The position numbers were made by a program, and so were the translations under genes. The notes below the pieces were generated by a model. That model saw only the letters and a program-made list of their open reading frames with translations. It was not told the origin of the DNA and ran no database searches. Positions 1 to 64,000 of a stretch of DNA of 64,000 nucleotides are shown piece by piece. This stretch comes from a virus (taxonomy: Duplodnaviria > Heunggongvirae > Uroviricota > Caudoviricetes). Where the stretch lies: the IMG/VR virus record IMGVR_UViG_3300037510_000569, positions 62,732 through 126,731 of that record; one strand, written 5' to 3'. The stretch's first letter is position 1, and each line of letters opens with the position of its first letter.

Positions 1-3
1 AAC

Positions 4-444
4 ATGCACGAGGCGGGCAAAGCTGCCGCCGTGGCGGCGCTGAAGGCGGCGCTGCCGGTTCTCCAAGCCGAAGACGACGAGGACCTCGGTCAGATTCGCG
101 CGCTGGTGATGGGTGAGGAAGGACTTGGCGACGAGGACCTCGGCTTGATCCAGAAGATCGAGCGCCTCGTCAATCTCAACCGCCGGATATGCAAGGCCGA
201 CGCCGTGATGCTCCTGACCGAGAAAGGCCACGCCGGCGCTGTCCGCTTCAAGGGGATCAAGGGGAGCATCCCCTTTGAAGTGGAGGTCTCCTACGGGGAG
301 AAAGACGACCCGCCGCTGACGATCCGCCAAGTCAAAATCACCGCGGGCTGGAAACGCCCTGACTGGCGGAAAATGGATCGCTCCGAGTTGCATGATGCCA
401 CCCAAGAGGCGCGTGACGCCACCCAAGAGGAGGCTAGGGCGTGA
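4..444 (+). CDS. hypothetical protein; the N-terminus may lie left of the window
   Basis: Long ORF with protein-like composition; its stop overlaps the next start. Confidence 0.4.
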   Translation: MHEAGKAAAVAALKAALPVLQAEDDEDLGQIRALVMGEEGLGDEDLGLIQKIERLVNLNRRICKADAVMLLTEKGHAGAVRFKGIKGSIPFEVEVSYGEKDDPPLTIRQVKITAGWKRPDWRKMDRSELHDATQEARDATQEEARA

Positions 445-532
445 CCGAGATTCAGCCCTTTGTCCACCACGGCGAGGTCACGATCTGGGGCTGGGTTCTG
501 CTGATCGTCTTCTTCTTGCGGGCAGGCGACTG

Positions 533-760
533 ATGGCTAGGAAAGTCAAGCTGATCGACGGCCCCTACGCGGGCGTTGAGGTTGAGACCAACGGCGGCGG
601 GGCGATCCTGATGGAAGGCGACTTCCCCGACGGCGGCGGGCACTCAAAGGAGGGCGAGATGGCGCGCTACCGGCCCACCCGCAACCGCGCCGAGTGGCGC
701 TTTAAGGGCTGGGATGACAGCGTGATCCGCCTGCCCCTGCCAGGAGCCTCCGATGGCTGA
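533..760 (+). CDS. hypothetical protein (75 aa)
   Basis: Internal ATG of ORF 392..760 (MARKVKLIDGPYAG...); the upstream part is Arg/Pro-rich junk. Confidence 0.45.
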   Translation: MARKVKLIDGPYAGVEVETNGGGAILMEGDFPDGGGHSKEGEMARYRPTRNRAEWRFKGWDDSVIRLPLPGASDG

Positions 761-950
761 AGCGCTGAAACTCGACGACGCGACCGTCTCGTTGATCGAG
801 GATTGGGTGAGCCGCGTCGAGCGCGCCTCCGACTTGATGGAGGACGCCGCGCAACGAATGGAAGCGGCGGCCAGCAAGCAGTCCTCGGCCGCCACAAGGA
901 TCGACAGCGCCGCGAGCACGATGTACACGGCCGCGGGCATGATGCGCTGA
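753..950 (+). CDS. hypothetical protein (65 aa)
   Basis: ATG overlaps the previous stop; coiled-coil-like composition. Confidence 0.4.
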   Translation: MAEALKLDDATVSLIEDWVSRVERASDLMEDAAQRMEAAASKQSSAATRIDSAASTMYTAAGMMR

Positions 951-1174
951 TGGGCGACTACGACCGTGCCTATGACCGCGCGCTCGACGCCGGGCTCTGC
1001 GACACCGCCGCGGCGGACTACGCCTACGACGTGTGGGCCAACCGCGCCCCCGACCCCTACCCGCAGACGATCTATGAGGAAGACGAGTACGGGGAGCGCT
1101 TCCCGGTCGGTGAACGCGGCGGCGTCACGGACCAGTATCTGGAAATCGAGTACGGCTGGAGGTGCGAGCGATGA
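950..1174 (+). CDS. hypothetical protein (74 aa)
   Basis: ATG overlaps the upstream stop (TGATG); acidic composition. Confidence 0.4.
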   Translation: MGDYDRAYDRALDAGLCDTAAADYAYDVWANRAPDPYPQTIYEEDEYGERFPVGERGGVTDQYLEIEYGWRCER

Positions 1175-1401
1175 GCGAGGTCAAGGAGAAGTGGCTGATC
1201 TGCGTTGGCGGCGGATACGGGTGCTTCGTGTTCGAGGGGACCGAGACTGAGGCCGAGGAGATGCGCCGGCACAAGGCCACCTGGGAGCAGGCGGTAGCGC
1301 GCAAGACGCGGGCCAGCGACAAGGAGAAGATCGAGAAGGAACTTGACGCCTTCGATGTCGTCGACCCCTGGCGGGCAGAGAAGCTCGCAGCGCTCGCATG
1401 A
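1171..1401 (+). CDS. hypothetical protein
   Basis: ATGA start/stop overlap with the upstream gene. Confidence 0.45.
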   Translation: MSEVKEKWLICVGGGYGCFVFEGTETEAEEMRRHKATWEQAVARKTRASDKEKIEKELDAFDVVDPWRAEKLAALA

Positions 1402-1676
1402 CGATGTATAGCTCCGGCCAGGGCAACGACGGGATCACCGTCAAAGACGCCAACTGGCGCGTCGTCAAGCGCGGCCCGATCACCTGGAGCATCGACATCT
1501 CAGGTCGCAAGGAATGGACGGGCCTCGAGGAGGGCGACCGGGTGGTCGGCCCCAAAGGGCAGGTCATGTTCATCGCCACCAAGAAGGCGATGCCCGCGCA
1601 CATCGAGAGCGACTTCGAGGAGGGCTTCGACACGAGCGGTCTCGTCGGCGAGGAAGAAGAGCTCGAGCTTGACTGA
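1398..1676 (+). CDS. hypothetical protein (92 aa)
   Basis: ATGA overlap; acidic C-terminus. Confidence 0.5.
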   Translation: MTMYSSGQGNDGITVKDANWRVVKRGPITWSIDISGRKEWTGLEEGDRVVGPKGQVMFIATKKAMPAHIESDFEEGFDTSGLVGEEEELELD

Positions 1677-1878
1677 GTGCAAGCTGTGCGGTCGCACCCT
1701 GAAGCCAGCGGAGGAGTGTGAGCCCGACGATCCTGCGATGGACTGCGGCGGGGACTGCTGGGGGTGCGTGGGGCCGACCGAGGAGGAACTGCGCCAGCTC
1801 TCGAAGCTCCCCAACGCGATCGACGCTGGCGATCTCCTGCCCGCCAAACGGGTCACGCCAGATGGGACCGAGTGGTGA
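1669..1878 (+). CDS. Cys-rich small protein, possible zinc ribbon
   Basis: CxxC...CxxxC..CxxC pattern; TTG start, so the call is uncertain. Confidence 0.35.
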   Translation: MTECKLCGRTLKPAEECEPDDPAMDCGGDCWGCVGPTEEELRQLSKLPNAIDAGDLLPAKRVTPDGTEW

Positions 1879-2147
1879 GCGACGAGCATCCCGATCGCCT
1901 GCAGGCCGATCCCAAGCTGGAACGCGAGTGGAAGTTTCGCGCCAACTTCAAGCTCGAACCGGAGCTGCCGCCTGGCACCTGGACGGTCGAGGGCGAGGTC
2001 CAAAACGACGAGATCACCAGGGCCAATCTGCTCGCTGCGGTCAACAAGCACGCGCCGGCGAAGCCGACCGTGATGGTCTCCCCGCCGGCGCACATGACGA
2101 TCTTCCCGATCATCGGCTTCGTGCCTCCCTTCAAGCCTTCGGGCTAG
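1872..2147 (+). CDS. hypothetical protein
   Basis: GTG overlaps the upstream stop; the downstream part of ORF 1764..2147 looks protein-like. Confidence 0.4.
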   Translation: MVSDEHPDRLQADPKLEREWKFRANFKLEPELPPGTWTVEGEVQNDEITRANLLAAVNKHAPAKPTVMVSPPAHMTIFPIIGFVPPFKPSG

Positions 2148-2178
2148 TTCCGTCCGTGCTGCGCGCGAGGCTTTCCAC

Positions 2179-2559
2179 ATGGATGCCACCGGAGCAGTAC
2201 GTCAGCTCGGCGGCGATGTCCGCCCCAACGAGGCCGAAAACCTCGAGGCGCTCGTCAGCGAGATCCTCATCCTCCGGCAGAAACTCGCCGACAGCGAGAA
2301 CTCTGAGGTCCGAGCGGAGCGACGGATCGGCAAGGAGATCGAGGCGCGACAGCGCGCCGAGCAGAGGGCCTCGGCAGCCGAGGATGCGCTGTCTACCATC
2401 GAGACCGCCATCGCGCGATCGCGTCGCAAAACGATCAGCGAAGGGGGTACTTTGCGCGGCGTCCGCCAGCCCGGCCGGACAGGCATCGAGCCTGCCAAGA
2501 TCGCCGGTATCGCCAAGGTCGGCGAGGGTGCCGAGTATCCGCGCATCGAGGCGCGATGA
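2179..2559 (+). CDS. hypothetical protein with coiled-coil character
   Basis: 126-aa ORF rich in E/R/A heptad-like sequence. Confidence 0.45.
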   Translation: MDATGAVRQLGGDVRPNEAENLEALVSEILILRQKLADSENSEVRAERRIGKEIEARQRAEQRASAAEDALSTIETAIARSRRKTISEGGTLRGVRQPGRTGIEPAKIAGIAKVGEGAEYPRIEAR

Positions 2560-2709
2560 GGCGGCACCTGCCGCTGCTCGCCGCCGGCGCGGCCGTCGCC
2601 TTCTTGGTCTACGTTCAGTCCCAGCTGCCGGTTTGAAGGGCTGCCCGCGGCACCCGCTGGACCCAGCGGGCCGCGAGCGCCTCGGAGAACCCTGTACCTG
2701 CGAGGAGCC

Positions 2710-3237
2710 ATGAGGGTCGCCGTCGGCTACCTCTGGCATTTCGGCTCGACGACGCTCCACAAGTTCTGGGTTGCCTTCCACCTGATGCGCTGGGTCTTCT
2801 CCGACTACCTGCGCGCGCTCGAGCACGACGACATCCCGCCGCTCCTGCTCTGGCTCGAGCTCGTCAAGCGCGCCCTGCTGCACGATCTCTCCAAGTACCG
2901 GCGTGACGAGGCCCAAGGCTTCGCCCGGACGATTCATCGGCTGGGCAGCACGCCGTATGGCACCGACGCCTACAAAGAGCTTTTGCGGGAGATCAAACCG
3001 TCGATCCAGCGCCACTACAGCCGCAACCGCCACCATCCCGAGTGGCACGCGGATGGCTATGAGGGCATGAGCCGCATCGACCGGATCGAGATGGTCGCCG
3101 ACTGGGGCGCTGCGGTGCGCCGGCACAAGGACGGCGACCTCGAGCGCTCGATCACCACCAACGCCGAGCGTTTCGGCTACGGCGACAACGAGACGATTTT
3201 CCTGCGTTCCACCGCGCGTCGAATGAGACTGCTTTAG
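2710..3237 (+). CDS. hypothetical protein with H..HD..H motifs, possible HD-type metal-dependent hydrolase
   Basis: LLHDLSKY and RHHPEWH motifs; 175 aa. Confidence 0.45.
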   Translation: MRVAVGYLWHFGSTTLHKFWVAFHLMRWVFSDYLRALEHDDIPPLLLWLELVKRALLHDLSKYRRDEAQGFARTIHRLGSTPYGTDAYKELLREIKPSIQRHYSRNRHHPEWHADGYEGMSRIDRIEMVADWGAAVRRHKDGDLERSITTNAERFGYGDNETIFLRSTARRMRLL

Positions 3238-3304
3238 TCCTCCTGGGCATCGCTCGACGACTTAGCTTTGGTAGCTTCCAAGGTCACCGACCAAGGAGGA
3301 CGAG

Positions 3305-3613
3305 ATGCAATTCACGATCAAGGACGGCAACGGCGAGACCGAGCCATCGACCTACGCTGTTTGCCCTGCGATGGGGAGTGCCTACTACCTCTACGGAGGC
3401 GATGACGCCCTTCAGCAAGTGTCGCTCGGAGAGGGCGACATCCCGGACTTCGAGCCAGTCCCGGAGGTCGAGGACCCCGAGGACAAGTTCTTCGGCGGCG
3501 GTGAAGTCGACTGGGACCGCGGCTTCGAGACCGACAGCCAGCGGATCGAAGTCTCGCGGATCAGCGAGGCGCTCAAGGGCGCGACGATCGGCCCGGTCAA
3601 GGCCGAGGTCTAA
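3305..3613 (+). CDS. hypothetical acidic protein (102 aa)
   Basis: RBS and start-associated motif ccgaccaaggagg sit 6 nt upstream of the ATG. Confidence 0.55.
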   Translation: MQFTIKDGNGETEPSTYAVCPAMGSAYYLYGGDDALQQVSLGEGDIPDFEPVPEVEDPEDKFFGGGEVDWDRGFETDSQRIEVSRISEALKGATIGPVKAEV

Positions 3614-3751
3614 CCGCCGCACCGAGGCGTATCTTGGGTCACGGTGCAAGGCCGTGGCCCAAATCGCTTCCTCCGATGGTCCTCGCCGAGGTGCGTCCGC
3701 ACCGAGGCTGGCGCCGTAAGCGAGCGCCGTCAGTAGCGTCGCCCCGTCGTA

Positions 3752-3775
3752 GGCCGCCCTCGCGCAAGGGCGGCC
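3752..3775 (+). terminator. GC-rich hairpin, putative intrinsic terminator
   Basis: ggccgccct cgcgca agggcggcc (9-bp stem) followed by a T-containing tract, just upstream of the first tRNA cluster. Confidence 0.4.
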
Positions 3776-3935
3776 TTCGTCGTTCAGGGCGTGTATCCTT
3801 GCGGAGCAGATGAACCATGATCGCTCTCATACAGCCGCCCCGCGCCGCTTCGACGGTCGAAGTTCGTCTGCCTCATCTCGATATTTGCGCCTGCGACTCG
3901 CCTAGTCGGATTCCGACTCTGGCTCAGTCGCACTA

Positions 3936-4020
3936 GGAAGGTGCTGCTGGGCTGGTCCGGCAACTGGTCTCGAAAGCCAGGGGGCGGTAATACGTCGGGG
4001 TTCGACTCCTCCACCTTCCG
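3936..4020 (+). tRNA. tRNA-Ser(CGA), class II with long variable arm
   Basis: Hand-folded: acceptor ggaaggt/accttcc, anticodon loop ctCGAaa, T-loop ttcgact. Confidence 0.7.
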
Positions 4021-4026
4021 CTACAT

Positions 4027-4101
4027 GCGCGGGTAGGCAAACCTGGCAAAGCCACTCGGTTTAGGCCCGAGGATCTGAGGGTTCGAATCCCTCCCCGCGT
4101 A
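4027..4101 (+). tRNA. tRNA with anticodon TAG (Leu) but a class-I short-variable-arm architecture
   Basis: Acceptor gcgcggg/cccgcgt, anticodon stem ctcgg/ccgag, loop ttTAGgc, T-arm gaggg-ttcgaat-ccctc, discriminator A. Confidence 0.55.
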
Positions 4102-4107
4102 CTTCAC

Positions 4108-4181
4108 GCCCCGCTGGGCAAATCGGCAAAGCCGCCCGCTTCAAACTCGGGAGCTTCCAGGTTCGACTCCTGGGCGGGGTA
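4108..4181 (+). tRNA. tRNA with anticodon CAA (Leu) but a class-I architecture
   Basis: Acceptor gccccgc/gcggggt, loop ttCAAac, T-arm ccagg-ttcgact-cctgg; its D-arm (ggcaaa..ggcaaagcc) resembles the preceding tRNA. Confidence 0.55.
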
Positions 4182-4185
4182 TTGG

Positions 4186-4274
4186 GCCGGATGCTGACGG
4201 CGACTCGGGATCGTCGGGCGGGCTGTAACCCCGTTGCCTCGCAAGGGCTAGAGGTTCGAATCCTTCATCCGGCA
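4186..4274 (+). tRNA. tRNA-Tyr(GTA), class II
   Basis: Acceptor gccggat/atccggc, anticodon stem gcggg/cccgt, loop ctGTAac, long variable arm. Confidence 0.7.
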
Positions 4275-4317
4275 TGACCCGACAAGTCCGGACTTGTCCA
4301 GACCTGCCGGGTCAGAT

Positions 4318-4400
4318 GGAAGGGCGGCAATTGGTGACGCAGCGCCCCTGCTAAGGGCGTGGGTGTAACAGCCCTGCGGGTTCGACCCCCGCCCCTTCCG
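4318..4400 (+). tRNA. tRNA-Ser(GCT), class II
   Basis: Acceptor ggaaggg/cccttcc, anticodon stem cgccc/gggcg, loop ctGCTaa, T-arm gcggg-ttcgacc-cccgc. Confidence 0.7.
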
Positions 4401-4402
4401 CT

Positions 4403-5944
4403 TCAGCCGTCGTACCTCCAAGCGGCCGGGTTGATCGAGCGAGGGCGTCGGCCGCCTTCTTTGACGGAGACCATGCCGTTAGCTTGGCGGCTGTAAACGA
4501 CTCCGCGCGTTCCATCTACTCCTCGGACGATCGGGTCCCCTTTCTCCCAGTTTTCGGGGAGCCTCTTGTCGAGCTTCACCCTCTTTACCTTCTTCGTCGG
4601 CTTGCGCTTCATTACAGCCGATGGCGTGGTCGTGGCAGGACTCTCCGGGAGCGCCAGAGCGGGCAGGTGCATCGCCAGGGAAGCCGTGCGATCGGCGTAG
4701 CGGAAGACGGCTGCGGTGTTCTCCGGCACCGTCTGCGGGACATTCGCTTCCGGGGTGACGACGATCGCCGCCGCGGGGCCGACGACGAAGACGCCAGACT
4801 CTTTCATTCGGGCGACGACACGCCCGCCAGCCCGGTATTCGGCCATGTCCGCCACATCCACGTTGCTGTTGAAGCCAGTCGCCCAGACCACGAGGTCGTA
4901 GCGAGCACCGTCGACGTAGGCACCCTCGAAGGCTACGCCCGAGCTGTCAGCGCGCCTCCGGATGGGCTTCACCCTGGCGTCGGTACCGTCGATGTCCGTG
5001 GGCAGCAGTCGAGCGATGCCCTGGTAGCGGGAGCGGTTGTTTTCCTTCCAGCCCGCACGGAACGCGCAGCTTTCCGGCACCCCATACCAGTCGATCGTCT
5101 CGATGAAGTCGAGCGACGCGACGGACATCTGGCTCGATGGACCTTGGCCAGTCATTGCCTCGATCACGGTCTTGCCCGCGTCACCAGCACCGATCACGGC
5201 GACTCGTTTCAAGCCCTGAAAGGGGAAAGGCTGATCGAGGCTGGCCAGGAACTGTGGGTAGCTCATCATCCGCTCGCCGTCCATCTCGGCGGGTCCCTTG
5301 GGTTCCCCGAGACCAGTCGCGTAGATCACGCGGGCGGTCTTGATCGTCTTGCCATCGGCGAGCGTTACGCTGGTCGAGTTTGCCTCGACTACCTCTCTCC
5401 CCACGATCACTCGTGCGTTCATTGCGAGCGCCGTGCGGATGGAGAAGGAGAGCGCGGAGTTTGGCTGGTACTCGTCGCCGCTCAAGTCGGCAGGCTGAAC
5501 CGGCGCACCAGGCAAGACGTTCAGCGCTTCGCCACGACCGGGGATGCCGAGATTGCCTGGCCGGTTGCGGCTGTTCAGGTAGAAAGTGGAATCACGGCTG
5601 ACCGCGAAGATGCCGCCAGCGCGCGGTTGCGCCTCGATCACGAGCGGTTTCGGATGGCCCTCGGCCACGCGCACCGCGCAGTAGATCGCGGCATGAAGAC
5701 CAGCGCCGACAACGATCTCCGGTGCCTCCTGCGGGACGGCGGCGCTGGCCCACATCATGTCGAGCTCTCGGTCGAACATGGCGCGCGCCTGGGGGACAAG
5801 CGCTACGCCAGTGAGTTTGGCGGCGAGGGTCGAGTCGAACTCTGGCGCGCGCGCCATCATTGCCTTTACGCCGTCGTTCATGCTCTTGTCCTGAGCGATT
5901 TTGGACAGGACAGAACCAACGCGGCTGGGGGGTCGGTCGGGCAT
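4403..5944 (-). CDS. FAD/NADPH-dependent class-B flavoprotein monooxygenase (N-hydroxylating or FMO-like) with a basic C-terminal extension
   Basis: Two dinucleotide-binding motifs (VVGAGLHAAIY and VAVIGAGDAGKTV) plus the ATG motif DLVVWATGF; own RBS gaggagaaagagaATG; start-associated motif about 36 nt upstream. Confidence 0.75.
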   Translation of the reverse strand: MPDRPPSRVGSVLSKIAQDKSMNDGVKAMMARAPEFDSTLAAKLTGVALVPQARAMFDRELDMMWASAAVPQEAPEIVVGAGLHAAIYCAVRVAEGHPKPLVIEAQPRAGGIFAVSRDSTFYLNSRNRPGNLGIPGRGEALNVLPGAPVQPADLSGDEYQPNSALSFSIRTALAMNARVIVGREVVEANSTSVTLADGKTIKTARVIYATGLGEPKGPAEMDGERMMSYPQFLASLDQPFPFQGLKRVAVIGAGDAGKTVIEAMTGQGPSSQMSVASLDFIETIDWYGVPESCAFRAGWKENNRSRYQGIARLLPTDIDGTDARVKPIRRRADSSGVAFEGAYVDGARYDLVVWATGFNSNVDVADMAEYRAGGRVVARMKESGVFVVGPAAAIVVTPEANVPQTVPENTAAVFRYADRTASLAMHLPALALPESPATTTPSAVMKRKPTKKVKRVKLDKRLPENWEKGDPIVRGVDGTRGVVYSRQANGMVSVKEGGRRPRSINPAAWRYDG

Positions 5945-5979
5945 CTCTTTCTCCTCTCGGCCCGAGTATCTCGGGCGTT

Positions 5980-6008
5980 CCTTGGTCGGGTGCCAACAAA
6001 GTTATCAG
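5980..6008 (-). promoter_or_regulatory. conserved start-associated motif copy (minus strand) upstream of the monooxygenase gene
   Basis: Reverse complement reads ctgataactttgttggcacccgaccaagga, followed by hairpin cccgagatactcggg and then the RBS. Confidence 0.5.
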
Positions 6009-6238
6009 GATTCAGACCACGCAGCTACGGCTTATTTGCTTCCCTTCCTGCAGCGCTGATAGCCTTTCTCGTATGGCCCTGTCGCCGACACGAATTACCT
6101 CGAATCCCACGGCGACTACCCGAGGGCGAAAGCCCCAGGGCCAACCCCGCCAGCTTTAGCCGGGCGCTCCTGCGGCGACCCGGCATCAGCTTCCCGCTCC
6201 GGGTTGGTCACATCCGACGCAGCAGTCATAGCTGCCAC

Positions 6239-6592
6239 ATGCCTTACGCCGACCCAGATGCACAGAGGGCTTGCAACCGTCGCTGGTATCAGCGCAATCA
6301 AAGGAAGGAGATCGAAAGAGCCAGAGCACGCAAGATCGAATTGAGGGCGTTCATCCAGTCCCAGAAGGAAGCGCCCTGTGCCGACTGCGGCGGCGAGTTT
6401 CCACCAGTCGCTATGGACTTCGATCATCGCGAGGTAGCCGAGAAGGACATGGCGGTGGCAACGCTCGCGGGCTATGGCAGCAAGACGAGAATCGAAAGAG
6501 AGATAGCGAAGTGCGACTTGGTCTGTGCCAACTGCCATCGGGTCAGGACAGCAGAGCGCAGATCGGAGTCAGAACTTTCCGCGGTGGTGTAA
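6239..6592 (+). CDS. HNH endonuclease (117 aa)
   Basis: CADCGG...DFDHRE...CANCH motif; the true start is an internal ATG of ORF 4484..6592, whose upstream part is antisense to the monooxygenase. Confidence 0.7.
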   Translation: MPYADPDAQRACNRRWYQRNQRKEIERARARKIELRAFIQSQKEAPCADCGGEFPPVAMDFDHREVAEKDMAVATLAGYGSKTRIEREIAKCDLVCANCHRVRTAERRSESELSAVV

Positions 6593-6648
6593 TGGCAGCA
6601 CGCGGCGCTCTGGACGCCGAAACGAGGGTTCGACCCCTTCCCGCGGAT
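6578..6648 (+). tRNA. tRNA-Gln(CTG)
   Basis: U1-A72 acceptor tccgcgg/ccgcgga, D-loop gtgtaatggcag, anticodon stem cggcg/cgccg, loop ctCTGga. Confidence 0.6.
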
Positions 6649-6656
6649 CTTGGAAT

Positions 6657-6729
6657 GGCGTCGTAGCTCAGTTGGCAGAGCAGGCCCCTCTTAAGGGCAA
6701 GGTCGCAGGTTCGATGCCTGCCGGCGCCA
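6657..6729 (+). tRNA. tRNA-Lys(CTT)
   Basis: Acceptor ggcgtcg/cggcgcc, D-arm tagctcagttggcagagca, loop ctCTTaa, T-arm gcagg-ttcgatg-cctgc. Confidence 0.65.
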
Positions 6730-6749
6730 CTGGAAATATTTCCAATATT

Positions 6750-6823
6750 GCGGCGGTAGCTCAGATGGCAAGAGCATCTCGCTTCCAACGAGAAGGTCGC
6801 CGGTTCGAAGCCGGCTCGCCGCT
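6750..6823 (+). tRNA. tRNA-Gly(TCC)
   Basis: Acceptor gcggcgg/tcgccgc, anticodon stem tctcg/cgaga, loop ctTCCaa, T-arm gccgg-ttcgaag-ccggc. Confidence 0.7.
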
Positions 6824-6824
6824 T

Positions 6825-7352
6825 ATGAGGACATTCGACAAGGGCAATATCGCTGAGGCCGCTTGGGTCTCCTTCTTTACTCGCTGCGGCGATGTCGTGC
6901 TTCTGCCTTTCGGCGGCGGCGCACGCTATGACCTCGCAGTTGATCGAGGGAACGGACTGGAGCGGGTGCAGGTCAAGACCGCTCGCCGTCGGGGAGAAGT
7001 GCTGCGAATCCCAACCTGTTCCGTTATGCCCGACCGAAGCCAGAGCAAGCGCTATACGGCCGAGGAAATTGATCTCCTCGCGGCATATTGGCCGGAGGAG
7101 GATCGCTACTTCCTGATCGCCGTAGACGATCTGCCAGCGACGGAGATCAACTTGAGGCTCAATCCGGCGAAAAACGGACAACAAGCTGGTATCCGAGATG
7201 CCCTGGCCTACGAGGTCGTACCGATCCCTAAGATTTCCCTTTCTGCCCGTCGAGCTCACGTTGGCTTCGAGCACTCCCCTCGTAAGGGAGAGGACGCAGG
7301 TTCGATTCCTGTGACGGGCTCTGCGGCTTCGGCCGCCACCCTGGACGGGTAG
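6825..7352 (+). CDS. PD-(D/E)xK-type nuclease-like protein; its 3' end runs through tRNA-Thr
   Basis: ATG 2 nt after tRNA-Gly; motifs YDLAVD ... LERVQVKT (D..ExK); the C-terminal about 35 aa are junk-like and overlap the tRNA at 7245..7320, so the true end is unclear. Confidence 0.45.
   Translation: MRTFDKGNIAEAAWVSFFTRCGDVVLLPFGGGARYDLAVDRGNGLERVQVKTARRRGEVLRIPTCSVMPDRSQSKRYTAEEIDLLAAYWPEEDRYFLIAVDDLPATEINLRLNPAKNGQQAGIRDALAYEVVPIPKISLSARRAHVGFEHSPRKGEDAGSIPVTGSAASAATLDG
7245..7320 (+). tRNA. tRNA-Thr(CGT)
   Basis: Acceptor gcccgtc/gacgggc, D-stem gctc/gagc, anticodon stem ctccc/gggag, loop ctCGTaa, T-arm gcagg-ttcgatt-cctgt. Confidence 0.7.
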
Positions 7353-7417
7353 CTGAGTCCGGTCCAAGCGCCGCTCTGATAAGGCGGTCTACGAAGGTTC
7401 AAATCCTTCCCCGTCCA
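7343..7417 (+). tRNA. tRNA-Ile(GAT)
   Basis: Acceptor ggacggg/cccgtcc, anticodon stem ccgct/ggcgg, loop ctGATaa, T-arm gaagg-ttcaaat-ccttc. Confidence 0.7.
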
Positions 7418-7423
7418 CTTCGG

Positions 7424-7494
7424 TCCCTCGTGGCGTAGCGGCAACGCATCCGACTGTTAATCGGAAGTCCTTGGTTCAAATCCAAGCGAGGGAG
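7424..7494 (+). tRNA. tRNA-Asn(GTT)
   Basis: Acceptor tccctcg/cgaggga, D-stem gcgt/acgc, anticodon stem tccga/tcgga, loop ctGTTaa, T-arm cttgg-ttcaaat-ccaag. Confidence 0.7.
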
Positions 7495-7579
7495 CTTGAG
7501 CGAGATGCGGGAGTCGCTAAGCTGGCGGTGCGATGGCTGCTCGCCGAAAATCGCTGCGACATCCCTAGCCCGACAACTT

Positions 7580-7653
7580 GGGGGCGTAGCTCAACGGCTT
7601 AGAGCGCTGGACTTTTAATCCGGGAGATGGCGGTTCGAATCCGCTCGCCCCTA
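7580..7653 (+). tRNA. tRNA-Lys(TTT)
   Basis: Acceptor gggggcg/cgcccct, anticodon stem ctgga/tccgg, loop ctTTTaa, T-arm ggcgg-ttcgaat-ccgct. Confidence 0.7.
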
Positions 7654-7655
7654 CT

Positions 7656-7728
7656 GCGGCCGTCGTCTAATTGGTCAAGACTTCGGGATGTGGCCCCGAC
7701 AATGCGGATTCGAGTTCCGCCGGTCGCC
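7656..7728 (+). tRNA. tRNA-His(GTG)
   Basis: Acceptor gcggccg/cggtcgc with discriminator C, anticodon stem tcggg/cccga, loop atGTGgc, T-arm gcgga-ttcgagt-tccgc. Confidence 0.7.
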
Positions 7729-7851
7729 TTGACTCAGATAGGGTGCGCGATGCTGATCGGCACTGAGGTCCGGGCCGACCCCCTGCCGTCGCCCGGACCT
7801 CCCTTTACCCTCATCAGGTAGCCTCCCAGCACCCGACCAAGGAGTTGCCCG

Positions 7852-8736
7852 ATGAGCCCGTTGATGATGTTGAGCCGCGAACTGAAGCGCGTTCCCCTCG
7901 ACTTCGATGCCCCGGTTGGAGATACGTGGGCACCGCTTTTGGAGCACCCCGACTGGCACAACTTCCCGGCCTGCGAGACCTGCGGACCACCGACTCTTAT
8001 AGCCCACGGCGGCGAACGCCATCCCTTCGGCACCGACCTCGAGGGGCGTCCGAAGGGTGATGGCTTGACTCCCGAAGCGCGCCAGCTCGACCGCAGTTGG
8101 TATGCGCGCTATATCGGCGACAACGCCCAGCGCCAAGCGCTCTCGTGGGACGACAAGCTCGGCCAGCACGAAGTGGATGCGCTCATCAAGGCGGGCCGGT
8201 TCAACCCCGTGATCGACTGCCCGAAAGGATGCAAGTCGCCCGAGGATCGCGGCGTCGAGCGCGGCCAGCCGTGGAAAACCGACTGCCCCGACTGCCAAGG
8301 CCGGGGCTGGACTCGCCGCCAGCTCGAGCCCGGCGAGATCACTGCCGCCGATGTCAACGCACAACAGCGCGCTGGCGGCTTCGGCCACGACGGGATCAAC
8401 CACAGTATCGCCATGCGCGCACGCTGCGAGCTGCTCGGCTTCGGGGTGAACTGCGAGACCTGCGACGGGCACGGCGACATCGCCACCGACGAGCTGCGCG
8501 AGAAACGCGAAGCATGGGAGCCTCCCAAGCCGCCGGAGGGGCCGGGCTTCCAACTGTGGCAGTCGATCAGTGAGGGTGGTCCCGTCAGTCCGGTCTTCGC
8601 CTCTGCCGAGGAACTCGCAGGGTGGCTCGCGGAGAACTACGAGGTCGTTGGCAACCGCTACGACTCCGACAGTTGGATGAAGGTGCTCGATGGCGAGGCG
8701 AGCGCATTTGAGGTCGGAAGCGGCCAATTGGTGTGA
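7852..8736 (+). CDS. Cys-rich protein with two DnaJ-type CxxCxGxG zinc-finger repeats
   Basis: CPDCQGRG and CETCDGHG plus further CxxC pairs; the partial start-associated motif cccgaccaaggag precedes the ATG. Confidence 0.6.
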   Translation: MSPLMMLSRELKRVPLDFDAPVGDTWAPLLEHPDWHNFPACETCGPPTLIAHGGERHPFGTDLEGRPKGDGLTPEARQLDRSWYARYIGDNAQRQALSWDDKLGQHEVDALIKAGRFNPVIDCPKGCKSPEDRGVERGQPWKTDCPDCQGRGWTRRQLEPGEITAADVNAQQRAGGFGHDGINHSIAMRARCELLGFGVNCETCDGHGDIATDELREKREAWEPPKPPEGPGFQLWQSISEGGPVSPVFASAEELAGWLAENYEVVGNRYDSDSWMKVLDGEASAFEVGSGQLV

Positions 8737-9107
8737 CCGAGTACGTCTGCTCTTTCTGTCTCAAGCCGGACACGATCCGCGAATCGGTGACGCTTCACGG
8801 CTGCTCGGAGAAGGTCAACATCGTCGCCTCAGACTCCGAGAAGTTTCCGGGCCCGCGAGCTATTCAAGCCACGCGACCCGAACGGGCGACCTCTTGGGAC
8901 TCGGTCGACGGCGAAGGCTTCTATTGCACGAACTGCGAGGCGTCTTTCTCCAAGCTCGAGGACATGGTGATCCTCCGGCCCCTCTTCGAGTGCCGCTCCT
9001 GTGGTTGGAGCGGCAGCAACCTCGACGAGCATCTGGACAACTGCCCCGAGACGCCGGAGCGCGTCGATCCAGCCGAAGTCAACCCCGGTCAGGAGACCCT
9101 CACATGA
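8733..9107 (+). CDS. Cys-rich zinc-ribbon protein
   Basis: GTG overlaps the upstream stop; CSFC..CTNC..CRSC..C motifs. Confidence 0.5.
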   Translation: MTEYVCSFCLKPDTIRESVTLHGCSEKVNIVASDSEKFPGPRAIQATRPERATSWDSVDGEGFYCTNCEASFSKLEDMVILRPLFECRSCGWSGSNLDEHLDNCPETPERVDPAEVNPGQETLT

Positions 9108-9361
9108 AAGTCCCAGAGCAGCCGGAAGTCTGGGTCACGCAGGCGCACATGAACCAGCTCGCCAAGGTCTTCAACAGCCTGAGCACCGACTTCTCGAAGG
9201 CGCTCAAACAGCAGTTCAGGCTGATCGTCCTCGCTGGCGCGGCTATCGGCCTGATCGCTGGTGGCGCAGCAGTTGCCGCTGTGCTCCTGCACTTGTGGGT
9301 GATGCTGGTGCTTCCCGCAGTTTGCGCCTTCGCGATCTTCGCGATTTGCAAAGAGGCCTGA
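9104..9361 (+). CDS. small membrane protein with two predicted TM segments
   Basis: ATGA overlap; hydrophobic stretches LIVLAGAAIGLIAGGAAVAAVLL and VMLVLPAVCAFAIFAI. Confidence 0.45.
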   Translation: MKVPEQPEVWVTQAHMNQLAKVFNSLSTDFSKALKQQFRLIVLAGAAIGLIAGGAAVAAVLLHLWVMLVLPAVCAFAIFAICKEA

Positions 9362-9385
9362 TTTCGTCCCGGTGCAGCAGTTAGG

Positions 9386-10519
9386 GTGCCGCCGATGCCC
9401 GACCGCGTTGATTTCGTCTTCAACCTCAACAACGACAGCCTCGCTGTAGGTCGTTGGCAAGAGTTGCGCAACGACCTCGGGTTGACCAAGGCGCTGTCGA
9501 AGACTTGGCCTTGCATCGTCACCGATCCGGCCAGCGACGCGCGCACCTACACCCCGGATGTGATGGACGATCTCGAGAACGAGACCTTCGTTCTGCTCTA
9601 CCGCTTCGGCGATGTCGCGATCGCCGTCCAGCTCGGCCACGGCCATGTCCACGCACGCGCTGCGGGCACGAGCATTGAGGACTGCGCTGCGGCGTTGGAG
9701 CTGCTCCAGGAGTCCCTACCCGAGCACGGCCTCACCGACGACGGCAAGATCCCCGTCACTTTCTGGGCGTACACGCCGAACGGCCCGATGTCGCAGGTTC
9801 GCGACCTTCGCGTGCCAGCGTGGGATGAGATCGCTTGGAACTACGGCGAGCGCGAGCGCTCCGAAGTCGAGCGCCTCGTCTCCCCGGACTTCGTGCCCGG
9901 CCAGGGTGGCCAGCTCCTCCTCTGGCGCGGCATCCCCGGCACCGGCAAGACGACCGCTCTGCGCGCTCTGGGGCACTCCTGGAGGGATTGGGCCCGCATC
10001 CACTACATCACCGACCCCGAGCACTTCTTCGGCGACCACGCTGACTACATGCTCCAGGTGATGCTCGGCGCGGGCGACATTGAGGGCAAAGACAAAGACG
10101 GCAAGTGGCGATTGCTCGTCCTCGAGGACGCCGGCGAGCTCCTGCGCAAAGACTCCAAGGAAAAAGTCGGCCAGGCGCTCAGTCGTTTCCTCAACGCCGT
10201 GGACGGCATGATCGGGCAGGGGCTTCGCTTCCTGACCCTCGTGACGACCAACGAGGAGGACTTGGGCGCTCTTAACGACGCTGTCTCCCGCCACGGCCGC
10301 GCCGCTGCCAACACCGAGTTCAAGAAGCTGACGCCGCAGGAGGCGGCCCAAGTCCTCTACAACCTCCGCAACGGCGACGACGAGCCGGGCTTCGCGATCA
10401 GCGACGCCGAAGACCTCGTCGACTTCAAGCACATGGCCCTCGCCGATGTCTACGCGTTGGCCGAAGGGCGCCAGGACGACCTCCCAGAGAAGCAGGCCGT
10501 GGGGTTCACGAGTGGCTGA
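9386..10519 (+). CDS. AAA+ family ATPase
   Basis: Walker A GIPGTGKTTAL, Walker B LLVLEDAGELL, sensor-like TLVTTNEEDL. Confidence 0.65.
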   Translation: MPPMPDRVDFVFNLNNDSLAVGRWQELRNDLGLTKALSKTWPCIVTDPASDARTYTPDVMDDLENETFVLLYRFGDVAIAVQLGHGHVHARAAGTSIEDCAAALELLQESLPEHGLTDDGKIPVTFWAYTPNGPMSQVRDLRVPAWDEIAWNYGERERSEVERLVSPDFVPGQGGQLLLWRGIPGTGKTTALRALGHSWRDWARIHYITDPEHFFGDHADYMLQVMLGAGDIEGKDKDGKWRLLVLEDAGELLRKDSKEKVGQALSRFLNAVDGMIGQGLRFLTLVTTNEEDLGALNDAVSRHGRAAANTEFKKLTPQEAAQVLYNLRNGDDEPGFAISDAEDLVDFKHMALADVYALAEGRQDDLPEKQAVGFTSG

Positions 10520-10727
10520 GCTCGCGCTCGCGGTCAAGGAGTTCGCTGGAGCGCTCCTTGAAGTCGAAGAGACGCGAGACAAGCTGCAAGGCCTCGTCAA
10601 GTTCGAGCGGGAAGGTCTTCGCTACGCCGACGAGAGCTGGGAAAGCGCAGAGGAGGGCTACTCGCAAGCCTGCGCGCGTCTATGTCGCGCCAAGGACGAC
10701 CTTGAGGAAACGAAGTCCGCGCCATGA
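10512..10727 (+). CDS. hypothetical coiled-coil protein
   Basis: GTG overlaps the upstream stop; the upstream part of ORF 10446..10727 is antisense junk. Confidence 0.4.
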   Translation: MAELALAVKEFAGALLEVEETRDKLQGLVKFEREGLRYADESWESAEEGYSQACARLCRAKDDLEETKSAP

Positions 10728-10963
10728 AGCACTTCATCACCGTCAAGCTCGAGCGCCGGGAGCACAGCTTCGAGCACCCCGAGGGCGTGGCATATGAGCC
10801 GCGCCAACCTGACGACGAGCGCGAGAAGGTCGATCACGAGCCGGGCTACATCCGGCCCTCCGTGAACGAGCGCTGGCGGGCATCCTGCGCCTGCGGCTGG
10901 CAGGGCGAGCCGCACCGGCGACGCAACGAAGCGCGGCGGGAAGGTCGGCGACATGGCGTATGA
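10724..10963 (+). CDS. hypothetical protein
   Basis: ATGA overlap; 79 aa. Confidence 0.4.
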   Translation: MKHFITVKLERREHSFEHPEGVAYEPRQPDDEREKVDHEPGYIRPSVNERWRASCACGWQGEPHRRRNEARREGRRHGV

Positions 10964-11426
10964 GTCCACGAGCGTCCCGGTCGAGAAATCTCAAGGCCAG
11001 ATTCGCAAGCTGCTGACCGACGCTGGTGCCAGCCGCCTCGCCTTCGGAGAGGAACGCGAAGAGGGCCAGCGCGTCGCGATGGTGACATTCGAGATCGGCA
11101 CGAATATCGTGCGCCTGCGGGTTCCGCTGAAGCAGGTTCCCGAGAAGGCCGTGCGAGACAAGCACTACCGCTCTCGCACGAAAACGATGGATCAGGTCCG
11201 GGATGTCCTCTACGAGCAGGAGGAGAAGCGAATCTGGCGGGTGCTGGCTTGGAACCTCAAGGCGCGCATGGTCGCTGTCGAAGAGAAGGTCGAGACCTTT
11301 GAGGAGGCTTTCCTCGCACATCTCCTCGACCCGCAGACCGGCCGCACGATCTACGAGCAGCTCGCCGAAACCGGCAAGGTTCAACTGACCAAGCCGCTGC
11401 CTGCGTTGACCGCAGGGGAAGGCTAA
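10953..11426 (+). CDS. hypothetical protein
   Basis: 157-aa ORF with protein-like composition. Confidence 0.5.
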   Translation: MAYESTSVPVEKSQGQIRKLLTDAGASRLAFGEEREEGQRVAMVTFEIGTNIVRLRVPLKQVPEKAVRDKHYRSRTKTMDQVRDVLYEQEEKRIWRVLAWNLKARMVAVEEKVETFEEAFLAHLLDPQTGRTIYEQLAETGKVQLTKPLPALTAGEG

Positions 11427-11597
11427 CCTCAGGCGATGGGCGACATCGGCACCGAAAAGGAAGTGACGACGATCCCCGAGCCAGACTGGACCGAGCCCGA
11501 GCCGACCCAGCCAGCCCCGCCCGAGCCCGAGCCCGAGCGCGCACCTGAGAAACCGCCCGAGCGCGAGCCGGTCAAGATCCCCGCATAGGAGGCAGCG

Positions 11598-12530
11598 GTG
11601 GGGGACATCATCATCCCCAAGCCGATTGCGGCCTTCCGTAGCTGGCGGGTCGATGGCCTCGGCAGGCTGATTCCCCTTCACCACAGCGGGGAGGATTCGC
11701 CTTGGAGACCGCGTCTGATCGCTCAGGCTCAGTGCGGTAGTCGATCCAGACACAAGGACCTTGTGCCACATGACGGCTGCATGTGCGGACTCTACGGATG
11801 GCTGGAACCAGGGGGAGTAAGCCACAACGCAGGCAGAACCGTAAAGGGCGTCTTCGTCGCCTTCGGCCGCGTCGTTGTTCATGGCCGCGGACTCCGCGCT
11901 GAGAAAGGGCGCATCGTCGCGCTGATCGACGACAGCGACAAGGCACGCGAAGTAGGCAGCCTCTACGAGTTGCGTCTCGTGCCCGACGATGAGGCGCTGA
12001 AGGAGGAGGCCGAGCGTTGGGGCGAGGTGCGTGAGCCGACTGAAGCGCTAGTGAACGACGCTCTGTGGGCGGGCCAGATCACCGCGGCGAAACTCGTGGG
12101 CGAAACGATCACCGCCAAAAGGATCGTCTCCGGCTACCGAACTCCCCAGCAACAAGCCAACCTCGCCAACCATCCGGGCACCAGCAACCACGGTGTCGGC
12201 AGCCACCTCGGCCGGCCGACTCGGGTCGTCGCCATTCTGGAGTTGATGCCGCCCGCGGAAGTCGTTCAGTACCAGCACCCCGGGGGAGGCGTCAGGGTCC
12301 GCGTCAAAAACCTCGATCCCTGCTGGACCATCCGCAACATCATCGAAGAAGTGGAACGCATCGAAGCGCCATTGCCAGGCAGCCAACAGGTCCCGGCCTT
12401 CCCAGGCCGGCGCAGCTTCAAGCTAGAAATCGAAGGGGACTTTCCGGGCTACATCGAGGGCGATCGAGCCCTACGCGCTCTCCTGAGCATCGGCAGGATC
12501 AGCCAGATTTCCCAAGCGCCAATCGTGTAG
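11598..12530 (+). CDS. protein with an N-terminal C..CxCG(L/I)YA..GxRAE domain (paralog family, 3 copies) and a C-terminal region with a peptidase-M15-like SGYRTPQQQ motif
   Basis: RBS aggagg before the GTG; domain shared with 14063..14506 and 28495..29673(-); SGYR(S/T)xxxQ is the first signature of the VanY/LAS family, but the HxxGxAxD motif is not clear. Confidence 0.55.
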   Translation: MGDIIIPKPIAAFRSWRVDGLGRLIPLHHSGEDSPWRPRLIAQAQCGSRSRHKDLVPHDGCMCGLYGWLEPGGVSHNAGRTVKGVFVAFGRVVVHGRGLRAEKGRIVALIDDSDKAREVGSLYELRLVPDDEALKEEAERWGEVREPTEALVNDALWAGQITAAKLVGETITAKRIVSGYRTPQQQANLANHPGTSNHGVGSHLGRPTRVVAILELMPPAEVVQYQHPGGGVRVRVKNLDPCWTIRNIIEEVERIEAPLPGSQQVPAFPGRRSFKLEIEGDFPGYIEGDRALRALLSIGRISQISQAPIV

Positions 12531-12643
12531 TCTTGATCTCGTGATCCGCCGCCTCCCAGACGCGCTTCGATTTCGACCGCCCGCCACGGCGGCGGACGAC
12601 CACACGGGCAACTAGAGCCCCTCGTCCTCCGCCGCCTCACCCT

Positions 12644-12716
12644 GGGGCGGTAGCTCAGCTGGTAGAGCGCTGGCTTGAAACACCAGAGGCCGCCGGTTCG
12701 AGTCCGGCCCGTCCCA
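12644..12716 (+). tRNA. tRNA-Phe(GAA)
   Basis: Acceptor ggggcgg/ccgtccc, D-arm tagctcagctggtagagc, loop ttGAAac, T-arm gccgg-ttcgagt-ccggc. Confidence 0.7.
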
Positions 12717-12720
12717 TCCT

Positions 12721-12792
12721 CGGGCTGAAGTGTTGGTGGCCGCACACGCGGTTTGGGTCCGCGAGGCGAAGGTTCGACTCCTTCCAGCCCGA
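12721..12792 (+). tRNA. tRNA-Pro(TGG)
   Basis: Acceptor cgggctg/cagcccg, anticodon stem cgcgg/ccgcg, loop ttTGGgt, T-arm gaagg-ttcgact-ccttc. Confidence 0.65.
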
Positions 12793-12817
12793 TCCATTGC
12801 TAGGCTTCGACGACCGA

Positions 12818-12889
12818 TGCAGGGTAGAGGAGCGGCTTCCTTGTCGGGCTCATAATCCGAAGACGCGGGTTCGAATCCCGCCCCTGCAA
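12818..12889 (+). tRNA. tRNA-Met(CAT), elongator-type U1-A72
   Basis: Acceptor tgcaggg/ccctgca, anticodon stem tcggg/tccga, loop ctCATaa, T-arm gcggg-ttcgaat-cccgc. Confidence 0.65.
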
Positions 12890-12904
12890 CTCGCACCGCC
12901 CCTT

Positions 12905-12973
12905 GGGGGAGCGACAGGCGGGCGGCGCTGGCCTCCAAAACCGGCGCTGAGGGTTCAATTCCCTCCTCCCCTG
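12905..12973 (+). tRNA. tRNA-Trp(CCA)-like with a shortened D-arm
   Basis: Acceptor gggggag/ctcccct, anticodon stem ctggc/accgg, loop ctCCAaa, T-arm gaggg-ttcaatt-ccctc; only 69 nt. Confidence 0.5.
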
Positions 12974-13046
12974 CTGAAACCTCCCGTCGCAAACTCCGCG
13001 TTTGCCTCCTCCGTATAGCCGACGCTCTGGGTAGGGTGCTCCGCGC

Positions 13047-14066
13047 ATGGACCCGACCGAGACCTGGGCGCTCCCCGCCTCGACGATCAAGCCTTCGCCG
13101 TTGCCGATGATCTGGCGCGGACGCATCCCAGTCGGAGCGCTAACCGTCATCGCGGGGAAGCCCGGTCTCGGCAAGTCAACGCTCGCCACGACGATCGCCG
13201 CGGACATCAGCGCCGATGGCCTGACGGCGATCATCAGCGATCTCGAGGACGACCTCGCGGGCGTCGTGCGGCCACGTCTGGAGGTCGGCGGCGCGATGCT
13301 CGAGCGCGTCCACCTGATCCCGCCCGAGGCCGCGCCGGTCCTGCCCGCCGACCTCAGCCGCCTCTACGGACTCATCACCCAGACCAAAGCCTCCTGTCTG
13401 CTCCTTGATCCGATCGGCGCGCACTTCCGGCCGGAGCGGCGCGTCCATGACCGGCCCACCCTCCGTGAACTGGTCCAGCTCGCGCGCGACACGCGCTGCG
13501 CGATCATCGGCGTCCACCACACCGTCAAGTCCTCGATCGACGGCACCGCCCTGGGCGCAATCGGCGGCCCCTCCGGGGGCCTCGCCGGCACCGCGCGCGC
13601 GGTCTACGTCTACGGCTACGACCCGAACGACGAGGATCGCCGCGCGCTGGCCTGCGCCAAGATCAACGGCGTCGAGGAGCCGCCGACGATGATCTTTGAG
13701 CACGACACGGTGGAGCTCGACTACGGCCCTGACTTGGGTGCCGGCGCCCTGCGCTTCGTCGGCGAATCCGATGCTCACGCCAAGGACGCGCTCAAGCGCG
13801 GCAAGAGCCGCACCGAGCGCGACGGCGAGTGCGGTGAGTGGCTGACCAAGTTCCTCGCAGACGGCGAGGAGGGTAAGCGCCAGGTCTCCGAGGTCAAGAG
13901 AGAGGGGACCGGCATCGGCTTCGCCTGGGCGACCCTGCGCCGCGTCGCGGTCGGCCTGCAAATCGAGCGCCAGAAGGTGGGCTTCGGTAGCGACGGCTTT
14001 TGGACCTGGGGATTGCCCGCCGACCACCCGCTGCGCAACCCCGATGGGCAAGCCCAGGAGCCATGA
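13047..14066 (+). CDS. RecA-like AAA_25 family ATPase (RepA/DnaB-like; replication or recombination)
   Basis: Walker A VIAGKPGLGKSTLA, CAIIGVHHTVKSS, RAVYVYGYDP. Confidence 0.7.
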   Translation: MDPTETWALPASTIKPSPLPMIWRGRIPVGALTVIAGKPGLGKSTLATTIAADISADGLTAIISDLEDDLAGVVRPRLEVGGAMLERVHLIPPEAAPVLPADLSRLYGLITQTKASCLLLDPIGAHFRPERRVHDRPTLRELVQLARDTRCAIIGVHHTVKSSIDGTALGAIGGPSGGLAGTARAVYVYGYDPNDEDRRALACAKINGVEEPPTMIFEHDTVELDYGPDLGAGALRFVGESDAHAKDALKRGKSRTERDGECGEWLTKFLADGEEGKRQVSEVKREGTGIGFAWATLRRVAVGLQIERQKVGFGSDGFWTWGLPADHPLRNPDGQAQEP

Positions 14067-14506
14067 GCGAGGAGCCTCGCTTCGTCGCCGAGGAGGTCAT
14101 CGGCTGGCGGGCGTGGAAGCTGAAGGGCCCAACGATCCTGCGGCCGCCTCGTCTGACCTCGGTGACGACCCGATTCCTCGGCTGGCGCACCGACGACTGG
14201 ACCGTCGCGGAGTGCGCGCGCTGCGAGGAGATACCCGGCGAGAACTGTTCCTGCGGCATATATGCGGCAAGCACCAAAGAGCACCTGAGCGAGCTGGGCT
14301 ATGGGTTGATGGGCGGCACGATCATCGGCGAAGTCGGCCTGGCGGGGAAGGTGGTCGTAGGGACGCAGGGCTATCGCGCCGAGAAGGCGCGGCCGGTCCG
14401 CCTCTTCGTCAGCTACTTCGACTGGCAGCTTGTCCGGCCGCTCCGGGAGACTTTCGGTGTCCCCGTCGAGCTGATGAACACCGACGAGGACGAGGAATGG
14501 AGGTAG
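14063..14506 (+). CDS. paralog-family protein (WRAW..C..CxCGIYA..GYRAEKA domain)
   Basis: ATGA overlap; 147 aa; the domain is shared with 11598..12530 and 28495..29673(-). Confidence 0.55.
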   Translation: MSEEPRFVAEEVIGWRAWKLKGPTILRPPRLTSVTTRFLGWRTDDWTVAECARCEEIPGENCSCGIYAASTKEHLSELGYGLMGGTIIGEVGLAGKVVVGTQGYRAEKARPVRLFVSYFDWQLVRPLRETFGVPVELMNTDEDEEWR

Positions 14507-14640
14507 CAAAGGACGTGGACATCGGCAAGGAGAAGGAGACGATCATCGTCGAGCCGGTCGAGGACCCCTTCCGGCGCGAGCCAGCCCCCGCGCCTGTCGA
14601 GCCTCCCGCGCCGGTGAAGGAGCCCGCGGTCCCCGCCTAA
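14497..14640 (+). CDS. small Pro/Glu-rich protein (47 aa)
   Basis: ATG inside the end of the upstream gene; PAPAPVEPPAPVKEPAVPA tail; short, so weak. Confidence 0.3.
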   Translation: MEVAKDVDIGKEKETIIVEPVEDPFRREPAPAPVEPPAPVKEPAVPA

Positions 14641-14685
14641 TCGTCTGCTGCGGTTCCGTCCGAACGGTGCGGCAGCCTTCGGCCT

Positions 14686-15132
14686 GTGTATCGGGACGAC
14701 GGGCTAGGACTCGTTCACAACGTTGAGGTTGCGCTTCGCGGGCCTGACGGCAAGGTCAAGCAGCGCGAGCTCCTCCACAACCTCATCCCGACGATCGGCA
14801 AAGAAGGCATTGCCGACAACCTCCTCGCCGCCCCCACGCTCGGCAAGCCGACGCACATGGCGATCGGGACCGGCACTGAAGAAGCCAAAGCCGGCGACAC
14901 CAAACTCAAAACCGAGCTTGACCGAAACGCGCTGGCGGAAAAGACCCGCTCGGGCAAAGTCGTCACGATGAAAGCAGAATGGGCTGCGGGCGATGGCACT
15001 GGCGCCATTACCGAGGCCGGTTTGCTCTCAGCCTCTTCCGAAGGCACGCTCTTCGCACGAGCGGTCTTCTCGGTCGTCAATAAGGGCGCCGAAGACACGC
15101 TGACGATCACCTGGACCGTCACGGTCGAATAG
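14686..15132 (+). CDS. tail-fibre N-terminal-domain-like protein (P2 gpH / Mu gpS family)
   Basis: MAIGTGT..AGDTKLKTELDRNAL..EAGLL...TLFARAVF matches, from memory, the conserved N-terminus of P2/Mu tail fibres (MAVGDGNG..DAGQTKLVHEVWRHAL..). Confidence 0.5.
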   Translation: MYRDDGLGLVHNVEVALRGPDGKVKQRELLHNLIPTIGKEGIADNLLAAPTLGKPTHMAIGTGTEEAKAGDTKLKTELDRNALAEKTRSGKVVTMKAEWAAGDGTGAITEAGLLSASSEGTLFARAVFSVVNKGAEDTLTITWTVTVE

Positions 15133-15174
15133 GGGGTGGGCGCTTTGCGTCCCCTTCCCGAAGAGCTTCGCTAG

Positions 15175-17502
15175 ATGGCGAGCCTCGAAAAGAAATTCGG
15201 CTTTAACGGCACGACCTCTGAACAGCGTCGCGAATCATGGGTTCCCACAGTCGGTGGCGCAACCGGCCTGAGCATGAACGACTCGGGAACCCTCGCTGAC
15301 TCCCCCAACGATGCGGGCGCAAATGGCGGCTATTTCTTCCTTAATCGCGAAGGCAAAAGCCTCACGAACGGAGAACCCTTCTGGGAGTGGACCGGCACCT
15401 ATGAACAATTGGGTGTACCAGCGGGGGCGACTATCACGGCGATCAACGTCAGCTATGACTGGCGCTGCAATATCTTCTCAACGGGGGCGTCTAGTACGGC
15501 TGGACCAATGGAGCTACGCGATGAAGCGGCCGCCCTGCGCAAAACCTTTTCTACTTCCCAGGCCTTTGCAGCTACGAGTGAATGGGCGACAAAATCGGGA
15601 ACCAACCAAACCGGCCTCAGCGACAAAGCCTCTACCAAAATCAAGCTCCGGCTTAATGCCAATCCGAAGACTGGAAACGCAAGCAAAGCCGAAGTCAGCC
15701 TCTTGCTCGATTGGGTGGTCGTCACGATCACCTATGAAGAAGGAGCTGGTAAAAAACTCACGCTGGAATTGACGGATACCACGACGGTATCCGAGAGCCG
15801 CGCCGCCAAAGACGCGGCCAAAAGGGCGGACACGATCACGCCTACCGAGGCGCGTTCAAAGCGACCGGGCTTGAGACGCAGCGAGGCGGTAACGCCGGCG
15901 GACGCCCGCGCCAAGCGCGCCGGGCTAAAACGCACGGACGCGGCTACGCCCAGCGAGTCCCGCCAGTTGCGCCCGGGCCTGAAACGCGCCGACGCCGCGA
16001 CCGTCGCCGAAACCCTTAAACGAGCGATCGGCGAGCGGCGCAGCGACCTCGTGACCCTGGAAACTACTCTGCGCAAGGCAGTCGGGGAGAAACGCGCCGA
16101 CGCCGCGGTGCTCGCCGACAAACTGGTGAAGGCCCTTGGCTTGCGCCGCGCCGATGCGGTCAGCCTCCTCGAGGGGCTCAAACGCTCTGCGGGCAAGAAA
16201 CAGGCTGACGGCGTGGTCCTCGCCGACCTGCTGGGGCGGGCATGGGCGGCGAAATTGAAACTCACCGAGACGATCGCGCTAGACGAAGAACTGATCGTCT
16301 TCCTCACCCGTGAACTGGACTTGGAAGACGCCCAGGCTGTCTCGGACGCCTTCGTGCGCGTCTGGGCGGCGCATGTGGGACTCGGCGACATCGCCCAAGG
16401 CATCGACGCCAAGAAGCTCGACGCGGCCCTCAGGAGGGCGGACATCGCCGCGCCCACCGATGCCCTCTCCAAGGCGCTCGCGCGCGCCCGTGCGGACTCA
16501 TTGACGGTCTCCGACGCGCGCCACTTGGCGCAGGGTCTGGGCCTGCCGGAGTTCGTCGGCATCGCCGATGCGATGCACCTGGCCTTTGGCGTCGCCGTCG
16601 GCGTCGGGCATACCTTCGCTGTTCAAGACGCACTGGCGAGGGCCTGGTCGGCACGGCTCGCCGCAGCGGACTCCTTCGCCGTGGGCGACGAACTGCAGAC
16701 GATCGATCTCGGGCGCCTCTTCAGCGAGGGCGTCTCCGTCTCGGAGTCGCACGCCTGGGCTGCGGCGAAGCTCCTTGATGACTTCTTCGAAGTGTTGGAG
16801 GCTATGCACTCGGTTGTTGGCAAGCGTCTCAGCGATTCGGCGGTGATATCGGAGAGTCGGAAACGAGGGCTGGGGAAGAACCTCGCCGACGGGGTGGCCA
16901 TCCTCGAGGAGTTGGGCTTTTCGGGCGGCGAACTGCTCGCAGACGCATTTGCGCTGGTGGACGCCCGAAGGCTCACGCTGGCGAAACTCCGCACCGAGTT
17001 CTTGGCGCTCACCGAGACCCGCCATGCCGCTGTCTCAGCCAGCCGCAAGGACTCCGCCGTGGTGGTTGATTCGCTGCGGCAGGCCTCGAGCATGAAGGTC
17101 GCCGACGCGGTTCTGGTCGCCGATGCCTTGGCGAAGGCACTGGGCCTCAGCGTTGCGGAGACCATCGCTTTCGCCGATGCGCTCGAGACCTTGCGCGGCC
17201 TCGGCATATCTATCGACGAGTCAATCGGCGCGGCCGACTCGCTGCGGCGAGGTTCGACGCTGGCTTTCCACGAAGTCGCCCACGTCATCGACAAAGCCAA
17301 ACCCCTCGGCGTCGCCGCCCACCTCGCGCTTCTGCTTCTCGCCGATGTGCTTACCACTCACCTGTCCCTCTCAGATGGTGCCGAGGGAATCGCTGAGATC
17401 GCCGATAGCTCAGCCACCCTGCTCTACCTGGATGACGCCCTGCCCGACGCGGATGTATCCGACCGCCGCAGCACTACCCTTTCCCTGGACGATCACGGAT
17501 GA
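15175..17502 (+). CDS. 775-aa repeat-rich fibrous protein (about 18-21-aa ADxxxLxDxLxKAxGxxRxD repeats), putative fibre shaft
   Basis: Dozens of degenerate repeats after a 200-aa N-terminal globular region. Confidence 0.55.
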   Translation: MASLEKKFGFNGTTSEQRRESWVPTVGGATGLSMNDSGTLADSPNDAGANGGYFFLNREGKSLTNGEPFWEWTGTYEQLGVPAGATITAINVSYDWRCNIFSTGASSTAGPMELRDEAAALRKTFSTSQAFAATSEWATKSGTNQTGLSDKASTKIKLRLNANPKTGNASKAEVSLLLDWVVVTITYEEGAGKKLTLELTDTTTVSESRAAKDAAKRADTITPTEARSKRPGLRRSEAVTPADARAKRAGLKRTDAATPSESRQLRPGLKRADAATVAETLKRAIGERRSDLVTLETTLRKAVGEKRADAAVLADKLVKALGLRRADAVSLLEGLKRSAGKKQADGVVLADLLGRAWAAKLKLTETIALDEELIVFLTRELDLEDAQAVSDAFVRVWAAHVGLGDIAQGIDAKKLDAALRRADIAAPTDALSKALARARADSLTVSDARHLAQGLGLPEFVGIADAMHLAFGVAVGVGHTFAVQDALARAWSARLAAADSFAVGDELQTIDLGRLFSEGVSVSESHAWAAAKLLDDFFEVLEAMHSVVGKRLSDSAVISESRKRGLGKNLADGVAILEELGFSGGELLADAFALVDARRLTLAKLRTEFLALTETRHAAVSASRKDSAVVVDSLRQASSMKVADAVLVADALAKALGLSVAETIAFADALETLRGLGISIDESIGAADSLRRGSTLAFHEVAHVIDKAKPLGVAAHLALLLLADVLTTHLSLSDGAEGIAEIADSSATLLYLDDALPDADVSDRRSTTLSLDDHG

Positions 17503-17795
17503 CCGACAACCTCTACGACATCGGCGATCGCCCCGTCCTGACGGCGACCTTCAAGGACCCCGAAAGCAAAGAACTGGTCGACCCCGACGTAGTCGTCTGC
17601 ACCGTGCGACCGCCGGATTCCACCGTCGCCGAACAGCTCACGCCGACCGTCGAAAAAGTCTCGACGGGCGTCTATCGGACGACGCTCAGCGTCGATCGAG
17701 CGGGGCGCTGGTGGTATGCCTTCGACGGCGCGGGCGACAACCAGGCGTCCCAGGAGCGCTCCTTCACGGTGCGCGAGCAGCAGGTTCCCCGCTGA
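17499..17795 (+). CDS. hypothetical beta-rich small protein, possible fibre accessory or assembly protein
   Basis: ATGA overlap with the repeat-protein gene. Confidence 0.45.
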   Translation: MTDNLYDIGDRPVLTATFKDPESKELVDPDVVVCTVRPPDSTVAEQLTPTVEKVSTGVYRTTLSVDRAGRWWYAFDGAGDNQASQERSFTVREQQVPR

Positions 17796-17817
17796 TCCGT
17801 CGTCGGGGGAGCCTAGT

Positions 17818-17979
17818 GTGTTCCTCGTGAAACGCCCGCGCACGATCCCGCGCAAGCGCAAGGCGAAGAAGTCGCCCAGCGAGCTCGCCGCTCGTCAGCG
17901 CCGCCGCCAGGCCCGCCGGGAAGGACACGGTCGACGCCGACGCCGCGGCGCTATCGGACCGGCGATCCGCTATGCGTAG
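17818..17979 (+). CDS. very basic Arg/Lys-rich small protein (53 aa)
   Basis: GTG after gggggag; RKRKAKK..RQRRRQARR; could be a nucleic-acid-binding peptide; weak. Confidence 0.3.
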   Translation: MFLVKRPRTIPRKRKAKKSPSELAARQRRRQARREGHGRRRRRGAIGPAIRYA

Positions 17980-18199
17980 GGTCGTTCTCTGGGGTGGCCG
18001 CGCCGGCGATCTCCAGTTCGGCTCCCCCGCCGATCGCCAGCGCCAGGTTTGGCTTCGCCAGCGCGCCGCATGGATGCGGATGTCGGTGAAGTGGGCCGAA
18101 GCGATGACCGAAATTCAGAAGGCGGCCCTCGCCTCGGCGAAGATCATGGCCTCGGCGATGCTCAGCCAACGCGCCAAGCTGCCCGAGGTGACGCGGTGA
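17972..18199 (+). CDS. hypothetical protein
   Basis: 75-aa ORF whose ATG overlaps the upstream stop. Confidence 0.35.
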   Translation: MRRVVLWGGRAGDLQFGSPADRQRQVWLRQRAAWMRMSVKWAEAMTEIQKAALASAKIMASAMLSQRAKLPEVTR

Positions 18200-18378
18200 A
18201 GGCCGAGGGCGAGGGCGTCAGCCTCAGAAAGCAGGGTCTCAAGGCCGACTCCCTCTCTTGCCCGGAGGGTGGCCGTCACGCGGTCAGCGAGGCCGCCCTT
18301 GCCGCCGCCAAAGCACGCGGCGGGGGTGCCGTGACCTGCGTGAAGTGCGGACGCTCGGTTGCGATCAATCAGCGCTAG
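18196..18378 (+). CDS. small protein with a CxxC zinc-ribbon motif
   Basis: GTGA overlap; CVKCGR. Confidence 0.35.
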   Translation: MKAEGEGVSLRKQGLKADSLSCPEGGRHAVSEAALAAAKARGGGAVTCVKCGRSVAINQR

Positions 18379-18408
18379 GCATCCCGCCTGCGCTCTACCC
18401 TGCTCCTC

Positions 18409-21400
18409 GTGCTGCGCGAACCCGTTTTCGAGCCGATCGAGCAAGCGGCTGACGAGGACGATCCCGAGGGCCTGCTTGGCACCGCGGCCGGGCGTCTCCT
18501 CGAGGGTGCCGCCCACAGCGGTGCGATGGTCGCGCTCTACCCCGACGCCGCCACGGCGGCCGAGCTTGCCATCTCTGACGGCGAGGACGCCGACGAGCTC
18601 CACCTGACCCTCGCCTTCCTGGGCGAAGCGGAGAAGCTGAACCTCACGCGGGCGCTCCAGGTCGTCGCCGAGTGGGCCGCAGCCTGCCCGCCCAGCCTCT
18701 CGGGTGAGATCAGCGGCGTCGGCCAGTTCGCCACGGGTCCGGTCACCTACCTCTCAGTCGATCTGCCGGATCTCCCGCCTCTGCGCGAGCGTCTGGTCGA
18801 TGGGTTCGATGCAGCAGGGGTGCCGCCGAAGCGCGACCACGGCTTCACGCCCCACATCACGCTCGACTACGCGCGGCGCCGGCCCAAGATGGACAGGCCG
18901 ATCCCGATCCGCTTCGACCGCGCGACCCTGGCCTGGGCCGGTTCCCAGTTCAGCTTCCCGCTCGGCGTCCGCTCGGCGGTGCCCCTGCAGGAGGCCCGGA
19001 TGCTCCTGGAGGGCAAATGGGACGCGAGCCTCCACCCGCGCTGGCCGAAAGGCACCCCGCGCGCGGGCGAGTTCATGCGCGTGGGCCAGCGCTTCATCGG
19101 CTCCGACGGCAAGGAGTGGCAGATCGCCCACATCGCCGGGGGCAAGGTGATCGCCAACCGCGCCGAGGGCAAATACGCCGAGACGGAGACGGGGGTCTTC
19201 CATCCCGAGAAGGTCAAGGGCGGCAAGTCACCCCTCGAAGGCGGCGAGGAGACCCACGTCATCGCCGATGTGAAGAAAGAGGCCGCACCGCGCAAGGTCC
19301 AGGGAGGCAAGGGCAAGGGCGCGACGGTGCCGATCGTCGATCCCTACGTGGACGGGTCAAGCCACGACGCCTCTCTGCCGGTTCCGGCTGGCTCGAAAGT
19401 CAGCGCCGAGGAGTGGAAACGCTTCGGCAAGATCGACCAGGAGCACTACGCCGAGTTGATGCAGCGCTTCGGCAAATACAGCCCTGGCAAGGCCAAGTCG
19501 ATGATCGACGAGGCCTACAAGGACTACGAGGCCGAGATTCAGGCGATCGTGAAGAACGCCTACAGCGCCCAGTACGGCTCCTCCTCGGGCTTCACGCTGA
19601 GCCTCACCGGCGTCTTCAAGGCGATCACCGGCCAAGACAAGAAGGAGCTGGCGAAGCTCGACGCCCAGCGCCAGCGCGCCCTCGAGCTTCAGGGCCGCCA
19701 CAAAGACGTGATCGCCTGGGACCTCTACAACCGCACGCGCTCCCCTGACGTGGCGGTCTTCCACAAGTCCAACGACCCGCCGAGCTACTGGCAGGAGTTC
19801 ATCCAGGGCAACCGGCCGGTGATGTCGGGGCTGTCGCAGTCGTTCAACTTCGGCGCGAACTTCGGCTTCGGCTCGAACACGCTGGCGACCCCGCTGGCGA
19901 TCCGCCACGTCCTGATGTCCTCCTACTCCGCCCAGCCGATCCCCGGTCAGACCCACTTCGCCGGCGAGCTCGAGATCAGCGTCGCCGAGCAGCTCAAGAT
20001 CGACAACCGCTCGATCACCTTTTCGCTGCACGACATCACCGCCAACCAGAAAAAGTGGCTGATGGGAGTCACCAAGGCACCCACCGGCGGGGACACCGTA
20101 GAGCGCTTCAAGGAAGCGCTGCAGTCCGGCGAGATGCTGCCGACCCCGCCCGCCCCGCCGGACATTCAGATGCAGGGGGAGGGGCAGAAGCTCTGGATCG
20201 ATCCGCCGCCGGAGGCCGCCGATTACATCGAGCGCTTCGCCGACAAACTGCCGGCGCAGCAGGGGTCTCCGCTGGACCCCGGCAAACTCGACAAGAAAGG
20301 TCCGTGGGCCTTCAAGGATGCGGGCGGCTTGCCGAAAGCGACCGTCGCCAAGGAGTCCGAATACAAGCCCGGCGACTACATGCTGGGGCTGAAGGGCACG
20401 CTCTACATCGTCGTCGAGGACCCCGGCGACCCGACCGGCTTCGGCTTGCGCTACGTCAAGATCGAGAACGGCAAGTTCAGCGGGGAGTCCTACAACTTCG
20501 AGGGCGGCGGCGGCAATCAGTACTTCAAGCTCAGCGCCCACTACGAGCTCCCCGACCCCCACAAAGAAGCGAAAGCATCCGACCTCTTCGACCCGCACGC
20601 CTGGGTCAACGGCGAGAAAGAGAAGTTCGTCGGCAAGCTGGAGCCGGGCGACAAGTTCAAGGTCAACGGCAGCCCCTACGAGGTCAAAGCCCAGCTGAGC
20701 GGCGCCCAGACCCAGATCACCGACCTCACCAGCGGCAAGGTCGGCACGATCAACACCGACTACAAGACCCATGTCCTGGTGCCGAAGGAGGGCTACGTGC
20801 CCGAGGCACCCGAAGGGGAGAAGCTGGCGCCGGCCAAAGGGATGACGCTCGCCTACGACGGCACAAAGCACGTCGTGACGACGATCCTGAAGGACGGCAC
20901 CGTCAAGGCGAAACCGACCGGCGGCGGCAAAACGGTGGCGATCGCAGCAGACGATCCTGAGCTGGACAACCTCTATGACCCAACCGCCCACAAGATCGGG
21001 GCCAAAATCAAGGCCGGCGACCTCGCCGTCGGCCAGCTCTTCCACGGCGGCCGCGGTTCCACGCAGCGCCCCTACGTCATCACGGGCGCGGAGGGCAACA
21101 AGGTCACCTGGCGATCGCTGGACACTGGCGAGGAGGGCATCTTCACCAAGGCCAAGCAGGTCCGACTGCTCGATGACGCGGAAGCGCCAGAGCCGGAGGC
21201 AGAGCAGCCGAGCGTCGAGCCGATCTCGCACGACCAACTCAAGCCGGGGGACTCAACGACGATCTCCAACTTGAAGGCGGGCGACTTCTTCTCGGTCGAT
21301 GGCGAAGTCTTTAACGTGGTCTGGGAGCCGCCGACGCTCGAGGACAACGCCGGCGTGGCCAAGGTGATGCCATCAGGCGAGATCGGCGCGGGGAGCAGCG

Positions 21401-22713
21401 AGGGCGCTTACCCGGACAAGCTCGTCACCTACACGGGCACTGCGCCGCCGCTACCCGCCACCGATATGCCCGAGGGCGGATTCCCCGACCTAGTGGCCGA
21501 GGGCGGATTTGACCCCTACAAGTCGAAGTACGGCAGCGGCGGCAAATACACCCACGACAAGCTCGGCGAAATGGTCCCCGGCACGATCTTCCGCGACAAG
21601 GGCGGCAAGCTCTGGAAGATCAAGGAGGCCGACCACGCCGTCATCGTCACCGATGGCAATGTCCTCTACACCGCCGACGCTTCGCTGCGCGGGCGGGTCG
21701 TCCAAGCGGAGTTCGTCGACACGACCGGCCCGGTCAAGGGCCCGCACGCCGATCCTCAAGAGGTCGCCGCAGCGGAGGGCTTGGCCCCGAACAGCAAGGG
21801 CCTGACGATGGCTGATCTGCCAGCCGGTGCGACCGTCTTGGTCAACGGCGAGGTCCAAGTGGTCAAGGCGCCCGCCGAGCCCGGCGACGAGGTGAGCGCG
21901 CTGGCTGCTTCCACCGAACTCGCAGACGGAGGCGAGAACCTTCTGGGTCCGGCGATCATCCCCGATCAGATCAAGCTGCCACCGAAGGTGAAATCGTTGG
22001 GAGCCCTCAAGGAAGGCGACACCTTCGCAGGCGCGGACGGTAAGCAGCACATCGTCGTAGCCAAGTCCGTCGATGGCGACGTAGTCGTTAAGACGCCAGG
22101 AGGTCAGCTGTGGAAGCTCCCGCCCTCGACCCCGCGCGACGCGGTCGACGCCGGTGTCGATGGTGGCCTCGCTGCGCCGCCGAAACCGGCACCCCCACCA
22201 GGTGATTTGAAAGTCGCCGACCTCGAGGACGGCGCGGTATTCATGGGTGCAGGGGGCGAGCTCAATACGGTCGTCGCCAAGACGGTTGACGGCGGGATCG
22301 TCGTGATGAAGGGCGACAAGCCCGGCGGCGAGATGACGACCCTCCCCGGCACCGCGGTCATCAAGGCAAGCCAAGTCGATGTGGAAGCCGAGGGCGGCGT
22401 AGCGGGTATCCCGTCCGAGGGCGAGTGGAGCGAGGCAGTGCAGCAGGCTCTCGGCGAAGCAGGGGTCACGATGGAGGAGGTCCCGGTGGCGAGTGGGATC
22501 GAGGGCTACAAGTCCAAATGGGGCTCTGGCGGCAAGTACCAGCACTACATGCTGAGCGAGCTCGAGCCCGGCGCCGTCTTCGTCGACAAGCAGGGCAACA
22601 GCTACACCGTCGTCGGCGGCGGGCCGAAGGGGTCGATCCTGGTGCTCGGCTCAGCCAGCGGCCTGCTCAGCCTCGCGCCGGCGGGCCTGCGCGCGAAACG
22701 CCTCGAAAGCTGA
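18409..22713 (+). CDS. giant 1434-aa multidomain protein: N-terminal 2H phosphoesterase (LigT/CPDase-like), putative R-S-ExE ADP-ribosyltransferase region, then many repeats of a roughly 40-aa small beta domain
   Basis: Two HxTx motifs (HLTLAF and HITLDY) about 85 aa apart; YNRTRS...SGLSQSF...AGELEIS spaced like ART R / STS / ExE; repeats of L(K/E)xGDxF..G..Y.VV...DG.V.V and GYKSK(Y/W)GSGGKY. Confidence 0.7.
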   Translation: MLREPVFEPIEQAADEDDPEGLLGTAAGRLLEGAAHSGAMVALYPDAATAAELAISDGEDADELHLTLAFLGEAEKLNLTRALQVVAEWAAACPPSLSGEISGVGQFATGPVTYLSVDLPDLPPLRERLVDGFDAAGVPPKRDHGFTPHITLDYARRRPKMDRPIPIRFDRATLAWAGSQFSFPLGVRSAVPLQEARMLLEGKWDASLHPRWPKGTPRAGEFMRVGQRFIGSDGKEWQIAHIAGGKVIANRAEGKYAETETGVFHPEKVKGGKSPLEGGEETHVIADVKKEAAPRKVQGGKGKGATVPIVDPYVDGSSHDASLPVPAGSKVSAEEWKRFGKIDQEHYAELMQRFGKYSPGKAKSMIDEAYKDYEAEIQAIVKNAYSAQYGSSSGFTLSLTGVFKAITGQDKKELAKLDAQRQRALELQGRHKDVIAWDLYNRTRSPDVAVFHKSNDPPSYWQEFIQGNRPVMSGLSQSFNFGANFGFGSNTLATPLAIRHVLMSSYSAQPIPGQTHFAGELEISVAEQLKIDNRSITFSLHDITANQKKWLMGVTKAPTGGDTVERFKEALQSGEMLPTPPAPPDIQMQGEGQKLWIDPPPEAADYIERFADKLPAQQGSPLDPGKLDKKGPWAFKDAGGLPKATVAKESEYKPGDYMLGLKGTLYIVVEDPGDPTGFGLRYVKIENGKFSGESYNFEGGGGNQYFKLSAHYELPDPHKEAKASDLFDPHAWVNGEKEKFVGKLEPGDKFKVNGSPYEVKAQLSGAQTQITDLTSGKVGTINTDYKTHVLVPKEGYVPEAPEGEKLAPAKGMTLAYDGTKHVVTTILKDGTVKAKPTGGGKTVAIAADDPELDNLYDPTAHKIGAKIKAGDLAVGQLFHGGRGSTQRPYVITGAEGNKVTWRSLDTGEEGIFTKAKQVRLLDDAEAPEPEAEQPSVEPISHDQLKPGDSTTISNLKAGDFFSVDGEVFNVVWEPPTLEDNAGVAKVMPSGEIGAGSSEGAYPDKLVTYTGTAPPLPATDMPEGGFPDLVAEGGFDPYKSKYGSGGKYTHDKLGEMVPGTIFRDKGGKLWKIKEADHAVIVTDGNVLYTADASLRGRVVQAEFVDTTGPVKGPHADPQEVAAAEGLAPNSKGLTMADLPAGATVLVNGEVQVVKAPAEPGDEVSALAASTELADGGENLLGPAIIPDQIKLPPKVKSLGALKEGDTFAGADGKQHIVVAKSVDGDVVVKTPGGQLWKLPPSTPRDAVDAGVDGGLAAPPKPAPPPGDLKVADLEDGAVFMGAGGELNTVVAKTVDGGIVVMKGDKPGGEMTTLPGTAVIKASQVDVEAEGGVAGIPSEGEWSEAVQQALGEAGVTMEEVPVASGIEGYKSKWGSGGKYQHYMLSELEPGAVFVDKQGNSYTVVGGGPKGSILVLGSASGLLSLAPAGLRAKRLES

Positions 22714-22731
22714 GGCGGTATTTTCGGGCGG

Positions 22732-23073
22732 ATGCCCGACCAGAACCTCCTTGCCCTCGCTCGCGCCAACCAGGTGCGAGAAGAACGGAAAGCGATCAAA
22801 GACAAGCTGGCGCGGCGGGAGCTTCTGCTCGACGATGTGCTCGAACAGCCGATCCCTCGATGCCTCGCCAACATGCGCGTTGTCGATCTGATCGCCTCGG
22901 CTCGCGGTTTCGGACAACCCAAGGCGAAAAGGGTGATTAAGCGCTTCCGCCACCCCGAGAGTCGTAGGCTCGGAAGCCTCTCCAAGCCTCAGCGAGTCGA
23001 GCTGGTCTTGCTCCTCGCTCGCCACAACGGACAGGCGCTCTACGGTGCAGCACACCGCGAGTACATCTGCTAA
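22732..23073 (+). CDS. mihF: mIHF / sIHF-like actinobacterial integration-host-factor-type DNA-binding protein
   Basis: MRVVDLIASARGFGQPKAKRVIKRF..RRLGSLSKPQRVELV resembles mycobacterial mIHF (recalled from memory). Confidence 0.55.
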   Translation: MPDQNLLALARANQVREERKAIKDKLARRELLLDDVLEQPIPRCLANMRVVDLIASARGFGQPKAKRVIKRFRHPESRRLGSLSKPQRVELVLLLARHNGQALYGAAHREYIC

Positions 23074-23098
23074 CTTTGTTGGCACCCGACCAAGGAGG
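23070..23098 (+). promoter_or_regulatory. full copy of the start-associated motif
   Basis: ctaactttgttggcacccgaccaaggagg ending 6 nt before the ATG at 23105. Confidence 0.55.
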
Positions 23099-23104
23099 TG
23101 CCCC

Positions 23105-23347
23105 ATGCAAAGGGCAGCCGTTTTCATCGTTTCAGAGGGCTTGCCGATGCTCTGCGAGCTCGCCATCCGAGAGTCCACGACGGCACCTGGCAGGATCAAG
23201 GTCGGCTTCGTCGCCGACATCCCTGAGGAGGGCGAGGTGCTGGCGACCGGAGCTGCGGCGGAGCAGCTCGGCGAGGTCTCCACGCTCCCGGAGGGCGCGG
23301 GAGGAAAGAGCCTGATGGGTCCCGAGTTCCGCCTGGAGATGAACTGA
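23105..23347 (+). CDS. hypothetical protein (80 aa)
   Basis: Strong RBS within the start-associated motif. Confidence 0.5.
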   Translation: MQRAAVFIVSEGLPMLCELAIRESTTAPGRIKVGFVADIPEEGEVLATGAAAEQLGEVSTLPEGAGGKSLMGPEFRLEMN

Positions 23348-23770
23348 ATGAAGCTCGCCACGAAGGTGATCTTCGACCGCGAAGAGAGAGCGGTGGTCCG
23401 CTCTGCCTATACCCACATTCGGATCAGCTTCCCTGACCCAACTGCGGCGGAGGAAGACGCCATCTTCCGCGCCTTGAACGCGATGGTTGAAGGGCAGGAG
23501 GTCGGCCGAGTCCAGATCGAAAACGCGATCGGGGGTTTCACGACTCTGGCCGAGGATTGCAAAGCCCAGTCCGAGCGTGCTTACTGGCGCAGGGCAATGA
23601 AGCTGGAAGAGCCTCAGGTCGAGCGCCCTAGTCGAGTCGGGGGCGTCGCCTTGATCGCCGACCCAGAGCAGACGGCGATGATGCTCGCCGAGACGCGCCG
23701 CTTTCAGCAAGACGACGCTCAGCGCGCAGTCGAGTTGCTGGAGCGGGCGCTTAGGCACGTACGCGACTGA
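23348..23770 (+). CDS. hypothetical protein
   Basis: 140-aa ORF, ATG 3 nt after the upstream stop. Confidence 0.5.
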   Translation: MKLATKVIFDREERAVVRSAYTHIRISFPDPTAAEEDAIFRALNAMVEGQEVGRVQIENAIGGFTTLAEDCKAQSERAYWRRAMKLEEPQVERPSRVGGVALIADPEQTAMMLAETRRFQQDDAQRAVELLERALRHVRD

Positions 23771-24372
23771 TGGGCCGCGCCAGTCGCCGCAAGCAGGAAA
23801 CTACCCGCGAGGAACGCATCGCCGGGCGCGAGACTCAAGCGACGCCGATGAGCTTCCGGGAGTTCTCGGACATCGTTCAGGAGGCCGAGCGCAACGACTA
23901 CGAAAGGCGGCGCGGGGCCGCCAACGACCCCAATCCCAAGCTGCTGCTCGAACGCGATGGGAAGCTGAAAATCATCTTCTTCGATCACGCGATGTTCAAC
24001 ACCGAGGAGGGGAAGGACGCCGCCGCCGCCGCGATTCTCGAGGCCGTAAAGAAGTCTGGGGCGCGCAAGGTCGCCTTCGCTCAGCCCGGATGGGGTCTCT
24101 TCGATCCGGAGGCGAACCAAAAAGCCATCGATGGAACCGGCCCGACCCCGATCGACCACCCAGACCGCAAGGAGATCCATGTCCTGATCGTCTTGGACGC
24201 TGAGCGTGTAGAGACCTACGTTGCGGAGGTCGAGCGCCTCGGCAAGAAGAAGCGCGGCCATCTGCGCCCCTGGAATGAGCATGTTGGCGGCGGCCCCCTG
24301 CTTGACGACATGGCCGCTGGCAACTATGTGGACAGCCGGTTCATCAACCCAGTGAAGGAGGCTTTGCGATGA
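23770..24372 (+). CDS. hypothetical protein
   Basis: 200-aa ORF with protein-like composition. Confidence 0.5.
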   Translation: MGRASRRKQETTREERIAGRETQATPMSFREFSDIVQEAERNDYERRRGAANDPNPKLLLERDGKLKIIFFDHAMFNTEEGKDAAAAAILEAVKKSGARKVAFAQPGWGLFDPEANQKAIDGTGPTPIDHPDRKEIHVLIVLDAERVETYVAEVERLGKKKRGHLRPWNEHVGGGPLLDDMAAGNYVDSRFINPVKEALR

Positions 24373-24623
24373 GAGAGACGCGCGCGCAAAAACGTATCCG
24401 CAAGGCTATGGAAGCTCGTCAGCCAGAAAAGATCACCTATGAGGAACTCGCGAACGTGGTGCAAGAAATCCGCGAACCCTGGCGGCCTCCCCCGGTAAAC
24501 TCGCCGAGGGGCTCATGTCCCCGGTCAGGAGCGACGGAGGGCCGAAGTCTGCGGGTTATCCCTTTCCTTTTACGAAAGAACTCCCGTCGGCAACAACATG
24601 CTCGCCGCTCGCTCGTGCGCTAG
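24369..24623 (+). CDS. small hypothetical protein; its 3' end is uncertain because the frame runs into the first Y-RNA-like unit
   Basis: ATGA overlap; MRETRAQKRIRKAMEARQPEKITYEELANVVQEIRE looks real, the tail is junk-like. Confidence 0.3.
   Translation: MRETRAQKRIRKAMEARQPEKITYEELANVVQEIREPWRPPPVNSPRGSCPRSGATEGRSLRVIPFLLRKNSRRQQHARRSLVR
24530..24612 (+). ncRNA. Y-RNA-like unit 1 (minimal)
   Basis: GGGCCGAAG..GGGTTATCC 5' motif and caacatgctcgcc 3' motif; no tRNA-like module. Confidence 0.5.
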
Positions 24624-24644
24624 GCTTTCTTCGCTTCAAGAGCC

Positions 24645-24780
24645 TGGTGTCGGGCCGAAGCGGATCGGTTATCAATTGGACAGAGCGCTCGCGCAAGCGA
24701 GAGGTTGCGGGTTCGATCCCCGCCTTCCACCGCTCCAACGGTGGATGTAGCTACACCGACTGCACCCCACGCTCGGCACC
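24645..24780 (+). ncRNA. Y-RNA-like unit 2 with tRNA-like T-arm module
   Basis: GGGCCGAAGcggatcGGTTATC ... gcgggttcgatccccgc ... gcaccCCACGCTCGGC. Confidence 0.55.
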
Positions 24781-24794
24781 TTCGCTAGACTCGG

Positions 24795-24933
24795 CTCCGC
24801 CGGGCCGAAGTGAATCGGTTATCTCATGCCAAGAGAGAGGTCGCGGGTTCGAGTCCCGCTCCGGGCCGCAAGGACCGGGTAGCTCAGCTGGTAGAGCGCT
24901 AAAACTCCGATTTGCACCCCATGCTCGGCGCTT
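24795..24933 (+). ncRNA. Y-RNA-like unit 3 with T-arm-like and D-arm-like elements
   Basis: GGGCCGAAGugaaucGGUUAUCUC (near-identical to the human Y RNA GGUCCGAAG..GUUAUCUC stem, from memory) ... cgcgggttcgagtcccgc ... gggtagctcagctggtagagcgc ... caccCCATGCTCGGC. Confidence 0.6.
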
Positions 24934-24947
24934 CTCGCTAGACTGGC

Positions 24948-25056
24948 CCCGCCAGGCCGAAGCGATCGTCGGTTATCACTGGTTCGATTCCTGTCAGCCC
25001 GCACTTGGGCTGTGCTCATGGGAGCTTCCCGACTCGCACCCCACGCTTGGCGACTT
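24948..25056 (+). ncRNA. Y-RNA-like unit 4
   Basis: AGGCCGAAGcgatcgtcGGTTATC ... ggttcgattcc ... gcaccCCACGCTTGGC. Confidence 0.5.
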
Positions 25057-25074
25057 CCACGCGCTAGACTCGCT

Positions 25075-25222
25075 TCCGCCGGGCCGAAGCAGGTTGGTTA
25101 TCGGCTCATAACCGGGTGGCCGCGGGTTCGAGTCCCGTCGCACCTCCGCCTTCGGGCCACGGGTGCGTAGCTCAGTTGGTAGAGCACCTAAACGCCAATC
25201 GGCAATCCCACGCTCGGCACTT
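25075..25222 (+). ncRNA. Y-RNA-like unit 5 with T-arm-like and D-arm-like elements
   Basis: GGGCCGAAGcaggttGGTTATC ... cgcgggttcgagtcccg ... gtgcgtagctcagttggtagagcac ... caatcCCACGCTCGGC. Confidence 0.55.
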
Positions 25223-25259
25223 CCTCGACGCGACACCGGACCCTTTGCTAGTGTCGCGC

Positions 25260-25330
25260 GTGGGCGGGCCGAAGCCCTTCGGTTATCTCTTACGGAAAAG
25301 ACCCGATCGGCAACCCCACGCTCGCTCGTC
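25260..25330 (+). ncRNA. Y-RNA-like unit 6 (minimal)
   Basis: GGGCCGAAGcccttcGGTTATCTC ... caaccCCACGCTCGCT; ends about 30 nt before the Ro60 start. Confidence 0.5.
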
Positions 25331-25360
25331 TCTTGTACTCCACTGACCGGGAGGACCCCA

Positions 25361-26974
25361 ATGGGCCAGTATCTGCGCCAGCACTCCACGCGCTCCACGC
25401 CGCAGTCCGAGCCGATGAGCTCAGACCAGCGCCAGAACCCGGCCGGCGGCTTCGCTTGGCCGGTCGATGACTGGACGCGCGCGCGTCGCTTCCTGATCCT
25501 CGGTGCCGAGGGTGGCACCTACTACGTCGGTCAGCGCGAGCTCGTGAAGGACAACGCTGCGGCGCTTGAGCGCTGCCTCGCCGAGGACCCGATGCGCACG
25601 ATCGAGATGATCTGCGACATCAGCGACGGCGGTCTGGCGAAGTCCAACGACCCGGCGCTGTTCGCGCTGGCGATGGCGGTTGGCTCAAACGACCTGGAGA
25701 CGCGCCGCGAGGCTTGGCGTCGTCTGCCCCAGGTCGCCCGCATCGGCACGCACCTCTTCCACTTCGTTGCCTACATGCAGCAGTTCCGCGGCTGGGGGCC
25801 GCTGGCTCGCCGCGGCGTCAGCGCTTGGTACGAGGGCAAGGAAGCCGACAAGCTCGCCTACCAGCTCGTCAAGTACCGCCAGCGCGACGGTTGGAGCCAC
25901 CGCGACGTTCTGCGCCGCGCGCACCCCAAGGCACCGAGCGAACTGCACAAGGCGCTCTACGACTTCGCCTGCGGCCGGGAGTTCGGCGGCGGCGTGATCG
26001 AGGGCGAGGGAGGCGAGCGAGCTCTCAACATGATCGAGGGCTACCTGGCGGCGCAGAAGGCCGCAAGCCCGGCCGAGTCGGCGCGGCTGATCGGCGAGCA
26101 CGACCTGCCGCGCGAGGCGGTCAAGACCGACCACCTGACCTCGCCCGAGGTCTGGGAGGCGCTCCTGCGCAACATGCCGATCACGGCGATGATCCGCAAC
26201 CTCGCCAACCTGACTCGCGTGGGGATCATCAAGCCGATGAGCGACGGCGAGAAGCTCGTGGCAGAGCGTCTCGGCGACGAGGAGCGCCTGCGCAAGGGCC
26301 GTGTACATCCGATCGCGGTTCTCTCGGCGCTGACGATCTATGAGCGCGGCCATAGCGCCCTCGGTCGGGGCGAGGACTGGACGCCGTCGCAGAAGGTTGT
26401 TGACGCTCTCGATGCCGCCTTCTATACGGCCTTCGGGTCGGTGGAGCCCGCGAACAAGCGCACGCTGATCGCCGTCGATGTCTCCGGCTCGATGGGCTGG
26501 GGTGACATCGCTGGCGTTCCGGGGCTGACGCCGCGAGTCGGCGCCGCTGCGATGTCTCTGGTGACGGCGTCGACGGAGCCCGATCACGCGATCACCGCCT
26601 TCTCGCACACGATGGTCCCGGTCTCGGTCTCGCCGCGTCAGCGGATGGACGATGTGCTCCGCACCTTCGATGCTCTGCCGATGGGCGGCACCGACTGCGC
26701 GCTGCCGATGATCTACGCGGAAGAAATGGACCTCGAGATCGACACCTTCATCGCCTACACCGACAGCGAAACGTGGGCTGGGGAAGTCCACCCGGCTCAG
26801 GCCCTGCGCACCTACCGCGAGAAGACTGGCATCAACGCCCGCCTGATCGTCGTCGGCATGGTGTCGAGCGAGTTTTCGATCGCCGACCCCAACGACGGGG
26901 GGATGCTCGATGTCGTCGGCTTCGACAGCGCCGCGCCGGCGACGATGAGCGCCTTCTCCCGCGGCGAGGTCTAG
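25361..26974 (+). CDS. rsr: Ro60 (Rsr) orthologue: TROVE domain plus vWA domain with MIDAS motif
   Basis: RFLILGAEGGTYY, DGWSHRDVLRRAH, MPITAMIRNLANLT, RVHPIAVLSALTIYERGHS, LIAVDVSGSM (DxSxS), PMGGTDCALPMIYA, GMLDVVGFD; start set to the ATG with RBS gggagga because the upstream ORF extension overlaps the Y-RNA array. Confidence 0.85.
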   Translation: MGQYLRQHSTRSTPQSEPMSSDQRQNPAGGFAWPVDDWTRARRFLILGAEGGTYYVGQRELVKDNAAALERCLAEDPMRTIEMICDISDGGLAKSNDPALFALAMAVGSNDLETRREAWRRLPQVARIGTHLFHFVAYMQQFRGWGPLARRGVSAWYEGKEADKLAYQLVKYRQRDGWSHRDVLRRAHPKAPSELHKALYDFACGREFGGGVIEGEGGERALNMIEGYLAAQKAASPAESARLIGEHDLPREAVKTDHLTSPEVWEALLRNMPITAMIRNLANLTRVGIIKPMSDGEKLVAERLGDEERLRKGRVHPIAVLSALTIYERGHSALGRGEDWTPSQKVVDALDAAFYTAFGSVEPANKRTLIAVDVSGSMGWGDIAGVPGLTPRVGAAAMSLVTASTEPDHAITAFSHTMVPVSVSPRQRMDDVLRTFDALPMGGTDCALPMIYAEEMDLEIDTFIAYTDSETWAGEVHPAQALRTYREKTGINARLIVVGMVSSEFSIADPNDGGMLDVVGFDSAAPATMSAFSRGEV

Positions 26975-26995
26975 AGCCGGGTCTATCCTTTCGGC

Positions 26996-27166
26996 ATGTC
27001 TGAGGAGGTCCTGATCCAGCAGTACCCGCCCTTCGTCGTCTCGGTAGACCAGCGAGAGCGCTGGGATGCGGCGAAGGGCATCGCGGAGGCCATCATGGGC
27101 GACGCTGGCGACGAGGCTGTCTGGGGCGCGACGCGCGCGATCTACTTTTCGCCAGCACCGACCTGA
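26996..27166 (+). CDS. small hypothetical protein (56 aa, not in the ORF track)
   Basis: ATG 22 nt after the Ro60 stop; MSEEVLIQQYPPFVVSVDQRERWD.. Confidence 0.3.
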   Translation: MSEEVLIQQYPPFVVSVDQRERWDAAKGIAEAIMGDAGDEAVWGATRAIYFSPAPT

Positions 27167-27376
27167 TGCGCGACCCCGACCTCGAGGGAATCGCCCGCGC
27201 CTGGAAGTCCAACGCCGCCGGTGACCCACGTAGCTCGACGAGCCTCGTCTCCTGGATCGTCAACGGGCCCTTCCATCCGGCTTGGGTCGTGGTGGCTCGT
27301 GGCGCTCATCAGCCTGCACGAAGTACCTGGCATCCCTCCTGCGCAGAAAAGCTACCCCGACGCCGAATACGAGTTG

Positions 27377-27625
27377 ATGATCGCCAGCCTCAACCCCGAG
27401 TGCTGCCCGCCGGACCCAGACATGCCAGGGCAGTTGATGGTCTTGACGCCAATCGATCTCGTCTACCAGTTCGACGTGCGCGACCAGGAGGCTGCAGAAG
27501 AGATCGCCGACTTGGCCGTGAAAGCGATCGTCCAGGGGAAGCTCTCACCCGACCAGGATTACCGCCCGGTCTGGCAGCAGGTCCTCAAAACCACCGTCGA
27601 CCACTACAAGCAGGGCATCCACTGA
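27377..27625 (+). CDS. hypothetical protein; may be the downstream part of a frameshifted gene beginning at 27166
   Basis: Frame of ORF 27221 looks real from about 27330 onward, whereas the frame of ORF 27166 looks real only for about its first 45 codons. Confidence 0.3.
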   Translation: MIASLNPECCPPDPDMPGQLMVLTPIDLVYQFDVRDQEAAEEIADLAVKAIVQGKLSPDQDYRPVWQQVLKTTVDHYKQGIH

Positions 27626-27655
27626 CCATCCGGCAGCAGGGCTACGTTTTCCCCG

Positions 27656-27856
27656 ATGGGCGAGGCTGATCCGACCGCCAACCTTCGTGCCCGCATCGAG
27701 CGAGCGAAGGCAGAGCACCCCGATCCTGCCGAGCGGGACCAGGTCCTCGCCGCGCTCGAGGAGGACCTGAACGATCTCCTCGGCCGCGTCCGCACCTATC
27801 GAAGCGATGCCCGTCTTCAGCTAGAAGGCGGCGGCGGGGAGGCCTCGAGTGGCTGA
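27656..27856 (+). CDS. hypothetical protein (66 aa)
   Basis: ATG-initiated ORF of coiled-coil composition. Confidence 0.4.
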   Translation: MGEADPTANLRARIERAKAEHPDPAERDQVLAALEEDLNDLLGRVRTYRSDARLQLEGGGGEASSG

Positions 27857-28205
27857 CGGGTGCAACGGCAAGCACACCATCGATCCGTCTGACCGCAAGC
27901 GAGCGATGGAGTCGTCCAAAGGCGCGACGGTCAAATGCAAGACCTGCGGCAAGCGCCTGCGACTGAAGCCCTCCTCGGGCGAATCGGTCAAGGACGAGGC
28001 CAAGGTTCAGGAGGCAAAGCTCTCCAGCCAAGCCCGCAACGATCTGCCGGCGTCAGCCTTCGTCTTCCCCAAGGAACGGCGCTACCCGATCCACGACGAA
28101 TCCCACGCCAAGAACGCGCTGGCGCGATCGTCGGGTAAGCCGGAGGAGGCGACGGTCCGCGCTGCGGTTTACCGCCGTTATCCCGGCCTCAAGAAGAAGG
28201 AATGA
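27849..28205 (+). CDS. hypothetical protein with CxxC and YPIHDESHAKNALAR motif
   Basis: GTG start whose ORF overlaps the upstream stop by 8 nt; 118 aa. Confidence 0.45.
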   Translation: MADGCNGKHTIDPSDRKRAMESSKGATVKCKTCGKRLRLKPSSGESVKDEAKVQEAKLSSQARNDLPASAFVFPKERRYPIHDESHAKNALARSSGKPEEATVRAAVYRRYPGLKKKE

Positions 28206-28498
28206 CGGTGATGATCGGACTCCCGACGCCTGCGGCCCAGATTCGGGAGGAGCTCGCTCGATTGCGGCGCAAGGGCCTGAGTTTCGAGATCGCCTGGCGG
28301 CGAGCACTTGAGCGCGTGAAGTGGCCCGAAGAGAAAGGGCCGCGCGACGAATGGAAGGCGATCCTCGCCGACGGCAGGCCGATGTGGGAGGACGCCTACC
28401 TCCGCAACGGCAACAAGCCGAAGGGCATGGAGGCGATCACCGGCTTCTTCCTCTCAGACGCCTCGGGCGAGCGCCAACCGCTCGAGGTCCTCGCCTAG
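28202..28498 (+). CDS. hypothetical protein
   Basis: ATGA overlap; 98 aa. Confidence 0.45.
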   Translation: MTVMIGLPTPAAQIREELARLRRKGLSFEIAWRRALERVKWPEEKGPRDEWKAILADGRPMWEDAYLRNGNKPKGMEAITGFFLSDASGERQPLEVLA

Positions 28499-29673
28499 CG
28501 CTTCACCCGCCGGAACCAGAAGGGCAGCAGGTACCCGATGCCGGTCGCGCAGGCGATGTAGAAGCCGGAGAAGAACACGCTGTGATCTGAGACGCTCATG
28601 GCGAAGTTCCACACGTAGCTGACGAAGAAGAGCAGGCAGAAGAACAGCATCACCGCGGAGACCGCCCTGTCGTACTTCAGGATGAAGCGGTCACTGCGGT
28701 CGAGCTTGATGTAGACCACAGCAGGGTGTTTCTTCGAGTGTCCGGGAGGGCAGACCTCGCCGACGTACATCACCATTCCCTCGCGCTCCTCCGGCGTCTT
28801 GTCGCCAGAGAGGACCTCGATCTCGTAGTTGCCGCGGGCGCGCGGCCTGCCATTGATACGAATGAGACCGCCTTCGCTCAGCGTCATCGGCGGCGCCCAG
28901 AAGATGTCGTTGGGGGTGGTGTCGAGCTCTGGCCGCATCTCCTCAGGAACGACATCGCCGTCTGTCTGGGACTCAACCCACGCGCGCATTGCTTTGGGCT
29001 TCGGCTCGATCACCTCGACTCCGTAGCGCCCGACCGCGCGTTTGAGCGCCGCCGCCAGGTCGTAGCTCGCCCCCTTCTCCTCGATCATCGCTTGCACCGG
29101 GGTACAGAGTGCGACGATTTCGGCGTACTCGGCTCGGATGCCCGCGTGGTGGACCTCCATGTCACCCCAGGCTCGGACGATGCCCGCGACCGGGATTGCT
29201 TCGCTCTTGCCGAAGCGGACCAGCTCGACATCACGCGGGTCGTGGTAGGCGTAGAGGCCGCAGCCGCAGTTGGCGAGGGGAGCGCGGTGCCCGTCGGCGA
29301 AGTCGGCCACGCAGACAGCGACATTGCGACCAGCCTCCCAAGTGGTGTTCCCCTGTCCCTGCGAGGTCAGGTATCCAGCTGCGTCAAGTTGCCAAGCGCG
29401 GAAACCGTAAACCGCCCCGACGAGATCCGGCGGAACCTCCGGCCGCGCCGGCGGCTCGAACTTCAGAGAGGCCGCTTCCCACTCTTCGATCGAAGTCTGC
29501 TCCCAATTGGTGCGCAAGTCGGTGACGCTGAGGACCAGCGTTTCGCCCATCCCACCAACCCGAGCAGGCAAGGTCTGTACGACCACGACCCCAGGAGCGA
29601 CAGGGACATGCTGAATTACGCGGACGAGCTTTAGCGGGTCCGCTGCGTTGCGCCAGTAGGTGCTCTCCAGCAC
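28495..29673 (-). CDS. paralog-family protein (FRAW..C..CGCGLYA..GIRAEYA domain) with C-terminal TM segments
   Basis: Minus-strand ORF with GTG start; third copy of the domain seen at 11598 and 14063; hydrophobic C-terminus LFFCLLFFVSYVW and FYIACATGIGYLLPFWF. Confidence 0.55.
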   Translation of the reverse strand: MLESTYWRNAADPLKLVRVIQHVPVAPGVVVVQTLPARVGGMGETLVLSVTDLRTNWEQTSIEEWEAASLKFEPPARPEVPPDLVGAVYGFRAWQLDAAGYLTSQGQGNTTWEAGRNVAVCVADFADGHRAPLANCGCGLYAYHDPRDVELVRFGKSEAIPVAGIVRAWGDMEVHHAGIRAEYAEIVALCTPVQAMIEEKGASYDLAAALKRAVGRYGVEVIEPKPKAMRAWVESQTDGDVVPEEMRPELDTTPNDIFWAPPMTLSEGGLIRINGRPRARGNYEIEVLSGDKTPEEREGMVMYVGEVCPPGHSKKHPAVVYIKLDRSDRFILKYDRAVSAVMLFFCLLFFVSYVWNFAMSVSDHSVFFSGFYIACATGIGYLLPFWFRRVKR

Positions 29674-29676
29674 CGT

Positions 29677-29820
29677 TTAAGCGGGGACCTTCTCGGGTGC
29701 CTTCTCTGGTGCCTTTTCAGGCGCGCGCTCAGGCTTTGGCTCCGTGCGCTCTGGCGGTGGCGCGGGGGCACGAGCGGGGTCGTCTACGCGGATGCGCTGG
29801 GGCTTGCCTGGAAGGGTCAT
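29677..29820 (-). CDS. small Pro/Glu-rich protein (47 aa)
   Basis: RBS aaggaga before the ATG (reverse complement), partial start-associated motif; PERTEPKPERAPEKAPEKAPEKVPA; hand-translated. Confidence 0.35.
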   Translation of the reverse strand: MTLPGKPQRIRVDDPARAPAPPPERTEPKPERAPEKAPEKAPEKVPA

Positions 29821-29830
29821 CGAGATGTCT

Positions 29831-29923
29831 CCTTGGTCGGTTCGTTGGAGACTACATCCTGGCGCGCAACGCAGACAACAAAGCTGTGCAGCAGGTAGTC
29901 TGCCGCTACCCCGACCAAGGAGA
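29831..29923. promoter_or_regulatory. divergent regulatory region with two partial start-associated motifs, one per strand
   Basis: ccttggtcggttcgttgg on the minus side and ccccgaccaaggag on the plus side. Confidence 0.4.
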
Positions 29924-29926
29924 TTC

Positions 29927-30739
29927 GTGGCAGACCCGTTTCGCGTCTATGGCCCCGAGGAGTGCGGCCAGGACGGCTATCCCTTCATCTGGCATCGCAA
30001 CGACGGCTCGCTCGACGCTCTGATCGCAGAGCTAGAAATCGCTGAGACCTCTGGCGTCAAGCACATCGTCCGCGCCCAGGCTGCGCACCGCTGTCTGCGC
30101 TGCAACCACCCCTTCGTGGTCGGGGAGTCGGGAGTGATGGAGGGTCCTCAGGCCGAAGCTAAGTCCTGGGCGGCCGAGATGGGCGTCGATGTCGAGGTCC
30201 TCGATGAGGTCTTCGCCGACATCGGCGTGCCCGGCCTGACGCGCGAGCAGGAGATGAAAGCCCTTGAGCGCGCGCGGCGGATCAACTGGTCACGCTGCGA
30301 CAAGCTCTGTACCCACGGTGGCCCGATCCGGGCGGCGTGGGAGAACAAGGAGACCGGCGAGACCGAAAAAGGCGATACCTGGTCGCCGACCAGCGTCGCC
30401 ACCGCCGGCGAGCTTCATCAGGAGTGGCTCGGCAAGGGCAGGATCGAAGCCGCCTGGCGCATCCTCACCGTCCACCACCTCGACGAGGTGAAGGCGAACC
30501 TGCGCTGGTGGAACCTAGTCGCGCTCTGCCAGCGCTGCCACCTCCTGATCCAGCGCAAGGTGACGATGGACCACCCCTGGCCATGGGAGCACTCGGACTG
30601 GTTCCGACCCTACGCTGCGGCTTGGTACGCGCTGAAGTATCGCGGCGAAGAGCTGAACCGGCTCGAAACGCTCGGCCGCCTTGAGGAGCTGCTGGCGCTC
30701 GGCCAGCGCGAAGAGTCCGTAGAGAGGATGCCGCTTTGA
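29927..30739 (+). CDS. HNH endonuclease with an N-terminal CxxC domain
   Basis: GTG after ccaaggag; HHLDEVKANLRWWNLVALCQRCHLL HNH core; HRCLRCNH. Confidence 0.65.
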   Translation: MADPFRVYGPEECGQDGYPFIWHRNDGSLDALIAELEIAETSGVKHIVRAQAAHRCLRCNHPFVVGESGVMEGPQAEAKSWAAEMGVDVEVLDEVFADIGVPGLTREQEMKALERARRINWSRCDKLCTHGGPIRAAWENKETGETEKGDTWSPTSVATAGELHQEWLGKGRIEAAWRILTVHHLDEVKANLRWWNLVALCQRCHLLIQRKVTMDHPWPWEHSDWFRPYAAAWYALKYRGEELNRLETLGRLEELLALGQREESVERMPL

Positions 30740-31530
30740 GCGTCCCCAGCGCCCTGCTCGACGAGCACCCGCCGATGGCGGAGTGGAGCATCCTGCTCGC
30801 CTACCGCGGCTCGATCGCGCACGGCATGTACGAGCCCAACGACATGCCGACCTCGACCGACGACAAAGACCTGATCGGAGTCTGCGTGCCGCCGCTCGAC
30901 CACTACGTCGGCTTCCGCGAGTTCGGCAACCAGCGCACCTACGAGGTGATGAGCGACCCCTGGGACATCGTGGTCTACGAGGCGACCAAGGCGATCAAGA
31001 TGCTAGCCGACGGCAACCCCAATGTCCTCAGCTTTCTCTGGCTGCCCGAGGACCTTTACCTCTCCGTCTCGTCGGCGGGGCGGCGCTTGATCGACTCCCG
31101 CGACATCTTCGCCGCTCGCTCGACCTACTTCCGCTTCATTGGCTACGCGCGCGAGCAGATGCGCAAGATGGAGAGCGGCGCCTACCTCGGCTACATGGGC
31201 GAGAAGCGCAAGCGCTTGGTGGAGGCTTTTGGCTACGACACCAAGAACGCCTCGCACCTGATCCGCATCCTGCGCATGGGGATTGAGTTCCTCGACGACG
31301 GAACGATGCGAGTTCAACGCCAGGACGCCGCCGAACTGATGGCGATCAAGCATGGCGGCTGGCCGCTGGAGAAGGTGAAGGCGGAGGCTGAGCGTCTCTT
31401 CGAGCTGGCCGCAGAGTCCCATGTGCGATCGCCTCTTCCCGACGAGCCAGATCGCGCTCGCGTCAATTCCCTGGCGGTCCAAGTCGTCCTCGAGGCGCTG
31501 ACCGAACGGGCCGAGCTCCCCAAGACCTGA
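30736..31530 (+). CDS. predicted nucleotidyltransferase (Pol-beta-like GS...DxD fold, pfam10127-like)
   Basis: LAYRGSIAHGMYEPNDMPTSTDDKDL; TTGA overlap start, or an alternative ATG at 30775. Confidence 0.5.
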   Translation: MSVPSALLDEHPPMAEWSILLAYRGSIAHGMYEPNDMPTSTDDKDLIGVCVPPLDHYVGFREFGNQRTYEVMSDPWDIVVYEATKAIKMLADGNPNVLSFLWLPEDLYLSVSSAGRRLIDSRDIFAARSTYFRFIGYAREQMRKMESGAYLGYMGEKRKRLVEAFGYDTKNASHLIRILRMGIEFLDDGTMRVQRQDAAELMAIKHGGWPLEKVKAEAERLFELAAESHVRSPLPDEPDRARVNSLAVQVVLEALTERAELPKT

Positions 31531-31571
31531 CCAACCGCGCTTCGGCGCAGAAAGAAGGACAAGAGAACCCA

Positions 31572-32612
31572 ATGAGCAACGAAACGAGTTTCCCGATCGG
31601 GTGGCTTATCGCGGTCGTGGTGGCTTTCCTTTTCGTCATCGTGGCGATCGGTAGCTGTTCCTCGCTGAACCGGACCGGCCCGACCGAGGTCGCGCTGATC
31701 CGCAACGGCGGCCCCTTCGACAACAAAAGCATCCGGGAGGTCCGACCGCCGAGCCAGGGCTACAAGGTCAGCGGGCTTGCCTCTGAAGTGCGCAAGTACA
31801 TCGCCGGAAACGAGCAGCGCTACTACAAGGTCTCGAGTGACCCAAGCCTGGGTAGCGAAAGCGGCTCTGACTTCATCAAAGTCCCTACCAAGGACGGCGT
31901 GAACGTCGAGGTCGACGCCCAGATCAGCTTCCGCACGAACTTCACCAACGAAGGCGGAGAACTGACGCCCTGCGACTGCCCCAACGAAAAAGGCGATCAG
32001 GAATACGAGTGGTTGCTGGAAAAGTTCGACACCAACTACGGCAACCGCAACTACCGCGCCAAGGACGGAGACCAGTTGAAGGTCTGGGAAGGCAACGATG
32101 GATGGAACGCCTTCCTCGACAGCATCTTCCGGCCGGTCGTGGAGAACGCCTTCCGCGAGCAGGTCGGCTCGGTCAACTGCGCCGACCTGGTGAGCAGTTG
32201 CGCGCTCGTCCAGTCCTCCAGCCAGGACCAGTCCGTCGCCTTCACCGGAGCTGACAACCGCAAAAACTTCGAGCGGATTCAGAACTCGGTGCAGGCTCAG
32301 ATCGACGAAGGCGTCGAAAGCGCCCTCGGCACCGAATACCTGACCGGCTTCAAAGTCCAGCTGACGAAGGTCTCGCTGCCACAGAAGGTCCAGGACGCGA
32401 TCGACGACGCTCAGGCCAGCTTCGCCAAGATCGCTGAGGCACGAGCAGGCAAGATCCAGGCCGACTACCAGGCAGAAGCCAACGAACGGCTCGCCGCCGC
32501 CTACCGCGGCAACCCGATCCTCGGCTACATCAAAGCGATCGAATCCCTCAAGGACTCGACCGCGACGATCATCGTCGGCGAACCGGGCACCGGGCTCAAC
32601 ATCGGACGCTGA
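31572..32612 (+). CDS. SPFH / band-7 (stomatin-prohibitin-HflK/C-like) membrane protein
   Basis: N-terminal TM WLIAVVVAFLFVIVAIG, SPFH-like core, C-terminal Ala/Glu coiled coil; GC somewhat lower than neighbouring genes. Confidence 0.65.
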   Translation: MSNETSFPIGWLIAVVVAFLFVIVAIGSCSSLNRTGPTEVALIRNGGPFDNKSIREVRPPSQGYKVSGLASEVRKYIAGNEQRYYKVSSDPSLGSESGSDFIKVPTKDGVNVEVDAQISFRTNFTNEGGELTPCDCPNEKGDQEYEWLLEKFDTNYGNRNYRAKDGDQLKVWEGNDGWNAFLDSIFRPVVENAFREQVGSVNCADLVSSCALVQSSSQDQSVAFTGADNRKNFERIQNSVQAQIDEGVESALGTEYLTGFKVQLTKVSLPQKVQDAIDDAQASFAKIAEARAGKIQADYQAEANERLAAAYRGNPILGYIKAIESLKDSTATIIVGEPGTGLNIGR

Positions 32613-32617
32613 TGTAG

Positions 32618-32752
32618 ATGGGCCGGCTCGTCCCCTTGCTCAGCGTGGCGGCTTCGGCGACGACCCTCTTCCTGGGCTGGATCAAAATCAAAGCCTGGAA
32701 ACAGGAAGAGCGGAAGCGAAAGGGTCCCGACCAAGACGGTCGGGACCCTTAG
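32618..32752 (+). CDS. small membrane peptide (44 aa)
   Basis: ATG 6 nt after the SPFH stop; ends inside the terminator hairpin; weak. Confidence 0.3.
   Translation: MGRLVPLLSVAASATTLFLGWIKIKAWKQEERKRKGPDQDGRDP
32716..32750. terminator. bidirectional intrinsic-terminator hairpin between convergent units
   Basis: aaaGGGTCCCGACCaagacGGTCGGGACCCtt, an 11-bp perfect stem, lying between the plus-strand SPFH operon and the minus-strand Ku gene. Confidence 0.55.
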
Positions 32753-32773
32753 CGCCACAGACGCAAGCCGAGT

Positions 32774-33622
32774 CTATTTCGCGGCGGCGAGGCTGGCCTC
32801 CAGCACATCGGCCACCTTGTCGCTCTGGACGGCGTCGGCCGTCGCCGTCACCGGCACCTCGATTGCCTCGCCCGCGGCGGCCTGCTCGACCAGCTCGCGC
32901 TTACGGTCGATCGCGGCGTCGATCGGCGCGTCCCAGTCGCCCGCGTCAACCTCCATGAGGGTGAGGACGACCTTGCGCGCTTTCTCGACCTGCGGTTGCT
33001 CGACCTGCGCGACCTGATGCGCCAGGACCGCCTCGTCGGGCTCCCGCACTTCTGCGGCGAAGGTCAGGGTGTTGAGGACGAGGCACCCTTTCTCGGCGTC
33101 GGCGTAGACCACGCCGAGTTTCTGGCGCGACCGGGCGGTGAACTTGACCCGCAGGGCGAGCCGCTGTTTGTCGGCTTTCGTCTTGCCCTTCTGGGGTAGC
33201 AGAGCGCGGTAGATCAGGTTGTAGACCTTGTGCGCGCCGGATTTGGCGGGGACCTGTAGGTAGTAGAGGCCGGTCGCCCGCTCGAACGGGATGTCCTCGT
33301 AGGGCACCGCTCTTTCGACCCGCATATCGACCAGCTTGGTCGCCTCCTCGATTGCCTCGATCTGCTCCTCGGGGATCGGCTTGAACTGGTCGCCGACGCG
33401 GACCCCGCGCTGACGCTCGGCGTAGTCGAAGACCTCGCCCGTCGCTTTGTCGACGTATTGGGTCTCGTACTCCGCGCCGCTCGGTGCCGCACCGTCGTAC
33501 TTCACGTCCACCGAGCCGGTCGCTTTGCAGATCTGCACCGGGAAGTGGAGCAGGGGAACATCGGTCTCCGTAGCGGCGTCGAAGCTGGTGGTGATGACGA
33601 GATCGTTGTTGGTGCCCTTCAT
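32774..33622 (-). CDS. ku: Ku protein (NHEJ DNA-end-binding)
   Basis: 282 aa; resembles bacterial/mycobacteriophage Ku (core beta-barrel region plus C-terminal extension) from memory; RBS and start-associated motif directly upstream. Confidence 0.75.
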   Translation of the reverse strand: MKGTNNDLVITTSFDAATETDVPLLHFPVQICKATGSVDVKYDGAAPSGAEYETQYVDKATGEVFDYAERQRGVRVGDQFKPIPEEQIEAIEEATKLVDMRVERAVPYEDIPFERATGLYYLQVPAKSGAHKVYNLIYRALLPQKGKTKADKQRLALRVKFTARSRQKLGVVYADAEKGCLVLNTLTFAAEVREPDEAVLAHQVAQVEQPQVEKARKVVLTLMEVDAGDWDAPIDAAIDRKRELVEQAAAGEAIEVPVTATADAVQSDKVADVLEASLAAAK

Positions 33623-33628
33623 CGGGAA

Positions 33629-33661
33629 CCTCCTTGGTCGGGTTGTGCCAACAAAGTTAGC
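33629..33661 (-). promoter_or_regulatory. full start-associated motif copy (minus strand) before ku
   Basis: Reverse complement reads ctaactttgttggcacaacccgaccaaggagg. Confidence 0.55.
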
Positions 33662-33685
33662 ACAGAATCGCCTAGTGCAGCAGCG

Positions 33686-34099
33686 TTAGGCAGAGCGCTT
33701 TAGCTCGCGCAGGCGGGCTGTCGCCTGCTCTCGGTAGGCAAGCTCGGAATCCGTGAGCTTACGACCACCAGAGCCATAAGTGAGGATCAGGTCTGCCAGA
33801 ACTCCAGCCTCCGCCTTCTTAACGACCAGATAGGGCTGTATCGCGTCAAGTACCTCACGAACACCCTTAGCCCCCTGCACTGACCAAGCGTAAACAGGAC
33901 GGTGCTCGCCCTTGCCTTTGCAGCGCTGGTAGACAGACCCGCCGAATATGCCTTGAAGCTTCTTCAGTGCAGCGAGGTTCGTATTGCCGACCGTGATTCG
34001 TGGCATATGCCGCTGGCGAGAAGCCAGATTCCGATGAACATCGAGACATCCCTCACCGTCGATGAAGCCAGCGGCCCATGCGCGGTCAGTCTCTCGCAT
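33686..34099 (-). CDS. LAGLIDADG homing endonuclease (single-motif type)
   Basis: AWAAGFIDGEGC motif; ATG at 34099 chosen, or alternatively TTG at 34162; sits between the divergent ku and ligase genes. Confidence 0.65.
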   Translation of the reverse strand: MRETDRAWAAGFIDGEGCLDVHRNLASRQRHMPRITVGNTNLAALKKLQGIFGGSVYQRCKGKGEHRPVYAWSVQGAKGVREVLDAIQPYLVVKKAEAGVLADLILTYGSGGRKLTDSELAYREQATARLRELKRSA

Positions 34100-34137
34100 G
34101 GTCAGGCAGCCTACTGGCTGCGATCCAGCCAAATAAG

Positions 34138-34167
34138 TGCTAACTTTCTTGGCACCGACCAAGGGGA
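34138..34167 (+). promoter_or_regulatory. full start-associated motif copy before the ligase gene
   Basis: gctaactttcttggcaccgaccaagggga, 4 nt before the ATG. Confidence 0.55.
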
Positions 34168-34171
34168 AGCA

Positions 34172-35095
34172 ATGAGCAAGACCGTAGCAATTCCTGCCGC
34201 ACCGACTTCACCGATTGATCTCGTCCAGAAGGCTGAGACCAAACAAGGAATGAACCCAGAGCAGTTAGGCGACCACTGGACGATGGAGCCCAAGTGGGAC
34301 GGCTGGCGCTTGCTCGCCCATGTGACTGAGACCGGCGTGCATCTCTACACGCCCACCGGCAACGTCCAGGACGGGAAGCTCCTGGAGATAGAGGCCGAGC
34401 TTTCCCGGCTCCCGGCTGGAACCTGGATCGACGGCGAGGCGGTCGCCCTGATGCTCGACGGCGACATGGTGGTCCATGAATGGAACGCGGTCCAGAAATG
34501 CCTCGGTTGCTCTGACCTCACCAAGGCTCGCGCCCGTTCTGGCCCGATCACTTTCGTCGCCTTCGACCTGATCTCCCACGCAGACATCGACGCGCGCTCA
34601 CTGCCCTTCGTCAAGCGGCGGGACCTGCTGGAGCGCGTCTTGGACCAGCACTCCTGGGAGCGGGTGATCCTGACCCCTCAGGTCGCGCCGACCGACGAGC
34701 ACCTCGCCTCCTTCATCGCCCAGGGCTTCGAGGGCGGCGTTGCGAAGTCCTTGACCGCCCCCTACGCGAGCGGCCAGCGGGGACAGGGGCAGATCAAGTT
34801 CAAGCCTCAGGCGACTGACGACTTCGTCGTGATGGGCTTCAAAGAGGGTGAGAACGGCTTCACTGGGTTGATCGGCGCGATCGTCTTTGGCGCCTACGAG
34901 AACGGGGAGCTTGTCGAACGCGGCCGGTGCTCAGGGATGGATATGGCAACGCGCGTGCGGATTTCCAAGGACCGTGACAGCTACCTCGGCAATGTGCTGG
35001 AGGTCGCCCACATGGGTTTCATCGGGGCTGGCTACCGCCACCCACAATTCAAGCGTTGGCGCCCAGACAAAGCGCCAGCGGAATGTGTCGTCTAG
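34172..35095 (+). CDS. ATP-dependent DNA ligase (LigD ligase-domain type)
   Basis: Motif I EPKWDGWR (KxDGxR), DGEAV (III), FVAFDL, EGGVAK (IV), QIKFK (V); 307 aa. Confidence 0.8.
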   Translation: MSKTVAIPAAPTSPIDLVQKAETKQGMNPEQLGDHWTMEPKWDGWRLLAHVTETGVHLYTPTGNVQDGKLLEIEAELSRLPAGTWIDGEAVALMLDGDMVVHEWNAVQKCLGCSDLTKARARSGPITFVAFDLISHADIDARSLPFVKRRDLLERVLDQHSWERVILTPQVAPTDEHLASFIAQGFEGGVAKSLTAPYASGQRGQGQIKFKPQATDDFVVMGFKEGENGFTGLIGAIVFGAYENGELVERGRCSGMDMATRVRISKDRDSYLGNVLEVAHMGFIGAGYRHPQFKRWRPDKAPAECVV

Positions 35096-35108
35096 CGAAA
35101 GGAGCACC

Positions 35109-35453
35109 GTGGCTGCCGATCTCATGGCAGGACTGGATCGTCTTATCCAAGAAGCAGAAGGCGATCTGAACACCCTCAAGGAGGCCAAGCTGAGCCTCCA
35201 GGGGCGCAAACGAGCAGGGCGGAAGAAAGGTGCGCCGAAGGCGCGCAAACGCGAGACCCGACGCGGGCGCAAGACGCGGGCGGTGGAGGCACTCCAGATG
35301 ATCGAGGAGAAGCCAGGCATCGGGGCGACCGAGATCGCCAAAACGATGAAGATCAAGTCGAACTACCTCTACCGAGTCCTCGGCAAGCTGGAGGACGAAG
35401 GGAAGATCAAGAAGAGCGGCCCCCGCTCCTACGAGCCGGTTCCGACGGCCTGA
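35109..35453 (+). CDS. basic protein with C-terminal winged-helix HTH, putative DNA-binding regulator
   Basis: GTG after aaaggag; KRAGRKKGAPKARKR then GIGATEIAKTMKIKSNYLYRVLGKLEDEGKI. Confidence 0.5.
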   Translation: MAADLMAGLDRLIQEAEGDLNTLKEAKLSLQGRKRAGRKKGAPKARKRETRRGRKTRAVEALQMIEEKPGIGATEIAKTMKIKSNYLYRVLGKLEDEGKIKKSGPRSYEPVPTA

Positions 35454-35947
35454 TGCCACCGCAGTCCGAGCCACCCACTCCCGCGAGCGACCTCCAGGCG
35501 AAACTCGCCAAGGACATCGAGCGCGTGGGGTGGGTGGCTATCGGGGTGATGCCGACCGAGGACGATCCGATCGACCCCTTCACCTACACGCTCAACCTCT
35601 GGCGCAAGTTCGACCACCCCGAGCTGATCGTGACCGGGATGCGTCAGGAGGTCGCCCACTCCATGATCGCTGGTTTCATCTCACGGATCGAACAGGGCGA
35701 TCGCTTCGACACCAGCCTCGATCATCCCAAAGCGCTGCAGGGCCAGGGAGACAAGACCTACACCGCCGCGATACGGCCGGTCACGCCGACACAGCGAGAC
35801 GAGCATCTGCGCTTCGCAGACTGGTGGAACGGCGGCGAGGACTTTCCAGCGATGCAGATCGTCTGGCCGGACCCCGCTGGCCTCTTTCCCTGGGAGGACG
35901 GCTACGATCGCCGCTATCTCCAGCCTCTGCTGACCGACGATGGATGA
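35453..35947 (+). CDS. hypothetical protein (DUF4262-like)
   Basis: 164-aa ORF; IVWPDPAGLFPWEDGYD motif. Confidence 0.45.
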   Translation: MPPQSEPPTPASDLQAKLAKDIERVGWVAIGVMPTEDDPIDPFTYTLNLWRKFDHPELIVTGMRQEVAHSMIAGFISRIEQGDRFDTSLDHPKALQGQGDKTYTAAIRPVTPTQRDEHLRFADWWNGGEDFPAMQIVWPDPAGLFPWEDGYDRRYLQPLLTDDG

Positions 35948-36167
35948 CGAGCAACCGACAGAGGTCCTCGAACACCAGCTACCCGCCCACAACGAGCGGG
36001 ACCCGCTGAGCCGAATCGCCATCGCCGTCGAGCTCATGGCGGCATCTGTGATCGAGAGCACGACGATCTTGCGCGCGATGGCCGCGCGCGACCCCCATGT
36101 CAGCGAGGAGGTCCGGCGTCTTGAACGAGAGCGCCACAAGCCGACTCCGCCGCCTCCGCACCGCTAG
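35940..36167 (+). CDS. hypothetical protein
   Basis: ATGGATGA overlap; 75 aa. Confidence 0.4.
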   Translation: MDDEQPTEVLEHQLPAHNERDPLSRIAIAVELMAASVIESTTILRAMAARDPHVSEEVRRLERERHKPTPPPPHR

Positions 36168-36234
36168 GTGCAGCGTGCAGCGAAAATCCGCTTGGGGGTG
36201 GTAGCCGTAGGCGGGGCTACGCTTCGCAGCAACG

Positions 36235-39200
36235 ATGGCCGCCTCGCCAACGAATCGCACGCTGCAGGAGGTCAGCTCGTCGGTCTACCCCAAGCTCGAG
36301 CGCAAACCGGGGAAGCAGAACTGGGTTGACTACGCCGGCGGTCTGCCGTCCTACATCGAACGGATCGCCAAACACCTCCACTACGAGAAGGGCAAAGACA
36401 TCTCGACGGCGATCGCGATCGCCGTCAACACGGTCAAGAAGTGGGCGACGGGAGTCAACCACAACGGCTCGAAACTGAAGCCGGACACCGTTGCCAAGGC
36501 GCAGGCCGCCGTGGCGGAGTGGGAGGCGAAGAAGGCCAAGGCGAAAGGCAAGAGCCTGGCCGAGGCCGCTTACAACGAAGCGCCAGGCGGGATCGAGATG
36601 AGCGCGGAGGACCGCGCCTCGGTCGTTGGCACCTTCTCCCACCGCCTGACGCTCCTGGAGGGCTTCGCGCTGAACCTCAAGGGCGCCTCGACCAAAGGGA
36701 AGAGTGCGGCGCTCGACAATGCGATCGCTCTGCTGGAGGGCCGCGAGGTCAAGCTGGCGATCGGCGGCGGCAACGCCGACTCGCGCGCTCTCGCTCGCGC
36801 TCAGTCAGCGCTCGGCAAGGAGGCCGCGGAACTGCGCTCGGTGCTCGAGGCCTTCGAAGGTCCTCAGGTCAGAGCCGCTCGCCGCGATGTCAAGCAGCAG
36901 GCGAAAGGCCGAAACGGTCAGGCGGTCTTCGACGAATCCAAACACCCTCGCGCCGGGAAGGGCCAGCCGACCGGCGGGCAGTTCATCCGCAAGGGCGCCA
37001 CCGGCAGCGAGGTCAAGGGCATCCAGCGCGCGCTCGGGATCAAAGCCGACGGGAAGTTCGGCAACAAAACCAAGTCGCGCGTCGAAGAGTTCCAGCGCAA
37101 CCACGGCCTGACGGTCGACGGCGTCGTCGGCGCTCAGACCGCTGGCGCTCTCCACGGAACCGAAGCGGTGCCAGGCCCGCTCCTCTCCCACCACCGAGGG
37201 CGTCTGCGCAAGATCAGTCAGAAAGTCGAGAAGCAGTACTCGAAGGCATCGTTGGCGGCGGCCGACGCCAAGGAAAAACGCGAAAACAAGGCGCGCAAAG
37301 CCCGCAAAGAAGCTAGAAAAGAAGCAGAATCTAAGGCGAAATCTTCGTCTTCTTCGTCGTCCTCCTCCTCAGCCACGGGTACGGACAGTGGTGTCGGCTC
37401 GACGCTCGGCCCGGACTCAAGCCTGCCCGAGAAAGTCGTGCAGCTGATCCAGCGCAAACTCGGCATCGACACCAGCGGCTCCTACGACGAAGCGACCGAG
37501 AAGGCGATCCGCAAGTTCCAGCGCGACCACGGCCTGCTCGTCGACGGCATCGTCGGCACCCAGACCCTCGCCGCGCTGCGTGGCGATGAATCCCCGCCGG
37601 AGCCGGGTGCCTTCAGTGAGTCCGACTGGAGTTGGCTGACCCAGCACCAGGCCGGCGGCCAGCGCGAAAGGCGGCATGAGCGTCAGAAGGAGCATCGCCA
37701 GGAGCGTCGCCAGCGCCAGGAAGAAAAGCAGGAAGAACGCGAACTGCGGGTCGAAGAGGCGATGGTCAAGGACGACTTCGTGCGGCGCTACGGCGCCGGG
37801 ATGACTGGTGCGCCCGACGAGGCGACCGGCCACCTTCAGCGCCGCCTCACCGAGCTTGGCTACGAGCCGGGTGCTGACGACGGCCGCTACGGAGAGAAGA
37901 CCAAAGGCGCGGTCTCGAAGTTCCAGGGCGACCACGGCCTCAAAGAGGACGGCGAGGTCGGTCACGACACGAAGCTCGCGTTGCGCGGCACCGACCCCGA
38001 GGAGGTCGCCCGTCGGCGCACCAGCGAGGAGTCGGAGACCTCGGAGGAGAAGTCCGACGAGAAAAATGCTCAGAAACCTGTTCAGAAAAGTGACCAGGAA
38101 CCTGCTGAGGGCGAGCAGGAGGAGAAGGAGCCCAGCGAACGCCACAGCCTCGCCGGCGCAGTCCTCACCAAGGGCGCGGGCGTTGATGCCGAGGACGCCG
38201 ATCCTTCGGTCGAACAGATGCAGAGCATCATCGGCACCGAGGTCGATGGGCGCTTCGGCCCCGAGACCGAGAAGAAGCTGAAGTCGGTTCAGCGCCGCTA
38301 CGGGCTGAAGGCCGACGGCGTCGTAGGGCCCAAGACCGGCCGCCTGCTCGACCGCATGGCCTCCAAGCACAAGCCCGACCCGAAGAAGATGAAGGAGGCT
38401 GCTCTCGATGCCGCGATCCTCGATCGCATGGAGGCCGCCGTCGCGGGCGACAACACCGCCTTCATCAGAGCACGCGCTCGAGAGGAGCACGCGCGCCAGA
38501 ACCTCGCCGAGGCTTCCCTGCGCGGCATCGGCGGCGATCTCGTCCGCAGCTTCTACCGCCTCGACGACGGCACCTTTGCGCCGAAAGGGATGGGCCGCAT
38601 CCTCAAGCCGGGTGAGGAGATCAAGCTCCCCCACCGGAACGGCGAGGGCTCAGTCCGCGCTCGGATCGAACCGGGCGGCAACAAAGGCCGCGGCATCGCC
38701 AGGATTCTCGACGGCCCCGACGAGGGCCAGCTGGCGGCCGTGCGGACCGCTGCGCCAGCGGGGACCAGCCCACGCGGCTTCCCGCGGCCGCTCTCGAGGA
38801 AGCCCGCGCCACTGCCGCCAGGTGACCCCAGCAGCGGGGCCAAAGTGCAAGAGGTCAAATCGCAGAACTACCGCGACGCGATCAACCACCACATCACCAA
38901 GGGCGAGGACCACGCCGTTCAGGACCACCTGGACGACATGGAGAGCGATCACCAGTGGTCCGAACGTCAGGGCTACGGCAAGGCGATCGCCAACTACGAC
39001 GCGGCCAAGTCCGCAGGCGAGCACTTCCTGACCCACGGCGAGCCCCCTCAGCGGGAGTTGACCGGAACCGACGAGATCGCACGCGCGATGCGCGGCGGCG
39101 GGGAGACGATCACCACTCCAGCCGGGACTTTCAAGATCAGCGAGGACGAGGGGGGCTGGTATGCGCTCGACACCAGTGATCCAGAATCCGAGCACCTGGT

Positions 39201-40641
39201 AGACCAGACCCGGCACGGTCTGGCCCGCCAGCTCAGCGGGCCGCAGCGAGCACCGATCGACTTCACCGCCAAGTCCGACGCCGAGCTCGACCAGCTCCAG
39301 GCCTCGATCAGCGACGAGAGCGGCGTGGTCCGCACCAACGGCCGCGACCGGAGCATCTTCCAGGCGATCACGAAAGAGCGCAAGCGCCGCGCTGAGCGCG
39401 CATACCGCGACGCCAAGAGCGACAAGGAGCGCGCCAGCCTGGCCGACCTCGTGGCCCAGTGGACCGGCCGCAGGCCGCAGGGGGCGCCGCAACCTCAGTA
39501 CTCGCCGCCGGAGGGCTACGCGCCCAACGAGAGCGCGACCCAGATCAAAGAGATGGGACCTGGCGACACCTTCTACATCGGCAAATACAGCACGCCGTTC
39601 GTCTGGCACAAGCAGGTCGGACCAGAGTTCATCGTCGCCAAGCCGGTCGGCGGCGGCAAAGCGAAGCCCTTCCACATGGAGATGGCGCCGACCTTCCTCG
39701 GGCCGCACGATGACAGCTACCCGAATCAGCCCGCCAGCGCCAGCGCGCAGGAGCCGACGACGGCTGGTGACGACGACCTCTTCGACAAGCTGAAAGCGAG
39801 CATCAAGCCGAAAACCGGGCCGTTCGGAGAAGGCGAGTCCGGTCCTCCGCTGGGAGAGGTTCCGTCCAAGCCGAAGAGTCCAGCGCGATCGCCGTCGGGC
39901 AACCTGCGCAACTTCAAGGCGATGAGCGACAAAAAGCTCTACGACCTCGCGGTGGAGATGAAGCAGCACCCCGACGACACCGACGCGGTCAAAGCAATCG
40001 TCGCCGAGATGCAAGTTAGGAGCGCATCGCCGACAAGCAACGTCACTGGCGAGCACCCGGAGAAAGAGTCGAAGCCGTCGCTGCCGAAAACCCACGAGCC
40101 GCCGAAAGTCAAGTCCGCCGATGAGAAGATCGCTGCGGCTTGGGGCGCATACCAGACGAAGAAAGCGGAGTTCGACGCTCTTCCCGATGACGCCGACAAA
40201 GCAACCCGCGCGAAACTTGCCTCGCAGGTCCGCGCGGCGAAGTTCCGCATCAAGCGCGTCGGGGGAGATCCCAATAAGCCGCCGTCGGCTGCGCCCTCAC
40301 CACCGAAGAAGAAGGCGAAACCGGCCCCGAAACCGAAGCCCAAGGAGGTCGCCAAACCGGCACGAGAGACCCCGAAGCCGCCCGCAGCAGACTTCGAGGA
40401 CCTGGTCGCCCAAGGCGTTGAGAAGGAACACGCCAAAAAAGCCGAGATGGTCGCCTCTCAGGCTGCGATGAAACTTGGCCCCGACTGGGGCTCCAAACAG
40501 ATCAGCGCGGCGCTCGACCAGCTAGAGGAAAAGGGTCTTTCCTTCGATCGTGAGCAGGAGTCCCCGGACACGCTGGCCGCGGTCATCAAGGCCGCTGGAC
40601 TGAACCCAGCCGATCTGAAGACGATCGGCACGACGAGTTAG
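36235..40641 (+). CDS. giant 1468-aa protein with four peptidoglycan-binding (PG_binding_1-like) domains and long charged low-complexity linkers; candidate virion-associated cell-wall-binding protein
   Basis: Four repeats of the form GSEVKGIQRALGIKADGKFGNKTKSRVEEFQRNHGLTVDGVVGAQT; SSSSSSSSS tract; HPRAGKGQPTGGQF motif shared with the 18409 giant protein. Confidence 0.7.
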   Translation: MAASPTNRTLQEVSSSVYPKLERKPGKQNWVDYAGGLPSYIERIAKHLHYEKGKDISTAIAIAVNTVKKWATGVNHNGSKLKPDTVAKAQAAVAEWEAKKAKAKGKSLAEAAYNEAPGGIEMSAEDRASVVGTFSHRLTLLEGFALNLKGASTKGKSAALDNAIALLEGREVKLAIGGGNADSRALARAQSALGKEAAELRSVLEAFEGPQVRAARRDVKQQAKGRNGQAVFDESKHPRAGKGQPTGGQFIRKGATGSEVKGIQRALGIKADGKFGNKTKSRVEEFQRNHGLTVDGVVGAQTAGALHGTEAVPGPLLSHHRGRLRKISQKVEKQYSKASLAAADAKEKRENKARKARKEARKEAESKAKSSSSSSSSSSATGTDSGVGSTLGPDSSLPEKVVQLIQRKLGIDTSGSYDEATEKAIRKFQRDHGLLVDGIVGTQTLAALRGDESPPEPGAFSESDWSWLTQHQAGGQRERRHERQKEHRQERRQRQEEKQEERELRVEEAMVKDDFVRRYGAGMTGAPDEATGHLQRRLTELGYEPGADDGRYGEKTKGAVSKFQGDHGLKEDGEVGHDTKLALRGTDPEEVARRRTSEESETSEEKSDEKNAQKPVQKSDQEPAEGEQEEKEPSERHSLAGAVLTKGAGVDAEDADPSVEQMQSIIGTEVDGRFGPETEKKLKSVQRRYGLKADGVVGPKTGRLLDRMASKHKPDPKKMKEAALDAAILDRMEAAVAGDNTAFIRARAREEHARQNLAEASLRGIGGDLVRSFYRLDDGTFAPKGMGRILKPGEEIKLPHRNGEGSVRARIEPGGNKGRGIARILDGPDEGQLAAVRTAAPAGTSPRGFPRPLSRKPAPLPPGDPSSGAKVQEVKSQNYRDAINHHITKGEDHAVQDHLDDMESDHQWSERQGYGKAIANYDAAKSAGEHFLTHGEPPQRELTGTDEIARAMRGGGETITTPAGTFKISEDEGGWYALDTSDPESEHLVDQTRHGLARQLSGPQRAPIDFTAKSDAELDQLQASISDESGVVRTNGRDRSIFQAITKERKRRAERAYRDAKSDKERASLADLVAQWTGRRPQGAPQPQYSPPEGYAPNESATQIKEMGPGDTFYIGKYSTPFVWHKQVGPEFIVAKPVGGGKAKPFHMEMAPTFLGPHDDSYPNQPASASAQEPTTAGDDDLFDKLKASIKPKTGPFGEGESGPPLGEVPSKPKSPARSPSGNLRNFKAMSDKKLYDLAVEMKQHPDDTDAVKAIVAEMQVRSASPTSNVTGEHPEKESKPSLPKTHEPPKVKSADEKIAAAWGAYQTKKAEFDALPDDADKATRAKLASQVRAAKFRIKRVGGDPNKPPSAAPSPPKKKAKPAPKPKPKEVAKPARETPKPPAADFEDLVAQGVEKEHAKKAEMVASQAAMKLGPDWGSKQISAALDQLEEKGLSFDREQESPDTLAAVIKAAGLNPADLKTIGTTS

Positions 40642-40648
40642 GAGAACG

Positions 40649-40969
40649 ATGAGCTTCAACACCAGCGACAGCCGGAGCTTCACCACAAAAGACGCCGACT
40701 CCTCGCCTGAGGTCTTCAAGAAGGGCAACACCAAGACCGCGACTCTGCTCGTGCGCAACACAGGCGAAAAAACCGCGACCTACAAAGTCGAGGGCTCGAT
40801 CGACGGGGAACATTTCGTCGACCTGGTGGAAGCCGCGGACCTCGCCAAAGAAAAATCGAAAGTCCACTCGATCACCGACTACTGGCCGATCCTGCGGATC
40901 ACCGGCAAGTCAAAAGAAGCCGGGAAACCGACGACGGTGGCGATCGCCATCGCCTCGATCGAGGCCTAG
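40649..40969 (+). CDS. hypothetical protein, first gene of the structural block
   Basis: 106-aa ORF directly after the giant gene. Confidence 0.45.
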   Translation: MSFNTSDSRSFTTKDADSSPEVFKKGNTKTATLLVRNTGEKTATYKVEGSIDGEHFVDLVEAADLAKEKSKVHSITDYWPILRITGKSKEAGKPTTVAIAIASIEA

Positions 40970-40975
40970 TCCAGG

Positions 40976-41020
40976 AAAAGTCAATCCGGGGGGGACCCTC
41001 TGCTGCGCTGCTACGGTCGG
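40976..41020 (+). promoter_or_regulatory. conserved structural-operon motif, copy 1
   Basis: aaaagtcaatccgggggggaccctctgctgcgctgctac immediately before the ATG at 41024. Confidence 0.5.
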
Positions 41021-41023
41021 CGC

Positions 41024-42370
41024 ATGACGACCGCAGCAGTGCCAAAGGATGCCCTCCGTCTCCAAGAGGCGATCGCCTCCCGGCCCGGCGCTCTACAGCA
41101 GGACGGAGAGCACGCGGGGACGGTCATCATCGACGTAATCCGTCCTACGGTTGGCCTCGGTCAGGGTCGCCATCTCTACGAGGCCAAGATGCTCGAGCAG
41201 TACGCCGGCATCTTCGGCGAGCACGTCGAGGAGGGCGAGAAGGTCCGGGGTTGGAAGATGTACGCCGACCACGAGGACCCGAAGGCGATCAAAGCCCGCA
41301 ATGGCCTGCCCCGTCCGATCGCCCACACCGGAGGCCGCATCGAGGAGTCCTGGTGGGACCCCGATGTTCCCGCGGAAGGCCGATTCGGCCAGGGCGCCGT
41401 TCGCGCCCGAGTCCGCCCCGTCGGTCTGGTGCGGCGGCTGCTCGAAGAGGACCCGCAAATCCTCGAGGCGAGCATCAACGCGCAGGCGACCGCTGTGCGC
41501 CCCGACCTTCACGATGGCCAGCAGGTCTGGGTCGTTGAGGGAATCGAGGGCGGCGGCTCGGTCGATTGGGTCTCCGAAGGCGGCGCCGGCGGCAAGGTCG
41601 TAGAGCTGATGGAGGCAATGGTCCGTGAGATCGGTGCCGACGACGAGCACGATCCGCTCTCCGTTCTGGAGTGCCTGACCGACAACGAACTTGGCGACTA
41701 CATCGCCAGCAAACGCTCGGGGCTGCTAGAGGCTGCCGCCGGCGAGGAATCCACCACGCCTGAAGGAGGCGAGATGGCAGAAGTTACCCCCGAGGACATT
41801 CAGGAGGCTCTCCGCGATCCCGAGAGCGGCGTACGCGAGTACGTCGGCGAGCTCGTAGAGGCTGGCCTGAGTGAGCGCGGAGAGGTGATCCGGGCCGAGG
41901 CGAAAGCCGAAGCCGATCGCCAGGTTCAGCTCCGCGACATGCGCGACGAAGCGCACCGCATGATCGAGGCCACCGATCTGCCGGACTCCTGGAAGAACAA
42001 GCTCCGAGGCGAGTTCTCTCTCGTAGAGGGCAAGCCGACGGCGAAGCTCGACCAGGTGGACGAGGTCGACGACAACGGCGAGGTCACGAAGGGCGCTGCG
42101 GCGTTCCTGGCCGAGGCGGTCGAGGCAACGATCACCGAGCAGCGCGAGCTGCTCGCCGAGGCAGCTCCCACCCGCATCGAGGGTCAGGGCGCAGGCTCGA
42201 GCGAGGAGGGCGCCAAGAGCGCCGAGAGCGGCACCCCCTACTGGAAAGAGTTCCTCCAGGAGGCGGGCGTCCAGGACCCCGACAGCGTGTACGGCGGCGC
42301 GGCGAAGGCGGAGGTCGAGGAGGAGAAATCCTCCGAGTCCGAGGCCGAGGCTGCGGCGGCGGCGGCGTAG
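41024..42370 (+). CDS. putative scaffolding protein, possibly a prohead protease-scaffold fusion
   Basis: 448 aa; acidic coiled-coil C-terminal half ending EAEAAAAAA; located just before the decoration and major capsid genes. Confidence 0.45.
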   Translation: MTTAAVPKDALRLQEAIASRPGALQQDGEHAGTVIIDVIRPTVGLGQGRHLYEAKMLEQYAGIFGEHVEEGEKVRGWKMYADHEDPKAIKARNGLPRPIAHTGGRIEESWWDPDVPAEGRFGQGAVRARVRPVGLVRRLLEEDPQILEASINAQATAVRPDLHDGQQVWVVEGIEGGGSVDWVSEGGAGGKVVELMEAMVREIGADDEHDPLSVLECLTDNELGDYIASKRSGLLEAAAGEESTTPEGGEMAEVTPEDIQEALRDPESGVREYVGELVEAGLSERGEVIRAEAKAEADRQVQLRDMRDEAHRMIEATDLPDSWKNKLRGEFSLVEGKPTAKLDQVDEVDDNGEVTKGAAAFLAEAVEATITEQRELLAEAAPTRIEGQGAGSSEEGAKSAESGTPYWKEFLQEAGVQDPDSVYGGAAKAEVEEEKSSESEAEAAAAAA

Positions 42371-42388
42371 GGGAGAAGGAGCTACCCA

Positions 42389-42778
42389 ATGCCTTACAAG
42401 AGGCCGGGAGAGGGCGTCTACGTCACGAACGAAACCGGGGGCAATCTGACCCACGGCCAGCCGTTCGTAGACAAAACCAAAGCGTTCGTCGGCGTTGCTG
42501 TGAAGCAGAAGGCCGTCGGCTTCGCGGAGGGAATGGCCGCCCAGGCCGTCATCCCTGACGACGAGGAGTTCTTCCTCATCACCAAGGGTGTCGTGCAGGT
42601 CGCAGAGGTCTCCGGCTTCGCAGTCGGCGACGACGTCTGGATCGACCCCACCGACAACAAACTCACCGAGACCGCCGAAAAAAACGTCAAGTTCGGCCGG
42701 GTCGTCGAGATCGAGAACGAACGCGGTACGCCCGCCAACAAGGTGCGTATCGACCTCGACGCCAAGGACAGCTTCTAA
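42389..42778 (+). CDS. small structural protein, possible head decoration protein (DUF2190-like position)
   Basis: 129 aa, beta-rich, located between the scaffold and the major capsid gene. Confidence 0.4.
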   Translation: MPYKRPGEGVYVTNETGGNLTHGQPFVDKTKAFVGVAVKQKAVGFAEGMAAQAVIPDDEEFFLITKGVVQVAEVSGFAVGDDVWIDPTDNKLTETAEKNVKFGRVVEIENERGTPANKVRIDLDAKDSF

Positions 42779-42811
42779 GCCGTCCGGCTAGAGGAGAAGG
42801 AGACCAAGAGA

Positions 42812-43885
42812 ATGTCCAAATACGGTGAGTATCGCCGTCCCGTTCTCCTCCTGGAGGCGTACAAGGACTGGTACGCCGACCGCATCGGCGGTCTTCAGGA
42901 GGGTAGCGTGGAGCTGCGAGAGGCCGCTTCAAAGGCGGACTTCCCGGAGTTCCTCTTCGGGCCGATTCGGACGAGCGTCTACCAGGGGTACACGCGGGTC
43001 ACGCCGCAGTACCGCCGGTATGCACGGATCGAGAACGCCACGGACTTCCGCGAGCGCCGCATCAAAGGCCTCTGGGGTCTGACGGGCATCGGCTACGTCG
43101 GGGACCACGGCGAGTACCCCGAAATGCAGCGGACCGAGCGCCCCTCGGCCACGCTGGTGATCGACACCTACGGGGCCGTCTACGCGATCACGCGGCAGAC
43201 GATCATCAACGACGAATCGGGGGACCTGCTCAGCAAAAACCCCGACGACATGGGCTACGCGGCAGCGCAGTTCGTCACCGAGGCGATCATCGCCTACATC
43301 GAGGGCAACCCGACGGCGCCGGACGGCAACCCCGTGTTCTCCGAAGCTCGCGGCAACCAGATCACGAGCCCGCTGAGCGAGGACTCCCTCGCCTCGGCGA
43401 TCTCGACGATGGAAATCCAGCGAGACGGTGACGGTCGTCGCATCGTCGTCCGCCCCCAGGTCCTCGCGGTCCAGAGCGTCCGCATGGAGCTGATCGCCAA
43501 CCGGATTCTCCGCTCACAGGAGACCGGCACCAACGCCGCCTACACGGGCGCCGCGGGTGCGGGCTCGAACGTGTTCGACAAGGGCACGATCAACCCGCTC
43601 GCCGGCATCCTGCCGCAGGGCGCCGTCGTCCGCGACCCCTACTGGTCGGACGCGAACGACTGGTACCTGTTCGCCAACCCCAGCGACGTTCCGGCCTTCG
43701 CGGTCGGCTTCCTGGGCGGACGCGAGGAGCCTCAGGTGTTCAAGAAGAACAGCGAGACCTCCTCGGCCCTGAGCGGTCCCGACCCCTACACCTGGGAGCT
43801 CGACTCGGTCGACTTCAAGGTCCGCCTGGACTTCGGCGTAGGAAACGTCGATCCGGCGGGTGCGTTCCGATCGGTGGTCGCCTAG
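42812..43885 (+). CDS. major capsid protein
   Basis: 357 aa with strong RBS ggagaaggag; position and size; composition typical of capsid proteins. Confidence 0.65.
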   Translation: MSKYGEYRRPVLLLEAYKDWYADRIGGLQEGSVELREAASKADFPEFLFGPIRTSVYQGYTRVTPQYRRYARIENATDFRERRIKGLWGLTGIGYVGDHGEYPEMQRTERPSATLVIDTYGAVYAITRQTIINDESGDLLSKNPDDMGYAAAQFVTEAIIAYIEGNPTAPDGNPVFSEARGNQITSPLSEDSLASAISTMEIQRDGDGRRIVVRPQVLAVQSVRMELIANRILRSQETGTNAAYTGAAGAGSNVFDKGTINPLAGILPQGAVVRDPYWSDANDWYLFANPSDVPAFAVGFLGGREEPQVFKKNSETSSALSGPDPYTWELDSVDFKVRLDFGVGNVDPAGAFRSVVA

Positions 43886-44404
43886 ATGCCGGCCGGGAAC
43901 GACGCACAGGCTGCCTACAGCGAGCTCACCGATCGCTTCGGTGCCGGTCACGGCCGCGCCGAGGACCTGATCGAGGCCCGCCGGGATGCCTACCCCGAGG
44001 AGCTGCGCGCTGCGCAGCTCCGGGGGGTAGACGAGAACGCCACGGCGCTGATCGACGACGCTGAAGTCGCCGATGCCGCCGGGGTAGACGAGGCAGCGAT
44101 CCAGTCCAAGGCAGTCCGCGGCGATGCGGTAATCGCCGTGGTCGAAGGCGACGATGGCCGCACGGCGAAGGTCATGCTGCCCCTGTCGGTCTTCGAGGAC
44201 GTGGCGGAGGAGGCTGGTCAGGAAGACAGCGGCCCCACCGCGATCTTCGCCTCGGACGCCGCGGAGGAGTTCGCCAACTCGAAGAACCTGACGGCAGAGA
44301 CCATCGCGGTCTACCTGCCCGATGGCGGTTCGGGCAAGGACGGCTCCTTCACCAAGTCCGATGTCGCCAAGGCGGCAGAGGCAAAGGCGGCGGCCGCGGT
44401 CTAG
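43886..44404 (+). CDS. hypothetical structural protein
   Basis: ATG immediately after the capsid-gene stop; acidic, Ala-rich. Confidence 0.4.
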   Translation: MPAGNDAQAAYSELTDRFGAGHGRAEDLIEARRDAYPEELRAAQLRGVDENATALIDDAEVADAAGVDEAAIQSKAVRGDAVIAVVEGDDGRTAKVMLPLSVFEDVAEEAGQEDSGPTAIFASDAAEEFANSKNLTAETIAVYLPDGGSGKDGSFTKSDVAKAAEAKAAAAV

Positions 44405-44478
44405 CCGCTCGTTCAAAGCAAGGCTCTGACGAGGGCCGGGGCCTGACGGTCCCGGCCCTTGTCACGTAAGGAGGAAAC

Positions 44479-45006
44479 GTGGAAGCACCAACCGTCACCG
44501 AGATTCGCCTCTGGTCCCGCGTTGACTTCGCCGATCTCGAATACGAGGCGACGACCGACCCCGAAAAAGATCCGCTGAAAGTCCTGGTCTCGCGCTCGAT
44601 CGACTACGTGATGGACGTGACCGGGCGGACGCTCGAAGATGTGCCGACCGAGCTCGTCACGACCGCGCAGGAGGCGATCCAGCGCCGCGTCGAGCAGCTG
44701 GCCTACCAGCAGCAGGAAGACCACGTAGAGACCGCAGCGGACGAGCTGATCAGCTCCTTCGGCGCCGGCTCCTACAACGAGCGCAAGCGCGAAGTCAAGG
44801 ACCTCGGCGTGCAGCAGACCAAACAGGTCAACAACTGGCACCTCCTCCACGACTTGCTCTGGCGCCTGATGACCGAAGAGAAACGCGAATGGTGGGAAGA
44901 ACAGATCACCGGCAAGAACCGGCCCGCCTTCGCCGTCACCGAGGTCGATTGGCAGGGCGGCGACTACCTCGGCCCCGCCAGCGATCCCTACCTTCACGGG
45001 GCGTAA
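44479..45006 (+). CDS. putative head-tail connector/adaptor protein
   Basis: GTG after aaggagg; position between capsid and tail genes. Confidence 0.4.
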   Translation: MEAPTVTEIRLWSRVDFADLEYEATTDPEKDPLKVLVSRSIDYVMDVTGRTLEDVPTELVTTAQEAIQRRVEQLAYQQQEDHVETAADELISSFGAGSYNERKREVKDLGVQQTKQVNNWHLLHDLLWRLMTEEKREWWEEQITGKNRPAFAVTEVDWQGGDYLGPASDPYLHGA

Positions 45007-45432
45007 GTGGCGCTGGGCAGCGCCATGAAGGACCGCGGGCGCATCCTCCGCAAGGAGGCCGACGCCAAGCGGGTCGAGGGCCGCACCAAGTTCAATCCGC
45101 GGGCTCTGCCGCTCTTCCGCTGCCGCCTGACGATCCAGGATGCCGCGGAGAGCCCGGAGGAGGGCGGACTCGTGACCAAGCGCCCGGTGCCCCAGCTGAT
45201 GACCCTCGCCAAAGACACCGAGCGCAACAAGCTGGAGTTCAGGATCGGCGACTCGGTGGAAGTCGAATCACGCGACCTCGGCGTCGCCGAGGAGAAGGGC
45301 TGGCACCTGGTCGGTGTCTTCGAGGTCGAAGGGGAGCCCAAACCGATCCGCAAGAAGCGGCGTGTGATCGGCTGGGAGCTTCGCCTCGCCCGCCTCGACG
45401 AGGACAACTTCGATCGCGGCAGGACGACCTGA
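45007..45432 (+). CDS. putative head-closure / head-tail joining protein
   Basis: GTG immediately after the upstream stop; 141 aa; position. Confidence 0.4.
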   Translation: MALGSAMKDRGRILRKEADAKRVEGRTKFNPRALPLFRCRLTIQDAAESPEEGGLVTKRPVPQLMTLAKDTERNKLEFRIGDSVEVESRDLGVAEEKGWHLVGVFEVEGEPKPIRKKRRVIGWELRLARLDEDNFDRGRTT

Positions 45433-45938
45433 TGCCCTACATCGGCGGCAAGCTCGCGCCCTGGTTCGATCGAGGCCCGATCACCCCGACGCTGAAAAAC
45501 ATGGCGCGGCTCGGCGCTCACCGCGGGCGCGAGCTGGCCGAGCGCTTCACGCCGGTAGACACTGGCGACCTGAAGCGATCGTGGAAGGAGAGCCGCGCGC
45601 ACAAAGTCGTCGGCTCGACCTATCCGGGCTCGGGCTACGGAGCCTCCTGGTACACCGAGGTCGACTACGCCCCCTACGTCGAGCACGGCACCGGCCTGTG
45701 GGGACCCGAGCACCGCAAGTACCTGATCCTGCCGAAAAAACCAGGTGGCGTCCTGCACTGGGTCGATGCTGGGGGCCACGATGTCTTTGCCGCCAAAGTC
45801 CTCCACCCCGGCTCGCCCGGCGCCCACATGCTGGCGAAGTCTGCAGCGAGGTTGGAAATGAGCCTCGAGAGCGTGCTCCGGCCGGCGCTGCGCAACTGGG
45901 CGCGCGTCACCGAGCACCAGAACCCCTACGCCGTATGA
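45432..45938 (+). CDS. HK97 gp10-like neck / tail-completion protein
   Basis: Real start is an internal ATG of ORF 44889..45938 that overlaps the upstream stop; TGDLKRSW..VGSTYPGSGYGASWYTEVDYAPYVEHG. Confidence 0.45.
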   Translation: MPYIGGKLAPWFDRGPITPTLKNMARLGAHRGRELAERFTPVDTGDLKRSWKESRAHKVVGSTYPGSGYGASWYTEVDYAPYVEHGTGLWGPEHRKYLILPKKPGGVLHWVDAGGHDVFAAKVLHPGSPGAHMLAKSAARLEMSLESVLRPALRNWARVTEHQNPYAV

Positions 45939-46474
45939 GGACCAGCCGAGATGCCATCCGCTCGCTCGCCCGCTACATGTCGCGGGCCTTCGGCCCTGAC
46001 TGGGAGGTCGGCTTCTTCTCGGAGGAGGGAACCTTCGGCAGGCCAGGGGTCATGGTCAAGGCGACTGGCCCACAGCTATCCAGCGGCTCCCGGCACACGA
46101 TCGATGTGATCCAGCCCTTCGCGGTCTACGCCTACCCCGCCGAAGCGGAGGGCGTCGAAGACACCTTCGACAACGCAATGGTGGCCGAGGAGATCATCTG
46201 GCACGCCTTCAACGTGGGCGTCGGAGAGGGAAGACCAGGCCGAGTGCCGCTGTTCGACTACGAGGGCGTCCCGATCGACGAACCGACGAGCCTGCGTCGC
46301 TACCCCGACTACATGCGGGTGCTGGATCTAAGCATCGACCGCGCCCAGGCACCCGAAGACGAAAAGAAGTGGACCGTCACCGCCGAGCTCCGCCTCGGCT
46401 GGCGCCGCGCCGGCGAGCTACCGAGCGGCACACGTCTGGCCCAGTCATTGAGGACGCTCGAAATCACCCCGTAG
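45935..46474 (+). CDS. putative neck / tail terminator protein
   Basis: ATGA overlap; position just upstream of the sheath gene. Confidence 0.4.
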   Translation: MRTSRDAIRSLARYMSRAFGPDWEVGFFSEEGTFGRPGVMVKATGPQLSSGSRHTIDVIQPFAVYAYPAEAEGVEDTFDNAMVAEEIIWHAFNVGVGEGRPGRVPLFDYEGVPIDEPTSLRRYPDYMRVLDLSIDRAQAPEDEKKWTVTAELRLGWRRAGELPSGTRLAQSLRTLEITP

Positions 46475-46477
46475 TCA

Positions 46478-46545
46478 AAAAGTCAATCCGGGGGTGGACC
46501 CTTGCTGCGCTGCTACCTTCGACGGCAGTTGGCGCAGCAGACCAA
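46478..46545 (+). promoter_or_regulatory. conserved structural-operon motif, copy 2
   Basis: aaaagtcaatccgggggtggacccttgctgcgctgctacc...ggcgcagcag with inverted repeat ctgctgcgc/gcgcagcag. Confidence 0.5.
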
Positions 46546-46568
46546 GACCGACTTCTCGTAGGAGAGAC

Positions 46569-46808
46569 ATGGCCGACGACAAATCCACCGCTTCGGAACC
46601 CGGCAAGAAGGAGCAGGCGAAGGAGCCTGCCGAGGAGAAGGTCGAGCGCGAGCGCCTCATCGCCGAGTCCCACCAGTTCTTCGGCTTCGGCCCGCATGTC
46701 GTGGCCGGTGCTCTATACGGCCTCGACGATCGTGCAACCGCCTTCAAACCGTCCGATGTCGAGGAGGCGATCGAGAAGTTCCTCAAGCGCAAGGTGAAGG
46801 AGGCCTAA
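46569..46808 (+). CDS. hypothetical small structural protein
   Basis: RBS taggagagac before the ATG; 79 aa. Confidence 0.4.
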   Translation: MADDKSTASEPGKKEQAKEPAEEKVERERLIAESHQFFGFGPHVVAGALYGLDDRATAFKPSDVEEAIEKFLKRKVKEA

Positions 46809-46811
46809 GAG

Positions 46812-48293
46812 ATGCCCTTCTCGAAATCAAACCGCCCCACGCTGCCGGACAGCTACTTCAACTTCGAAACGACCCCGACCACGGTCATCCCGCCGGCAGC
46901 GGGCTCGACGGTCGCAGTCCCGATCATCAACGACTGGGGTCCTTTCAAGGAGGCGCACCTAGTCTCCTCCTTCGCGCAGTACCAGGCGCTCTACGGCTAC
47001 TCCGACGACACGCCCGGCTACCTCGCGGTCAAGCAGGCGTTCCTCGGCGAGGGCCTGGCCGGCCGCCTCGGCGCGGGCGCGGTGCTCGTCTACCGCTTCG
47101 GCGACACCGGCGCTGCGAAGGCGACGAAAACGCTGAAAAACACCGAGGGCTCCCCGGCAGACGCGATCAAAGTCAGCGCCAAATACGAGGGCACGCGAGG
47201 CAACGACCTGCGGATCACCACCCGCGACAACGCCGCCGACGCGACCAAGGACGACTTCGTTCTGCTCGACGGCACCGCCGTCCTGGAGACCTACACCTAC
47301 CTCGAGGCCGACATTGCCGACCTCGTGGCGAAGATCAACAAACGGTCCAACTGGATCACGGCCGAACTGAAAAAAGATGGCACCAAACTGGCGACCGTCA
47401 CCAGCACCGCGATGACCGGCGGCGACGACGGCAACGAACCCGTCGCCGAAGACTGGACCGACGTGATGGATCAGATCGCCCTCGAGCGCTTCGGGATCTT
47501 CGCGCCCTACAACCTCACCGACGAATCGATCATCGCTGCGATCCAGGCCTGGGTCCGCGACCAGAACGACAACAAGAACAAGCGCTTCATGGCTGTCGTC
47601 GGCGGCAAAATCGGCGAGGAAGTCGAAGAAGCCAACGAACGCTCCGAAGCGATCGCCGACCCCGAAGTCGTCAACATCGGCGGCGGCACCTACCGCGACG
47701 AGGACCTCGGTCCCGGCGGAGCGGAAATCGAACTTTCGACCGCACAGCTCGCGCCGCGGATCGCTGGAATCCTCGCCGCCAAGGGCGAGTACGCAGCGCT
47801 CACCTACGCGCGTCTGGCCGGTCTGTCGATCGTCAAAGGCGCGACCGACGCGGAGATCGCGGTCGCCTACGACGCGGGCACCGTCGTCCTGGCTCGGGAC
47901 GACGATCCGGATGCGCCGACGCACATCAAAGTCGGTCACTCGACCTGGACGGAAGCCGACGCGGAGGCCGAAGACCTCAAGCCCTACATCATCTACCGCG
48001 AGCCGAAGTACGTCCGCACGATGCACGGCATCCAGTCGGACCTCAGTGCCTACTTCCGCAGGGAAATCCTCGGACGCCGGCCGGTCAACGACGACACGCG
48101 GGACGCGGTCATCTCGGAGGCCAAGCGCCTCCTGGACGAGCGTCAGCGCCTCGGCGTGATCCAGCCCGGATGGAAGGTGGGGATCGACCAGGACCCGCCG
48201 CCTTCCGACGATGACGAGTTCGTCGCCCTGATCGTCGAACTCAAGTTCGGTCGCGCCCTCAAGCAGGTGTTCGTCTCGCTGAAGATCAGCTAG
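46812..48293 (+). CDS. tail sheath protein
   Basis: 493 aa, immediately upstream of the tube gene; composition and motifs typical of contractile-tail sheath proteins. Confidence 0.7.
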   Translation: MPFSKSNRPTLPDSYFNFETTPTTVIPPAAGSTVAVPIINDWGPFKEAHLVSSFAQYQALYGYSDDTPGYLAVKQAFLGEGLAGRLGAGAVLVYRFGDTGAAKATKTLKNTEGSPADAIKVSAKYEGTRGNDLRITTRDNAADATKDDFVLLDGTAVLETYTYLEADIADLVAKINKRSNWITAELKKDGTKLATVTSTAMTGGDDGNEPVAEDWTDVMDQIALERFGIFAPYNLTDESIIAAIQAWVRDQNDNKNKRFMAVVGGKIGEEVEEANERSEAIADPEVVNIGGGTYRDEDLGPGGAEIELSTAQLAPRIAGILAAKGEYAALTYARLAGLSIVKGATDAEIAVAYDAGTVVLARDDDPDAPTHIKVGHSTWTEADAEAEDLKPYIIYREPKYVRTMHGIQSDLSAYFRREILGRRPVNDDTRDAVISEAKRLLDERQRLGVIQPGWKVGIDQDPPPSDDDEFVALIVELKFGRALKQVFVSLKIS

Positions 48294-48329
48294 AGCCGCG
48301 CGCAAGGGATCACGAAAGGAATCTGACCA

Positions 48330-48896
48330 ATGCCATCACCACTTGTCACCAACGAGGGGCTCTTCCGAATGGGGGGCATGTGGGGGGCTGCCTTCGACTC
48401 GGCAGGAAATCTCCTGGCCGAGGTCACGGAGGTCTCCGCCACGGTCGAGGTCAACCGCCTCGAGGTGCCGCTCGTCGGCAAAACCAAGCAGGGCTACAAG
48501 CCCGGTCGTGAGTCCCGCGAGGGAACCTTCCGCGTCCAGAAGATCGACGCGAAGTGGGAGCTGCAGGTCTACGACTTCATCAACACCGACATCGAAGCGC
48601 GGCGCGCGATGCGCGGCACGGTCAACTCGGTGCTGAAACCGTTCTCGCTGCTGGTCGGCTACAACGACCCCGAGGCGCTCGGCGAAGAGAAGTGGCGGCT
48701 GGATGGCTGCCTGCTCTGGCGCCTGCCGCTCGGGTTCTCGATCGGCGACGACATTCGGGATCTCGAGTTCCCCTTCACCTTCGAGTCCGAGAAGCCGATC
48801 ACCGCGTTCGTCCGCACCGGGACGACCGACGCGACGACCGGGCTCCCCGCGATTTCGTACCGCTTCTCCAAAGGCGTGCCCTCCGGGGCCGCGTAA
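48330..48896 (+). CDS. tail tube protein
   Basis: 188 aa, follows the sheath gene, beta-rich. Confidence 0.6.
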   Translation: MPSPLVTNEGLFRMGGMWGAAFDSAGNLLAEVTEVSATVEVNRLEVPLVGKTKQGYKPGRESREGTFRVQKIDAKWELQVYDFINTDIEARRAMRGTVNSVLKPFSLLVGYNDPEALGEEKWRLDGCLLWRLPLGFSIGDDIRDLEFPFTFESEKPITAFVRTGTTDATTGLPAISYRFSKGVPSGAA

Positions 48897-48922
48897 GCCC
48901 GCTCACGGGCTGAAAGGCCGAC

Positions 48923-49321
48923 ATGAGCGAGCTCGTAGACCACGAGCGGGCATGGCTTCACCTCAAGGCCTACATCGCCTCCAAGCGATCGCATGGAGGA
49001 CGAGAACTGGCCGAGGTCATGGCCCGGCTCGAGGTCGAGTCGATGTACGGGGACGAGGCACCCCGACCAGATGCCTCAACCGATTCAGGACCACTCACCT
49101 CCGACGCCGATGAGCCGTCGGGCGCGATGTCCGAGACCCCAGACCCACTAGCCGCCGAAGGAGGCGACTCATGGCAGACACCAGCAAGCCGACCGACGAG
49201 CGCGAGGAACGCATCGAGGAGGCCCCAGAGAAGTCCGAGTCCAACGGAGCCGGAGGGGGAGAGTCCGAACTCTCCGACCAGAAGCTCCAGGAACGGCTCG
49301 AGGCCCAGCGTAGCGGTCTGA
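48923..49321 (+). CDS. tail assembly chaperone (G-like); the 3' 150 nt overlap the next gene in another frame
   Basis: Position between tube and tape measure; the tail of the ORF is junk-like, suggesting the real end is reached by frameshifting or lies earlier. Confidence 0.4.
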   Translation: MSELVDHERAWLHLKAYIASKRSHGGRELAEVMARLEVESMYGDEAPRPDASTDSGPLTSDADEPSGAMSETPDPLAAEGGDSWQTPASRPTSARNASRRPQRSPSPTEPEGESPNSPTRSSRNGSRPSVAV

Positions 49322-49848
49322 AGACCGTTGGCAGTGAGGGCGAGGAGCCACGCGCGGGCTCCACGGCCGTAGCCGCAGCGCGCGACGGCCGCAAGCTGAC
49401 CGACGGGGAGAAGTCCTCGGCGCTCAACTGGTTCCTCAACGAGGACCCTCGTGCAGCGGACGAAGAGACCAAGCACCTCGAACTGAACTTCGGAACCCAG
49501 GACGAGCCGAACTACATCGACTGGACGATCAAGCCCGTGCCGATGGAGGTCATGCGGGCGGTTCGCCGCAAGGCCGCCAACACGCGCCTGGCGCGGACCA
49601 CGGGGGAGGTCGACGAGTACCGCGTCAACCTCGAGATCGTCGTCGAGGGCACCCTGGACCCCGACATCCGCGCCGCTGCTCAGCAGCTCGCAGAGGAAGG
49701 GCGAGGACCTGGAGACCCCGTGGATGCGCTGCGGGCGAAGTTCCAGTCCAAACCCGGCTACATCGCGCAGCTGGCGGGTCAGATCATGACCCTCTCCGGC
49801 TTCAACGATGAGGACGTACGCGAGGCGGAGAAGGCCGCAAAAAACTAG
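49171..49848 (+). CDS. tail assembly chaperone (T-like, or the frameshift extension partner)
   Basis: Strong RBS gaaggagg 8 nt before the ATG; lies in the -1 frame relative to 48923..49321. Confidence 0.45.
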   Translation: MADTSKPTDEREERIEEAPEKSESNGAGGGESELSDQKLQERLEAQRSGLKTVGSEGEEPRAGSTAVAAARDGRKLTDGEKSSALNWFLNEDPRAADEETKHLELNFGTQDEPNYIDWTIKPVPMEVMRAVRRKAANTRLARTTGEVDEYRVNLEIVVEGTLDPDIRAAAQQLAEEGRGPGDPVDALRAKFQSKPGYIAQLAGQIMTLSGFNDEDVREAEKAAKN

Positions 49849-49850
49849 TC

Positions 49851-50156
49851 ATGGCGGGAGGGGAGGCACTCGTGCTCGCGCTGGCTATGAAGGCCGGGCA
49901 CGACCCCTACCGCCTCTACAACTCGCTCGACGCCGAGTATCGCCGGACCACGGCCCCGCACCCGTGCCCGATGTGCTACTCGCTGCCGCTGAAACGAGGT
50001 GTCAGCGAGTGCTCCATGTGCCGCAACCGCGGGGTCGTCTTCCTCCCCACCGACGAGCTCAGCGAGCCTCGGCTGCCGCCTTACCCGCACAGGGTCAAGG
50101 CGTTCTCCTACGGCTGCATCTGGGCGCTGAACGAGCTGGAAGGCGGCCGGAGGTAG
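49851..50156 (+). CDS. small Cys-rich zinc-ribbon protein
   Basis: CPMC...CSMC; ATG 3 nt after the chaperone stop. Confidence 0.4.
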   Translation: MAGGEALVLALAMKAGHDPYRLYNSLDAEYRRTTAPHPCPMCYSLPLKRGVSECSMCRNRGVVFLPTDELSEPRLPPYPHRVKAFSYGCIWALNELEGGRR

Positions 50157-50159
50157 GTC

Positions 50160-53100
50160 ATGGCCGCCACGGTCGAGGGGCTCTTCAAGATCATCGACGG
50201 CGCGAGCGGTCCGATGAAACGGATGGAGCGCCAGGCCAAACAGACCGACAAAGCGATCGACAAACTCGGCGATCGCCTCGACAGGGTCGGCTCTGACAAG
50301 CAGCTCAAGCAGATGGACCAGGTGGATCGCCAGATCCGCTCCATCGACCGCGACTCCCGCACGTTCGCCGGTGGCTCCGGCGGCGGCGGGCGTCTGCGCT
50401 CCACCCTGCAAGGCGCTGGTGATGACTCCGATCGGCTGAGCACCAAACTCGCGCGAGTCGGCATCTCGCTGGCGAGCATCGGCAAGATTTTCCAGGCGCT
50501 GAAACTACCCCTGATCGTCGCGGGGGTGGTTGCCCTGGTCCAGGGCGTCTCGGCGCTCGCCGGTGGCCTCGTCGCCTTGCTCCCCCAGCTCACCGATGTC
50601 GCCGGCGTCGCCGCAGCCCTGCCCGCCAGCCTGGCCGGAATCGGCATCGCTGCGATCTCGGTGAAACTGGCGCTGGGCGGGATGGGGGCTGCGCTCAAAG
50701 GGACGAAAGGGGCGATGGCACAGCTGACGCCTCAGGCGCGTGAGTTCGTGCGCACCCTGAAAGAGCTGAAACCGATCGGCAGGTCCCTGCGCAACAGCGC
50801 CCAGGCTGGTCTGCTGCCAGGGCTGACCGAAGCGCTGACCCAGCTGAAAGGCGGGGTCCCGATGGCCCAGCGGCTCCTGAAACGGGGCGGTGCCACCGTC
50901 GGCGGCATCGCCGATCGCGCAGCGACGGCCTTCACCCAGCCTGGCTTCATGCGTGACCTTGAGGGGATCGGCAACCAGGGCCTGACGGTCGTCAATCGAC
51001 TGGGTTCGGCCTTCATCAACGTCGCCGAGGCGATTCGCCATGTGGCCGTCGTCGCCCGCCCCTTCACCGACTGGCTGACCAAAACGATCCTGGGCTGGAC
51101 ACAAATGTGGGAGGTCTCCGCGCGCGCTGGGCGTCAGACGGGCGAGATGAGCCGCTTCTTCGATCGAACCCGGGCCTCCCTGGAAACCTTCGGCTCGATC
51201 CTCTCGAACCTCTGGGGGACCTTCCGCGGTATCGGCAAAGCGGCGCGCCCGCTAGGCGAAGACCTCTGGGAGAGTGCTGACAAAGCGACCGACCGCTGGG
51301 ACCGCTTCGCTAACTCGCTCGCTGGACAGAACCAGCTGCGCGAATACTTCGACGGGCTCAAAGACAACCTGCACGCAATCTTCGACTTCACCGGAGAGCT
51401 GAGCAAGGCGTTCCTGCGGCTGGGTACCTCGAGCGGCTTCACCTCGACCGCCGACGCGCTGACCAAGGCGATCCAGCCGCTCGAGCATCTCTTCCAGATG
51501 ATCGGCGAAAAGTTCGGGCCGCGCTTCGCCGTGACCCTCGAACAGCTGATCCGCCTCTTCGACAACCTGGGTGGCACCTCCAGCTCGCTCGCCACGTTGA
51601 TCGACATGCTGAACCTGTTGCTGGAAGGGATCAACGCCCTGCTGGAAAAGATCCCTGGCCTCTCAAACCTGCTCGCCGGGGTGCTGAGCGTCGCCGCGAT
51701 CTCCAGCCTCGCCTCGCGCCTGCGTGTGCTGGCTGGTTCCTGGGGCCTGGTGGCCAAGGGCGCCGCCGACGCCGCGGTCGCACAGCGCGCGGCGGCGACC
51801 TCCGGCGCGGTCGCCGGCGCGGCCGGGGCCACCGGGGGCTTCCTGCCGATGATCTTCGGCCGCGGCCGCGGCGGCGTCGGGCGTGGAGGGGTGGCGAAGC
51901 CAGCCGGGATGCTGAGCGCCGCGGACATGGAGGCGATGGGTCTCGGCGCGGCGGCGGGCGGTGGCTTGGCGCGAGGAGCCGGCGGTATGCTCGCCAGGGG
52001 CGCTGGGAGCCTCGCACGCTTCCTCGGGCCGGTGGCCCTCCTGTTCGGTGGCGTAAGCGCTCTGACGGGTCCTGGTGGCCTCTCAGCGGCTCCGCAGCGC
52101 TTCGCCAGCGGTGCGACCTTCGGGATGATCCCTGAACCGCTTAGCACCGATCAGCAGCAGTCCAAAGGCGGGACGATGGCTGGCGAACTGTCGCGGAATG
52201 TCTTCCGCAACGTCAAAGGCAAAGGGCTAGCGGGACTCAAATTCGCGCGCGGCTACCTGGGCATTGGAACCGGCGATCCCCGCGAGCTTCTCGAAGCAGG
52301 CAACACCGGGACCTCGATCCTCGGCGGTGACACCTTCAACCAGAAGCTCAGCGACTCCGGCATCGAGGCCGCCCGCGCTGCCTTCAAAAAGGCGATCAAA
52401 CAGATCAACATGGAGATCGCCAGCCGAAGCGCCGACGCGGGCGTCAAATCGATCGAAGACTTCTCCAAAGCCTGGGCGATCCGCGCGAAGGCCCAGAGCG
52501 CTCGCCAGGCAGCCGATGCGCTCCTGCAGCCGCTCCTCAAACGCATCGGTCCGGTGCTTGGCAAGCAGGGCTCGACCGAGCTCGCCAACGCCTCGCTGCG
52601 CTGGTACGCAACCGCGGCCAAGCACAACCCCAAGCTGCGCGGCCTCTACGACGAACTAGCCGATGGCATCGAGCGCCGCTTCCGCCGGATGGGGGAGAAC
52701 ATCGAGGTGGTCAACGGCCGGATCTACACCGGCTCGAGCAAGGAATGGAAAGCGATCGCCGACGGGATGAGCTCGCAGGCCGAGCGCGCCAAGCAGGAAG
52801 TCTCCTCGGCCTTCACCGCGCTCCAGCGCCAGGCTGTCGGCTCCCTGATCGCTATGGGCTACGACCGCCAGCAGGCGACCAACATCGTCAAAGGGCTGGA
52901 GCACGGCGGCGCGGCTGGTCGGGTTGCTGAAGCCAACGCCGAAACCGGCCCGGTCCTCAACGGCCAGCTTCCCTTCACGCCGCCCGGTCAGCAGGCGAAA
53001 ATGGGCCACCACGGGGGCCACCGCGCCCGCGGCGGCCGCGTACCGGGCTTCGGCAACCAAGATCGCTACGCGCTAGGCGGCGGTCATGTTGGTGCTGCGG

Positions 53101-54404
53101 GCGAGCTGATCGTCAACAAGCACACCGAGCGCGACGCGAACGCGCTGCTCGGCATGTTCGGCACCTCGCTCGGGCGGATGGTCGGCAAGGAGGGCCGCCC
53201 GCACTCCGAACTGATCGCACACGCGCGCGGTGGCCGGGCCGGAGGCGGCCTGGAAAGCGTAGGCCAGTACGCCTCGGGGATGGGGCTCTCGGTCAGCGGT
53301 GGGCCTGGCTTCGGCGGCGTACCCTCCAGCGGTCACGTCGGCGGCTCCCTGCACTACTCGGGCCTCGCCTACGACGTTTCGGGTGCGCCGGCCCTGATGA
53401 TGAAGTTCCGCCGTGCAGCAGAGGCGCGTTACCTGGGCCACGGCCTCAACGAGCTCTTCTACGACCCCTACTCCTACTACATCGACGAGGGCCAGAAGGT
53501 CCCCGGCTCGATCGGCGGCCACTCCGACCACGTCCACATCGGCTTCTTCCCAGGCGGACCCAGCGGCGCCTCGGCGGTCCGGGGGCTGATGGGAGGCATG
53601 GGTGCTTTCAAAGCGCTCAAAGCGCCGCGGGCGAAAACCGGCGGCGTGCCGGGTGCGATGGCTCAGGCGGGGATGAACGCGATGACCAAGGCGATGAACG
53701 CGAAACTGCGCAAACGAGCCGGGGTCTCCGCGCAGGGCGTGCCAATGCTCGGCGGCGGCAACCTGCGCCGCTACAACCACATCTTCCCCTCCGGTGTGCA
53801 ACTGAGCCCGAAGGTGGTCGAAATGATCGCCGCTTCCGCCGGGCTGCCCCCGGTTCTCTTCCAGCAGCTCGCACACGGCGAGTCCAACTACGAACCGGGC
53901 GTCGTCGGCACAGACCCCGGCGGCACCCACGGCTACGGCCTCTGGCAGATCACCACTGGCGTCGGCAACGACGCGATGATCAACAAGCTCGGCGGGCCTC
54001 GAGCGATGCTCAACCCGCTGATCAACGCGCGCGCGGCGAAAATGATCTACGACAGCGCGGGGGTGGGTGCCTGGTACGGGACCAAGTTCGTCACCGGACA
54101 CTCCCGCGGCGGCCGCGTCCCCGGCTTCGCCGGATGGTTCGGCCAGGGCGGCTCGGTCGAAGCCCACGGCCCGACCCTCCTCGGCATCGGCGATGGTGGC
54201 TCAGAGATCGCCACCGTGCGCCCGAAGGGACGCGGGCGAGCAGGCGGTGGCGGCGGCATCCGCATCGGCTCGCTGAAGATCGAGAACCACCGACCGGGCG
54301 ACATCCGAAAACAGCTCGAGCGCGAGGTCAACGAAGCGTTCAACCGGCTCGCCGACGAGCTCGACATGGCACCCGACACCGACGATGAGGAGGTGCTGGC
54401 CTGA
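50160..54404 (+). CDS. tape measure protein (1414 aa) with embedded M15-like peptidase and lytic-transglycosylase (SLT) motifs
   Basis: Length, position, TM/coiled-coil segments; SLHYSGLAYDVS..HSDHVHI (HxxGxAxD..HxH) and ESNYEPG..GYGLWQI (SLT-like). Confidence 0.8.
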   Translation: MAATVEGLFKIIDGASGPMKRMERQAKQTDKAIDKLGDRLDRVGSDKQLKQMDQVDRQIRSIDRDSRTFAGGSGGGGRLRSTLQGAGDDSDRLSTKLARVGISLASIGKIFQALKLPLIVAGVVALVQGVSALAGGLVALLPQLTDVAGVAAALPASLAGIGIAAISVKLALGGMGAALKGTKGAMAQLTPQAREFVRTLKELKPIGRSLRNSAQAGLLPGLTEALTQLKGGVPMAQRLLKRGGATVGGIADRAATAFTQPGFMRDLEGIGNQGLTVVNRLGSAFINVAEAIRHVAVVARPFTDWLTKTILGWTQMWEVSARAGRQTGEMSRFFDRTRASLETFGSILSNLWGTFRGIGKAARPLGEDLWESADKATDRWDRFANSLAGQNQLREYFDGLKDNLHAIFDFTGELSKAFLRLGTSSGFTSTADALTKAIQPLEHLFQMIGEKFGPRFAVTLEQLIRLFDNLGGTSSSLATLIDMLNLLLEGINALLEKIPGLSNLLAGVLSVAAISSLASRLRVLAGSWGLVAKGAADAAVAQRAAATSGAVAGAAGATGGFLPMIFGRGRGGVGRGGVAKPAGMLSAADMEAMGLGAAAGGGLARGAGGMLARGAGSLARFLGPVALLFGGVSALTGPGGLSAAPQRFASGATFGMIPEPLSTDQQQSKGGTMAGELSRNVFRNVKGKGLAGLKFARGYLGIGTGDPRELLEAGNTGTSILGGDTFNQKLSDSGIEAARAAFKKAIKQINMEIASRSADAGVKSIEDFSKAWAIRAKAQSARQAADALLQPLLKRIGPVLGKQGSTELANASLRWYATAAKHNPKLRGLYDELADGIERRFRRMGENIEVVNGRIYTGSSKEWKAIADGMSSQAERAKQEVSSAFTALQRQAVGSLIAMGYDRQQATNIVKGLEHGGAAGRVAEANAETGPVLNGQLPFTPPGQQAKMGHHGGHRARGGRVPGFGNQDRYALGGGHVGAAGELIVNKHTERDANALLGMFGTSLGRMVGKEGRPHSELIAHARGGRAGGGLESVGQYASGMGLSVSGGPGFGGVPSSGHVGGSLHYSGLAYDVSGAPALMMKFRRAAEARYLGHGLNELFYDPYSYYIDEGQKVPGSIGGHSDHVHIGFFPGGPSGASAVRGLMGGMGAFKALKAPRAKTGGVPGAMAQAGMNAMTKAMNAKLRKRAGVSAQGVPMLGGGNLRRYNHIFPSGVQLSPKVVEMIAASAGLPPVLFQQLAHGESNYEPGVVGTDPGGTHGYGLWQITTGVGNDAMINKLGGPRAMLNPLINARAAKMIYDSAGVGAWYGTKFVTGHSRGGRVPGFAGWFGQGGSVEAHGPTLLGIGDGGSEIATVRPKGRGRAGGGGGIRIGSLKIENHRPGDIRKQLEREVNEAFNRLADELDMAPDTDDEEVLA

Positions 54405-55282
54405 TGGCGAAAATCGGCGTCGACCCCGCGCGCGTTGTCTCCCGACCTGACGATGACCGCGGCGGCAGCGGGCACGACTCCCAGGACGGGCGCTGGCACG
54501 AGGAGGGCCTGCGCGTCAGCCTCAGCCGCTTCAACGCCACCAAGAAGGGCGTGTTGGAGGACGACCTCGACTTCCAGGTGCCGCCGCTCGAAGAGTTCTC
54601 CTGGACCCAGGCTGCATCCCACCAGGACTTCGACACGCTCTCCCGCGGCCAGTTCAGCCGCCGCGGCGCGCGATCGCTGCTGACCTTCGAACTGCGGACG
54701 ATGGTGCTCGACTACCAGCCCCACTGGGTCGCCTGGCGCCGCGCGCGCCCCAACCAGCCGCACCCCCAGCGCGTCGCCCAGCTGCTCAAACACCTGGTTC
54801 AGCTGGGGACGCCGATCATGTTCCACGCTCGCAGCGCCTATTGGGAAGGTCCCGACCTGCGCCTGCCTGTGACGCTCCGCTCGGTCACGGTCGCAGAGCG
54901 CGCCGGCGAGATCGAGACGCGCTACTTCGACATGTCCTTCGTGGAGTGGCGCGAGCAGGAGCTGGACCGCAAGGACAAGGGCAAAAAGCGCGATCGCCAC
55001 GCCCTGCCGACGACCGTGGAAATCCAGGCCTCCGGTGTGGTCGTGGAAGCGGACGGCGGCAAGATCGGCTCGCGCACCGATGCGGCGACCCTCCAGGACC
55101 TCGCCCAGCACTTCTACGGCGACCCGACCTACTGGCGCCCGATCGTGCGCGAGAACGGCATCGAAGGCTTCGCGCCGAGCCGCCCGCTGAACGAGTTGAA
55201 GAAGAACGGCAAGACGATCCGCAAGCTGCGCATCCCCGATCTCGCCGACCCGAAGACCGGCGGCCTGGAATCGCCTGTATGA
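54404..55282 (+). CDS. tail protein with C-terminal LysM-like motif
   Basis: ATG overlaps the upstream stop by 1 nt (TGATG); TLQDLAQHFYGDPTYWRPIVRENGI. Confidence 0.5.
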   Translation: MAKIGVDPARVVSRPDDDRGGSGHDSQDGRWHEEGLRVSLSRFNATKKGVLEDDLDFQVPPLEEFSWTQAASHQDFDTLSRGQFSRRGARSLLTFELRTMVLDYQPHWVAWRRARPNQPHPQRVAQLLKHLVQLGTPIMFHARSAYWEGPDLRLPVTLRSVTVAERAGEIETRYFDMSFVEWREQELDRKDKGKKRDRHALPTTVEIQASGVVVEADGGKIGSRTDAATLQDLAQHFYGDPTYWRPIVRENGIEGFAPSRPLNELKKNGKTIRKLRIPDLADPKTGGLESPV

Positions 55283-56601
55283 GCGCCCGCGCCAACAACG
55301 GCAAGCAGGGTCGAGGCCGCAACAAGCGCGACCACCTCCCCAACTACTGGCAGCGCCCGGCCGCCGACCTCAGCTTCGGTGAGGAGAACTTCCGCGTCAC
55401 GGCTTTCCGCCCGGAGCGAAAGAGCGCTGACGAGCGAGTCGTCTCGCTGGACGCCTATGTCACCGGGCTCTCATGGGAAGACACCGGGCCGATTCTCACC
55501 GGCTCGATGGTCCTCCAGAAGGGTCGCGGTAAACGCCCCCTGGCGATCAATGAGGGGCACCGCATCCGCCTCGAGGTTGCCCCTGAGCTCGGGGGCCGAT
55601 ACCAGGTGGTCTGGGAGATGCGTATCACCGACTCGGGGATCACCGCCTCCTCTGGGACACACGAATACCAGCTCGCCGACGAGCTCGCCTGGCTGCAGAA
55701 ATCGCGCGATGACTGGCAGTTCCGCAAATCGAAGAACAAGAAGGGCGACAAGAAGACCAAGCGGCCAAACGGCTGGTTGGCCCATCAGATCGCCGCCGAG
55801 GTCTGTCGCCGCTACGGAGTGAAAGTAGGGAAGCTCGCCAAGGGGACGAAACGGATCAACAACCTGACCGAGCACAACGCCTCGCCGCTGGACATCATCC
55901 TAAAGGCCTACAAGCTTGAGCGTCAGCACTCTGGCCGCCGCTTCGTCGTCAGGATGACCGCAGGCAAGCTCGAGGTCGTCGCACTGCGACGTTCCAAGAG
56001 CCTCCTGCTGCTCGGTGAGACGCTGATCGAGGCGAGTATCCAGCGCTCCCTGCGCAAGGCTTTCGCCACTGCTGCACATGTGCGTGCGACGGTCAAGGAC
56101 GGCAAAAAACAGAAGCACAAAAAGCTCGAGGTCGATGTCGTCGCCGACCGCGCCTCCAAGCGCTACGGCTACATCCACAAGACGATCCGGCTTGACGACC
56201 CCGTCCATTCCAAGGCCGAGGCGCGCAAACTCGCCAAGCGCGAACTGGCGAAAACCATGAGGCCAAACCGCGAAGTGACGATCGAACACTCCGGCATCGC
56301 CACCTTGCGCCGCGGTGACGCTGTGAAGCTCCGACTGCCCGAACTGGGAGTCGTGGAAATCGTCTACGTCAAGTCCGTATCTCATAGCGTCAGCGCCGGC
56401 TCGTACAACATGAGCGTGACCTGTCGCTTCTCGGACCCCTACATCGACAAAAAGGGGAAAGAAATCCGCAAGAAGCGCTGCGAGGCGGCGCGCAAAAGCG
56501 ATCGTCGCCAGCCGGACTTCTGCAGTGGGAATGAGGAAAGGCCTCAGCCCCACCGCGCGCAGAGTCGATCCGATCAAGCCCGCGCGGGGAGTGGTCGTTA
56601 A
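55279..56601 (+). CDS. putative baseplate hub / late-control-D-like tail protein
   Basis: ATGA overlap start inside ORF 54841..56601; 440 aa; position after the tape measure. Confidence 0.4.
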   Translation: MSARANNGKQGRGRNKRDHLPNYWQRPAADLSFGEENFRVTAFRPERKSADERVVSLDAYVTGLSWEDTGPILTGSMVLQKGRGKRPLAINEGHRIRLEVAPELGGRYQVVWEMRITDSGITASSGTHEYQLADELAWLQKSRDDWQFRKSKNKKGDKKTKRPNGWLAHQIAAEVCRRYGVKVGKLAKGTKRINNLTEHNASPLDIILKAYKLERQHSGRRFVVRMTAGKLEVVALRRSKSLLLLGETLIEASIQRSLRKAFATAAHVRATVKDGKKQKHKKLEVDVVADRASKRYGYIHKTIRLDDPVHSKAEARKLAKRELAKTMRPNREVTIEHSGIATLRRGDAVKLRLPELGVVEIVYVKSVSHSVSAGSYNMSVTCRFSDPYIDKKGKEIRKKRCEAARKSDRRQPDFCSGNEERPQPHRAQSRSDQARAGSGR

Positions 56602-57659
56602 TGCCGGTAATCGGTTTCCGCCGCCACGCAACGCCGGGTACGCCGAAATCTCTGGCTGCCAACACCAAGTACCTGACGCGGGTAAACGTGCCCTACGAGG
56701 TTCGTGTCCCGAAGCTCACCGCTCAGCTTGACGGGCTCGCCGGCGGCAGCGAAACGCAGCCCCTGCGTGCGGTGATCTACCGGGTCTCGAACGGCTTCCG
56801 AATCGCAGAAGGAGATGAGGTAAAAGTCACACCGGGCACAGATGCGGCCTGGGTCGACCTCACTTTCCCCGACGCGGGCGGCGTTGTTCTCTCCGCCGGG
56901 GAATACGACATCGGCATTATCGCGGGCAGCCCGTCGACAGCGCGACTGGCGACGATCGAAAGCGTCGGCTCGCGCTTCTTTGGCGAAGACACCTACGGCC
57001 AGGTAATCACTACGACGACTGAAGACATAACTCTGCCGGTCACGTCGATCAAAGTCGTCTCGACGACCGGCTTCGATGGCATCGGTCTCCTTGACATTCT
57101 CGGTCAGAAGGTTCTCTACACGAGCAAAGAGGCGGCCAAATTCAAAAGCACGAGCGGTGGCTCAGGGGTGGTTCCGGCTGAAACCCAGGTGATCCAGGAA
57201 GGCCCTGGAGCACTGCGCGGACAGCCCAAAGCGCTCACCGCCGAAGCAGGGGAGTTCCAGGTCTTCGCCACCTACTTTCTCGAGTCGAAGGTGCCCGAAG
57301 TTGACGATGCACATATCGCCCGCTACCCGTTCTCCTACGCCCAATCGATTCTTGGCGCCGAACCGCCATTGGCGGGCACCTCGCGCCTGGCCGCTTGCAC
57401 ATGGCATGGCACGCTCGTACATCCTGACCGTGGCAGCTTCGCCCTAGTCCGACGCGATAGCGAGTTCTCGAATCTCGTCGGCGAGCGGATTCGGATTACT
57501 ACCTTCGCCGGGCGCGAAGTATTTGCCTATGTAATCGCAGAAGCCGACCTTGAGGACGACATCAGCCTGACTCGGCGGGTCTTTATGAAGCTTGCGCCGC
57601 TCGCCACTGATCAGCTCAGCGTGCGAGCTGAGGTCCTCGCGACGAAAGGTGAACCGTGA
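56601..57659 (+). CDS. hypothetical baseplate/tail protein
   Basis: ATG overlaps the upstream stop (TAATG); 352 aa. Confidence 0.45.
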   Translation: MPVIGFRRHATPGTPKSLAANTKYLTRVNVPYEVRVPKLTAQLDGLAGGSETQPLRAVIYRVSNGFRIAEGDEVKVTPGTDAAWVDLTFPDAGGVVLSAGEYDIGIIAGSPSTARLATIESVGSRFFGEDTYGQVITTTTEDITLPVTSIKVVSTTGFDGIGLLDILGQKVLYTSKEAAKFKSTSGGSGVVPAETQVIQEGPGALRGQPKALTAEAGEFQVFATYFLESKVPEVDDAHIARYPFSYAQSILGAEPPLAGTSRLAACTWHGTLVHPDRGSFALVRRDSEFSNLVGERIRITTFAGREVFAYVIAEADLEDDISLTRRVFMKLAPLATDQLSVRAEVLATKGEP

Positions 57660-58066
57660 GCGGGCTGAAATCAGCAGCGCAAGCGATCCGCCGAACCTCC
57701 CACGATGTTGCCAATCGCAAGCAGCGGACGATGGTCGCCGTCGTGCGCCAAGTCGCTCCGCTGCGAGTCGAGCTAACCGAATCGCGCATCTTCCTCGATG
57801 AGGACGATCTCAGCCTCGGCCAATGGGTGAGGCGATACGAGAAGGACAAAGGGCTAAAAGTCGGCGACTCTCTGGTGGTTACGCCCCTGCACTCCGGTGA
57901 CTGGGTGGCCTCGGAGGTGCTGAGCTCTCAGGAACCGCCGATCAACGTCGATGCAAACGACAAAAAGCCGAAAATCACCGGCTCCCGCGACAGCAACGCA
58001 GCGCTAAAAGACCTGCTGAAAGCCCTGAATGACCTGGGCATCGTCAAAGACGAAACCACCGCATGA
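57656..58066 (+). CDS. hypothetical baseplate protein
   Basis: GTGA overlap; 136 aa. Confidence 0.4.
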   Translation: MSGLKSAAQAIRRTSHDVANRKQRTMVAVVRQVAPLRVELTESRIFLDEDDLSLGQWVRRYEKDKGLKVGDSLVVTPLHSGDWVASEVLSSQEPPINVDANDKKPKITGSRDSNAALKDLLKALNDLGIVKDETTA

Positions 58067-58115
58067 AAGTCAATCAAAGGCAAACGCAGCAAGGGGACCT
58101 AGACTGGAGCGCAGC
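58065..58115 (+). promoter_or_regulatory. conserved structural-operon motif, copy 3 (variant)
   Basis: gaaagtcaatcaaaggcaaacgcagcaaggggacc...gcgcagcag before the ATG at 58118. Confidence 0.4.
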
Positions 58116-58117
58116 AG

Positions 58118-58660
58118 ATGCCTGATGAGTTCGAACAGCTTGAGCAGGAACAGATCGTCCCCGAGCTCTTCGAGGAGCCCGAGCTCCCCGATGAGGCTGG
58201 AGACGCTTTCGCGCGCGCCGAAGAAGGGGTCGAATCCGATGATCTCGTGGTCAGCGTCGAGCCGCCTCCGGCGCCGCTAGGCCGTTCCTGGGCTTTCGAC
58301 TTCTCAGCCAAGCGCTTCGTCATGGCCGGGCACGCCCCGGTCGAGACCCGCCGCGAGCAGACGCTGCTCTACTGGATTCAGAAGTGCCTGCTCACCCCGC
58401 AGGGCGGCTCGCCGATCGAGCCCGCCGACTACGGCTTCGACTCCCCGACCAACATCTTCGGCGACCAGTTCGACTCCTCGGACATCGGCACCTTTGAGGA
58501 CCGCGTGCGCGAAGCGCTGCTCTTCCACCCCTCGATCACCGGCATCGAGAACTTCCGCCTCGAACCGGACGCCGACGACGAAGAGGCAGCCCAGGTCTTC
58601 TTCGAAGCGGTCCTCGACGACGACACGAGGCTCGATGTCGCAGCGGGGGTGACGCCCTAG
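58118..58660 (+). CDS. baseplate wedge protein (gp25 / GPW-like) with acidic N-terminal extension
   Basis: LLTPQGGSPIEPADYGFDS core motif typical of the gp25-like family. Confidence 0.5.
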   Translation: MPDEFEQLEQEQIVPELFEEPELPDEAGDAFARAEEGVESDDLVVSVEPPPAPLGRSWAFDFSAKRFVMAGHAPVETRREQTLLYWIQKCLLTPQGGSPIEPADYGFDSPTNIFGDQFDSSDIGTFEDRVREALLFHPSITGIENFRLEPDADDEEAAQVFFEAVLDDDTRLDVAAGVTP

Positions 58661-59818
58661 ATGCCCGACATCACTGATCGCATCCCGCTCACCAGCGTGA
58701 CCGTCGAGGAGGTCCGTGCTCGCGTCGATGCCGACGCCAACGCCGGTCTGGACCCAGACGACGACCGCTTCATCGACACCACCGAGGGGGGCTTCTACTG
58801 GGACCTCACCCAGCCGGCGATCCTCGAGATCGCGCGCCTGTGGGACTTCGCTGCGGCAGAGGTGCCGGCGGCTATCTACGTCGCCTCCAGCTGGGGCGAA
58901 AACCTCGACGACCACGGCGAGACGATCGACGTGCCCCGCAAGGACGAGAGCTTTGCGACCGGCCAGGTGACATTCCTCGGCGAAAACGGAACGATCATCG
59001 GCATCGGTACCCAGGTTGGGGTAGCGCAGACCGACCCAAACGAGGACCCGCCGAGCTATGTAACTACAGCAGCGGGAACGATAGAAGAAGGCAAAGTTCT
59101 GCTGGCCGTAAAAGCCGAGGAGGCGGGTGCGGCTAGCAACGTGAGCGCTGGCGCGGCCTCCTTCCTGCTCTCACCTCTCGAAGGAGTTTCGGAAGTCGCA
59201 AACGAAGAAGCAATCACCGGAGGGGCCGATGTGGAGACCGACGAGTCCTACCGAGCGCGCCTTCTCATCGAGCTTGGGGCCGCCCAGGGTGCCGGCAATG
59301 TCGCCGACTACAAACGCTGGGCGCTAGCCCACGAAGGTGTCGGCTTCGTCAAGGTTGTGCCGTTGTGGGAAGGTGCGGGCACAGTACTAGTCGTCATCAC
59401 CGACGACGAAAACAACCCTTCCTCCGCAACCGTTGTTGAAAGCTTGCAAAACGAACTTGACCCAGCGCCGGGCGAAGGCCAGGGCAAAGCGCCGGTTGGC
59501 GCGATCGTAACCGTATCTACGCCAAGCGCAACCAACGTCACCGTCCAAGCAAATGTAGATCTAGAACCCGGTTACACCCTAGATGGTTCTGGCGGCACGA
59601 TAGCTGTCCGTGAATCCCTGGAAACAGTGTTGGCGGAATATATAGATCGTCTCTCTCCAGGCGATGACGTTCTCCTGAACAAAACTGAGTCGCGCTTCTT
59701 CCTAATCGAGGGCGTCCACGATGTCAACGGAGTTGAACTCAATGGCCTTGCTGCGAATGTGTCGATCACTGACACACAAGTTGCTGCAATGGAAACGATC
59801 ACTCTGACGGAAATCTGA
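58661..59818 (+). CDS. baseplate J-like protein
   Basis: 385 aa; GGADVETDESYRARLL motif; follows the gp25-like gene as in P2/Mu baseplate operons. Confidence 0.65.
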   Translation: MPDITDRIPLTSVTVEEVRARVDADANAGLDPDDDRFIDTTEGGFYWDLTQPAILEIARLWDFAAAEVPAAIYVASSWGENLDDHGETIDVPRKDESFATGQVTFLGENGTIIGIGTQVGVAQTDPNEDPPSYVTTAAGTIEEGKVLLAVKAEEAGAASNVSAGAASFLLSPLEGVSEVANEEAITGGADVETDESYRARLLIELGAAQGAGNVADYKRWALAHEGVGFVKVVPLWEGAGTVLVVITDDENNPSSATVVESLQNELDPAPGEGQGKAPVGAIVTVSTPSATNVTVQANVDLEPGYTLDGSGGTIAVRESLETVLAEYIDRLSPGDDVLLNKTESRFFLIEGVHDVNGVELNGLAANVSITDTQVAAMETITLTEI

Positions 59819-59858
59819 TGGCTCATCAGCCGAGGAAAATTCGCAGCGATAGGAGAAC

Positions 59859-61643
59859 ATGATGCCCTTCACTCCCAAGGCTTGGAAAAACGACGAAGCA
59901 GGCCACACTAAGATCGACGCGGCTGCGCTCATTGATCTTGAGCAGCGCCTTGCTGGATACGTCGATGCCGCAGATTCATCCCTAGCCACAGCCGACGCGA
60001 CAGAGCAAGAACGCGCCGAATCCGCGGAGTCAACCAAGCAGCCCCTCGACCCAGACCTAACGGCGATATCTACGATCGAACCTAAAGACGGCGACATACT
60101 CATATGTTCGAGCGGAACTTGGGCGCCACTAGCGGTCGGTTCACCTGGTCAGCATCTAGTCGTGAGGTCCGACGGAACAGTGAGGTGGACGACGCCCGCC
60201 GCTATCTTGGCATCCGCCTGGGGGGTAAAAGCTGACGGAGTAACTAACGATTCAACGGCTCTACAGGAAGCGTTTAACGAAGGCGTCGCAAAAGGCTTGC
60301 CTGTTCGTCTACCTAGCGGCGAAATAATTACTAACAAAGAATTGACTTGGAAATCTAGTTATATCGCGATCGAAGGAGCAGGTTCTAAGAAAACCAAGAT
60401 AGTCACCGAAAAATCCACTTATCACGCGCTATCTGTTGGACCTGGCAATGAAGGGCAGGACAACAGGCTGGGCGGCTTCCTGCGCGACTTTACTATCGCT
60501 GGTGGTAATGCCGAACGGCTGAAAGCTGGAGTTGAACCTGTAACGGAAAAGTCTGCCCTCAAACTTAACGGTGCCCGGCTACTACAGGTCTCCGATATAG
60601 AGATCGAGGGCACGCACGATATTGGCGTTTCGCTAACCAATAACTGTTATGGATCGAGCTTTACAAATCTTCGTTGCGAACTTGATGCCTGCCGGGTTGG
60701 TGTCTACATGGCAAAAGGCAGCGAAAACGGTGAAGATATCGACTTCAACAACTGTTGGATCTCGGGCGAGGTTGCCGCACTACATATAACCAGCGGTAAA
60801 AACTACCGCGTGCGCGGCGGGCAGCTCACCGCATCTCGCCAAGCTGCAGCCGAAGAGGACTTGCGTGGTGTCGTTATCCTCGGCAAGGATTACCTGGGTG
60901 CAGCGGGCGCAGAAGACACCGAGATTACTCTCGAAACCAGCTTTGAGGGCTTCAAGCGTTGTTGGGCTATTCGTGCTTTCAAACTGGTGAAGATCACCGC
61001 GCACTCAACCTTCAACGCCAATGCCGCATCGGCTGCCATTGGCTTTTATAAAAACGCCGCGCACGGCGCCAGCTACGTCACCCTAGACGGATGTGGATTT
61101 GTTGGAACCTTCTCGAAGGCGTCTACCGAAATGGTAATTCGTGAAGGTTCGACCAGCGGCTCGACATGGCATGAGCGGGGAAGCTGGGGAAGCTACAAAG
61201 ACGGCACTGGCGAAACGAGTGCTCTCTTCAACAATATGGCTCGCCGAGCCGAAGTTTCCAGAGCACAGGGAACCCGTGATGGAAACATCTTTTACATGCA
61301 GGGAATGGAATTTAAGGTTACGGGTGGAATCCTTGAAGTCTCGGAACTGCATAAAGAAAGCTGGCGAGCGGTCACTGGACGGCTGGAAGAAATAGCGGCG
61401 TCGAACACCCTCGCACCAAAAGCTACTGCCACCCTAGTGAAGGTTAAAGAAAACACGGAAATTAAAAAAATAACTGCTACCTTTGCGTCTCATCGGATCG
61501 TCCTTCTCTTCTCCGGAACCCCGACCGTAAAAGATGGGGAAAACCTGAAACTAGCCGGCGACCTTGTTGCGACCGTAGATGACACACTAGAGTTGATATG
61601 CGATGGAACTAACTGGTATGAGATCTGCAGGTCGGTTAACTAG
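59859..61643 (+). CDS. tail spike / receptor-binding protein with pectate-lyase-like right-handed beta-helix domain
   Basis: WGVKADGVTNDSTALQEAF motif typical of beta-helix glycosidase/lyase N-termini; markedly lower GC (roughly 55%) than the flanking DNA. Confidence 0.6.
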   Translation: MMPFTPKAWKNDEAGHTKIDAAALIDLEQRLAGYVDAADSSLATADATEQERAESAESTKQPLDPDLTAISTIEPKDGDILICSSGTWAPLAVGSPGQHLVVRSDGTVRWTTPAAILASAWGVKADGVTNDSTALQEAFNEGVAKGLPVRLPSGEIITNKELTWKSSYIAIEGAGSKKTKIVTEKSTYHALSVGPGNEGQDNRLGGFLRDFTIAGGNAERLKAGVEPVTEKSALKLNGARLLQVSDIEIEGTHDIGVSLTNNCYGSSFTNLRCELDACRVGVYMAKGSENGEDIDFNNCWISGEVAALHITSGKNYRVRGGQLTASRQAAAEEDLRGVVILGKDYLGAAGAEDTEITLETSFEGFKRCWAIRAFKLVKITAHSTFNANAASAAIGFYKNAAHGASYVTLDGCGFVGTFSKASTEMVIREGSTSGSTWHERGSWGSYKDGTGETSALFNNMARRAEVSRAQGTRDGNIFYMQGMEFKVTGGILEVSELHKESWRAVTGRLEEIAASNTLAPKATATLVKVKENTEIKKITATFASHRIVLLFSGTPTVKDGENLKLAGDLVATVDDTLELICDGTNWYEICRSVN

Positions 61644-62255
61644 ATGAAAAAACCAGCGCTATACCCCTCGGCAGCGCTATACCCCTCGGCAGCGCTATAC
61701 CCCTCGAGCGGGCTAGCCGCTGGCGCGAGAGTACTATCGCTAGCGGGTAAGCGCCACATTGACTTGATGCCTCACTACTATGCTGAGGACCCTGCGGCGC
61801 AGGCTGTTGTAGACTCGCTCGCGCGCGAGCTAGAGCGCCTTGAGGACTTCCTTAATCTTGTTCGCAAACAGTGGTTCCCCCAGAACGCGGCCGATGATTA
61901 TGGACAGCTCGGACTGCGTGAGGCACAGCTAGGTATTCCGGTCGAACCGCTGGGTGTCAGCCTAGAACAGCGTCGAGCTATCGTCCATGCCTATGAACGT
62001 GCGAGGCTCTCGGGCTCGGGCGAAGACTGGATCGTCCTGCTCACTATCGCGCTTGGGGCGACTGTCTGGGAACACGAGGAGAACGACCCTGGCGACTACG
62101 ACCTGCGTATCACGATCCCCTACGCCGCTGAAAGCTATACGACCGCCCAGGTGGAGATTCTGGCCGATGTCGTAACCCCTGCCCATCTCAACATCGCCAT
62201 GCAGTTTGAACAGGGATTCGTAGTTGGCGTCTCCCGCATCGGCGATCTTATGTAG
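61644..62255 (+). CDS. putative tail fibre accessory protein (DUF2313 / YmfQ-like); contains an 18-nt x3 tandem repeat
   Basis: ATG immediately after the spike-gene stop; 61661..61714 repeats gcgctatacccctcggca three times, encoding ALYPSA x3. Confidence 0.45.
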   Translation: MKKPALYPSAALYPSAALYPSSGLAAGARVLSLAGKRHIDLMPHYYAEDPAAQAVVDSLARELERLEDFLNLVRKQWFPQNAADDYGQLGLREAQLGIPVEPLGVSLEQRRAIVHAYERARLSGSGEDWIVLLTIALGATVWEHEENDPGDYDLRITIPYAAESYTTAQVEILADVVTPAHLNIAMQFEQGFVVGVSRIGDLM

Positions 62256-62263
62256 GAGCGAGC

Positions 62264-63316
62264 ATGTCTCAGAACGATCCACTCGACCACGGCCAAATCC
62301 TCCATGAGGGGTTTACGGACGCAATCCAGGAGCTTCTCGGTGCCCACGCTCCGACGAACTTCAAGCTCGAACGGGTTAACGGCACGACGATCAAGGTCGC
62401 CGCCGGCACCGAAAACAGCCAGGTCTCAATCGCCGTCAAAGGCCGCTATCGCTGGCGCACGACCGAAACGACAGCGGTTCTCCCAGGAGGTCTTCCCGAC
62501 GGCGAGCATCCTGTATTCGTCACCGCGTCGGACAACGACTACACCGGTCCGATCGAAGACCCGGATGCCCCGACCGTCTACACCTTCGGCCTCGAAATCA
62601 AGGAATCGGGGAAAACGCCCGCGACAGCCCTTTGGCGCGAAGTCGGCAAAGTCACCGTCACCGCTGGCGCGATCACCGCGATCCGCCAGACGGTTGCCTC
62701 GGTCAGCGGAGCCCAGATCGAGAACGGCGCGCTCTCCTCGGAATCGCCCAGCGACATCGAATGGACGCGGGCACCTGGTGGTGGCCTCGTCGCCAAGCTC
62801 AGAGCCGCGCTCGCCGCAGAACTCGGAGTTGATGGCTCGAAGGCAGATAGCTCGCTCGTGACCAAAGAAGAGTCGCGGAGTGGCGAACCATTCGCCTCGA
62901 TGGCGACAGAAGATAAAGCGGTGATCACGCTCGCGACGGCAGGGCTGATGCGCATTGGTGTGATGGCCGAGATAAAATCCTCAAAAAGCTCGGCTGGCTT
63001 GATCGCCGTTGAGATCAACGGGGTGATCGCAGGTGTCACTGCTGGAGAAAGCATCAAGATCGAAGGCAAAAGCATCGAAGAAAAATGGACGAAGATATTC
63101 ACCAGCCCGGAGCATCTCATCTCAGTAGAAGCGGACGAAGACCACGTCCTGACCTTGGAGCAAATGGGAATCTCGGGTACAGCCCCCGCAGGAACACCTT
63201 GGGTCTATCGAGCGCCTGCGGGCACCTATATCGTCAAGCTCAAGTACAAAACAAATAGCGGCACGGTCTCCGCTCGTAACCGCTGTCTCTACGTCGAAGG
63301 TCAAGAGTTCCACTAA
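62264..63316 (+). CDS. putative tail fibre protein
   Basis: 350 aa, Gly/Thr/Ser-rich beta-type composition, end of the tail gene block. Confidence 0.45.
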   Translation: MSQNDPLDHGQILHEGFTDAIQELLGAHAPTNFKLERVNGTTIKVAAGTENSQVSIAVKGRYRWRTTETTAVLPGGLPDGEHPVFVTASDNDYTGPIEDPDAPTVYTFGLEIKESGKTPATALWREVGKVTVTAGAITAIRQTVASVSGAQIENGALSSESPSDIEWTRAPGGGLVAKLRAALAAELGVDGSKADSSLVTKEESRSGEPFASMATEDKAVITLATAGLMRIGVMAEIKSSKSSAGLIAVEINGVIAGVTAGESIKIEGKSIEEKWTKIFTSPEHLISVEADEDHVLTLEQMGISGTAPAGTPWVYRAPAGTYIVKLKYKTNSGTVSARNRCLYVEGQEFH

Positions 63317-63888
63317 AGGTTTTCCAGCATCCGGCAGATTTGGTTATGGCCGACGCGGCCCCCGATCCCATTGGTCTGACCGAAGGGTCCTAGCCCAAGG
63401 CGAGGTAGCTGGCGCACATACGGCAACTTTGCGCATTGGGCATAGGCATCAGCGAAATGCTCACTGGGGTCATATAGCTTCGGTTCGGAGGGAATGTTCC
63501 ATTCCCCTTCGAGGCCGAGTATTTGCATGAACCGTTCCCTTGCCCACCCGGGCAAGACATTGGTGTCGAAGTTATGACCTAGCTCGTGGTAGAAGGTTTC
63601 CCTTGGGAAGAAGCCGACGACCATTGCCGGAGCTATCCAGATCATTCTTTCGCTTGGTTGGGTGCAGGCAGCGTAGTTCAGCTCGCGGCTTGGACAACCA
63701 TGCTCGGCGGTGGTCTCAACAACCGTAATCGGCCCGTCGGGCATCGGCATCTTTGCTTCATCGGCCCAACGCTGGTAGGGCAGAGAGCAGGGTTCGCAGT
63801 TGATTGTCAGCGCCGAGGCGGGTGCTGCTTGGACGGCAAACGCGGCACCAGCGAAAGCGAAAACGAGAGTGATGAGGCACTTCCTCAT
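63313..63888 (-). CDS. secreted zincin-like metalloprotease (signal peptide plus HExxH)
   Basis: Start moved to the internal ATG (MRKCLITLVFAFAGAAFAVQAAPASA signal peptide) because the upstream 13 codons are the start-associated motif itself; FYHELGHNFD zinc-binding motif; lower GC. Confidence 0.55.
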   Translation of the reverse strand: MRKCLITLVFAFAGAAFAVQAAPASALTINCEPCSLPYQRWADEAKMPMPDGPITVVETTAEHGCPSRELNYAACTQPSERMIWIAPAMVVGFFPRETFYHELGHNFDTNVLPGWARERFMQILGLEGEWNIPSEPKLYDPSEHFADAYAQCAKLPYVRQLPRLGLGPFGQTNGIGGRVGHNQICRMLENL

Positions 63889-63893
63889 GTGGT

Positions 63894-63925
63894 CCTCCTT
63901 GGTCGGGTACGCCAACAAAGTTAGC
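63894..63925 (-). promoter_or_regulatory. full start-associated motif copy (minus strand) before the metalloprotease gene
   Basis: Reverse complement reads gctaactttgttggcgtacccgaccaaggagg, 6 nt from the ATG. Confidence 0.55.
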
Positions 63926-64000
63926 ATCTTTGGTCTGCCGCAGCAAGTGCGTCCGATGGCGGTGCAAGGCTGATTTCGGTGTCTGTGCCACCCATCACCA

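Follow-up and report, generated by a model that had tools for sequence, protein, structure and literature searches.

The stretch of DNA that was analyzed, 64,000 nucleotides of an uncultivated tailed phage and referred to here as the window, contains six Y-RNA-like units on one strand within 830 nt 5' of a gene for a full-length orthologue of Ro60 (Rsr), a ring protein of RNA quality control. The best reading of this locus, which we consider probable, is that the six small RNAs are dedicated (adaptor) partners of the phage Ro60 in an RNA-repair neighborhood. We designated the units W1 to W6. The units, the -10-like boxes, and the Ro60 gene are arranged as follows.

24535..24607, + strand: W1, minimal Y-like RNA with lower stem, CGAA internal loop, upper stem, UUAUC, and pyrimidine-rich apical hairpin (CM R1, 33.0 bits)
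24621..24626, + strand: -10-like box TAGGCT, 21 nt 5' of the W2 stem, not the usual 5- to 7-nt distance
24648..24778, + strand: W2, Y-like RNA with V hairpin, T arm (GCGGGUUCGAUCCCCGC), 6-bp acceptor-like stem, and only a remnant D arm (CM R1, 42.8 bits)
24786..24791, + strand: -10-like box TAGACT, 6 nt 5' of the W3 stem
24798..24930, + strand: W3, YrlA-type RNA with complete circularly permuted tRNA-like domain (CM R1, 42.2 bits)
24939..24944, + strand: -10-like box TAGACT, 5 nt 5' of the W4 stem
24950..25052, + strand: W4, Y-like RNA with reduced module consisting of weak T arm, 6-bp stem-loop, and short D-like hairpin (CM R1, 39.5 bits)
25065..25070, + strand: -10-like box TAGACT, 6 nt 5' of the W5 stem
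25077..25219, + strand: W5, YrlA-type RNA with complete permuted tRNA-like domain and 7-bp acceptor-like stem (CGCACCU / GGGUGCG)
25249..25254, + strand: -10-like box TAGTGT, 7 nt 5' of the W6 stem
25262..25327, + strand: W6, minimal Y-like RNA, assigned by fold and CM R1 (36.9 bits), ending 33 nt before the Ro60 start codon
25361..26974, + strand: Ro60 (Rsr) orthologue, 537 aa, with TROVE/HEAT-repeat ring region and Ro60-type vWA domain with complete MIDAS motif

The preliminary description of this DNA identified the protein as a Ro60 orthologue, and database comparisons bear this out. The open reading frame matched the Pfam families TROVE (PF05731; 7.2e-43, in two stretches) and vWA_Ro60 (PF25045; 3.4e-63, residues 367-532) as well as PHROG 850, 'RNA-binding protein' (3e-81). 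It aligned over residues 5-537 with the Deinococcus radiodurans Rsr structure 2NVO (E 3e-138) and also matched the solved Ro60 structures 1YVP (5.7e-120) and 9NEN (4.5e-119). The MIDAS residues D373/S375/S377/T444/D445 and the KYRQR.GWSHRD block are unchanged across the 14 closest relatives (alignment A1). A Shine-Dalgarno sequence, GGAGG, lies at 25350-25354, and both it and the start codon are kept in the related contigs L006 and L007. By analogy with characterized Ro60 proteins, this one would be expected to bind Y RNA on its outer surface and single-stranded RNA in its central cavity.

Motif searches likewise confirmed the proposed same-orientation array of six Y-RNA-like units 5' of Ro60. 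The pattern GCCGAAG-N6-8-GGTTATC has six matches in the 64-kb window when both strands are searched, all on the + strand between 24541 and 25287, and its chance expectation was 0.00 (100 shuffles). In a stem-model scan of the 64 kb, the top score outside the units was 13.4 bits. W5 was missed by CM R1 with default filters and was recovered by a descriptor scan. The 5' motif is GGGCCGAAG in five of the six units, but in W4 it is AGGCCGAAG, with an N8 spacer instead of the N6 first reported. The 3' motif, thought at first to be common to the units, does pair with the 5' motif at the ends of each unit, but its sequence varies between units (CA[C/U]GCU[C/U]G, with a 7- to 8-nt A/C-rich stretch before it). 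YrlA RNAs are recognized by a position on the Ro60 strand within 4 kb of the gene, by GNCGAAN0-1G near the 5' end, and by a tRNA-like domain in which a T arm precedes a loop-closed acceptor-like stem and a D arm. All six units lie on the + strand, 34 to 826 nt upstream of Ro60, with GCCGAAG near the 5' end, and the tRNA-like domain is complete in W3 and W5.

The units share a platform composed of an 8-bp lower stem, an asymmetric internal loop (CGAA on the 5' side versus 7 to 8 A/C-rich nt on the 3' side), an 8- to 9-bp upper stem, and then UUAUC. The platform carries GNCGAAG, the marker of the Ro60-binding end in bacterial Y RNAs. Folding each unit, as the preliminary description had proposed, yielded this terminal-stem architecture in the MFE or centroid fold of all six; for W1 the two folds are the same, and its stem can be extended to 24531-24612. 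When 17 units from the window and three related contigs were aligned, 96.3% of the stem cells were paired, a fraction that is inflated because the arms in this alignment (A2) were chosen partly by complementarity, and both sides had changed in 9 of 16 pairs. None of 500 shuffles matched these values, and sliding the partners gave 35 to 48% pairing. An independent MAFFT/RNAalifold analysis of six tRNA-like units, which included W3, W5, and one unit from Gordonia phage Forza, recovered the lower, upper, V, T, acceptor-like, and D helices, with compensatory changes in 15 of 36 consensus pairs. In folding energy, the six units had no significant advantage over shuffled GC-rich sequence (z, -0.46 to -1.37). 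Support for the stems comes from covariation, seen across the 17 units of the four phage contigs.

Beyond the platform the units differ: two are minimal hairpins (YrlB/sbRNA-like), two carry complete permuted tRNA-like domains (YrlA-like), and two are reduced. Four units, W2 to W5, had been credited with tRNA-like modules. The domain is complete, with V hairpin, T arm, loop-closed acceptor-like stem, and D arm, in W3 and W5, the only units with the exact T-arm and D-arm strings that had been quoted, and it is reduced in the other two. W2 has a good T arm and acceptor-like stem but a D-arm remnant (GUAGCUAC), and the T arm of W4, with its conserved UUCGAUU loop, contains a U-U mismatch. The T-then-D order noted earlier, as in YrlA, was substantiated by ARAGORN, which called permuted W3, W5, and three counterparts in L006 and L008 as tRNAs but called none of 16 unpermuted units. 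Permuted W2 and W4, whose modules are incomplete, were not called, and no canonical tRNA with a normal-order cloverleaf was found by ARAGORN in 24500-25350. Matches to the Rfam tRNA model were weak and partial (18.3 and 14.8 bits; gathering score, 29), and this model called no tRNA in the region. Of the Rfam scans that had been suggested, the one with YrlA (RF02553) matched W5 over its full length (40.8 bits, E 2e-7), W3 (36.9 bits, E 3e-6), and W4 (15.8 bits), all below the gathering score of 69 bits, which no window unit reached, and Y_RNA (RF00019) had no match to the window units at E<=10. YrlA scores in the relatives were 39 to 52 bits. The alignment to W5 places the Ro60-binding end of the YrlA model on GGUUGG, not on GCCGAAG. 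By analogy with YrlA, W3 and W5 are predicted to be bound and stabilized by Ro60 and to receive tRNA-type modifications.

W1 and W6 fit the hairpin-type class (YrlB / Yrn2), for which there is no curated model, in that each is a long hairpin with the Ro60 motif, a small pyrimidine-rich loop, and no full tRNA-like module. Their apical regions are CCCUUUCCUUUUAC in W1 and CUCUUACGG in W6. A caveat for W1 is that it lies inside the 3' part of a putative 84-codon gene, the mechanical ORF 24369-24623. W6 may also be part of the Ro60 mRNA leader.

The closest relative found was L006, a 2.4-kb metagenomic contig with a Ro60 that is 81% identical and with the same six unit types. Reduced sets of three units are present in L007 and in the syntenic L008. 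The counterparts of individual units are as follows.

W1: L006 1-59; L007 2-62
W2: L006 85-186; L007 89-188, with the acceptor-like stem and D arm lost in both
W3: L006 329-456 (83% identical); L008 3763-3890 (79%)
W4: L006 202-305 (79% identical), in which the acceptor-like stem and D-like hairpin show compensatory changes
W6: L006 649-715 (79%); L007 246-312 (82%), at equal distance to the start codon

In the window, L006, L007, and L008, the last minimal unit ends 33 to 35 nt before the Ro60 start, and the linker, which includes the Shine-Dalgarno sequence, is conserved.

A six-unit array was initially considered unusual, which is accurate in degree: among 289 loci, only the window and L006 have six in tandem. 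However, multicopy sets are common. Two or three units are typical, several loci have four or five, and arrays of three to five are frequent; in Gordonia phage Forza, two clusters contain seven unannotated units between them, and two chromosomal loci of Armatimonadota come to about six. Six in tandem is thus the top of a continuum rather than a new kind of locus. Descriptor-validated units favored the Ro60 strand (115 versus 7 on the opposite strand in 89 sources), as did the units in bacterial genome loci (170 versus 14 in 80 loci). Some other loci have units downstream of Ro60 or among tRNA genes.

The association of Ro60 with Y-like RNAs in phages has been in the literature since 2014. Chen et al. 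(2014; PMC4201824) located YrlA close to Ro60 in 254 bacteria as well as 22 phages and counted two or more Y RNAs in every species studied. The window resembles YrlA/YrlB loci with Rsr (PMC4201824; RF02553) in that the RNAs are on the same strand beside Ro60, have GNCGAAN0-1G near the 5' end, and comprise at least one RNA with a permuted T arm, acceptor-like stem, and D arm together with hairpin-type companions that lack the full module. The 7-bp acceptor-like stem of W5 resembles that of Mycobacterium smegmatis YrlA, an RNase P substrate (PMC4201824). In contrast to those loci, six RNAs are present where one to three are usual, the upper stem is followed by UUAUC, the scores are under the Rfam gathering score, and most units have their own -10-like box, whereas M. 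smegmatis makes a single precursor. Both strands of the Ro60-binding helix are recognizable here, whereas that study could recognize the 5' strand alone in the RNAs of Salmonella and M. smegmatis (PMC4201824).

Experimental precedent comes from Thermus phage phiLo, whose Ro60 binds Yrl1 and Yrl2, both encoded upstream of it, and forms an assembly with the PNPase of the host (PMC12135203). Like that locus, the window encodes a phage Ro60 with CGAA-motif Y-like RNAs directly upstream; unlike it, there are more than the two RNAs of phiLo, for which tRNA-like domains have not been described, and phage and host are unrelated. Also similar are actinophage loci annotated 'Ro-like RNA binding protein', found in mycobacteriophages of cluster C (such as Rizal and ET08) and Myrna, in the Gordonia phages Forza and Cashline, and in Streptomyces phages. 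They have Ro60 proteins that are 36 to 48% identical, GCCGAAG..GGTTAY units upstream, and tRNA-rich genomes, but the deposited phages examined have one to three units upstream. The other four units of Forza are downstream of Ro60, each right after a tRNA or tmRNA gene, without a TANNNT box. None of these RNAs was annotated in the actinophage records examined.

The genome segment of the Ro60 locus encodes at least 15 tRNAs, a 2H phosphoesterase, and an RlaP nucleotidyltransferase. A nearby ligase, which would speak against an RNA-repair setting, resembles DNA ligases rather than RNA ligases. The phage tail sheath is only about 24% identical to that of any deposited phage. As judged from work on Xenopus laevis Ro60-Y RNA and D. 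radiodurans Rsr-Yrn1, the outer surface of Ro60 would bind the platform, stabilizing the RNA. Complexes of Ro60, Y RNA, and PNPase are known from Deinococcus, Salmonella, and Thermus phage phiLo. The variable modules might, by analogy, be adaptors that couple a single Ro60 ring to different partners, candidates for which are an exoribonuclease such as host PNPase and tRNA-handling enzymes. In this way the phage would govern how structured RNAs (tRNA, rRNA) are degraded, repaired, or checked for quality during infection. The neighboring 2H phosphoesterase and RlaP nucleotidyltransferase provide context for the proposed role in RNA surveillance or decay, and phage TROVE proteins have been viewed as a platform for RNA repair (PMC7824862).

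It could be argued that the array acts mainly in cis, with Ro60-binding sites in the Ro60 mRNA leader feeding back on translation or mRNA stability and stable trans-acting RNAs as a by-product. The constant 33- to 35-nt placement of the last minimal unit and the conserved linker speak for such a role, but six different, separately conserved units with tRNA-like domains far exceed the needs of autoregulation, units elsewhere sit downstream of Ro60 or among tRNA genes, and in species studied to date stable RNPs are the form in which Y RNAs accumulate (PMC4201824); we therefore consider it improbable. Equally little likelihood attaches to the tRNA-like units being decoys or sponges for host tRNA-recognizing enzymes or tRNA-targeting defense nucleases, largely independent of Ro60, which would merely protect them from decay. 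The anticodon arm is all that W3, W5, and their three counterparts lack as tRNA mimics, and the phage is rich in tRNAs and equipped with RNA-repair-type enzymes. However, the Ro60 platform takes the place of exactly the anticodon stem-loop, where anticodon nucleases usually act, the two minimal units have no tRNA features, and the tight linkage of the units to Ro60 over hundreds of loci argues for a joint function. That the units are functionless debris of a decayed tRNA cluster or of repeats is disfavored and hardly credible. The T-arm and D-arm strings, the partial Rfam tRNA matches, and the many real tRNA genes of the phage might suggest it, but the T arm comes before the D arm within each unit, covariation is seen in the stems, a relative with a Ro60 that has diverged by 19% retains the six unit types, and the minimal units have no tRNA parts at all.

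How the RNAs are made is a separate question. A TANNNT box ends 5 to 7 nt 5' of the stem in 11 of 16 units from the four contigs, against a background of 0.14% of positions, and U- or pyrimidine-rich tails follow the stems, a feature clearest in L006. These conserved boxes suggest that most units are transcribed on their own, with a start about 7 nt past the TANNNT -10 box and an end formed by the terminal stem and a pyrimidine-rich tail, and the Ro60 mRNA would probably arise from read-through of W6. A possible but less favored alternative is one long leader or precursor shared with Ro60, cut into Y RNAs by host RNases (RNase P, RNase E, 3' exonucleases), with TANNNT as a processing or spacing signal rather than a promoter. 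M. smegmatis YrlA and YrlB, upstream of rsr, do come from a single precursor (PMC4201824), and the position of the four downstream units of Forza directly 3' of tRNA or tmRNA genes suggests release by tRNA-processing enzymes. A consensus scan found no full sigma-70 promoter and no canonical terminator, and Ro60 has no room for a promoter of its own after W6 because only 33 nt lie between them. However, the fixed spacing of TANNNT is that expected for a -10 box with +1 at the first stem base, and the U- or pyrimidine-rich tails also speak against a precursor. The alternative affects only biogenesis; the identity and role of the RNAs are unchanged.

What is understood of Ro60-Y RNA particles comes from just a few organisms. 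Because the same six types are retained in the diverged relative L006, the data suggest that the six RNAs are not redundant. Together they provide a compact natural series of tRNA mimics, from minimal through partial to complete, on a common platform, which could be used to probe the adaptor idea and which host enzymes the phage redirects. The survey also indicates that annotations of phages and bacteria systematically omit Y-like RNAs, which current Rfam models miss at threshold.

A likeness to the vertebrate Y RNA stem, which the preliminary description noted, gained support from the Rfam model RF01656 for nematode sbRNAs, which are homologues of Y RNAs. This model aligned full length to W1 with 26.3 bits, below its gathering score of 38, and end to end with other minimal units, reaching 37.0 bits in a syntenic relative; it exceeded the gathering score in the bacterial Ro60 loci L114 (44.9 bits) and L107 (42.8 and 40.7 bits). 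Features in common with metazoan Y RNAs and sbRNAs are 5' G(G/U)CCG(A/G)AG, the upper stem, (G)GUUAUC, and a 3' CA(A/C)C..UG.(C/U)CG strand, and conservation of UUAUC is known for both sbRNAs and vertebrate Y RNAs (PMC4726728). Unlike metazoan Y RNAs, the window units have no Pol III context and score under the gathering threshold, and in published opinion the bacterial Y RNAs share no homology with the vertebrate clades (PMC4726728). Since both platform strands and UUAUC are close enough for RF01656 to pass its threshold on bacterial copies, we raise, tentatively and with the odds against it, the idea that true homology, not mere analogy, links the minimal units W1 and W6 and their counterparts to the Y and stem-bulge RNAs of metazoans, in which case the six RNAs would be a differentiated adaptor set and not redundant copies. 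If so, Ro60 and its RNA would have moved as a two-part unit among bacteria, phages, and animals, and phages with Ro60 and a diversified RNA set would be plausible vehicles.

Ro60 (Rsr) is encoded directly downstream of six Y-RNA-like units. The protein has 537 amino acids, and GGAGG precedes its ATG by 7 nt. It matches Pfam vWA_Ro60 (3.4e-63), TROVE (7.2e-43), and PHROG 850, and the solved Ro60 rings 2NVO (3e-138), 1YVP (6e-120), and 9NEN are matched across the full length of the reading frame. Neither the MIDAS residues nor the KYRQR.GWSHRD block varies among its closest relatives, and a JGI metagenome contains an identical protein. The product is, beyond reasonable doubt, a Ro60/Rsr ortholog. 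A single-protein scan of IMG/VR with Ro60 returned two distant loci only.

Features of the Ro60 region in the window
18409-22713 (+), 1434-aa protein with an N-terminal 2H phosphoesterase/LigT-like domain (PF13563, 3.4e-12), remainder without an assigned family
24369-24623 (+), putative 84-codon ORF with an ATGA overlap with the preceding gene
24535-24607 (+), Y-RNA-like unit W1
24648-24778 (+), Y-RNA-like unit W2
24798-24930 (+), Y-RNA-like unit W3
24950-25052 (+), Y-RNA-like unit W4
25077-25219 (+), Y-RNA-like unit W5
25262-25327 (+), Y-RNA-like unit W6
25361-26974 (+), Ro60
30736-31530 (+), RlaP-family Pol-beta nucleotidyltransferase (PF10127, 1.4e-19), 3.8 kb downstream of Ro60

The six units lie within 830 nt 5' of Ro60, all on its strand, and their summed length of 649 nt makes up ~82% of positions 24535 to 25327. 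Six copies of GCCGAAG-N6-8-GGTTATC are present in the whole 64-kb window, all of them within 24541 to 25287, compared with 0.00 expected from shuffles. A covariance model of the shared unit stem found no further match above 13.4 bits in the window besides the units; when run with filters off, this model gave far lower, fragmentary scores than in the default search, and those results were set aside.

All six units adopt a common frame in their MFE or centroid fold. A lower stem of 8 bp joins the two ends of the unit (typically GCCGGGC/GCUCGGC, with a conserved G-U) and leads to an internal loop whose 5' side reads CGAA and whose 3' side has 7 to 8 A/C-rich bases. An upper stem of 8 to 9 bp, often with a small bulge, is followed by UUAUC and then by a variable module. 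Folding energies did not differ significantly from those of GC-rich shuffles (z of -0.46 to -1.37), so thermodynamic stability does not discriminate, and the case rests on covariation and conservation.

Three related phage contigs supplied the comparison. The closest relative found, L006, is a 2.4-kb contig with an 81% identical Ro60 and six units, the first cut by the contig end. L007 (Ro60 74% identical) has three units, the first at the contig start, and L008 (64% identical) also has three. L008 is syntenic with the window, sharing the giant 2H-phosphoesterase protein on the upstream side and a Band_7 protein on the downstream side. In an arms-only alignment of 17 units, 96.3% of cells were paired, a figure that is somewhat flattering because complementarity was used in part to place the 3' arms, and 9 of the 16 pairs had changes on both sides. 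None of 500 shuffles attained the observed values, and sliding the partners lowered pairing to 35 to 48%. MAFFT/RNAalifold analysis of six whole tRNA-like units, one of them from Gordonia phage Forza, independently found the same two stems along with V, T, acceptor-like, and D helices; compensatory changes were seen in 15 of 36 pairs. W4 and its L006 counterpart also differ by compensatory changes in the inner hairpins. W3, W4, and W6 have clear orthologs in L006 (79 to 83% identity), and W1, W2, and W5 have plausible ones; W3-type and W4-type units stand in swapped order in the two contigs. This orthology indicates that the unit set is an old, differentiated gene family rather than a recent amplification.

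The variable modules differ among the units. W1 and W6 are minimal hairpins, whereas W3 and W5 carry a complete tRNA-like domain, in the order V hairpin, T arm, acceptor-like stem with closing loop, and D arm. In a 1-kb search, the Rfam model for the tRNA-like YrlA family scored W3 at 36.9 bits (E of 3e-6) and W5 at 40.8 bits (E of 2e-7), both below the gathering score of 69. ARAGORN called W3, W5, and three counterparts in L006 and L008 as tRNAs only if they were circularly permuted, with the Y platform taken as an intron; it called none of 16 unpermuted units. W2 retains the V hairpin, T arm, and acceptor-like stem, with only a remnant of the D arm; in its L006 and L007 counterparts, nothing 3' of the T arm survives. 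The T arm of W4 is weakened, and its D-like hairpin is short.

The preliminary description pointed to a likeness to metazoan Y RNAs, and this was borne out: the Rfam nematode stem-bulge RNA (sbRNA) model, RF01656, which represents a family of Y RNA homologs, aligns minimal units end to end. W1 scored 26.3 bits against a gathering score of 38. Scores were 35 to 37 bits in phage-like loci (L008 3680-3746, at 37.0 bits; L023 3253-3341; L020 3936-4026) and exceeded the gathering score in bacterial Ro60 loci (40.7 to 44.9 bits; L114 2798-2867, L107 2405-2474 and 1570-1641). In these alignments, both strands follow the nematode consensus nearly base for base. UUAUC is known to be conserved in sbRNAs and vertebrate Y RNAs, and the same review regards bacterial Y RNAs as nonhomologous to the vertebrate clades (PMC4726728). 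No paper linking UUAUC to bacterial Y RNAs was found in the literature searched. True homology of the minimal units with metazoan Y or stem-bulge RNAs is a tentative reading that we consider rather unlikely.

Sequences flanking the units suggest how they might be expressed. In 11 of the 16 units from the four contigs, a TANNNT box, mostly (c)gcTAGACT, ends 5 to 7 nt before the lower stem, and only 0.14% of window positions begin a TANNNT; the nominal P of ~6e-21 for this placement overstates independence because the units are related by descent. The spacing would put +1 on the first base of the stem. Each stem is followed by a tail rich in U or pyrimidines, most evident in L006. A simple consensus scan detected neither a full sigma-70 promoter nor a canonical terminator. 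It is possible, though less likely, that the units are instead cut from one processed precursor, but such biogenesis would leave the identity of the RNAs unchanged. Between the end of W6 and the Ro60 ATG lie 33 nt, a linker conserved in L006 and L007; therefore, Ro60 is probably translated from read-through transcripts. The 84-codon ORF extends across W1, and its stop codon is the TAG of the TAGGCT box 5' of W2. It has no Pfam or PHROG match and no counterpart in syntenic L008, and it may be either a gene or a chance extension.

To compare copy number, units were counted by a descriptor (the 5' motif plus pairing of both stems) in several locus sets. Across 89 sources, comprising the window and 88 Ro60 loci from deposited phages, close relatives, and metagenomes, 115 units were on the Ro60 strand versus 7 on the other strand. 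No unit was counted in 29 loci, one in 28, two in 17, three in 10, four in 3, five in L006 (where the contig end cuts a unit), and six in the window. In 80 bacterial genome loci the counts were 170 versus 14, with a mode of two to three and about six units in two Armatimonadota loci. The 120 IMG/VR stretches with the exact 14-base motif among the matches listed rarely held more than four units, which is a rough check only because no structurally validated unit was present in 59 of them. L020 and L023, both metagenomic loci, each hold five units in tandem inside large tRNA arrays. The cultured, deposited phage Forza has seven units by inspection, three upstream and four downstream of Ro60, one of the latter scoring 52 bits with Rfam YrlA; the other deposited phages examined have one to three. 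No deposited phage record examined annotates Y-like units. Thus, six in tandem is the largest tandem array seen, yet it is the tip of a continuous distribution.

Ro60 beside YrlA-type RNAs has been described in 254 bacteria and 22 phages, with at least two Y RNAs per species studied, one tRNA-like and one a hairpin (PMC4201824). In Thermus phage phiLo, Ro60 binds two Yrl RNAs encoded upstream of it and forms an assembly with host PNPase (PMC12135203), and comparative genomics has grouped phage TROVE proteins with RNA-repair functions (PMC7824862). The window agrees with these reports, having 15 tRNA genes upstream, the 2H-phosphoesterase protein, and the RlaP-family nucleotidyltransferase. It holds a real, well-formed Ro60 and Y-RNA locus, an unusually rich example of a known arrangement. 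The parts, Ro60 and Y-like RNAs, are firmly identified; from homology and context we infer binding and function. We favor an adaptor model, in which Ro60 would bind the conserved platform of each RNA and the variable modules would link the ring to different partners, such as an exoribonuclease and tRNA-handling enzymes. Decay, repair, or surveillance of structured RNA would in this way be steered during infection.

The phage is an uncultivated myovirus; its genes include those for sheath, tape measure, and head. It is very distant from deposited phages, and near-identity DNA searches against them gave nothing useful, which indicates a phage without a cultured close relative. No host could be assigned; the nearest bacterial Ro60s are only 50 to 57% identical and belong to no single group (Solirubrobacterales, Gaiellaceae, Chloroflexota, Armatimonadota, and myxobacteria). 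In published work, the RlaP family has been associated with RNA repair, alongside RNA ligases. The only nearby ligase (33902-35095) was dropped as a candidate RNA ligase because the PHROG that it matches carries the annotation ATP-dependent DNA ligase. The 1622-aa syntenic homolog of the 2H-phosphoesterase protein in L008 has a precomputed Pfam Tad3 match as well. An ARAGORN call of an 89-nt tRNA-Ala(ggc) at 28417-28505 (-), not reported by the Rfam tRNA model at its gathering score, is probably false.

Other Ro60 loci yielded further observations. Full-length Rfam tRNA matches of 110 to 130 nt occur in L107 (2154-2277, 1652-1771), L104 (2607-2737), L113 (2253-2361, 2495-2614), L100 (2437-2558), and L095 (904-1024). 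By eye, those in L107 have normal tRNA topology with the anticodon arm replaced by a Ro60-type Y platform with a short closing loop (GCCGGAG..GGTTACC), a circular permutation of the YrlA topology in the window. Ro60 lies within large tRNA gene arrays with interleaved Y-like units in bacterial MAG loci L097, L098, L099, L102, L103, L105, L106, L112, and L114 and in metagenomic L020 and L023, with roughly 10 to 20 tRNA matches within the 3-kb flanks; no paper tying "tRNA array" to Ro60 or TROVE was found in the literature searched. In Forza (L001, MK814760), the units lie at 2569-2938 and 5392-6030 around the Ro-like gene, and all four downstream units start directly 3' of a tRNA or tmRNA gene. 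An annotated tRNA-Gln (locus 5540-5607) overlaps one unit and lacks Rfam tRNA model support at E<=1. In Rhodococcus phage Trina (L093), the descriptor counted zero units, and an annotated 209-nt "tRNA-OTHER" pseudogene (2143-2351) sits just 5' of the Ro-like gene, the place expected for a Y-like RNA. A Band_7/SPFH protein recurs near Ro60 (window 31572-32612 [+], L008 8497-9558, L093 4142-4996), and its gene directly adjoins Ro60 in Trina. Just upstream of the head and tail genes in the window, a 1468-aa protein (36235-40641 [+]) has four repeated stretches matching endolysin-annotated families.

Follow-up and report, generated by a model that had tools for sequence, protein, structure and literature searches.

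Divergent Ku and ATP-dependent DNA ligase genes flank a mobile LAGLIDADG gene in a clade of uncultured phages: a candidate end-joining module

Results

The Ku–ligase locus

The window, by which we mean the whole 64-kb stretch of DNA that was analysed, is phage proper, with sheath, capsid and tape-measure genes and 16 tRNAs. Adjoining its head genes lies a locus at which a bacterial-type Ku gene and a gene for a minimal ligase with intact catalytic motifs are divergently transcribed behind back-to-back, phage-specific, promoter-like motifs, with a LAGLIDADG homing-endonuclease gene in the spacer between them (Table 1). A first-pass annotation had listed the Ku and ligase genes, the LAGLIDADG reading frame and the motif copies, and all of them are present at the coordinates it gave.

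Table 1. Features of the Ku–ligase locus, in window coordinates
Feature	Position	Strand	Remarks
Ku gene, 282 aa	32774..33622	-	bacterial-type Ku core and conserved short C-terminal helix; no long basic tail
Ku-side motif and leader	33623..33663	-	GTGCTAACTTTGTTGGCAC at 33663-33645, then leader AACCCGACCAAGGAGGTTCCCG up to ATG; conserved in relatives
CTGCTGCA element	33676..33683	-	12 nt upstream of Ku-side motif; abuts right end of endonuclease insertion
Inserted segment, ~430 bp	33684..34116	-	17-nt leader CAGTAGGCTGCCTGACC, endonuclease ORF and stop codon
Free-standing single-motif LAGLIDADG homing-endonuclease gene, 137 aa	33686..34099	-	motif AAGFIDGEGC
Ligase-side motif and leader	34137..34171	+	GTGCTAACTTTCTTGGCAC at 34137-34155, then leader CGACCAAGGGGAAGCA up to ATG
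ATP-dependent DNA ligase gene, 307 aa	34172..35095	+	nucleotidyltransferase and OB domains only; catalytic K41 in EPKWDGWR
MarR-like winged-helix protein gene, 114 aa	35109..35453	+	basic N-terminal half; Pfam MarR E = 1.9e-5; ligase transcription unit
DUF4262 gene	35453..35947	+	Pfam DUF4262 E = 1e-30; co-oriented with ligase

The identification of Ku is backed by sequence profiles as well as by an AlphaFold model. Pfam PF02735 covers residues 23-209 (E = 4.9e-15; 56.4 bits, cutoff 25), PHROG 4873 ('Ku-like DNA end binding') is matched, and a profile of the family finds M. tuberculosis Ku in the PDB (8v53, E = 7e-22) over residues 23-280. For the AF2 model (pLDDT 90.9), the best Foldseek match is again M. 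tuberculosis Ku (9ig8, TM 0.72/0.76), followed by B. subtilis Ku and then by Ku70/80. The short C-terminal helix falls at residues 267-281. The match to the NCBIfam equivalog TIGR02772 (Ku_bact) spans profile positions 12-254 of 259, with a score of 74.1 bits that stays below the cutoff of 150. By this score, the protein belongs to a divergent branch and is not a standard bacterial orthologue.

About 60 metagenomic homologues share 41-88% identity with Ku (about 61 close ones at E <= 1e-22), and all close homologues sit on IMG/VR viral contigs. This distribution bears on the possibility that the pair is a bacterial NHEJ operon residing on a host-derived island or a prophage, rather than a phage function. 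The JGI automatic annotation does call relatives 'bifunctional NHEJ protein LigD' and 'Ku', and weak Ku matches extend to bacterial Ku proteins, e.g., that of a Streptosporangiaceae MAG. However, bacterial Ku proteins come no closer than ~35% identity over 61% of the length, the codon composition of the locus is like that of neighboring phage genes (GC3 0.81-0.89), and the pair has phage RNA-repair-like genes on one side and the head/tail module on the other. The phage clade moreover retains the locus, and the pair is kept on IMG/VR viral contigs that include a circularly assembling 130-kb genome. A host-derived origin, against which the first-pass annotation had advised checking, is therefore already largely refuted, and we regard it as highly improbable.

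Searches of 50,697 cultured-phage records gave zero matches both for the locus (megablast and blastn) and for this Ku (tblastn), while a canonical Ku used as query returned Mycobacterium phages only. The best matches of the tail sheath in cultured phages come from Clostridioides and Bacillus phages only, at ~24% identity; with these results, no cultured relative is at hand for comparison. Scanning IMG/VR with a single protein likewise gave no match, and the relatives were recovered by an alignment-based scan instead; one run of a metagenome scan returned 6 loci only. The relatives are uncultured phages of roughly 100-150 kb. That of 130 kb (IMGVR_UViG_3300044705_000115) assembles as a circle with an exact 127-bp end overlap, which bears neither way on short cohesive ends. 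Several contigs end just downstream of Ku; we rejected this as a hint of a genome end, because the overlap of the 130-kb contig is an artefact of circular assembly. Paralogues of Ku, ligase and endonuclease were sought elsewhere in the window and none was found; ~70 kb of the genome, represented by a contig of 134,735 bp, lies beyond the window.

The ligase and its affinities

The ligase matches Pfam DNA_ligase_A_M (E = 5.6e-17), and its AF2 model (pLDDT 93.9) adopts a ligase fold. Aligned with Mtb LigD, the lysine of EPKWDGWR coincides with that of motif I; the ligase domain of Mtb LigD is the best single-sequence PDB match. Across family alignments of 12 and 42 sequences, the latter including homologues as distant as 41% identity, motifs I, III, IIIa, IV and V do not vary, and motif VI hardly does. 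K41, D43, G44, R46, D87, E89, F131, D132, E187, G188, K192, K211, R297 and D299 are invariant in both alignments; K209, R289 and K300 are invariant in the smaller one and at least 90% conserved in the larger. The catalytic lysine and complete set of nucleotidyltransferase motifs, claimed from this one sequence by the first-pass annotation, thus recur throughout the family. A longer start giving 362 aa (the mechanical and public call) was rejected, as the conserved N-termini of the relatives fix the start at 34172.

Assignment of the ligase to a type is less sharp. Its top curated family is the NHEJ ligase domain TIGR02779 at 122.9 bits, below the cutoff of 227.75, with LigC-like (111.9 bits) and LigB-like (94.5 bits) families as runners-up; LigD (TIGR02776), the other nearest curated family, is also under its cutoff. 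In PDB profile and Foldseek searches, archaeal replicative ligases rank at least level with LigD, and the fold search did not separate LigD-type from replicative-type ligases. The LigD ligase-domain family is only the nearest one. Of the earlier proposal that the phage carries both halves of a minimal NHEJ system, the Ku and ligase genes are confirmed; a LigD-type nature of the ligase is only putative.

Neither the ligase nor the ORFs that were scanned from 1 to 42 kb of the window contain a polymerase (AEP) or phosphoesterase domain. Because it lacks both domains, the ligase could be the general ligase of the phage, which leads to an explanation in which Ku and ligase have a common early promoter class and two independent jobs. 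The ligase would be a nick sealer in replication and repair, as in T4, T7 and SPO1, and Ku alone would, like Mu Gam, shield the ends of linear phage DNA against host RecBCD/AdnAB-type exonucleases, with no true end joining. Several observations point this way: the matches of the ligase in cultured phages (tblastn) are ordinary ligases of SPO1-like and other large phages, its family (>177 matches) is larger than that of Ku, profile and fold searches do not set it apart from replicative archaeal or Lig1-type cores, and it offers no polymerase domain to recruit to Ku. Large lytic phages also usually carry a replication ligase, which counts against an end-joining module. On the other hand, the nearest curated families are NHEJ ligases.

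Linkage of Ku and ligase

Linkage of the Ku and ligase genes is seen in 16 of 18 distinct metagenomic phage lineages related to this one, as divergent neighbors in 15 of them and co-oriented at a distance of 3.2 kb in the remaining one (L034). It persists although flanking genes turn over and other genes have been inserted between the two. Pairwise identities of Ku correlate with those of the ligase (r = 0.76, 120 pairs). An entire clade of uncultured phages has inherited the two genes as a pair. The exceptions are L008, with Ku but no ligase within 5 kb, and L033, with ligase but no Ku within that distance; the latter fits independent jobs. Such linkage and co-divergence, maintained even with genes inserted between, argue against independent jobs. 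In cultured Ku phages, Ku does not adjoin any ligase, so early-gene clustering does not in general bring the two side by side. We consider independent jobs rather unlikely. The 'LigD-like' ligases of the rhizobiophages PPF1 and phi2LM21, when inspected for an adjacent Ku, had none.

Downstream of the ligase, closer relatives keep the DUF4262 gene beside it, and L004, L021 and L035 have genes of similar size at the position of the MarR-like gene. One may speculate that the MarR-like protein is a candidate regulator.

Start-associated motif

The motif has the form GTGCTAACTTT[G/C]TTGGCAC, then CCGACCAAGG(A/G)G, then the start codon; as reported earlier, a full copy stands ahead of Ku and another ahead of the ligase. 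Five copies occur in the window versus 0 expected (100 shuffles). Closer relatives retain both copies, and the ligase-side motif is kept in the same divergent arrangement. On the Ku side, we infer a promoter/operator and, behind it, a conserved 5' leader that contains a Shine-Dalgarno sequence. The TGnTAACTT stretch within the motif looks like an extended -10 element, and if the motif is a promoter, transcripts might begin just 3' of TGCTAACTT. Since it also precedes three unrelated genes, co-regulation would not be specific to Ku and ligase, which again fits independent jobs.

A scan with the sigma-70 consensus over 32.4-36.3 kb gave no promoter. GCTGC was considered as a conserved -35 element upstream of the motif, being found at four of the five window copies, but on the ligase side it is not conserved in relatives, and we give it little weight. 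The CTGCTGCA element is invariant in five aligned relatives (columns T519-A525) and occurs in L035 as well; it might act as an operator or -35-like element, or else belong to the homing site.

The motif as a whole calls to mind the start-associated sequences that Pope et al. reportedly described in 2011 in cluster K mycobacteriophages, at a fixed short distance upstream of some start codons. The likeness lies in a conserved motif with fixed short spacing before a subset of start codons; here, however, the sequence is another one, with the TGnTAACTT stretch, and the copies are placed at strand switches.

Insertion of the LAGLIDADG gene

The single-motif LAGLIDADG ORF seen between Ku and ligase in the first pass (GFIDGEGC) scores above the cutoff of Pfam LAGLIDADG_1 (PF00961; E = 2.3e-6, 28.9 bits, cutoff 23.1) and matches PHROG 5046 at E = 5e-21. 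The ATG at 34099 is its most likely start codon; the TTG at 34162, chosen mechanically, is disfavored, as it would overlap the ligase-side motif. The motif keeps Glu at the metal-binding position, and the homologue in L035 reads AAGFFDGEGC. GC3 of the gene is 0.60 versus 0.81-0.89 in its neighbors. The gene stands between other genes, and intron models gave no family match at even E <= 1, so we rejected a housing in a group I intron or an intein and assign the endonuclease to the free-standing type.

Comparison with relatives delimits the insertion. Alignments A3 and A5 contain the endonuclease-free lineages L020, L021, L004, L022 and L006 along with the endonuclease-bearing L035, and the endonuclease-free relatives show a clean gap of ~430 bp. 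The left junction lies at 34116/34117, and the right one can be placed only to within about 33684-33692. In L020, the spacer that lacks the endonuclease carries TTTCGCAGCCCTCGGTTCTGCTGCAC. The divergent motif copies on either side of the insertion are both left undisrupted. The gene is missing in 16 lineages, including the closest one (Ku 88%), in agreement with the comparative check suggested earlier, and one further lineage, L035, has it at the identical site with identical junctions and 64% identity. By these alignments, the endonuclease gene itself is a site-specific mobile insertion. The pattern is best explained by a separate selfish element that homed into the spacer between both promoters and stands outside any end-joining function. 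The earlier suggestion that the endonuclease could mobilise the locus seems right for the gene itself and over-stated for Ku or ligase.

Discussion

A proposed two-gene end-joining module

We favor, with moderate confidence, the interpretation that Ku and ligase form a phage-borne two-gene DNA end-joining module. The two genes would be switched on together; a Ku homodimer would ring the phage DNA ends, either those of the injected genome or breaks made by host nucleases, and would shield and align them, and the phage ligase would seal them. Because its own ligase would seal the Ku-held ends, the phage would presumably need no host LigD. The identities of the genes, the conservation of the ligase catalytic motifs, the linkage in 16 of 18 lineages, the correlated divergence, the common rare motif and the NHEJ/LigD families as nearest curated ones all favor this module, and Streptomyces provides a cellular precedent in which a LigD that consists of the ligase alone neighbors a ku gene (PMC5124664). 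Set against it are the ligase scores under the LigD cutoffs, with archaeal replicative ligases ranking as high, and the two lineages L008 and L033 that each keep one gene without the other nearby. Mycobacterium LigD, in addition, is recruited to Ku via its polymerase domain (PMC5124664), which is missing here.

The closest parallels among cultured phages are the mycobacteriophages Omega (cluster J) and Corndog (cluster O). Their Ku-dependent circularisation with host LigD is established by Pitcher et al. 2006, as relayed in PMC4351075, PMC3706429 and PMC12848934, with which the corresponding statement of the first-pass annotation agrees. Omega and Corndog share with the present phage a bacterial-type Ku of ~280 aa, a large actinophage-like genome and the proposed role of holding phage DNA ends for ligation. 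In contrast to the conserved divergent ligase neighbor described here, they have no linked DNA ligase: none was found within 5 kb of Ku in a cluster J phage, and PMC3706429 mentions only an RNA ligase. Independence of host LigD would likewise set the present phage apart from them. Their Ku proteins are not closely related to this one, and they are siphoviruses with 4-nt overhangs, whereas the present phage has a tail sheath gene.

Bacterial systems with Ku and multidomain LigD (M. tuberculosis, B. subtilis, P. aeruginosa) resemble the module in Ku fold and length, in the minimal C-terminal Ku helix, in adjacent ku and ligase genes, and in the ligase core, for which the LigD ligase domain is the closest of the curated families. 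They differ in that the phage ligase is without AEP polymerase or phosphoesterase domains, the phage Ku is without a long basic C-terminal extension, both proteins score under the NCBIfam equivalog cutoffs, and the genes are phage-borne. The 'variable' NHEJ genes of Streptomyces, in a similarly high-GC, actinobacterial-type context, include a stand-alone ligase domain that is sometimes co-located with a short Ku, kuC (PMC5124664). Those genes are chromosomal, however, with separate PolDom genes elsewhere (PMC5124664), of which the scanned part of the phage has none. Mu Gam, a Ku relative, is described by Bhattacharyya et al. 2018, as cited in PMC8136500, as working with E. coli LigA. As portrayed there, it is likewise a phage end-binding protein that promotes end joining and end protection, but it represents a distinct, shorter family that relies on a host NAD-dependent ligase, as opposed to the canonical Ku and phage ATP-dependent ligase found here.

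The same gene-content evidence would also fit a counter-defence module, the main role of which would be not circularisation but the re-joining of double-strand breaks made in phage DNA by host restriction enzymes, CRISPR-Cas, other nucleases or the endonucleases of co-infecting phages. The genome is rich in endonucleases, with HNH domains at ~6.2-6.6 kb and within 29744-30739 of the window besides the LAGLIDADG gene, the neighboring region is given to RNA damage repair (Ro60, RlaP, a LigT-like domain), and host NHEJ influences phage-host conflict (PMC12848934). The argument is purely inferential, though; joining without processing enzymes merely restores the cut target, and no connection to any defence system was found. 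We regard counter-defence as the main role as improbable.

Going beyond the module as such, we tentatively put forward that a clade of phages of ~100-150 kb might possess a self-sufficient, ultra-compact NHEJ, in which the 282-aa Ku directly recruits a 307-aa ligase-only partner without polymerase or nuclease domain and circularises or re-joins cut genomes in hosts that lack NHEJ. Compact NHEJ would then be a phage counter to break-inducing defences as well as a ready two-gene end-joining tool. Phage Ku has hitherto been known only as a half-system that borrows host LigD, a dependence that ties the known Ku phages to NHEJ-proficient hosts. If the present pair does carry out end joining, such joining would be independent of the host, phage DNA cut by restriction enzymes or CRISPR might survive, and Ku would prove able to cooperate with a ligase that is without the polymerase domain, the part considered to mediate recruitment. 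For CRISPR-assisted NHEJ editing of bacteria, the pair would also offer a very small two-gene cassette (~1.8 kb).

The homing endonuclease as a probable separate element

Free-standing phage homing endonucleases are known from the seg and mob genes of T4. The gene described here resembles such elements in being small and intergenic, in its atypical base composition, in leaving the flanking genes intact and in occupying one precise site in some relatives but not in others. Small LAGLIDADG genes are annotated in Streptomyces, Gordonia, Microbacterium and Caulobacter phages. The present endonuclease differs from these known elements by its low identity of only 27-36% to any cultured-phage homologue and by its site in the spacer between divergent promoters of DNA-repair genes. 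The insertion provides a clean natural case of apparent homing into such a spacer, and it is usable as a recombination marker among these uncultured phages.

Gene content of the locus

Divergent Ku and DNA ligase genes with a LAGLIDADG endonuclease gene between them had been described by the first-pass annotation, and this finding proved real and well described, every coordinate and strand being borne out by the ORF list, by Pfam and, for Ku and ligase, by concordant PHROGs matches. Pfam scores above gathering were obtained for Ku (E = 4.9e-15), LAGLIDADG_1 (E = 2.3e-6) and DNA_ligase_A_M (E = 5.6e-17). The ligase start is set at 34172 by the N-termini of relatives (M-x3-6-APTSP-x-DL-x-Q/K-AE). 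Two public protein calls are wrong: P0066 (ligase, 362 aa, 33902-35095) extends upstream over the opposite-strand endonuclease gene, against these conserved N-termini, and P0186 (endonuclease, 33686-34006) is shortened to 106 aa and lacks a Pfam match.

Coordinates of the features discussed
Feature	Sequence	Position	Strand	Remark
Ku ORF	window	32774-33622	-	282 aa; six-frame ORF list
LAGLIDADG ORF	window	33686-34162	-	158 aa by mechanical start; carries GFIDGEGC
Ligase ORF	window	in-frame ATG 34172, end 35095	+	307 aa
Motif with leader	window	5992-6006(-), 23069-23083(+), 33647-33661(-), 34139-34153(+), 63911-63925(-)		…GCTAACTTTGTTGGC…CCGACCAAGGAGG…ATG
Pyridine-nucleotide oxidoreductase-like gene	window	5944	-	motif-preceded
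80-aa ORF	window	23105	+	motif-preceded
Secreted HExxH-motif protein	window	63888	-	motif-preceded
LigT/2H-phosphoesterase domain	window	18409-22713		N-terminus of 1434-aa protein
Ro60 orthologue	window	25163-26974		TROVE + vWA
RlaP nucleotidyltransferase	window	30736-31530		
PG_binding_1 protein	window	36235-40641		1468 aa, four repeats
tRNA-Ala(ggc)	window	28417-28505	-	ARAGORN; 89 nt; overlaps junction of two ORFs
Two tRNA-Ser	window	3940-4019, 4318-4401		ARAGORN
Zinc-ribbon-like ORF	L035	6482-6718		78 aa; between motif and Ku
Four small ORFs	L007	3854-4955		in Ku–ligase spacer
Extra 420-650 bp	L015, L016, L031			in Ku–ligase spacer
Gene directly after ligase	L022	1635-2732		365 aa; weak Sigma70_r2 match

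A profile of 36 Ku family members matched M. tuberculosis (Mtb) Ku best among solved structures (E = 7e-22), in an alignment of residues 23 to 280 that takes in the conserved short helix at the C-terminus (…LEASLAA). The AlphaFold model (pLDDT 90.9) fitted Mtb and B. subtilis Ku most closely (TM 0.72/0.76), with Ku70/80 next; profile and fold both back the Ku call. The protein scores 74 bits, below the NCBIfam equivalog cutoff of 150, and lacks the long basic tail, which together with the Mtb match makes it a divergent, minimal Ku.

The ligase is a minimal two-domain ATP-dependent enzyme without polymerase or phosphoesterase domains, neither of which was found in the scanned ORFs of the window. 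Its catalytic lysine, anticipated in the first-pass annotation, is retained, as K41 lines up with the lysine of motif I in Mtb LigD. Across 12 family members, motifs I (E39-P40-K41-x-D43-G44-x-R46), III (D87, E89), IIIa (F131-D132), IV (E187-G188…K192), V (K209, K211) and VI (R289…R297-D299-K300) are invariant; in the wider set of 42 homologues, where identity falls to 41%, most of them remain so, with E39, P40, K209, R289 and K300 at least 90% conserved. Among curated families, the highest scores go to the NHEJ ligase domain (TIGR02779, 122.9 bits) and LigD (TIGR02776, 116.4 bits), both lying far under the cutoffs and followed closely by LigC- and LigB-like families, so that the label "LigD-like" reflects the best-hit family and the linkage to Ku. 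By family profile and AlphaFold model (pLDDT 93.9), archaeal replicative ligases are about as close as the LigD ligase domain. The main rival explanation, in which the ligase would serve as the general ligase of the phage and Ku as a Gam-like end protector, is possible but doubtful in our estimate.

Conservation and phage origin of the Ku–ligase pair

Homologues of this Ku (41-88% identity) were found on metagenomic contigs only, several of 80-135 kb. Loci were retrieved for many of these homologues, as well as for ligase relatives at greater distance, and both genes were placed by tblastn. Ku and ligase are divergent neighbours in 15 of 18 distinct lineages, mostly with a spacer of 126-160 bp. 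In L034 both point the same way, with 3.2 kb between them; L008 lacks a ligase within 5 kb of Ku, and L033 lacks a Ku within 5 kb of the ligase. Flanks vary by lineage (Band_7 and RlaP in the window and L020, SSB and Ro60 closer in L006 and L035), and the pair is kept despite occasional extra genes between its members. Pairwise identities of Ku and ligase are correlated (r = 0.76, 120 pairs, 16 lineages). Ku and ligase are inherited together, as one module.

Among relatives, the Ku–ligase spacer is a hot spot for insertions, as seen in L035, L007, L015, L016 and L031. The 1468-aa protein, whose gene separates the ligase operon from the head genes, adjoins the module in relatives too; it may bind the cell wall as a virion component. 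An RNA-repair-like gene set (18409-31530), made up of the LigT/2H-phosphoesterase domain protein, the Ro60 orthologue and RlaP, lies immediately upstream of Ku, beside tRNA clusters; no Y-RNA family reached Rfam gathering thresholds in the window.

The window belongs to a phage: it encodes a tail sheath, major head protein, tape-measure protein, tail proteins and 16 tRNAs (ARAGORN). GC is even at ~65%, and GC3 of Ku (0.89) and ligase (0.81) shows the strong bias of their neighbours, which places the locus in the phage proper and leaves its origin in a host island very improbable. Among 50,697 cultured-phage records there was no nucleotide match to the locus and no Ku match, and the best tail sheath match reached only about 24% identity. 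The exact Ku protein occurs on a 134,735-bp JGI/Logan contig. A relative with 72% identical Ku (L029/L030, IMGVR_UViG_3300044705_000115) is a 130,043-bp contig with an exact 127-bp end overlap, indicating that it assembles as a circle and that the genome is complete, at about 129.9 kb. Three of the ARAGORN tRNAs (tRNA-Ala(ggc) and two tRNA-Ser) were missed by Rfam at gathering score; the tRNA-Ala call may be spurious.

Start-associated motif

Ku and ligase are each preceded by GTGCTAACTTT(G/C)TTGGCAC, 0-3 bases, CCGACCAAGG(A/G)G, 5-6 bases and ATG. Five copies occur in the window, mostly at strand switches, and none in 100 shuffles. Both copies keep the same divergent layout in the five closest endonuclease-free relatives, and both are present in L035. 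Within the motif, TGCTAACTT resembles an extended -10 element and precedes a fixed leader that contains a Shine-Dalgarno sequence, so that we infer a putative phage-specific promoter or operator with conserved leader. The motif is not exclusive to repair genes. The weak match in L022 hints that these phages may have a sigma factor of their own, by which the motif could be read.

Relation to known end-joining systems

A canonical Ku query against cultured phages returned 88 records, of which 87 are Omega-type (cluster J) and Corndog-type (cluster O) Mycobacterium phages. Their genomes carry 4-nt overhangs, and they are considered to rely on host LigD (PMC12848934), whereas in the clade of the window Ku lies beside a phage ligase. 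No ligase lies within 5 kb of Ku in phage Pound, cluster papers on Ku mycobacteriophages do not mention DNA ligase (PMC3706429, PMC4351075), and a survey of phage genomes found Ku in only 11 and did not report on ligase partners (PMC8136500). A full-text literature search of incomplete coverage did not turn up any account of Ku and ligase paired in a phage. Phage Ku itself was already known; new here is that, throughout an uncultured clade, it is accompanied by a phage-encoded ligase. Among cellular systems, Streptomyces is the nearest analogue: ligase-only LigD there sometimes lies beside kuC, and recruitment of a polymerase-less ligase by Ku is an open question (PMC5124664); Ku-dependent joining by a ligase-only partner in biochemical assays would make the phage pair of greater interest.

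With somewhat better than even confidence, we propose that Ku and ligase would be expressed together as a phage-autonomous end-joining module that acts on the ends of phage DNA, and that the endonuclease would be a selfish passenger unrelated to end joining. The analysis establishes the gene identities, the linkage, the insertion and the motif; co-regulation, a Ku–ligase interaction, these substrates and any role in circularisation are what we infer for such a module. An emphasis on counter-defence for the same pair appears rather unlikely.

Insertion of the endonuclease gene

The LAGLIDADG gene is missing in relatives, as the first-pass annotation had led us to look for: alignment with five of them, including the closest (L020, Ku 88% identical), shows a single clean gap of about 430 bp. 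The left junction (34116/34117) lies directly past …GGATCGCAGC, and the right one falls at the endonuclease stop codon, directly before the invariant CTGCTGCA (33683-33676). The insert, a 17-nt leader and a 414-nt ORF, sits exactly between the two motif copies, and its GC3 is 0.60 versus 0.81-0.89 in the neighbours. No intron model matched the region, indicating a free-standing gene.

Only one close homologue was found in 5.8 billion proteins (P0187, 64% identity), in L035, where junctions, orientation and leader are all as in the window. L035 Ku is 61-63% identical to that of the window, the value varying with the alignment used, and lineages phylogenetically between the two lack the endonuclease. 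Judged from sequence comparison, such a patchy, site-specific distribution is the probable signature of a homing endonuclease, pointing to repeated homing or to ancient presence with precise losses. The suggested mobilisation of the locus goes too far: Ku and ligase were not moved, their divergence between window and L035 (63% and 65%) being not below expectation. The distant homologues, at 27-36% identity, belong to Streptomyces, Gordonia, Microbacterium and Caulobacter phages and are likewise small free-standing LAGLIDADG genes, which makes this kind of element ordinary. The insertion is a textbook case.

An inverted repeat (GCAGCC-AGTA-GGCTGC, 34107-34122) spans the left junction, with GCAGC-CAGTAC-GCTGC at the same place in L035; the repeat may belong to the homing site or may form a small hairpin ahead of the endonuclease start codon. 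Elsewhere the window encodes more endonuclease-type domains: an HNH domain at ~6200-6592(+) occupies the C-terminal end of the mechanical ORF 4484-6592, and ORF 29744-30739(+) gives a weak HNH match.

Follow-up and report, generated by a model that had tools for sequence, protein, structure and literature searches.

A giant protein of an uncultured contractile-tailed phage carries four peptidoglycan-binding domains and a conserved helical module, and is a candidate head-packaged wall-binding protein

Within the 64,000-nucleotide stretch of phage DNA that we analysed (the window), we focused on a gene for a protein of 1468 amino acids, hereafter the giant. It comes from an uncultured phage of ~135 kb with a contractile tail, and an identical protein (P0001) is carried by a 134,735-bp JGI contig. 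The open reading frame begins with ATG and its GC content by codon position (0.67/0.48/0.83) is typical for the genes of the window, and we conclude that the gene is genuine, as the original prediction, made from the sequence without database searches, had stated. The positions of the gene, its modules and its neighbours are collected in Table 1.

Table 1. Features of the giant's gene, its surroundings and the first giant (window positions; aa, residues of the protein named)
Feature	Positions	Strand	Basis or remark
Whole gene, 1468-aa protein	36235..40641	+	158 kDa, pI 9.05
Module A (aa 10-105), conserved helical domain, 96 aa	36262..36549	+	sequence comparison, AlphaFold2
Helical region B (aa 124-222)	36604..36900	+	pLDDT 85-97; kept only in closer relatives
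HPR short linear motif (aa 232-255, FDESKHPRAGKGQPTGGQFIRKG)	36928..36999	+	segment predicted unstructured
PG_binding_1 domain 1 (aa 256-310)	37000..37164	+	Pfam
PG_binding_1 domain 2 (aa 397-450)	37423..37584	+	Pfam; Lys/Ala-rich and poly-Ser linker before it
PG_binding_1 domain 3 (aa 525-585)	37807..37989	+	Pfam; Arg/Gln/Glu-rich linker before it
PG_binding_1 domain 4 (aa 650-707)	38182..38355	+	Pfam; acidic linker before it
Small beta module 1 (aa 773-840, FYRLDDGTFAPKG...)	38551..38754	+	weakly SH3/Tudor/KOW-like
Small beta module 2 (aa 1081-1160)	39475..39714	+	PPEGYAPN...GDTFY.GK...AKPVGGGKAKPFH
Helical module M3 (aa 1214-1265, SPARS..GNLRNFKAMSD.KL...)	39874..40029	+	sequence comparison, model
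Helical module M4 (aa 1295-1345, ...QVRAAKFRIKRVGGDP)	40117..40269	+	sequence comparison, model
Helical module M5 (aa 1386-1468), C-terminus of the giant	40390..40638	+	sequence comparison, model
DUF6385 gene (106 aa)	40649..40969	+	8 nt 3' of the giant
448-aa head-module protein, conserved	41024..42370	+	scaffold or protease candidate from position alone
Cement (decoration) protein, Phage_cement_2	42389..42778	+	family match
HK97-fold major capsid protein, Phage_capsid_4	42812..43885	+	family match
HPR motif in the first giant (18409..22713)	19018..19074	+	just 3' of LigT/2H domain

The four peptidoglycan-binding repeats of the original prediction were recovered by Pfam as four stretches of PG_binding_1 (PF01471; E = 8.2e-55, 183.3 bits against a cut-off of 23). 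The motif D-G-x-hydrophobic-G-x-x-T is retained in seven of their eight half-sites, and the repeated D-G-(hydrophobic)2-G-K/N-G/N-T is the consensus of experimentally confirmed peptidoglycan-binding domains (PMC3352856). The best PHROG matches of the giant are all endolysin families. The NCBIfam HxsA model also matches, at residues 360-448, because a Ser-rich linker and a peptidoglycan-binding domain lie there. Directly ahead of the first domain stands the HPR motif, which had been said to recur in the phage's first giant. Comparison bears this out (FDESKHPRAGKGQPTGGQF in the 1468-residue giant and WDASLHPRWPKGTPRAGEF in the other), and with 117 instances observed where 0.4 were expected, it is a genuine short linear motif.

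The prediction that the protein has no recognisable catalytic domain was upheld by sequence searches of Pfam, PHROGs, NCBIfam and the PDB, and by Foldseek searches with AlphaFold2 models of residues 1-260 and 715-1468. A hidden MuF or hydrolase domain was also sought and none was found: the full-length protein has no Pfam match to Phage_Mu_F at E ≤ 1, and the giant itself contains no MuF, protease or LPD domain. Its whole sequence contains no cysteine, signal peptide or transmembrane segment. The description of the remainder as low-complexity, however, was overstated, as 723 of the 1014 residues modelled outside the peptidoglycan-binding region have a pLDDT of at least 70, and sequence comparison combined with the models revealed seven or more additional small modules that are conserved. 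The chain runs from module A through a helical region and the HPR motif to the four PG_binding_1 domains, which are separated by charged or Ser-rich linkers, and ends with a pair of small beta modules followed by four short helical ones. Small beta module 1, with predicted strands, is common to ~15 other giants, and small beta module 2 weakly resembles residues 792-841 of the first giant, a likeness that is non-significant by itself (E = 2.2); Foldseek matches, reported for the beta modules without distinction between the two, were weak (probability 0.84-0.89, E > 0.1). Helical module M3 occurs twice in P0027, and P0007 and P0008 likewise end in M5. We conclude that the giant is a beads-on-a-string chain of small binding modules with neither an enzyme nor an export signal.

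Module A is common to 58 otherwise unrelated giants, at 55-83% identity, and is placed N-terminally, internally or C-terminally in them. Its sequence (NWVxxAGGLPxYIERIAKHLHYEKG...AIAIAVNTVKKW...AVAEWEAKKA) has a net charge of +8, and AlphaFold2 models it at a pLDDT of 88-95 with helices at residues 39-52, 56-71 and 83-114. It had zero matches in the copies of Pfam, PHROGs, NCBIfam and the PDB that we searched, or by Foldseek. A profile of 40 sequences, built on alignment A2 with the giant's own module A as its first sequence, matched 1,946 representative clusters at 50% identity in public data (E ≤ 1e-3). Residues N29, W30, G36, L37, P38, R43, I60, A92 and W96 are invariant in the profile, and the giant belongs to the family as defined by profile and invariant residues together. 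All matches in genomes were to Actinomycetota.

The partners of module A are informative. PG_binding_1 is the commonest, present in 23 of the 44 module-A proteins scanned, and a 630-residue short form (L009) consists of module A and two peptidoglycan-binding domains. Phage_Mu_F is fused to module A in four prophage proteins from Streptomyces, Streptacidiphilus and Acidimicrobiales (37.8 bits in L010, 35.5 in L011, 67.1 in L013 and 29.4 in L015; cut-off 29.6). An S78 or S78_2 protease occurs in 4 of the 44; in P0068, the Peptidase_S78 prohead protease spans residues 21-166 and module A residues 1212-1303. Other partners are LigT/2H, BRCT, LPD29 and a zeta-toxin-type kinase. In Microbacterium phage Hendrix, module A lies in gp55 (1233 residues), encoded between the portal and major head genes. 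Streptomyces phage Intolerant gp9, a protease/MuF fusion whose gene directly follows the portal, matches module A weakly (E = 0.2, 40% identity over 50 residues), and phage Magritte encodes a solo module-A protein immediately upstream of its terminase gene. From these associations we propose that module A is a putative head-targeting or partner-binding domain; its modelled helix-loop-helix shape and its charge would also fit DNA binding. Module A is not among the described polyvalent-protein domains.

Downstream of the giant lie, in order, the genes for DUF6385, the 448-residue protein, the cement protein and the capsid protein; the giant's gene immediately precedes this module of cement, capsid and sheath genes, and its other neighbours are a DNA ligase and DUF4262. 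The original prediction had placed the giant just before scaffold and capsid genes. Adjacency to the capsid gene stands, but "scaffold" reflects position and composition, as we found no family match for the 448-residue protein, whose N-terminal half was judged folded by eye and whose C-terminal half is acidic and helical. A 49%-identical relative keeps the order giant, DUF6385, ~445-residue protein, cement and capsid protein, and L018 has a similar one. At two other related loci, L017 and L019, SSB and Ku genes intervene between giant and head genes. This weakens the argument from position, and the giant's gene may belong with giant and small genes in a block upstream of the head operon instead of being part of that operon. 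We found no plus-strand terminator-like site within 33500-44500 and recognised no portal or terminase gene in the window. The tape-measure protein of the same phage has a weak SLT match, which puts a wall-cutting activity separately at hand, and its homologue in L002 has weak Peptidase_M15_3 and Phage_lysozyme2 matches. Sister giants of the lineage bear anti-defence-type domains (LigT/2H, Tad3, Acb1 and zeta toxin).

Our preferred reading, held with moderate confidence, is that the giant would be a head-associated, MuF-linked polyvalent protein with a non-enzymatic payload, packed in the head and perhaps binding the wall at infection. Packaging is most likely, judging from domain fusions and gene order. 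Module A, perhaps with the HPR motif, would steer the giant into the procapsid through a conserved head component or DNA, as MuF/SPP1 gp7-type proteins do. None of the predicted folded units is longer than ~100 residues and the links between them are flexible, which might let the chain exit with the DNA through the portal and tail tube. A protein made in the cytoplasm with no signal peptide could reach peptidoglycan only at entry or lysis. At entry, the four peptidoglycan-binding domains would hold on to the thick wall of the host, probably an actinobacterium, where the phage penetrates; this hold might fix the tail tip or DNA conduit in place, or keep open a hole cut by the lytic domain of the tape-measure protein. 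The prediction of an internal or ejected virion protein gains from the fusions of module A to MuF and S78 and from its placement between portal and capsid genes in giants of cultured actinophages, and loses from the gene order at L017 and L019. A broader reading, possible but doubtful in our view, is that module A is a widespread undescribed head-targeting or cargo-loading domain, with HPR as a companion packaging or processing signal. The interchangeable capsid cargos would then be proteases, 2H phosphoesterases, a zeta-toxin-type kinase, BRCT domains and peptidoglycan-binding arrays, and the giant would represent a new class of ejected, non-enzymatic wall anchor delivered via a contractile tail.

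The same observations could be explained by other roles. The giant might be an internal head structural protein (core, scaffold or DNA-organising) that never leaves the capsid, or leaves it on ejection but does not bind the wall, its PG_binding_1 folds being co-opted for protein-protein or protein-DNA contacts. The adjoining scaffold-like and capsid genes, the highly charged, low-complexity linkers, the basic pI, the basic, helix-loop-helix-like module A and the position of the solo gene in Magritte, the usual site of a DNA-binding small terminase, are all consistent with this. We nevertheless consider it unlikely, because the half-sites retain the motif of confirmed peptidoglycan-binding domains and the recurrence of PG_binding_1 among module-A proteins argues for selection on the canonical ligand. 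If the giant instead sat on the virion surface, as a fibre or decoration of the head binding the exposed peptidoglycan of a Gram-positive host and aiding reversible adsorption, then the adjoining cement and DUF6385 genes, the long, flexible, multivalent architecture and a probable host with an exposed wall, suggested by the confinement of module A to Actinomycetota genomes, would fit. Such an adhesin is distinctly unlikely, since the S78, MuF, LigT/2H and zeta-toxin-type kinase partners act inside the head or host cell, and neither Pfam nor Foldseek on the models found the Ig-like or collagen-like domains that typify head fibres.

Equally improbable is a non-virion accessory that binds the cell wall late, after holin action, and helps lysis, determines where it occurs or tethers progeny. 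PG_binding_1 is a characteristic endolysin domain, as the PHROG matches reflect, canonical endolysins likewise have no signal peptide, and the giant lies apart from the head genes in L017 and L019. Against this, a catalytic domain is missing from the giant, and the MuF and S78 partners of module A suggest a link to heads. A place in a lysis cassette had been named beforehand as evidence against a virion protein, and no holin, endolysin or other lysis gene stands beside the giant in the window or at the five related loci. By analogy, the giant could also be an injected or early counter-defence effector that occupies peptidoglycan or muropeptides and so blocks wall defences or superinfecting phages. 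The domains of the sister giants, the HxsA match and a reported host defence effector that has a peptidoglycan-binding domain and blocks DNA entry (PMC13128918) would agree with this, yet the HxsA match is accounted for by local composition and domain content and the idea is pure analogy with no specific sequence evidence, and we regard it as highly improbable.

Should module A prove to be a portable domain for head loading, it would provide a sequence handle for predicting packaged, injected giants of uncultured actinophages and a possible tag for placing foreign cargo into capsids. A virion-delivered, enzyme-free wall-binding array would, if true, add a non-catalytic step to the entry of contractile-tailed phages through thick Gram-positive walls. 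As the family is large and unmatched in the libraries searched, a plain description of the domain would by itself improve phage annotation.

Among known systems, the MuF/SPP1 gp7 proteins form part of the phage head, and packaging and injection have been predicted for the polyvalent proteins (PMC5512222). The giant resembles MuF proteins (Phage_Mu_F, PF04233) through the covalent fusion of module A in the four actinobacterial prophage proteins, its location near head genes and its predicted ejected role; unlike them, it lacks the Phage_Mu_F domain, and no portal gene was recognised nearby. With the modular endolysins KZ144, EL188 and OBPgp279 it shares the PF01471 domain family and the half-site motif. 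Compared with these enzymes, the giant is five to six times longer, has four copies of the domain and none that is catalytic, carries module A and lies at the head module rather than in a lysis cassette. The role proposed for the giant also resembles that of the peptidoglycan hydrolases associated with virions and of giant tail proteins or internal ones, phiKZ gp181 for instance, which are large, virion-linked and directed at peptidoglycan during entry. They carry a lytic domain, whereas the only one in this phage's virion module is the weak SLT match of the tape-measure protein. Podovirus ejection (pilot) proteins (T7 gp14/15/16 and P22 gp7/16/20; PMC8954989) are packed in the head, ejected and active in the cell envelope at the site of entry, as we propose for the giant; they share no sequence similarity with it, its phage is contractile-tailed, and we found no channel-forming or transglycosylase part in it. 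The closest setting is that of the polyvalent proteins (Iyer, Burroughs, Anand, de Souza, Aravind 2017, PMC5512222), which are also multi-domain and encoded beside late or head genes. Module A and HPR are common to giants with LPD29, LigT/2H, zeta toxin, S78 protease and MuF, and the other giant of the same phage carries an N-terminal 2H domain. Terms for peptidoglycan-binding, LysM and SH3 domains are absent from that paper. Polyvalent proteins combine disparate, mostly enzymatic activities, whereas the 1468-residue giant has binding-type modules only, its payload being the four peptidoglycan-binding domains and the small beta and helical modules. By sequence comparison, module A is previously undescribed as a domain, and a payload of four peptidoglycan-binding domains free of enzymes departs from the enzymatic polyvalent proteins.

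The giant gene upstream of the capsid genes proved to be real. Its ORF begins with ATG, and its GC content by codon position (0.67/0.48/0.83) is as in other genes of the window, which has a GC content of 65%. Two contigs encode a protein identical to the giant, one from a JGI metagenome (134,735 bp) and one from Logan (35.5 kb). The window is from a contractile-tailed phage. Close relatives of the giant, the capsid protein and the sheath were absent among GenBank phages; for the giant, GenBank phage records contain no full-length relative, and the only matches were PG-binding ones to endolysins. The GC content and the taxonomic spread of module A, a helical domain considered below, suggest an actinobacterial host. 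A scan for sigma-70 promoters returned none, every terminator-like site between 33500 and 44500 lies on the minus strand, and the giant gene has no tandem repeats of note.

Coordinates of the giant gene and other features of the window
Feature	Position (nt)	Strand	Remark
tRNA genes, two arrays	3940-7728; 12643-12890	+	fifteen genes
775-aa gene	15175-17502	+	no family
First giant	18409-22713	+	1434 aa
Repair gene cluster	25163-35095		just 5' of giant
tRNA-Ala, predicted	28417-28505	-	89 nt; may be spurious
Ligase (ATP-dependent DNA), Ku, nucleotidyltransferase, DUF4262			5' of giant
Giant	36235-40641	+	1468 aa
TIGR03979 match	37312-37578		giant aa 360-448
DUF6385 gene	40649-40969		3' of giant
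448-aa protein	41024-42370	+	3' of giant; no family
Phage_cement_2 protein	42389-42778		3' of giant
HK97-fold capsid protein	42812-43885		3' of giant; Phage_capsid_4
Tail sheath	46812-48293		3' of giant; tail tube also present
Tail assembly chaperone	49171-49848		3' of giant; PF08890
Tape-measure protein	50160-54404	+	1414 aa; weak SLT match
Baseplate genes			3' of giant, same downstream run
Beta-helix gene	59859-61643	+	tail fibre or depolymerase
GC dip	60001-62000		0.53 vs about 0.65 elsewhere

The four PG_binding_1 stretches of the original prediction were confirmed with Pfam (E=8.2e-55) at about aa 256-310, 397-450, 525-585 and 650-707. Seven of their eight half-sites keep D-G-x-hydrophobic-G-x-x-T, a consensus reported for KZ144-type endolysins whose binding domains have been confirmed by experiment (PMC3352856). 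Of the linkers that join the domains, one is Lys/Ala-rich with poly-Ser, one Arg/Gln/Glu-rich and one acidic, and the protein has no signal peptide, transmembrane segment or Cys. The claim that it has no recognizable catalytic domain also stood, because neither the databases, the PDB searches nor AlphaFold2 with Foldseek showed an enzyme domain. Pfam, PHROGs and NCBIfam match the PG-binding parts only, PHROGs scans of six separate segments outside those parts gave nothing at E<0.01, and PDB sequence searches with the N- and C-terminal parts gave no meaningful match. AlphaFold2, given alignments of homologues, produced models of aa 1-260 (mean pLDDT 83) and aa 715-1468 (mean pLDDT 77.5, pTM 0.34) in which short helical units and two small beta modules are all that appears. 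In Foldseek searches, the N-terminal model matched nothing in the PDB at E<=0.001 and one entry in BFVD, a 1282-aa viral protein that is probably a homologue, and the C-terminal model gave weak SH3/Tudor/KOW/FeoA-like matches in the PDB (E>0.1). A modelled beta module weakly resembles these barrels, in fold class and not by homology. A protease or hydrolase hidden in the C-terminal half was rejected, as the predicted folded units are too short and there were no matches. The remainder of the protein had been called low-complexity, and this did not hold: an alignment of full-length relatives and the models revealed at least seven further conserved small modules, with those of the C-terminal part mapped by local BLAST.

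The Ser-rich linker and PG-binding domain at aa 360-448 also match NCBIfam TIGR03979 (HxsA, His-Xaa-Ser repeat protein; E=3.9e-14, below cut-off). HxsA is part of a host defence system reported to stop phage DNA entry via a PG-binding effector (PMC13128918). The resemblance to the giant is probably only one of composition and a shared domain.

Module A occupies aa 10-105 of the giant and is confidently predicted to be helical (pLDDT 88-95). It recurs at 55-83% identity in 58 of the first 80 homologues, in otherwise unrelated giants of 800-2400 aa, with an N-terminal, central or C-terminal position. We found no match to it in Pfam, PHROGs, NCBIfam or the PDB, and none in BFVD save one viral protein. 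A search of 1.84 billion representatives with its profile gave 1,946 representative clusters at E<=1e-3. Module A is undescribed but widespread and merits description, as does the HPR motif. Of the 44 long members scanned, 23 carry PG_binding_1, 5 BRCT, 4 LigT/2H, 4 a prohead protease of the S78 or S78_2 type and 1 Acb1, and other module A proteins have LPD29 or a zeta toxin. Bacterial genomes, sampled at one per species, yielded eight loci, all in Actinomycetota, and four of the six complete ORFs there fuse module A to Phage_Mu_F. Among cultured phages, it is carried by Microbacterium phage Hendrix gp55 (1233 aa), which sits between the portal and major head genes, and by Magritte gp11, whose gene is directly 5' of the terminase gene; Streptomyces phage Intolerant gp9, a weak match (E=0.2), is encoded directly 3' of the portal and a protease/MuF fusion. 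Given that MuF/SPP1 gp7 proteins form part of the head and that prohead protease works inside the procapsid (PMC5512222 summary), we conclude that module A travels with head-internal proteins, which is the best evidence here, of an indirect kind, for packaging of the giant.

The HPR motif, which was said to be shared by the two giants of the window, is indeed common to both. In the giant it reads FDESKHPRAGKGQPTGGQF (aa 232-250), directly before the first PG-binding domain in a segment predicted by AlphaFold2 to be unstructured; in the first giant it reads WDASLHPRWPKGTPRAGEF, directly after the LigT/2H domain. The 214 proteins collected contain 117 instances of the pattern [FW][DN][PE]x[LK]HPRx(2-12)Gx[FW], against 0.4 expected from composition, with one to three copies per protein. 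A literature search on the motif returned no relevant paper; the motif could signal packaging, be cleaved by a protease or bind a partner. The first giant has its LigT/2H phosphoesterase domain at the N-terminus, then the motif, then a region that looks folded by eye (about aa 330-560) and, beyond it, many short GD.F...G....VV repeats that may be SH3-like. This fits the description in PMC5512222 of polyvalent proteins with a 2H domain. PHROGs ties its N-terminus to phrog_18402, a family annotated 'head maturation protease'.

We propose that the giant would be loaded into the head via module A and/or the HPR motif, would leave through the tail, and would bind the wall multivalently at the entry site, with the tape-measure protein supplying the cutting activity. 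Exit through the tail is plausible because the predicted folded units are of about 100 residues or fewer, all flexibly linked. The tape-measure protein has an SLT match near its C-terminus (E=3e-4, just under cut-off), and its homologue in L002, a related phage locus (24399 onward), has Peptidase_M15_3 (weak) and Phage_lysozyme2 matches; the tape measure thus seems to carry the wall-cutting activity used at entry. Taken together, we regard a giant that is head-loaded, exits via the tail and grips the wall at entry as about evenly poised between right and wrong. The giant itself was rejected as the tape-measure protein, which is the gene following that of the tail assembly chaperone.

The order giant, DUF6385, ~445-aa protein, cement and capsid protein is retained in L002 (a 49%-identical relative), and L018 has a similar arrangement. 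In two other related loci (L017 and L019) the giant is separated from the head genes by SSB, Ku and small genes, so adjacency to head genes is common and not strict. In the window just 8 nt part the giant from the next gene, and no plus-strand terminator-like site lies between the giant and the capsid genes. The related phages also have further giants upstream that carry LigT, Tad3 or zeta-toxin domains.

Four other roles were considered. The giant could be an internal structural or DNA-organising protein, which we consider improbable; module A, with its net charge of +8, would suit such a role, and the half-site motif of the PG-binding domains speaks against it. We think it somewhat less probable still that the giant is an external adhesin. 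A lysis-time accessory is unlikely to the same degree as an adhesin; none of the loci showed lysis genes in the vicinity of the giant. A counter-defence effector is very improbable.

The 448-aa neighbour is one of a large family of proteins that Pfam does not annotate, with at least 152 clusters that come mainly from contigs of 100-135 kb. In this protein an N-terminal half that looks folded precedes a helical, acidic C-terminal half. It may fill the role of scaffold, of prohead protease or of both, for which the lineage lacks a recognised protein; a protease signature was looked for and not found. The 775-aa gene was rejected as the portal, its product being an Ala/Asp/Leu-rich repeat protein, mostly of degenerate Ala/Asp/Leu/Arg-rich repeats (…ADA..L.D.L.KA.G.KRAD…). 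The nucleic-acid repair cluster encodes a Ro60/TROVE-like RNA-binding protein (phrog_850), an HNH endonuclease, an RlaP nucleotidyltransferase, Ku (minus strand) and the ATP-dependent DNA ligase. At roughly the Ro60/TROVE-like position L002 has a 561-aa protein with TROVE and vWA_Ro60 matches, and Ku and ligase recur close to the giant in related phages. The GC dip covers the beta-helix (pectate-lyase-like) gene and hints that a receptor-binding module was acquired recently. Runs of two to four giants also occur in other uncultured phages (L007, 3587-11396; L008, 1-13943): in one, a 1317-aa PG_binding_1 protein and an Endonuclease_7 gene are followed by a 1131-aa protein that combines module A with LPD29, and another has proteins of 2734, 1435 (zeta toxin), 736 and 1980 aa (S78 protease). 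These runs suggest cassettes of interchangeable giant cargo proteins.

A literature search on PG-binding capsid proteins found no description of the giant's architecture. The giant is to be placed in the PG_binding_1 domain family, not among the endolysins or the virion-associated hydrolases. Podovirus ejection proteins are not similar to it, although its action may be analogous to theirs. It resembles polyvalent and MuF-linked head proteins in its proposed way of working and may share modules with them; however, it has no MuF domain itself, and it falls outside the strict definition of polyvalent proteins because it lacks disparate enzymatic domains.
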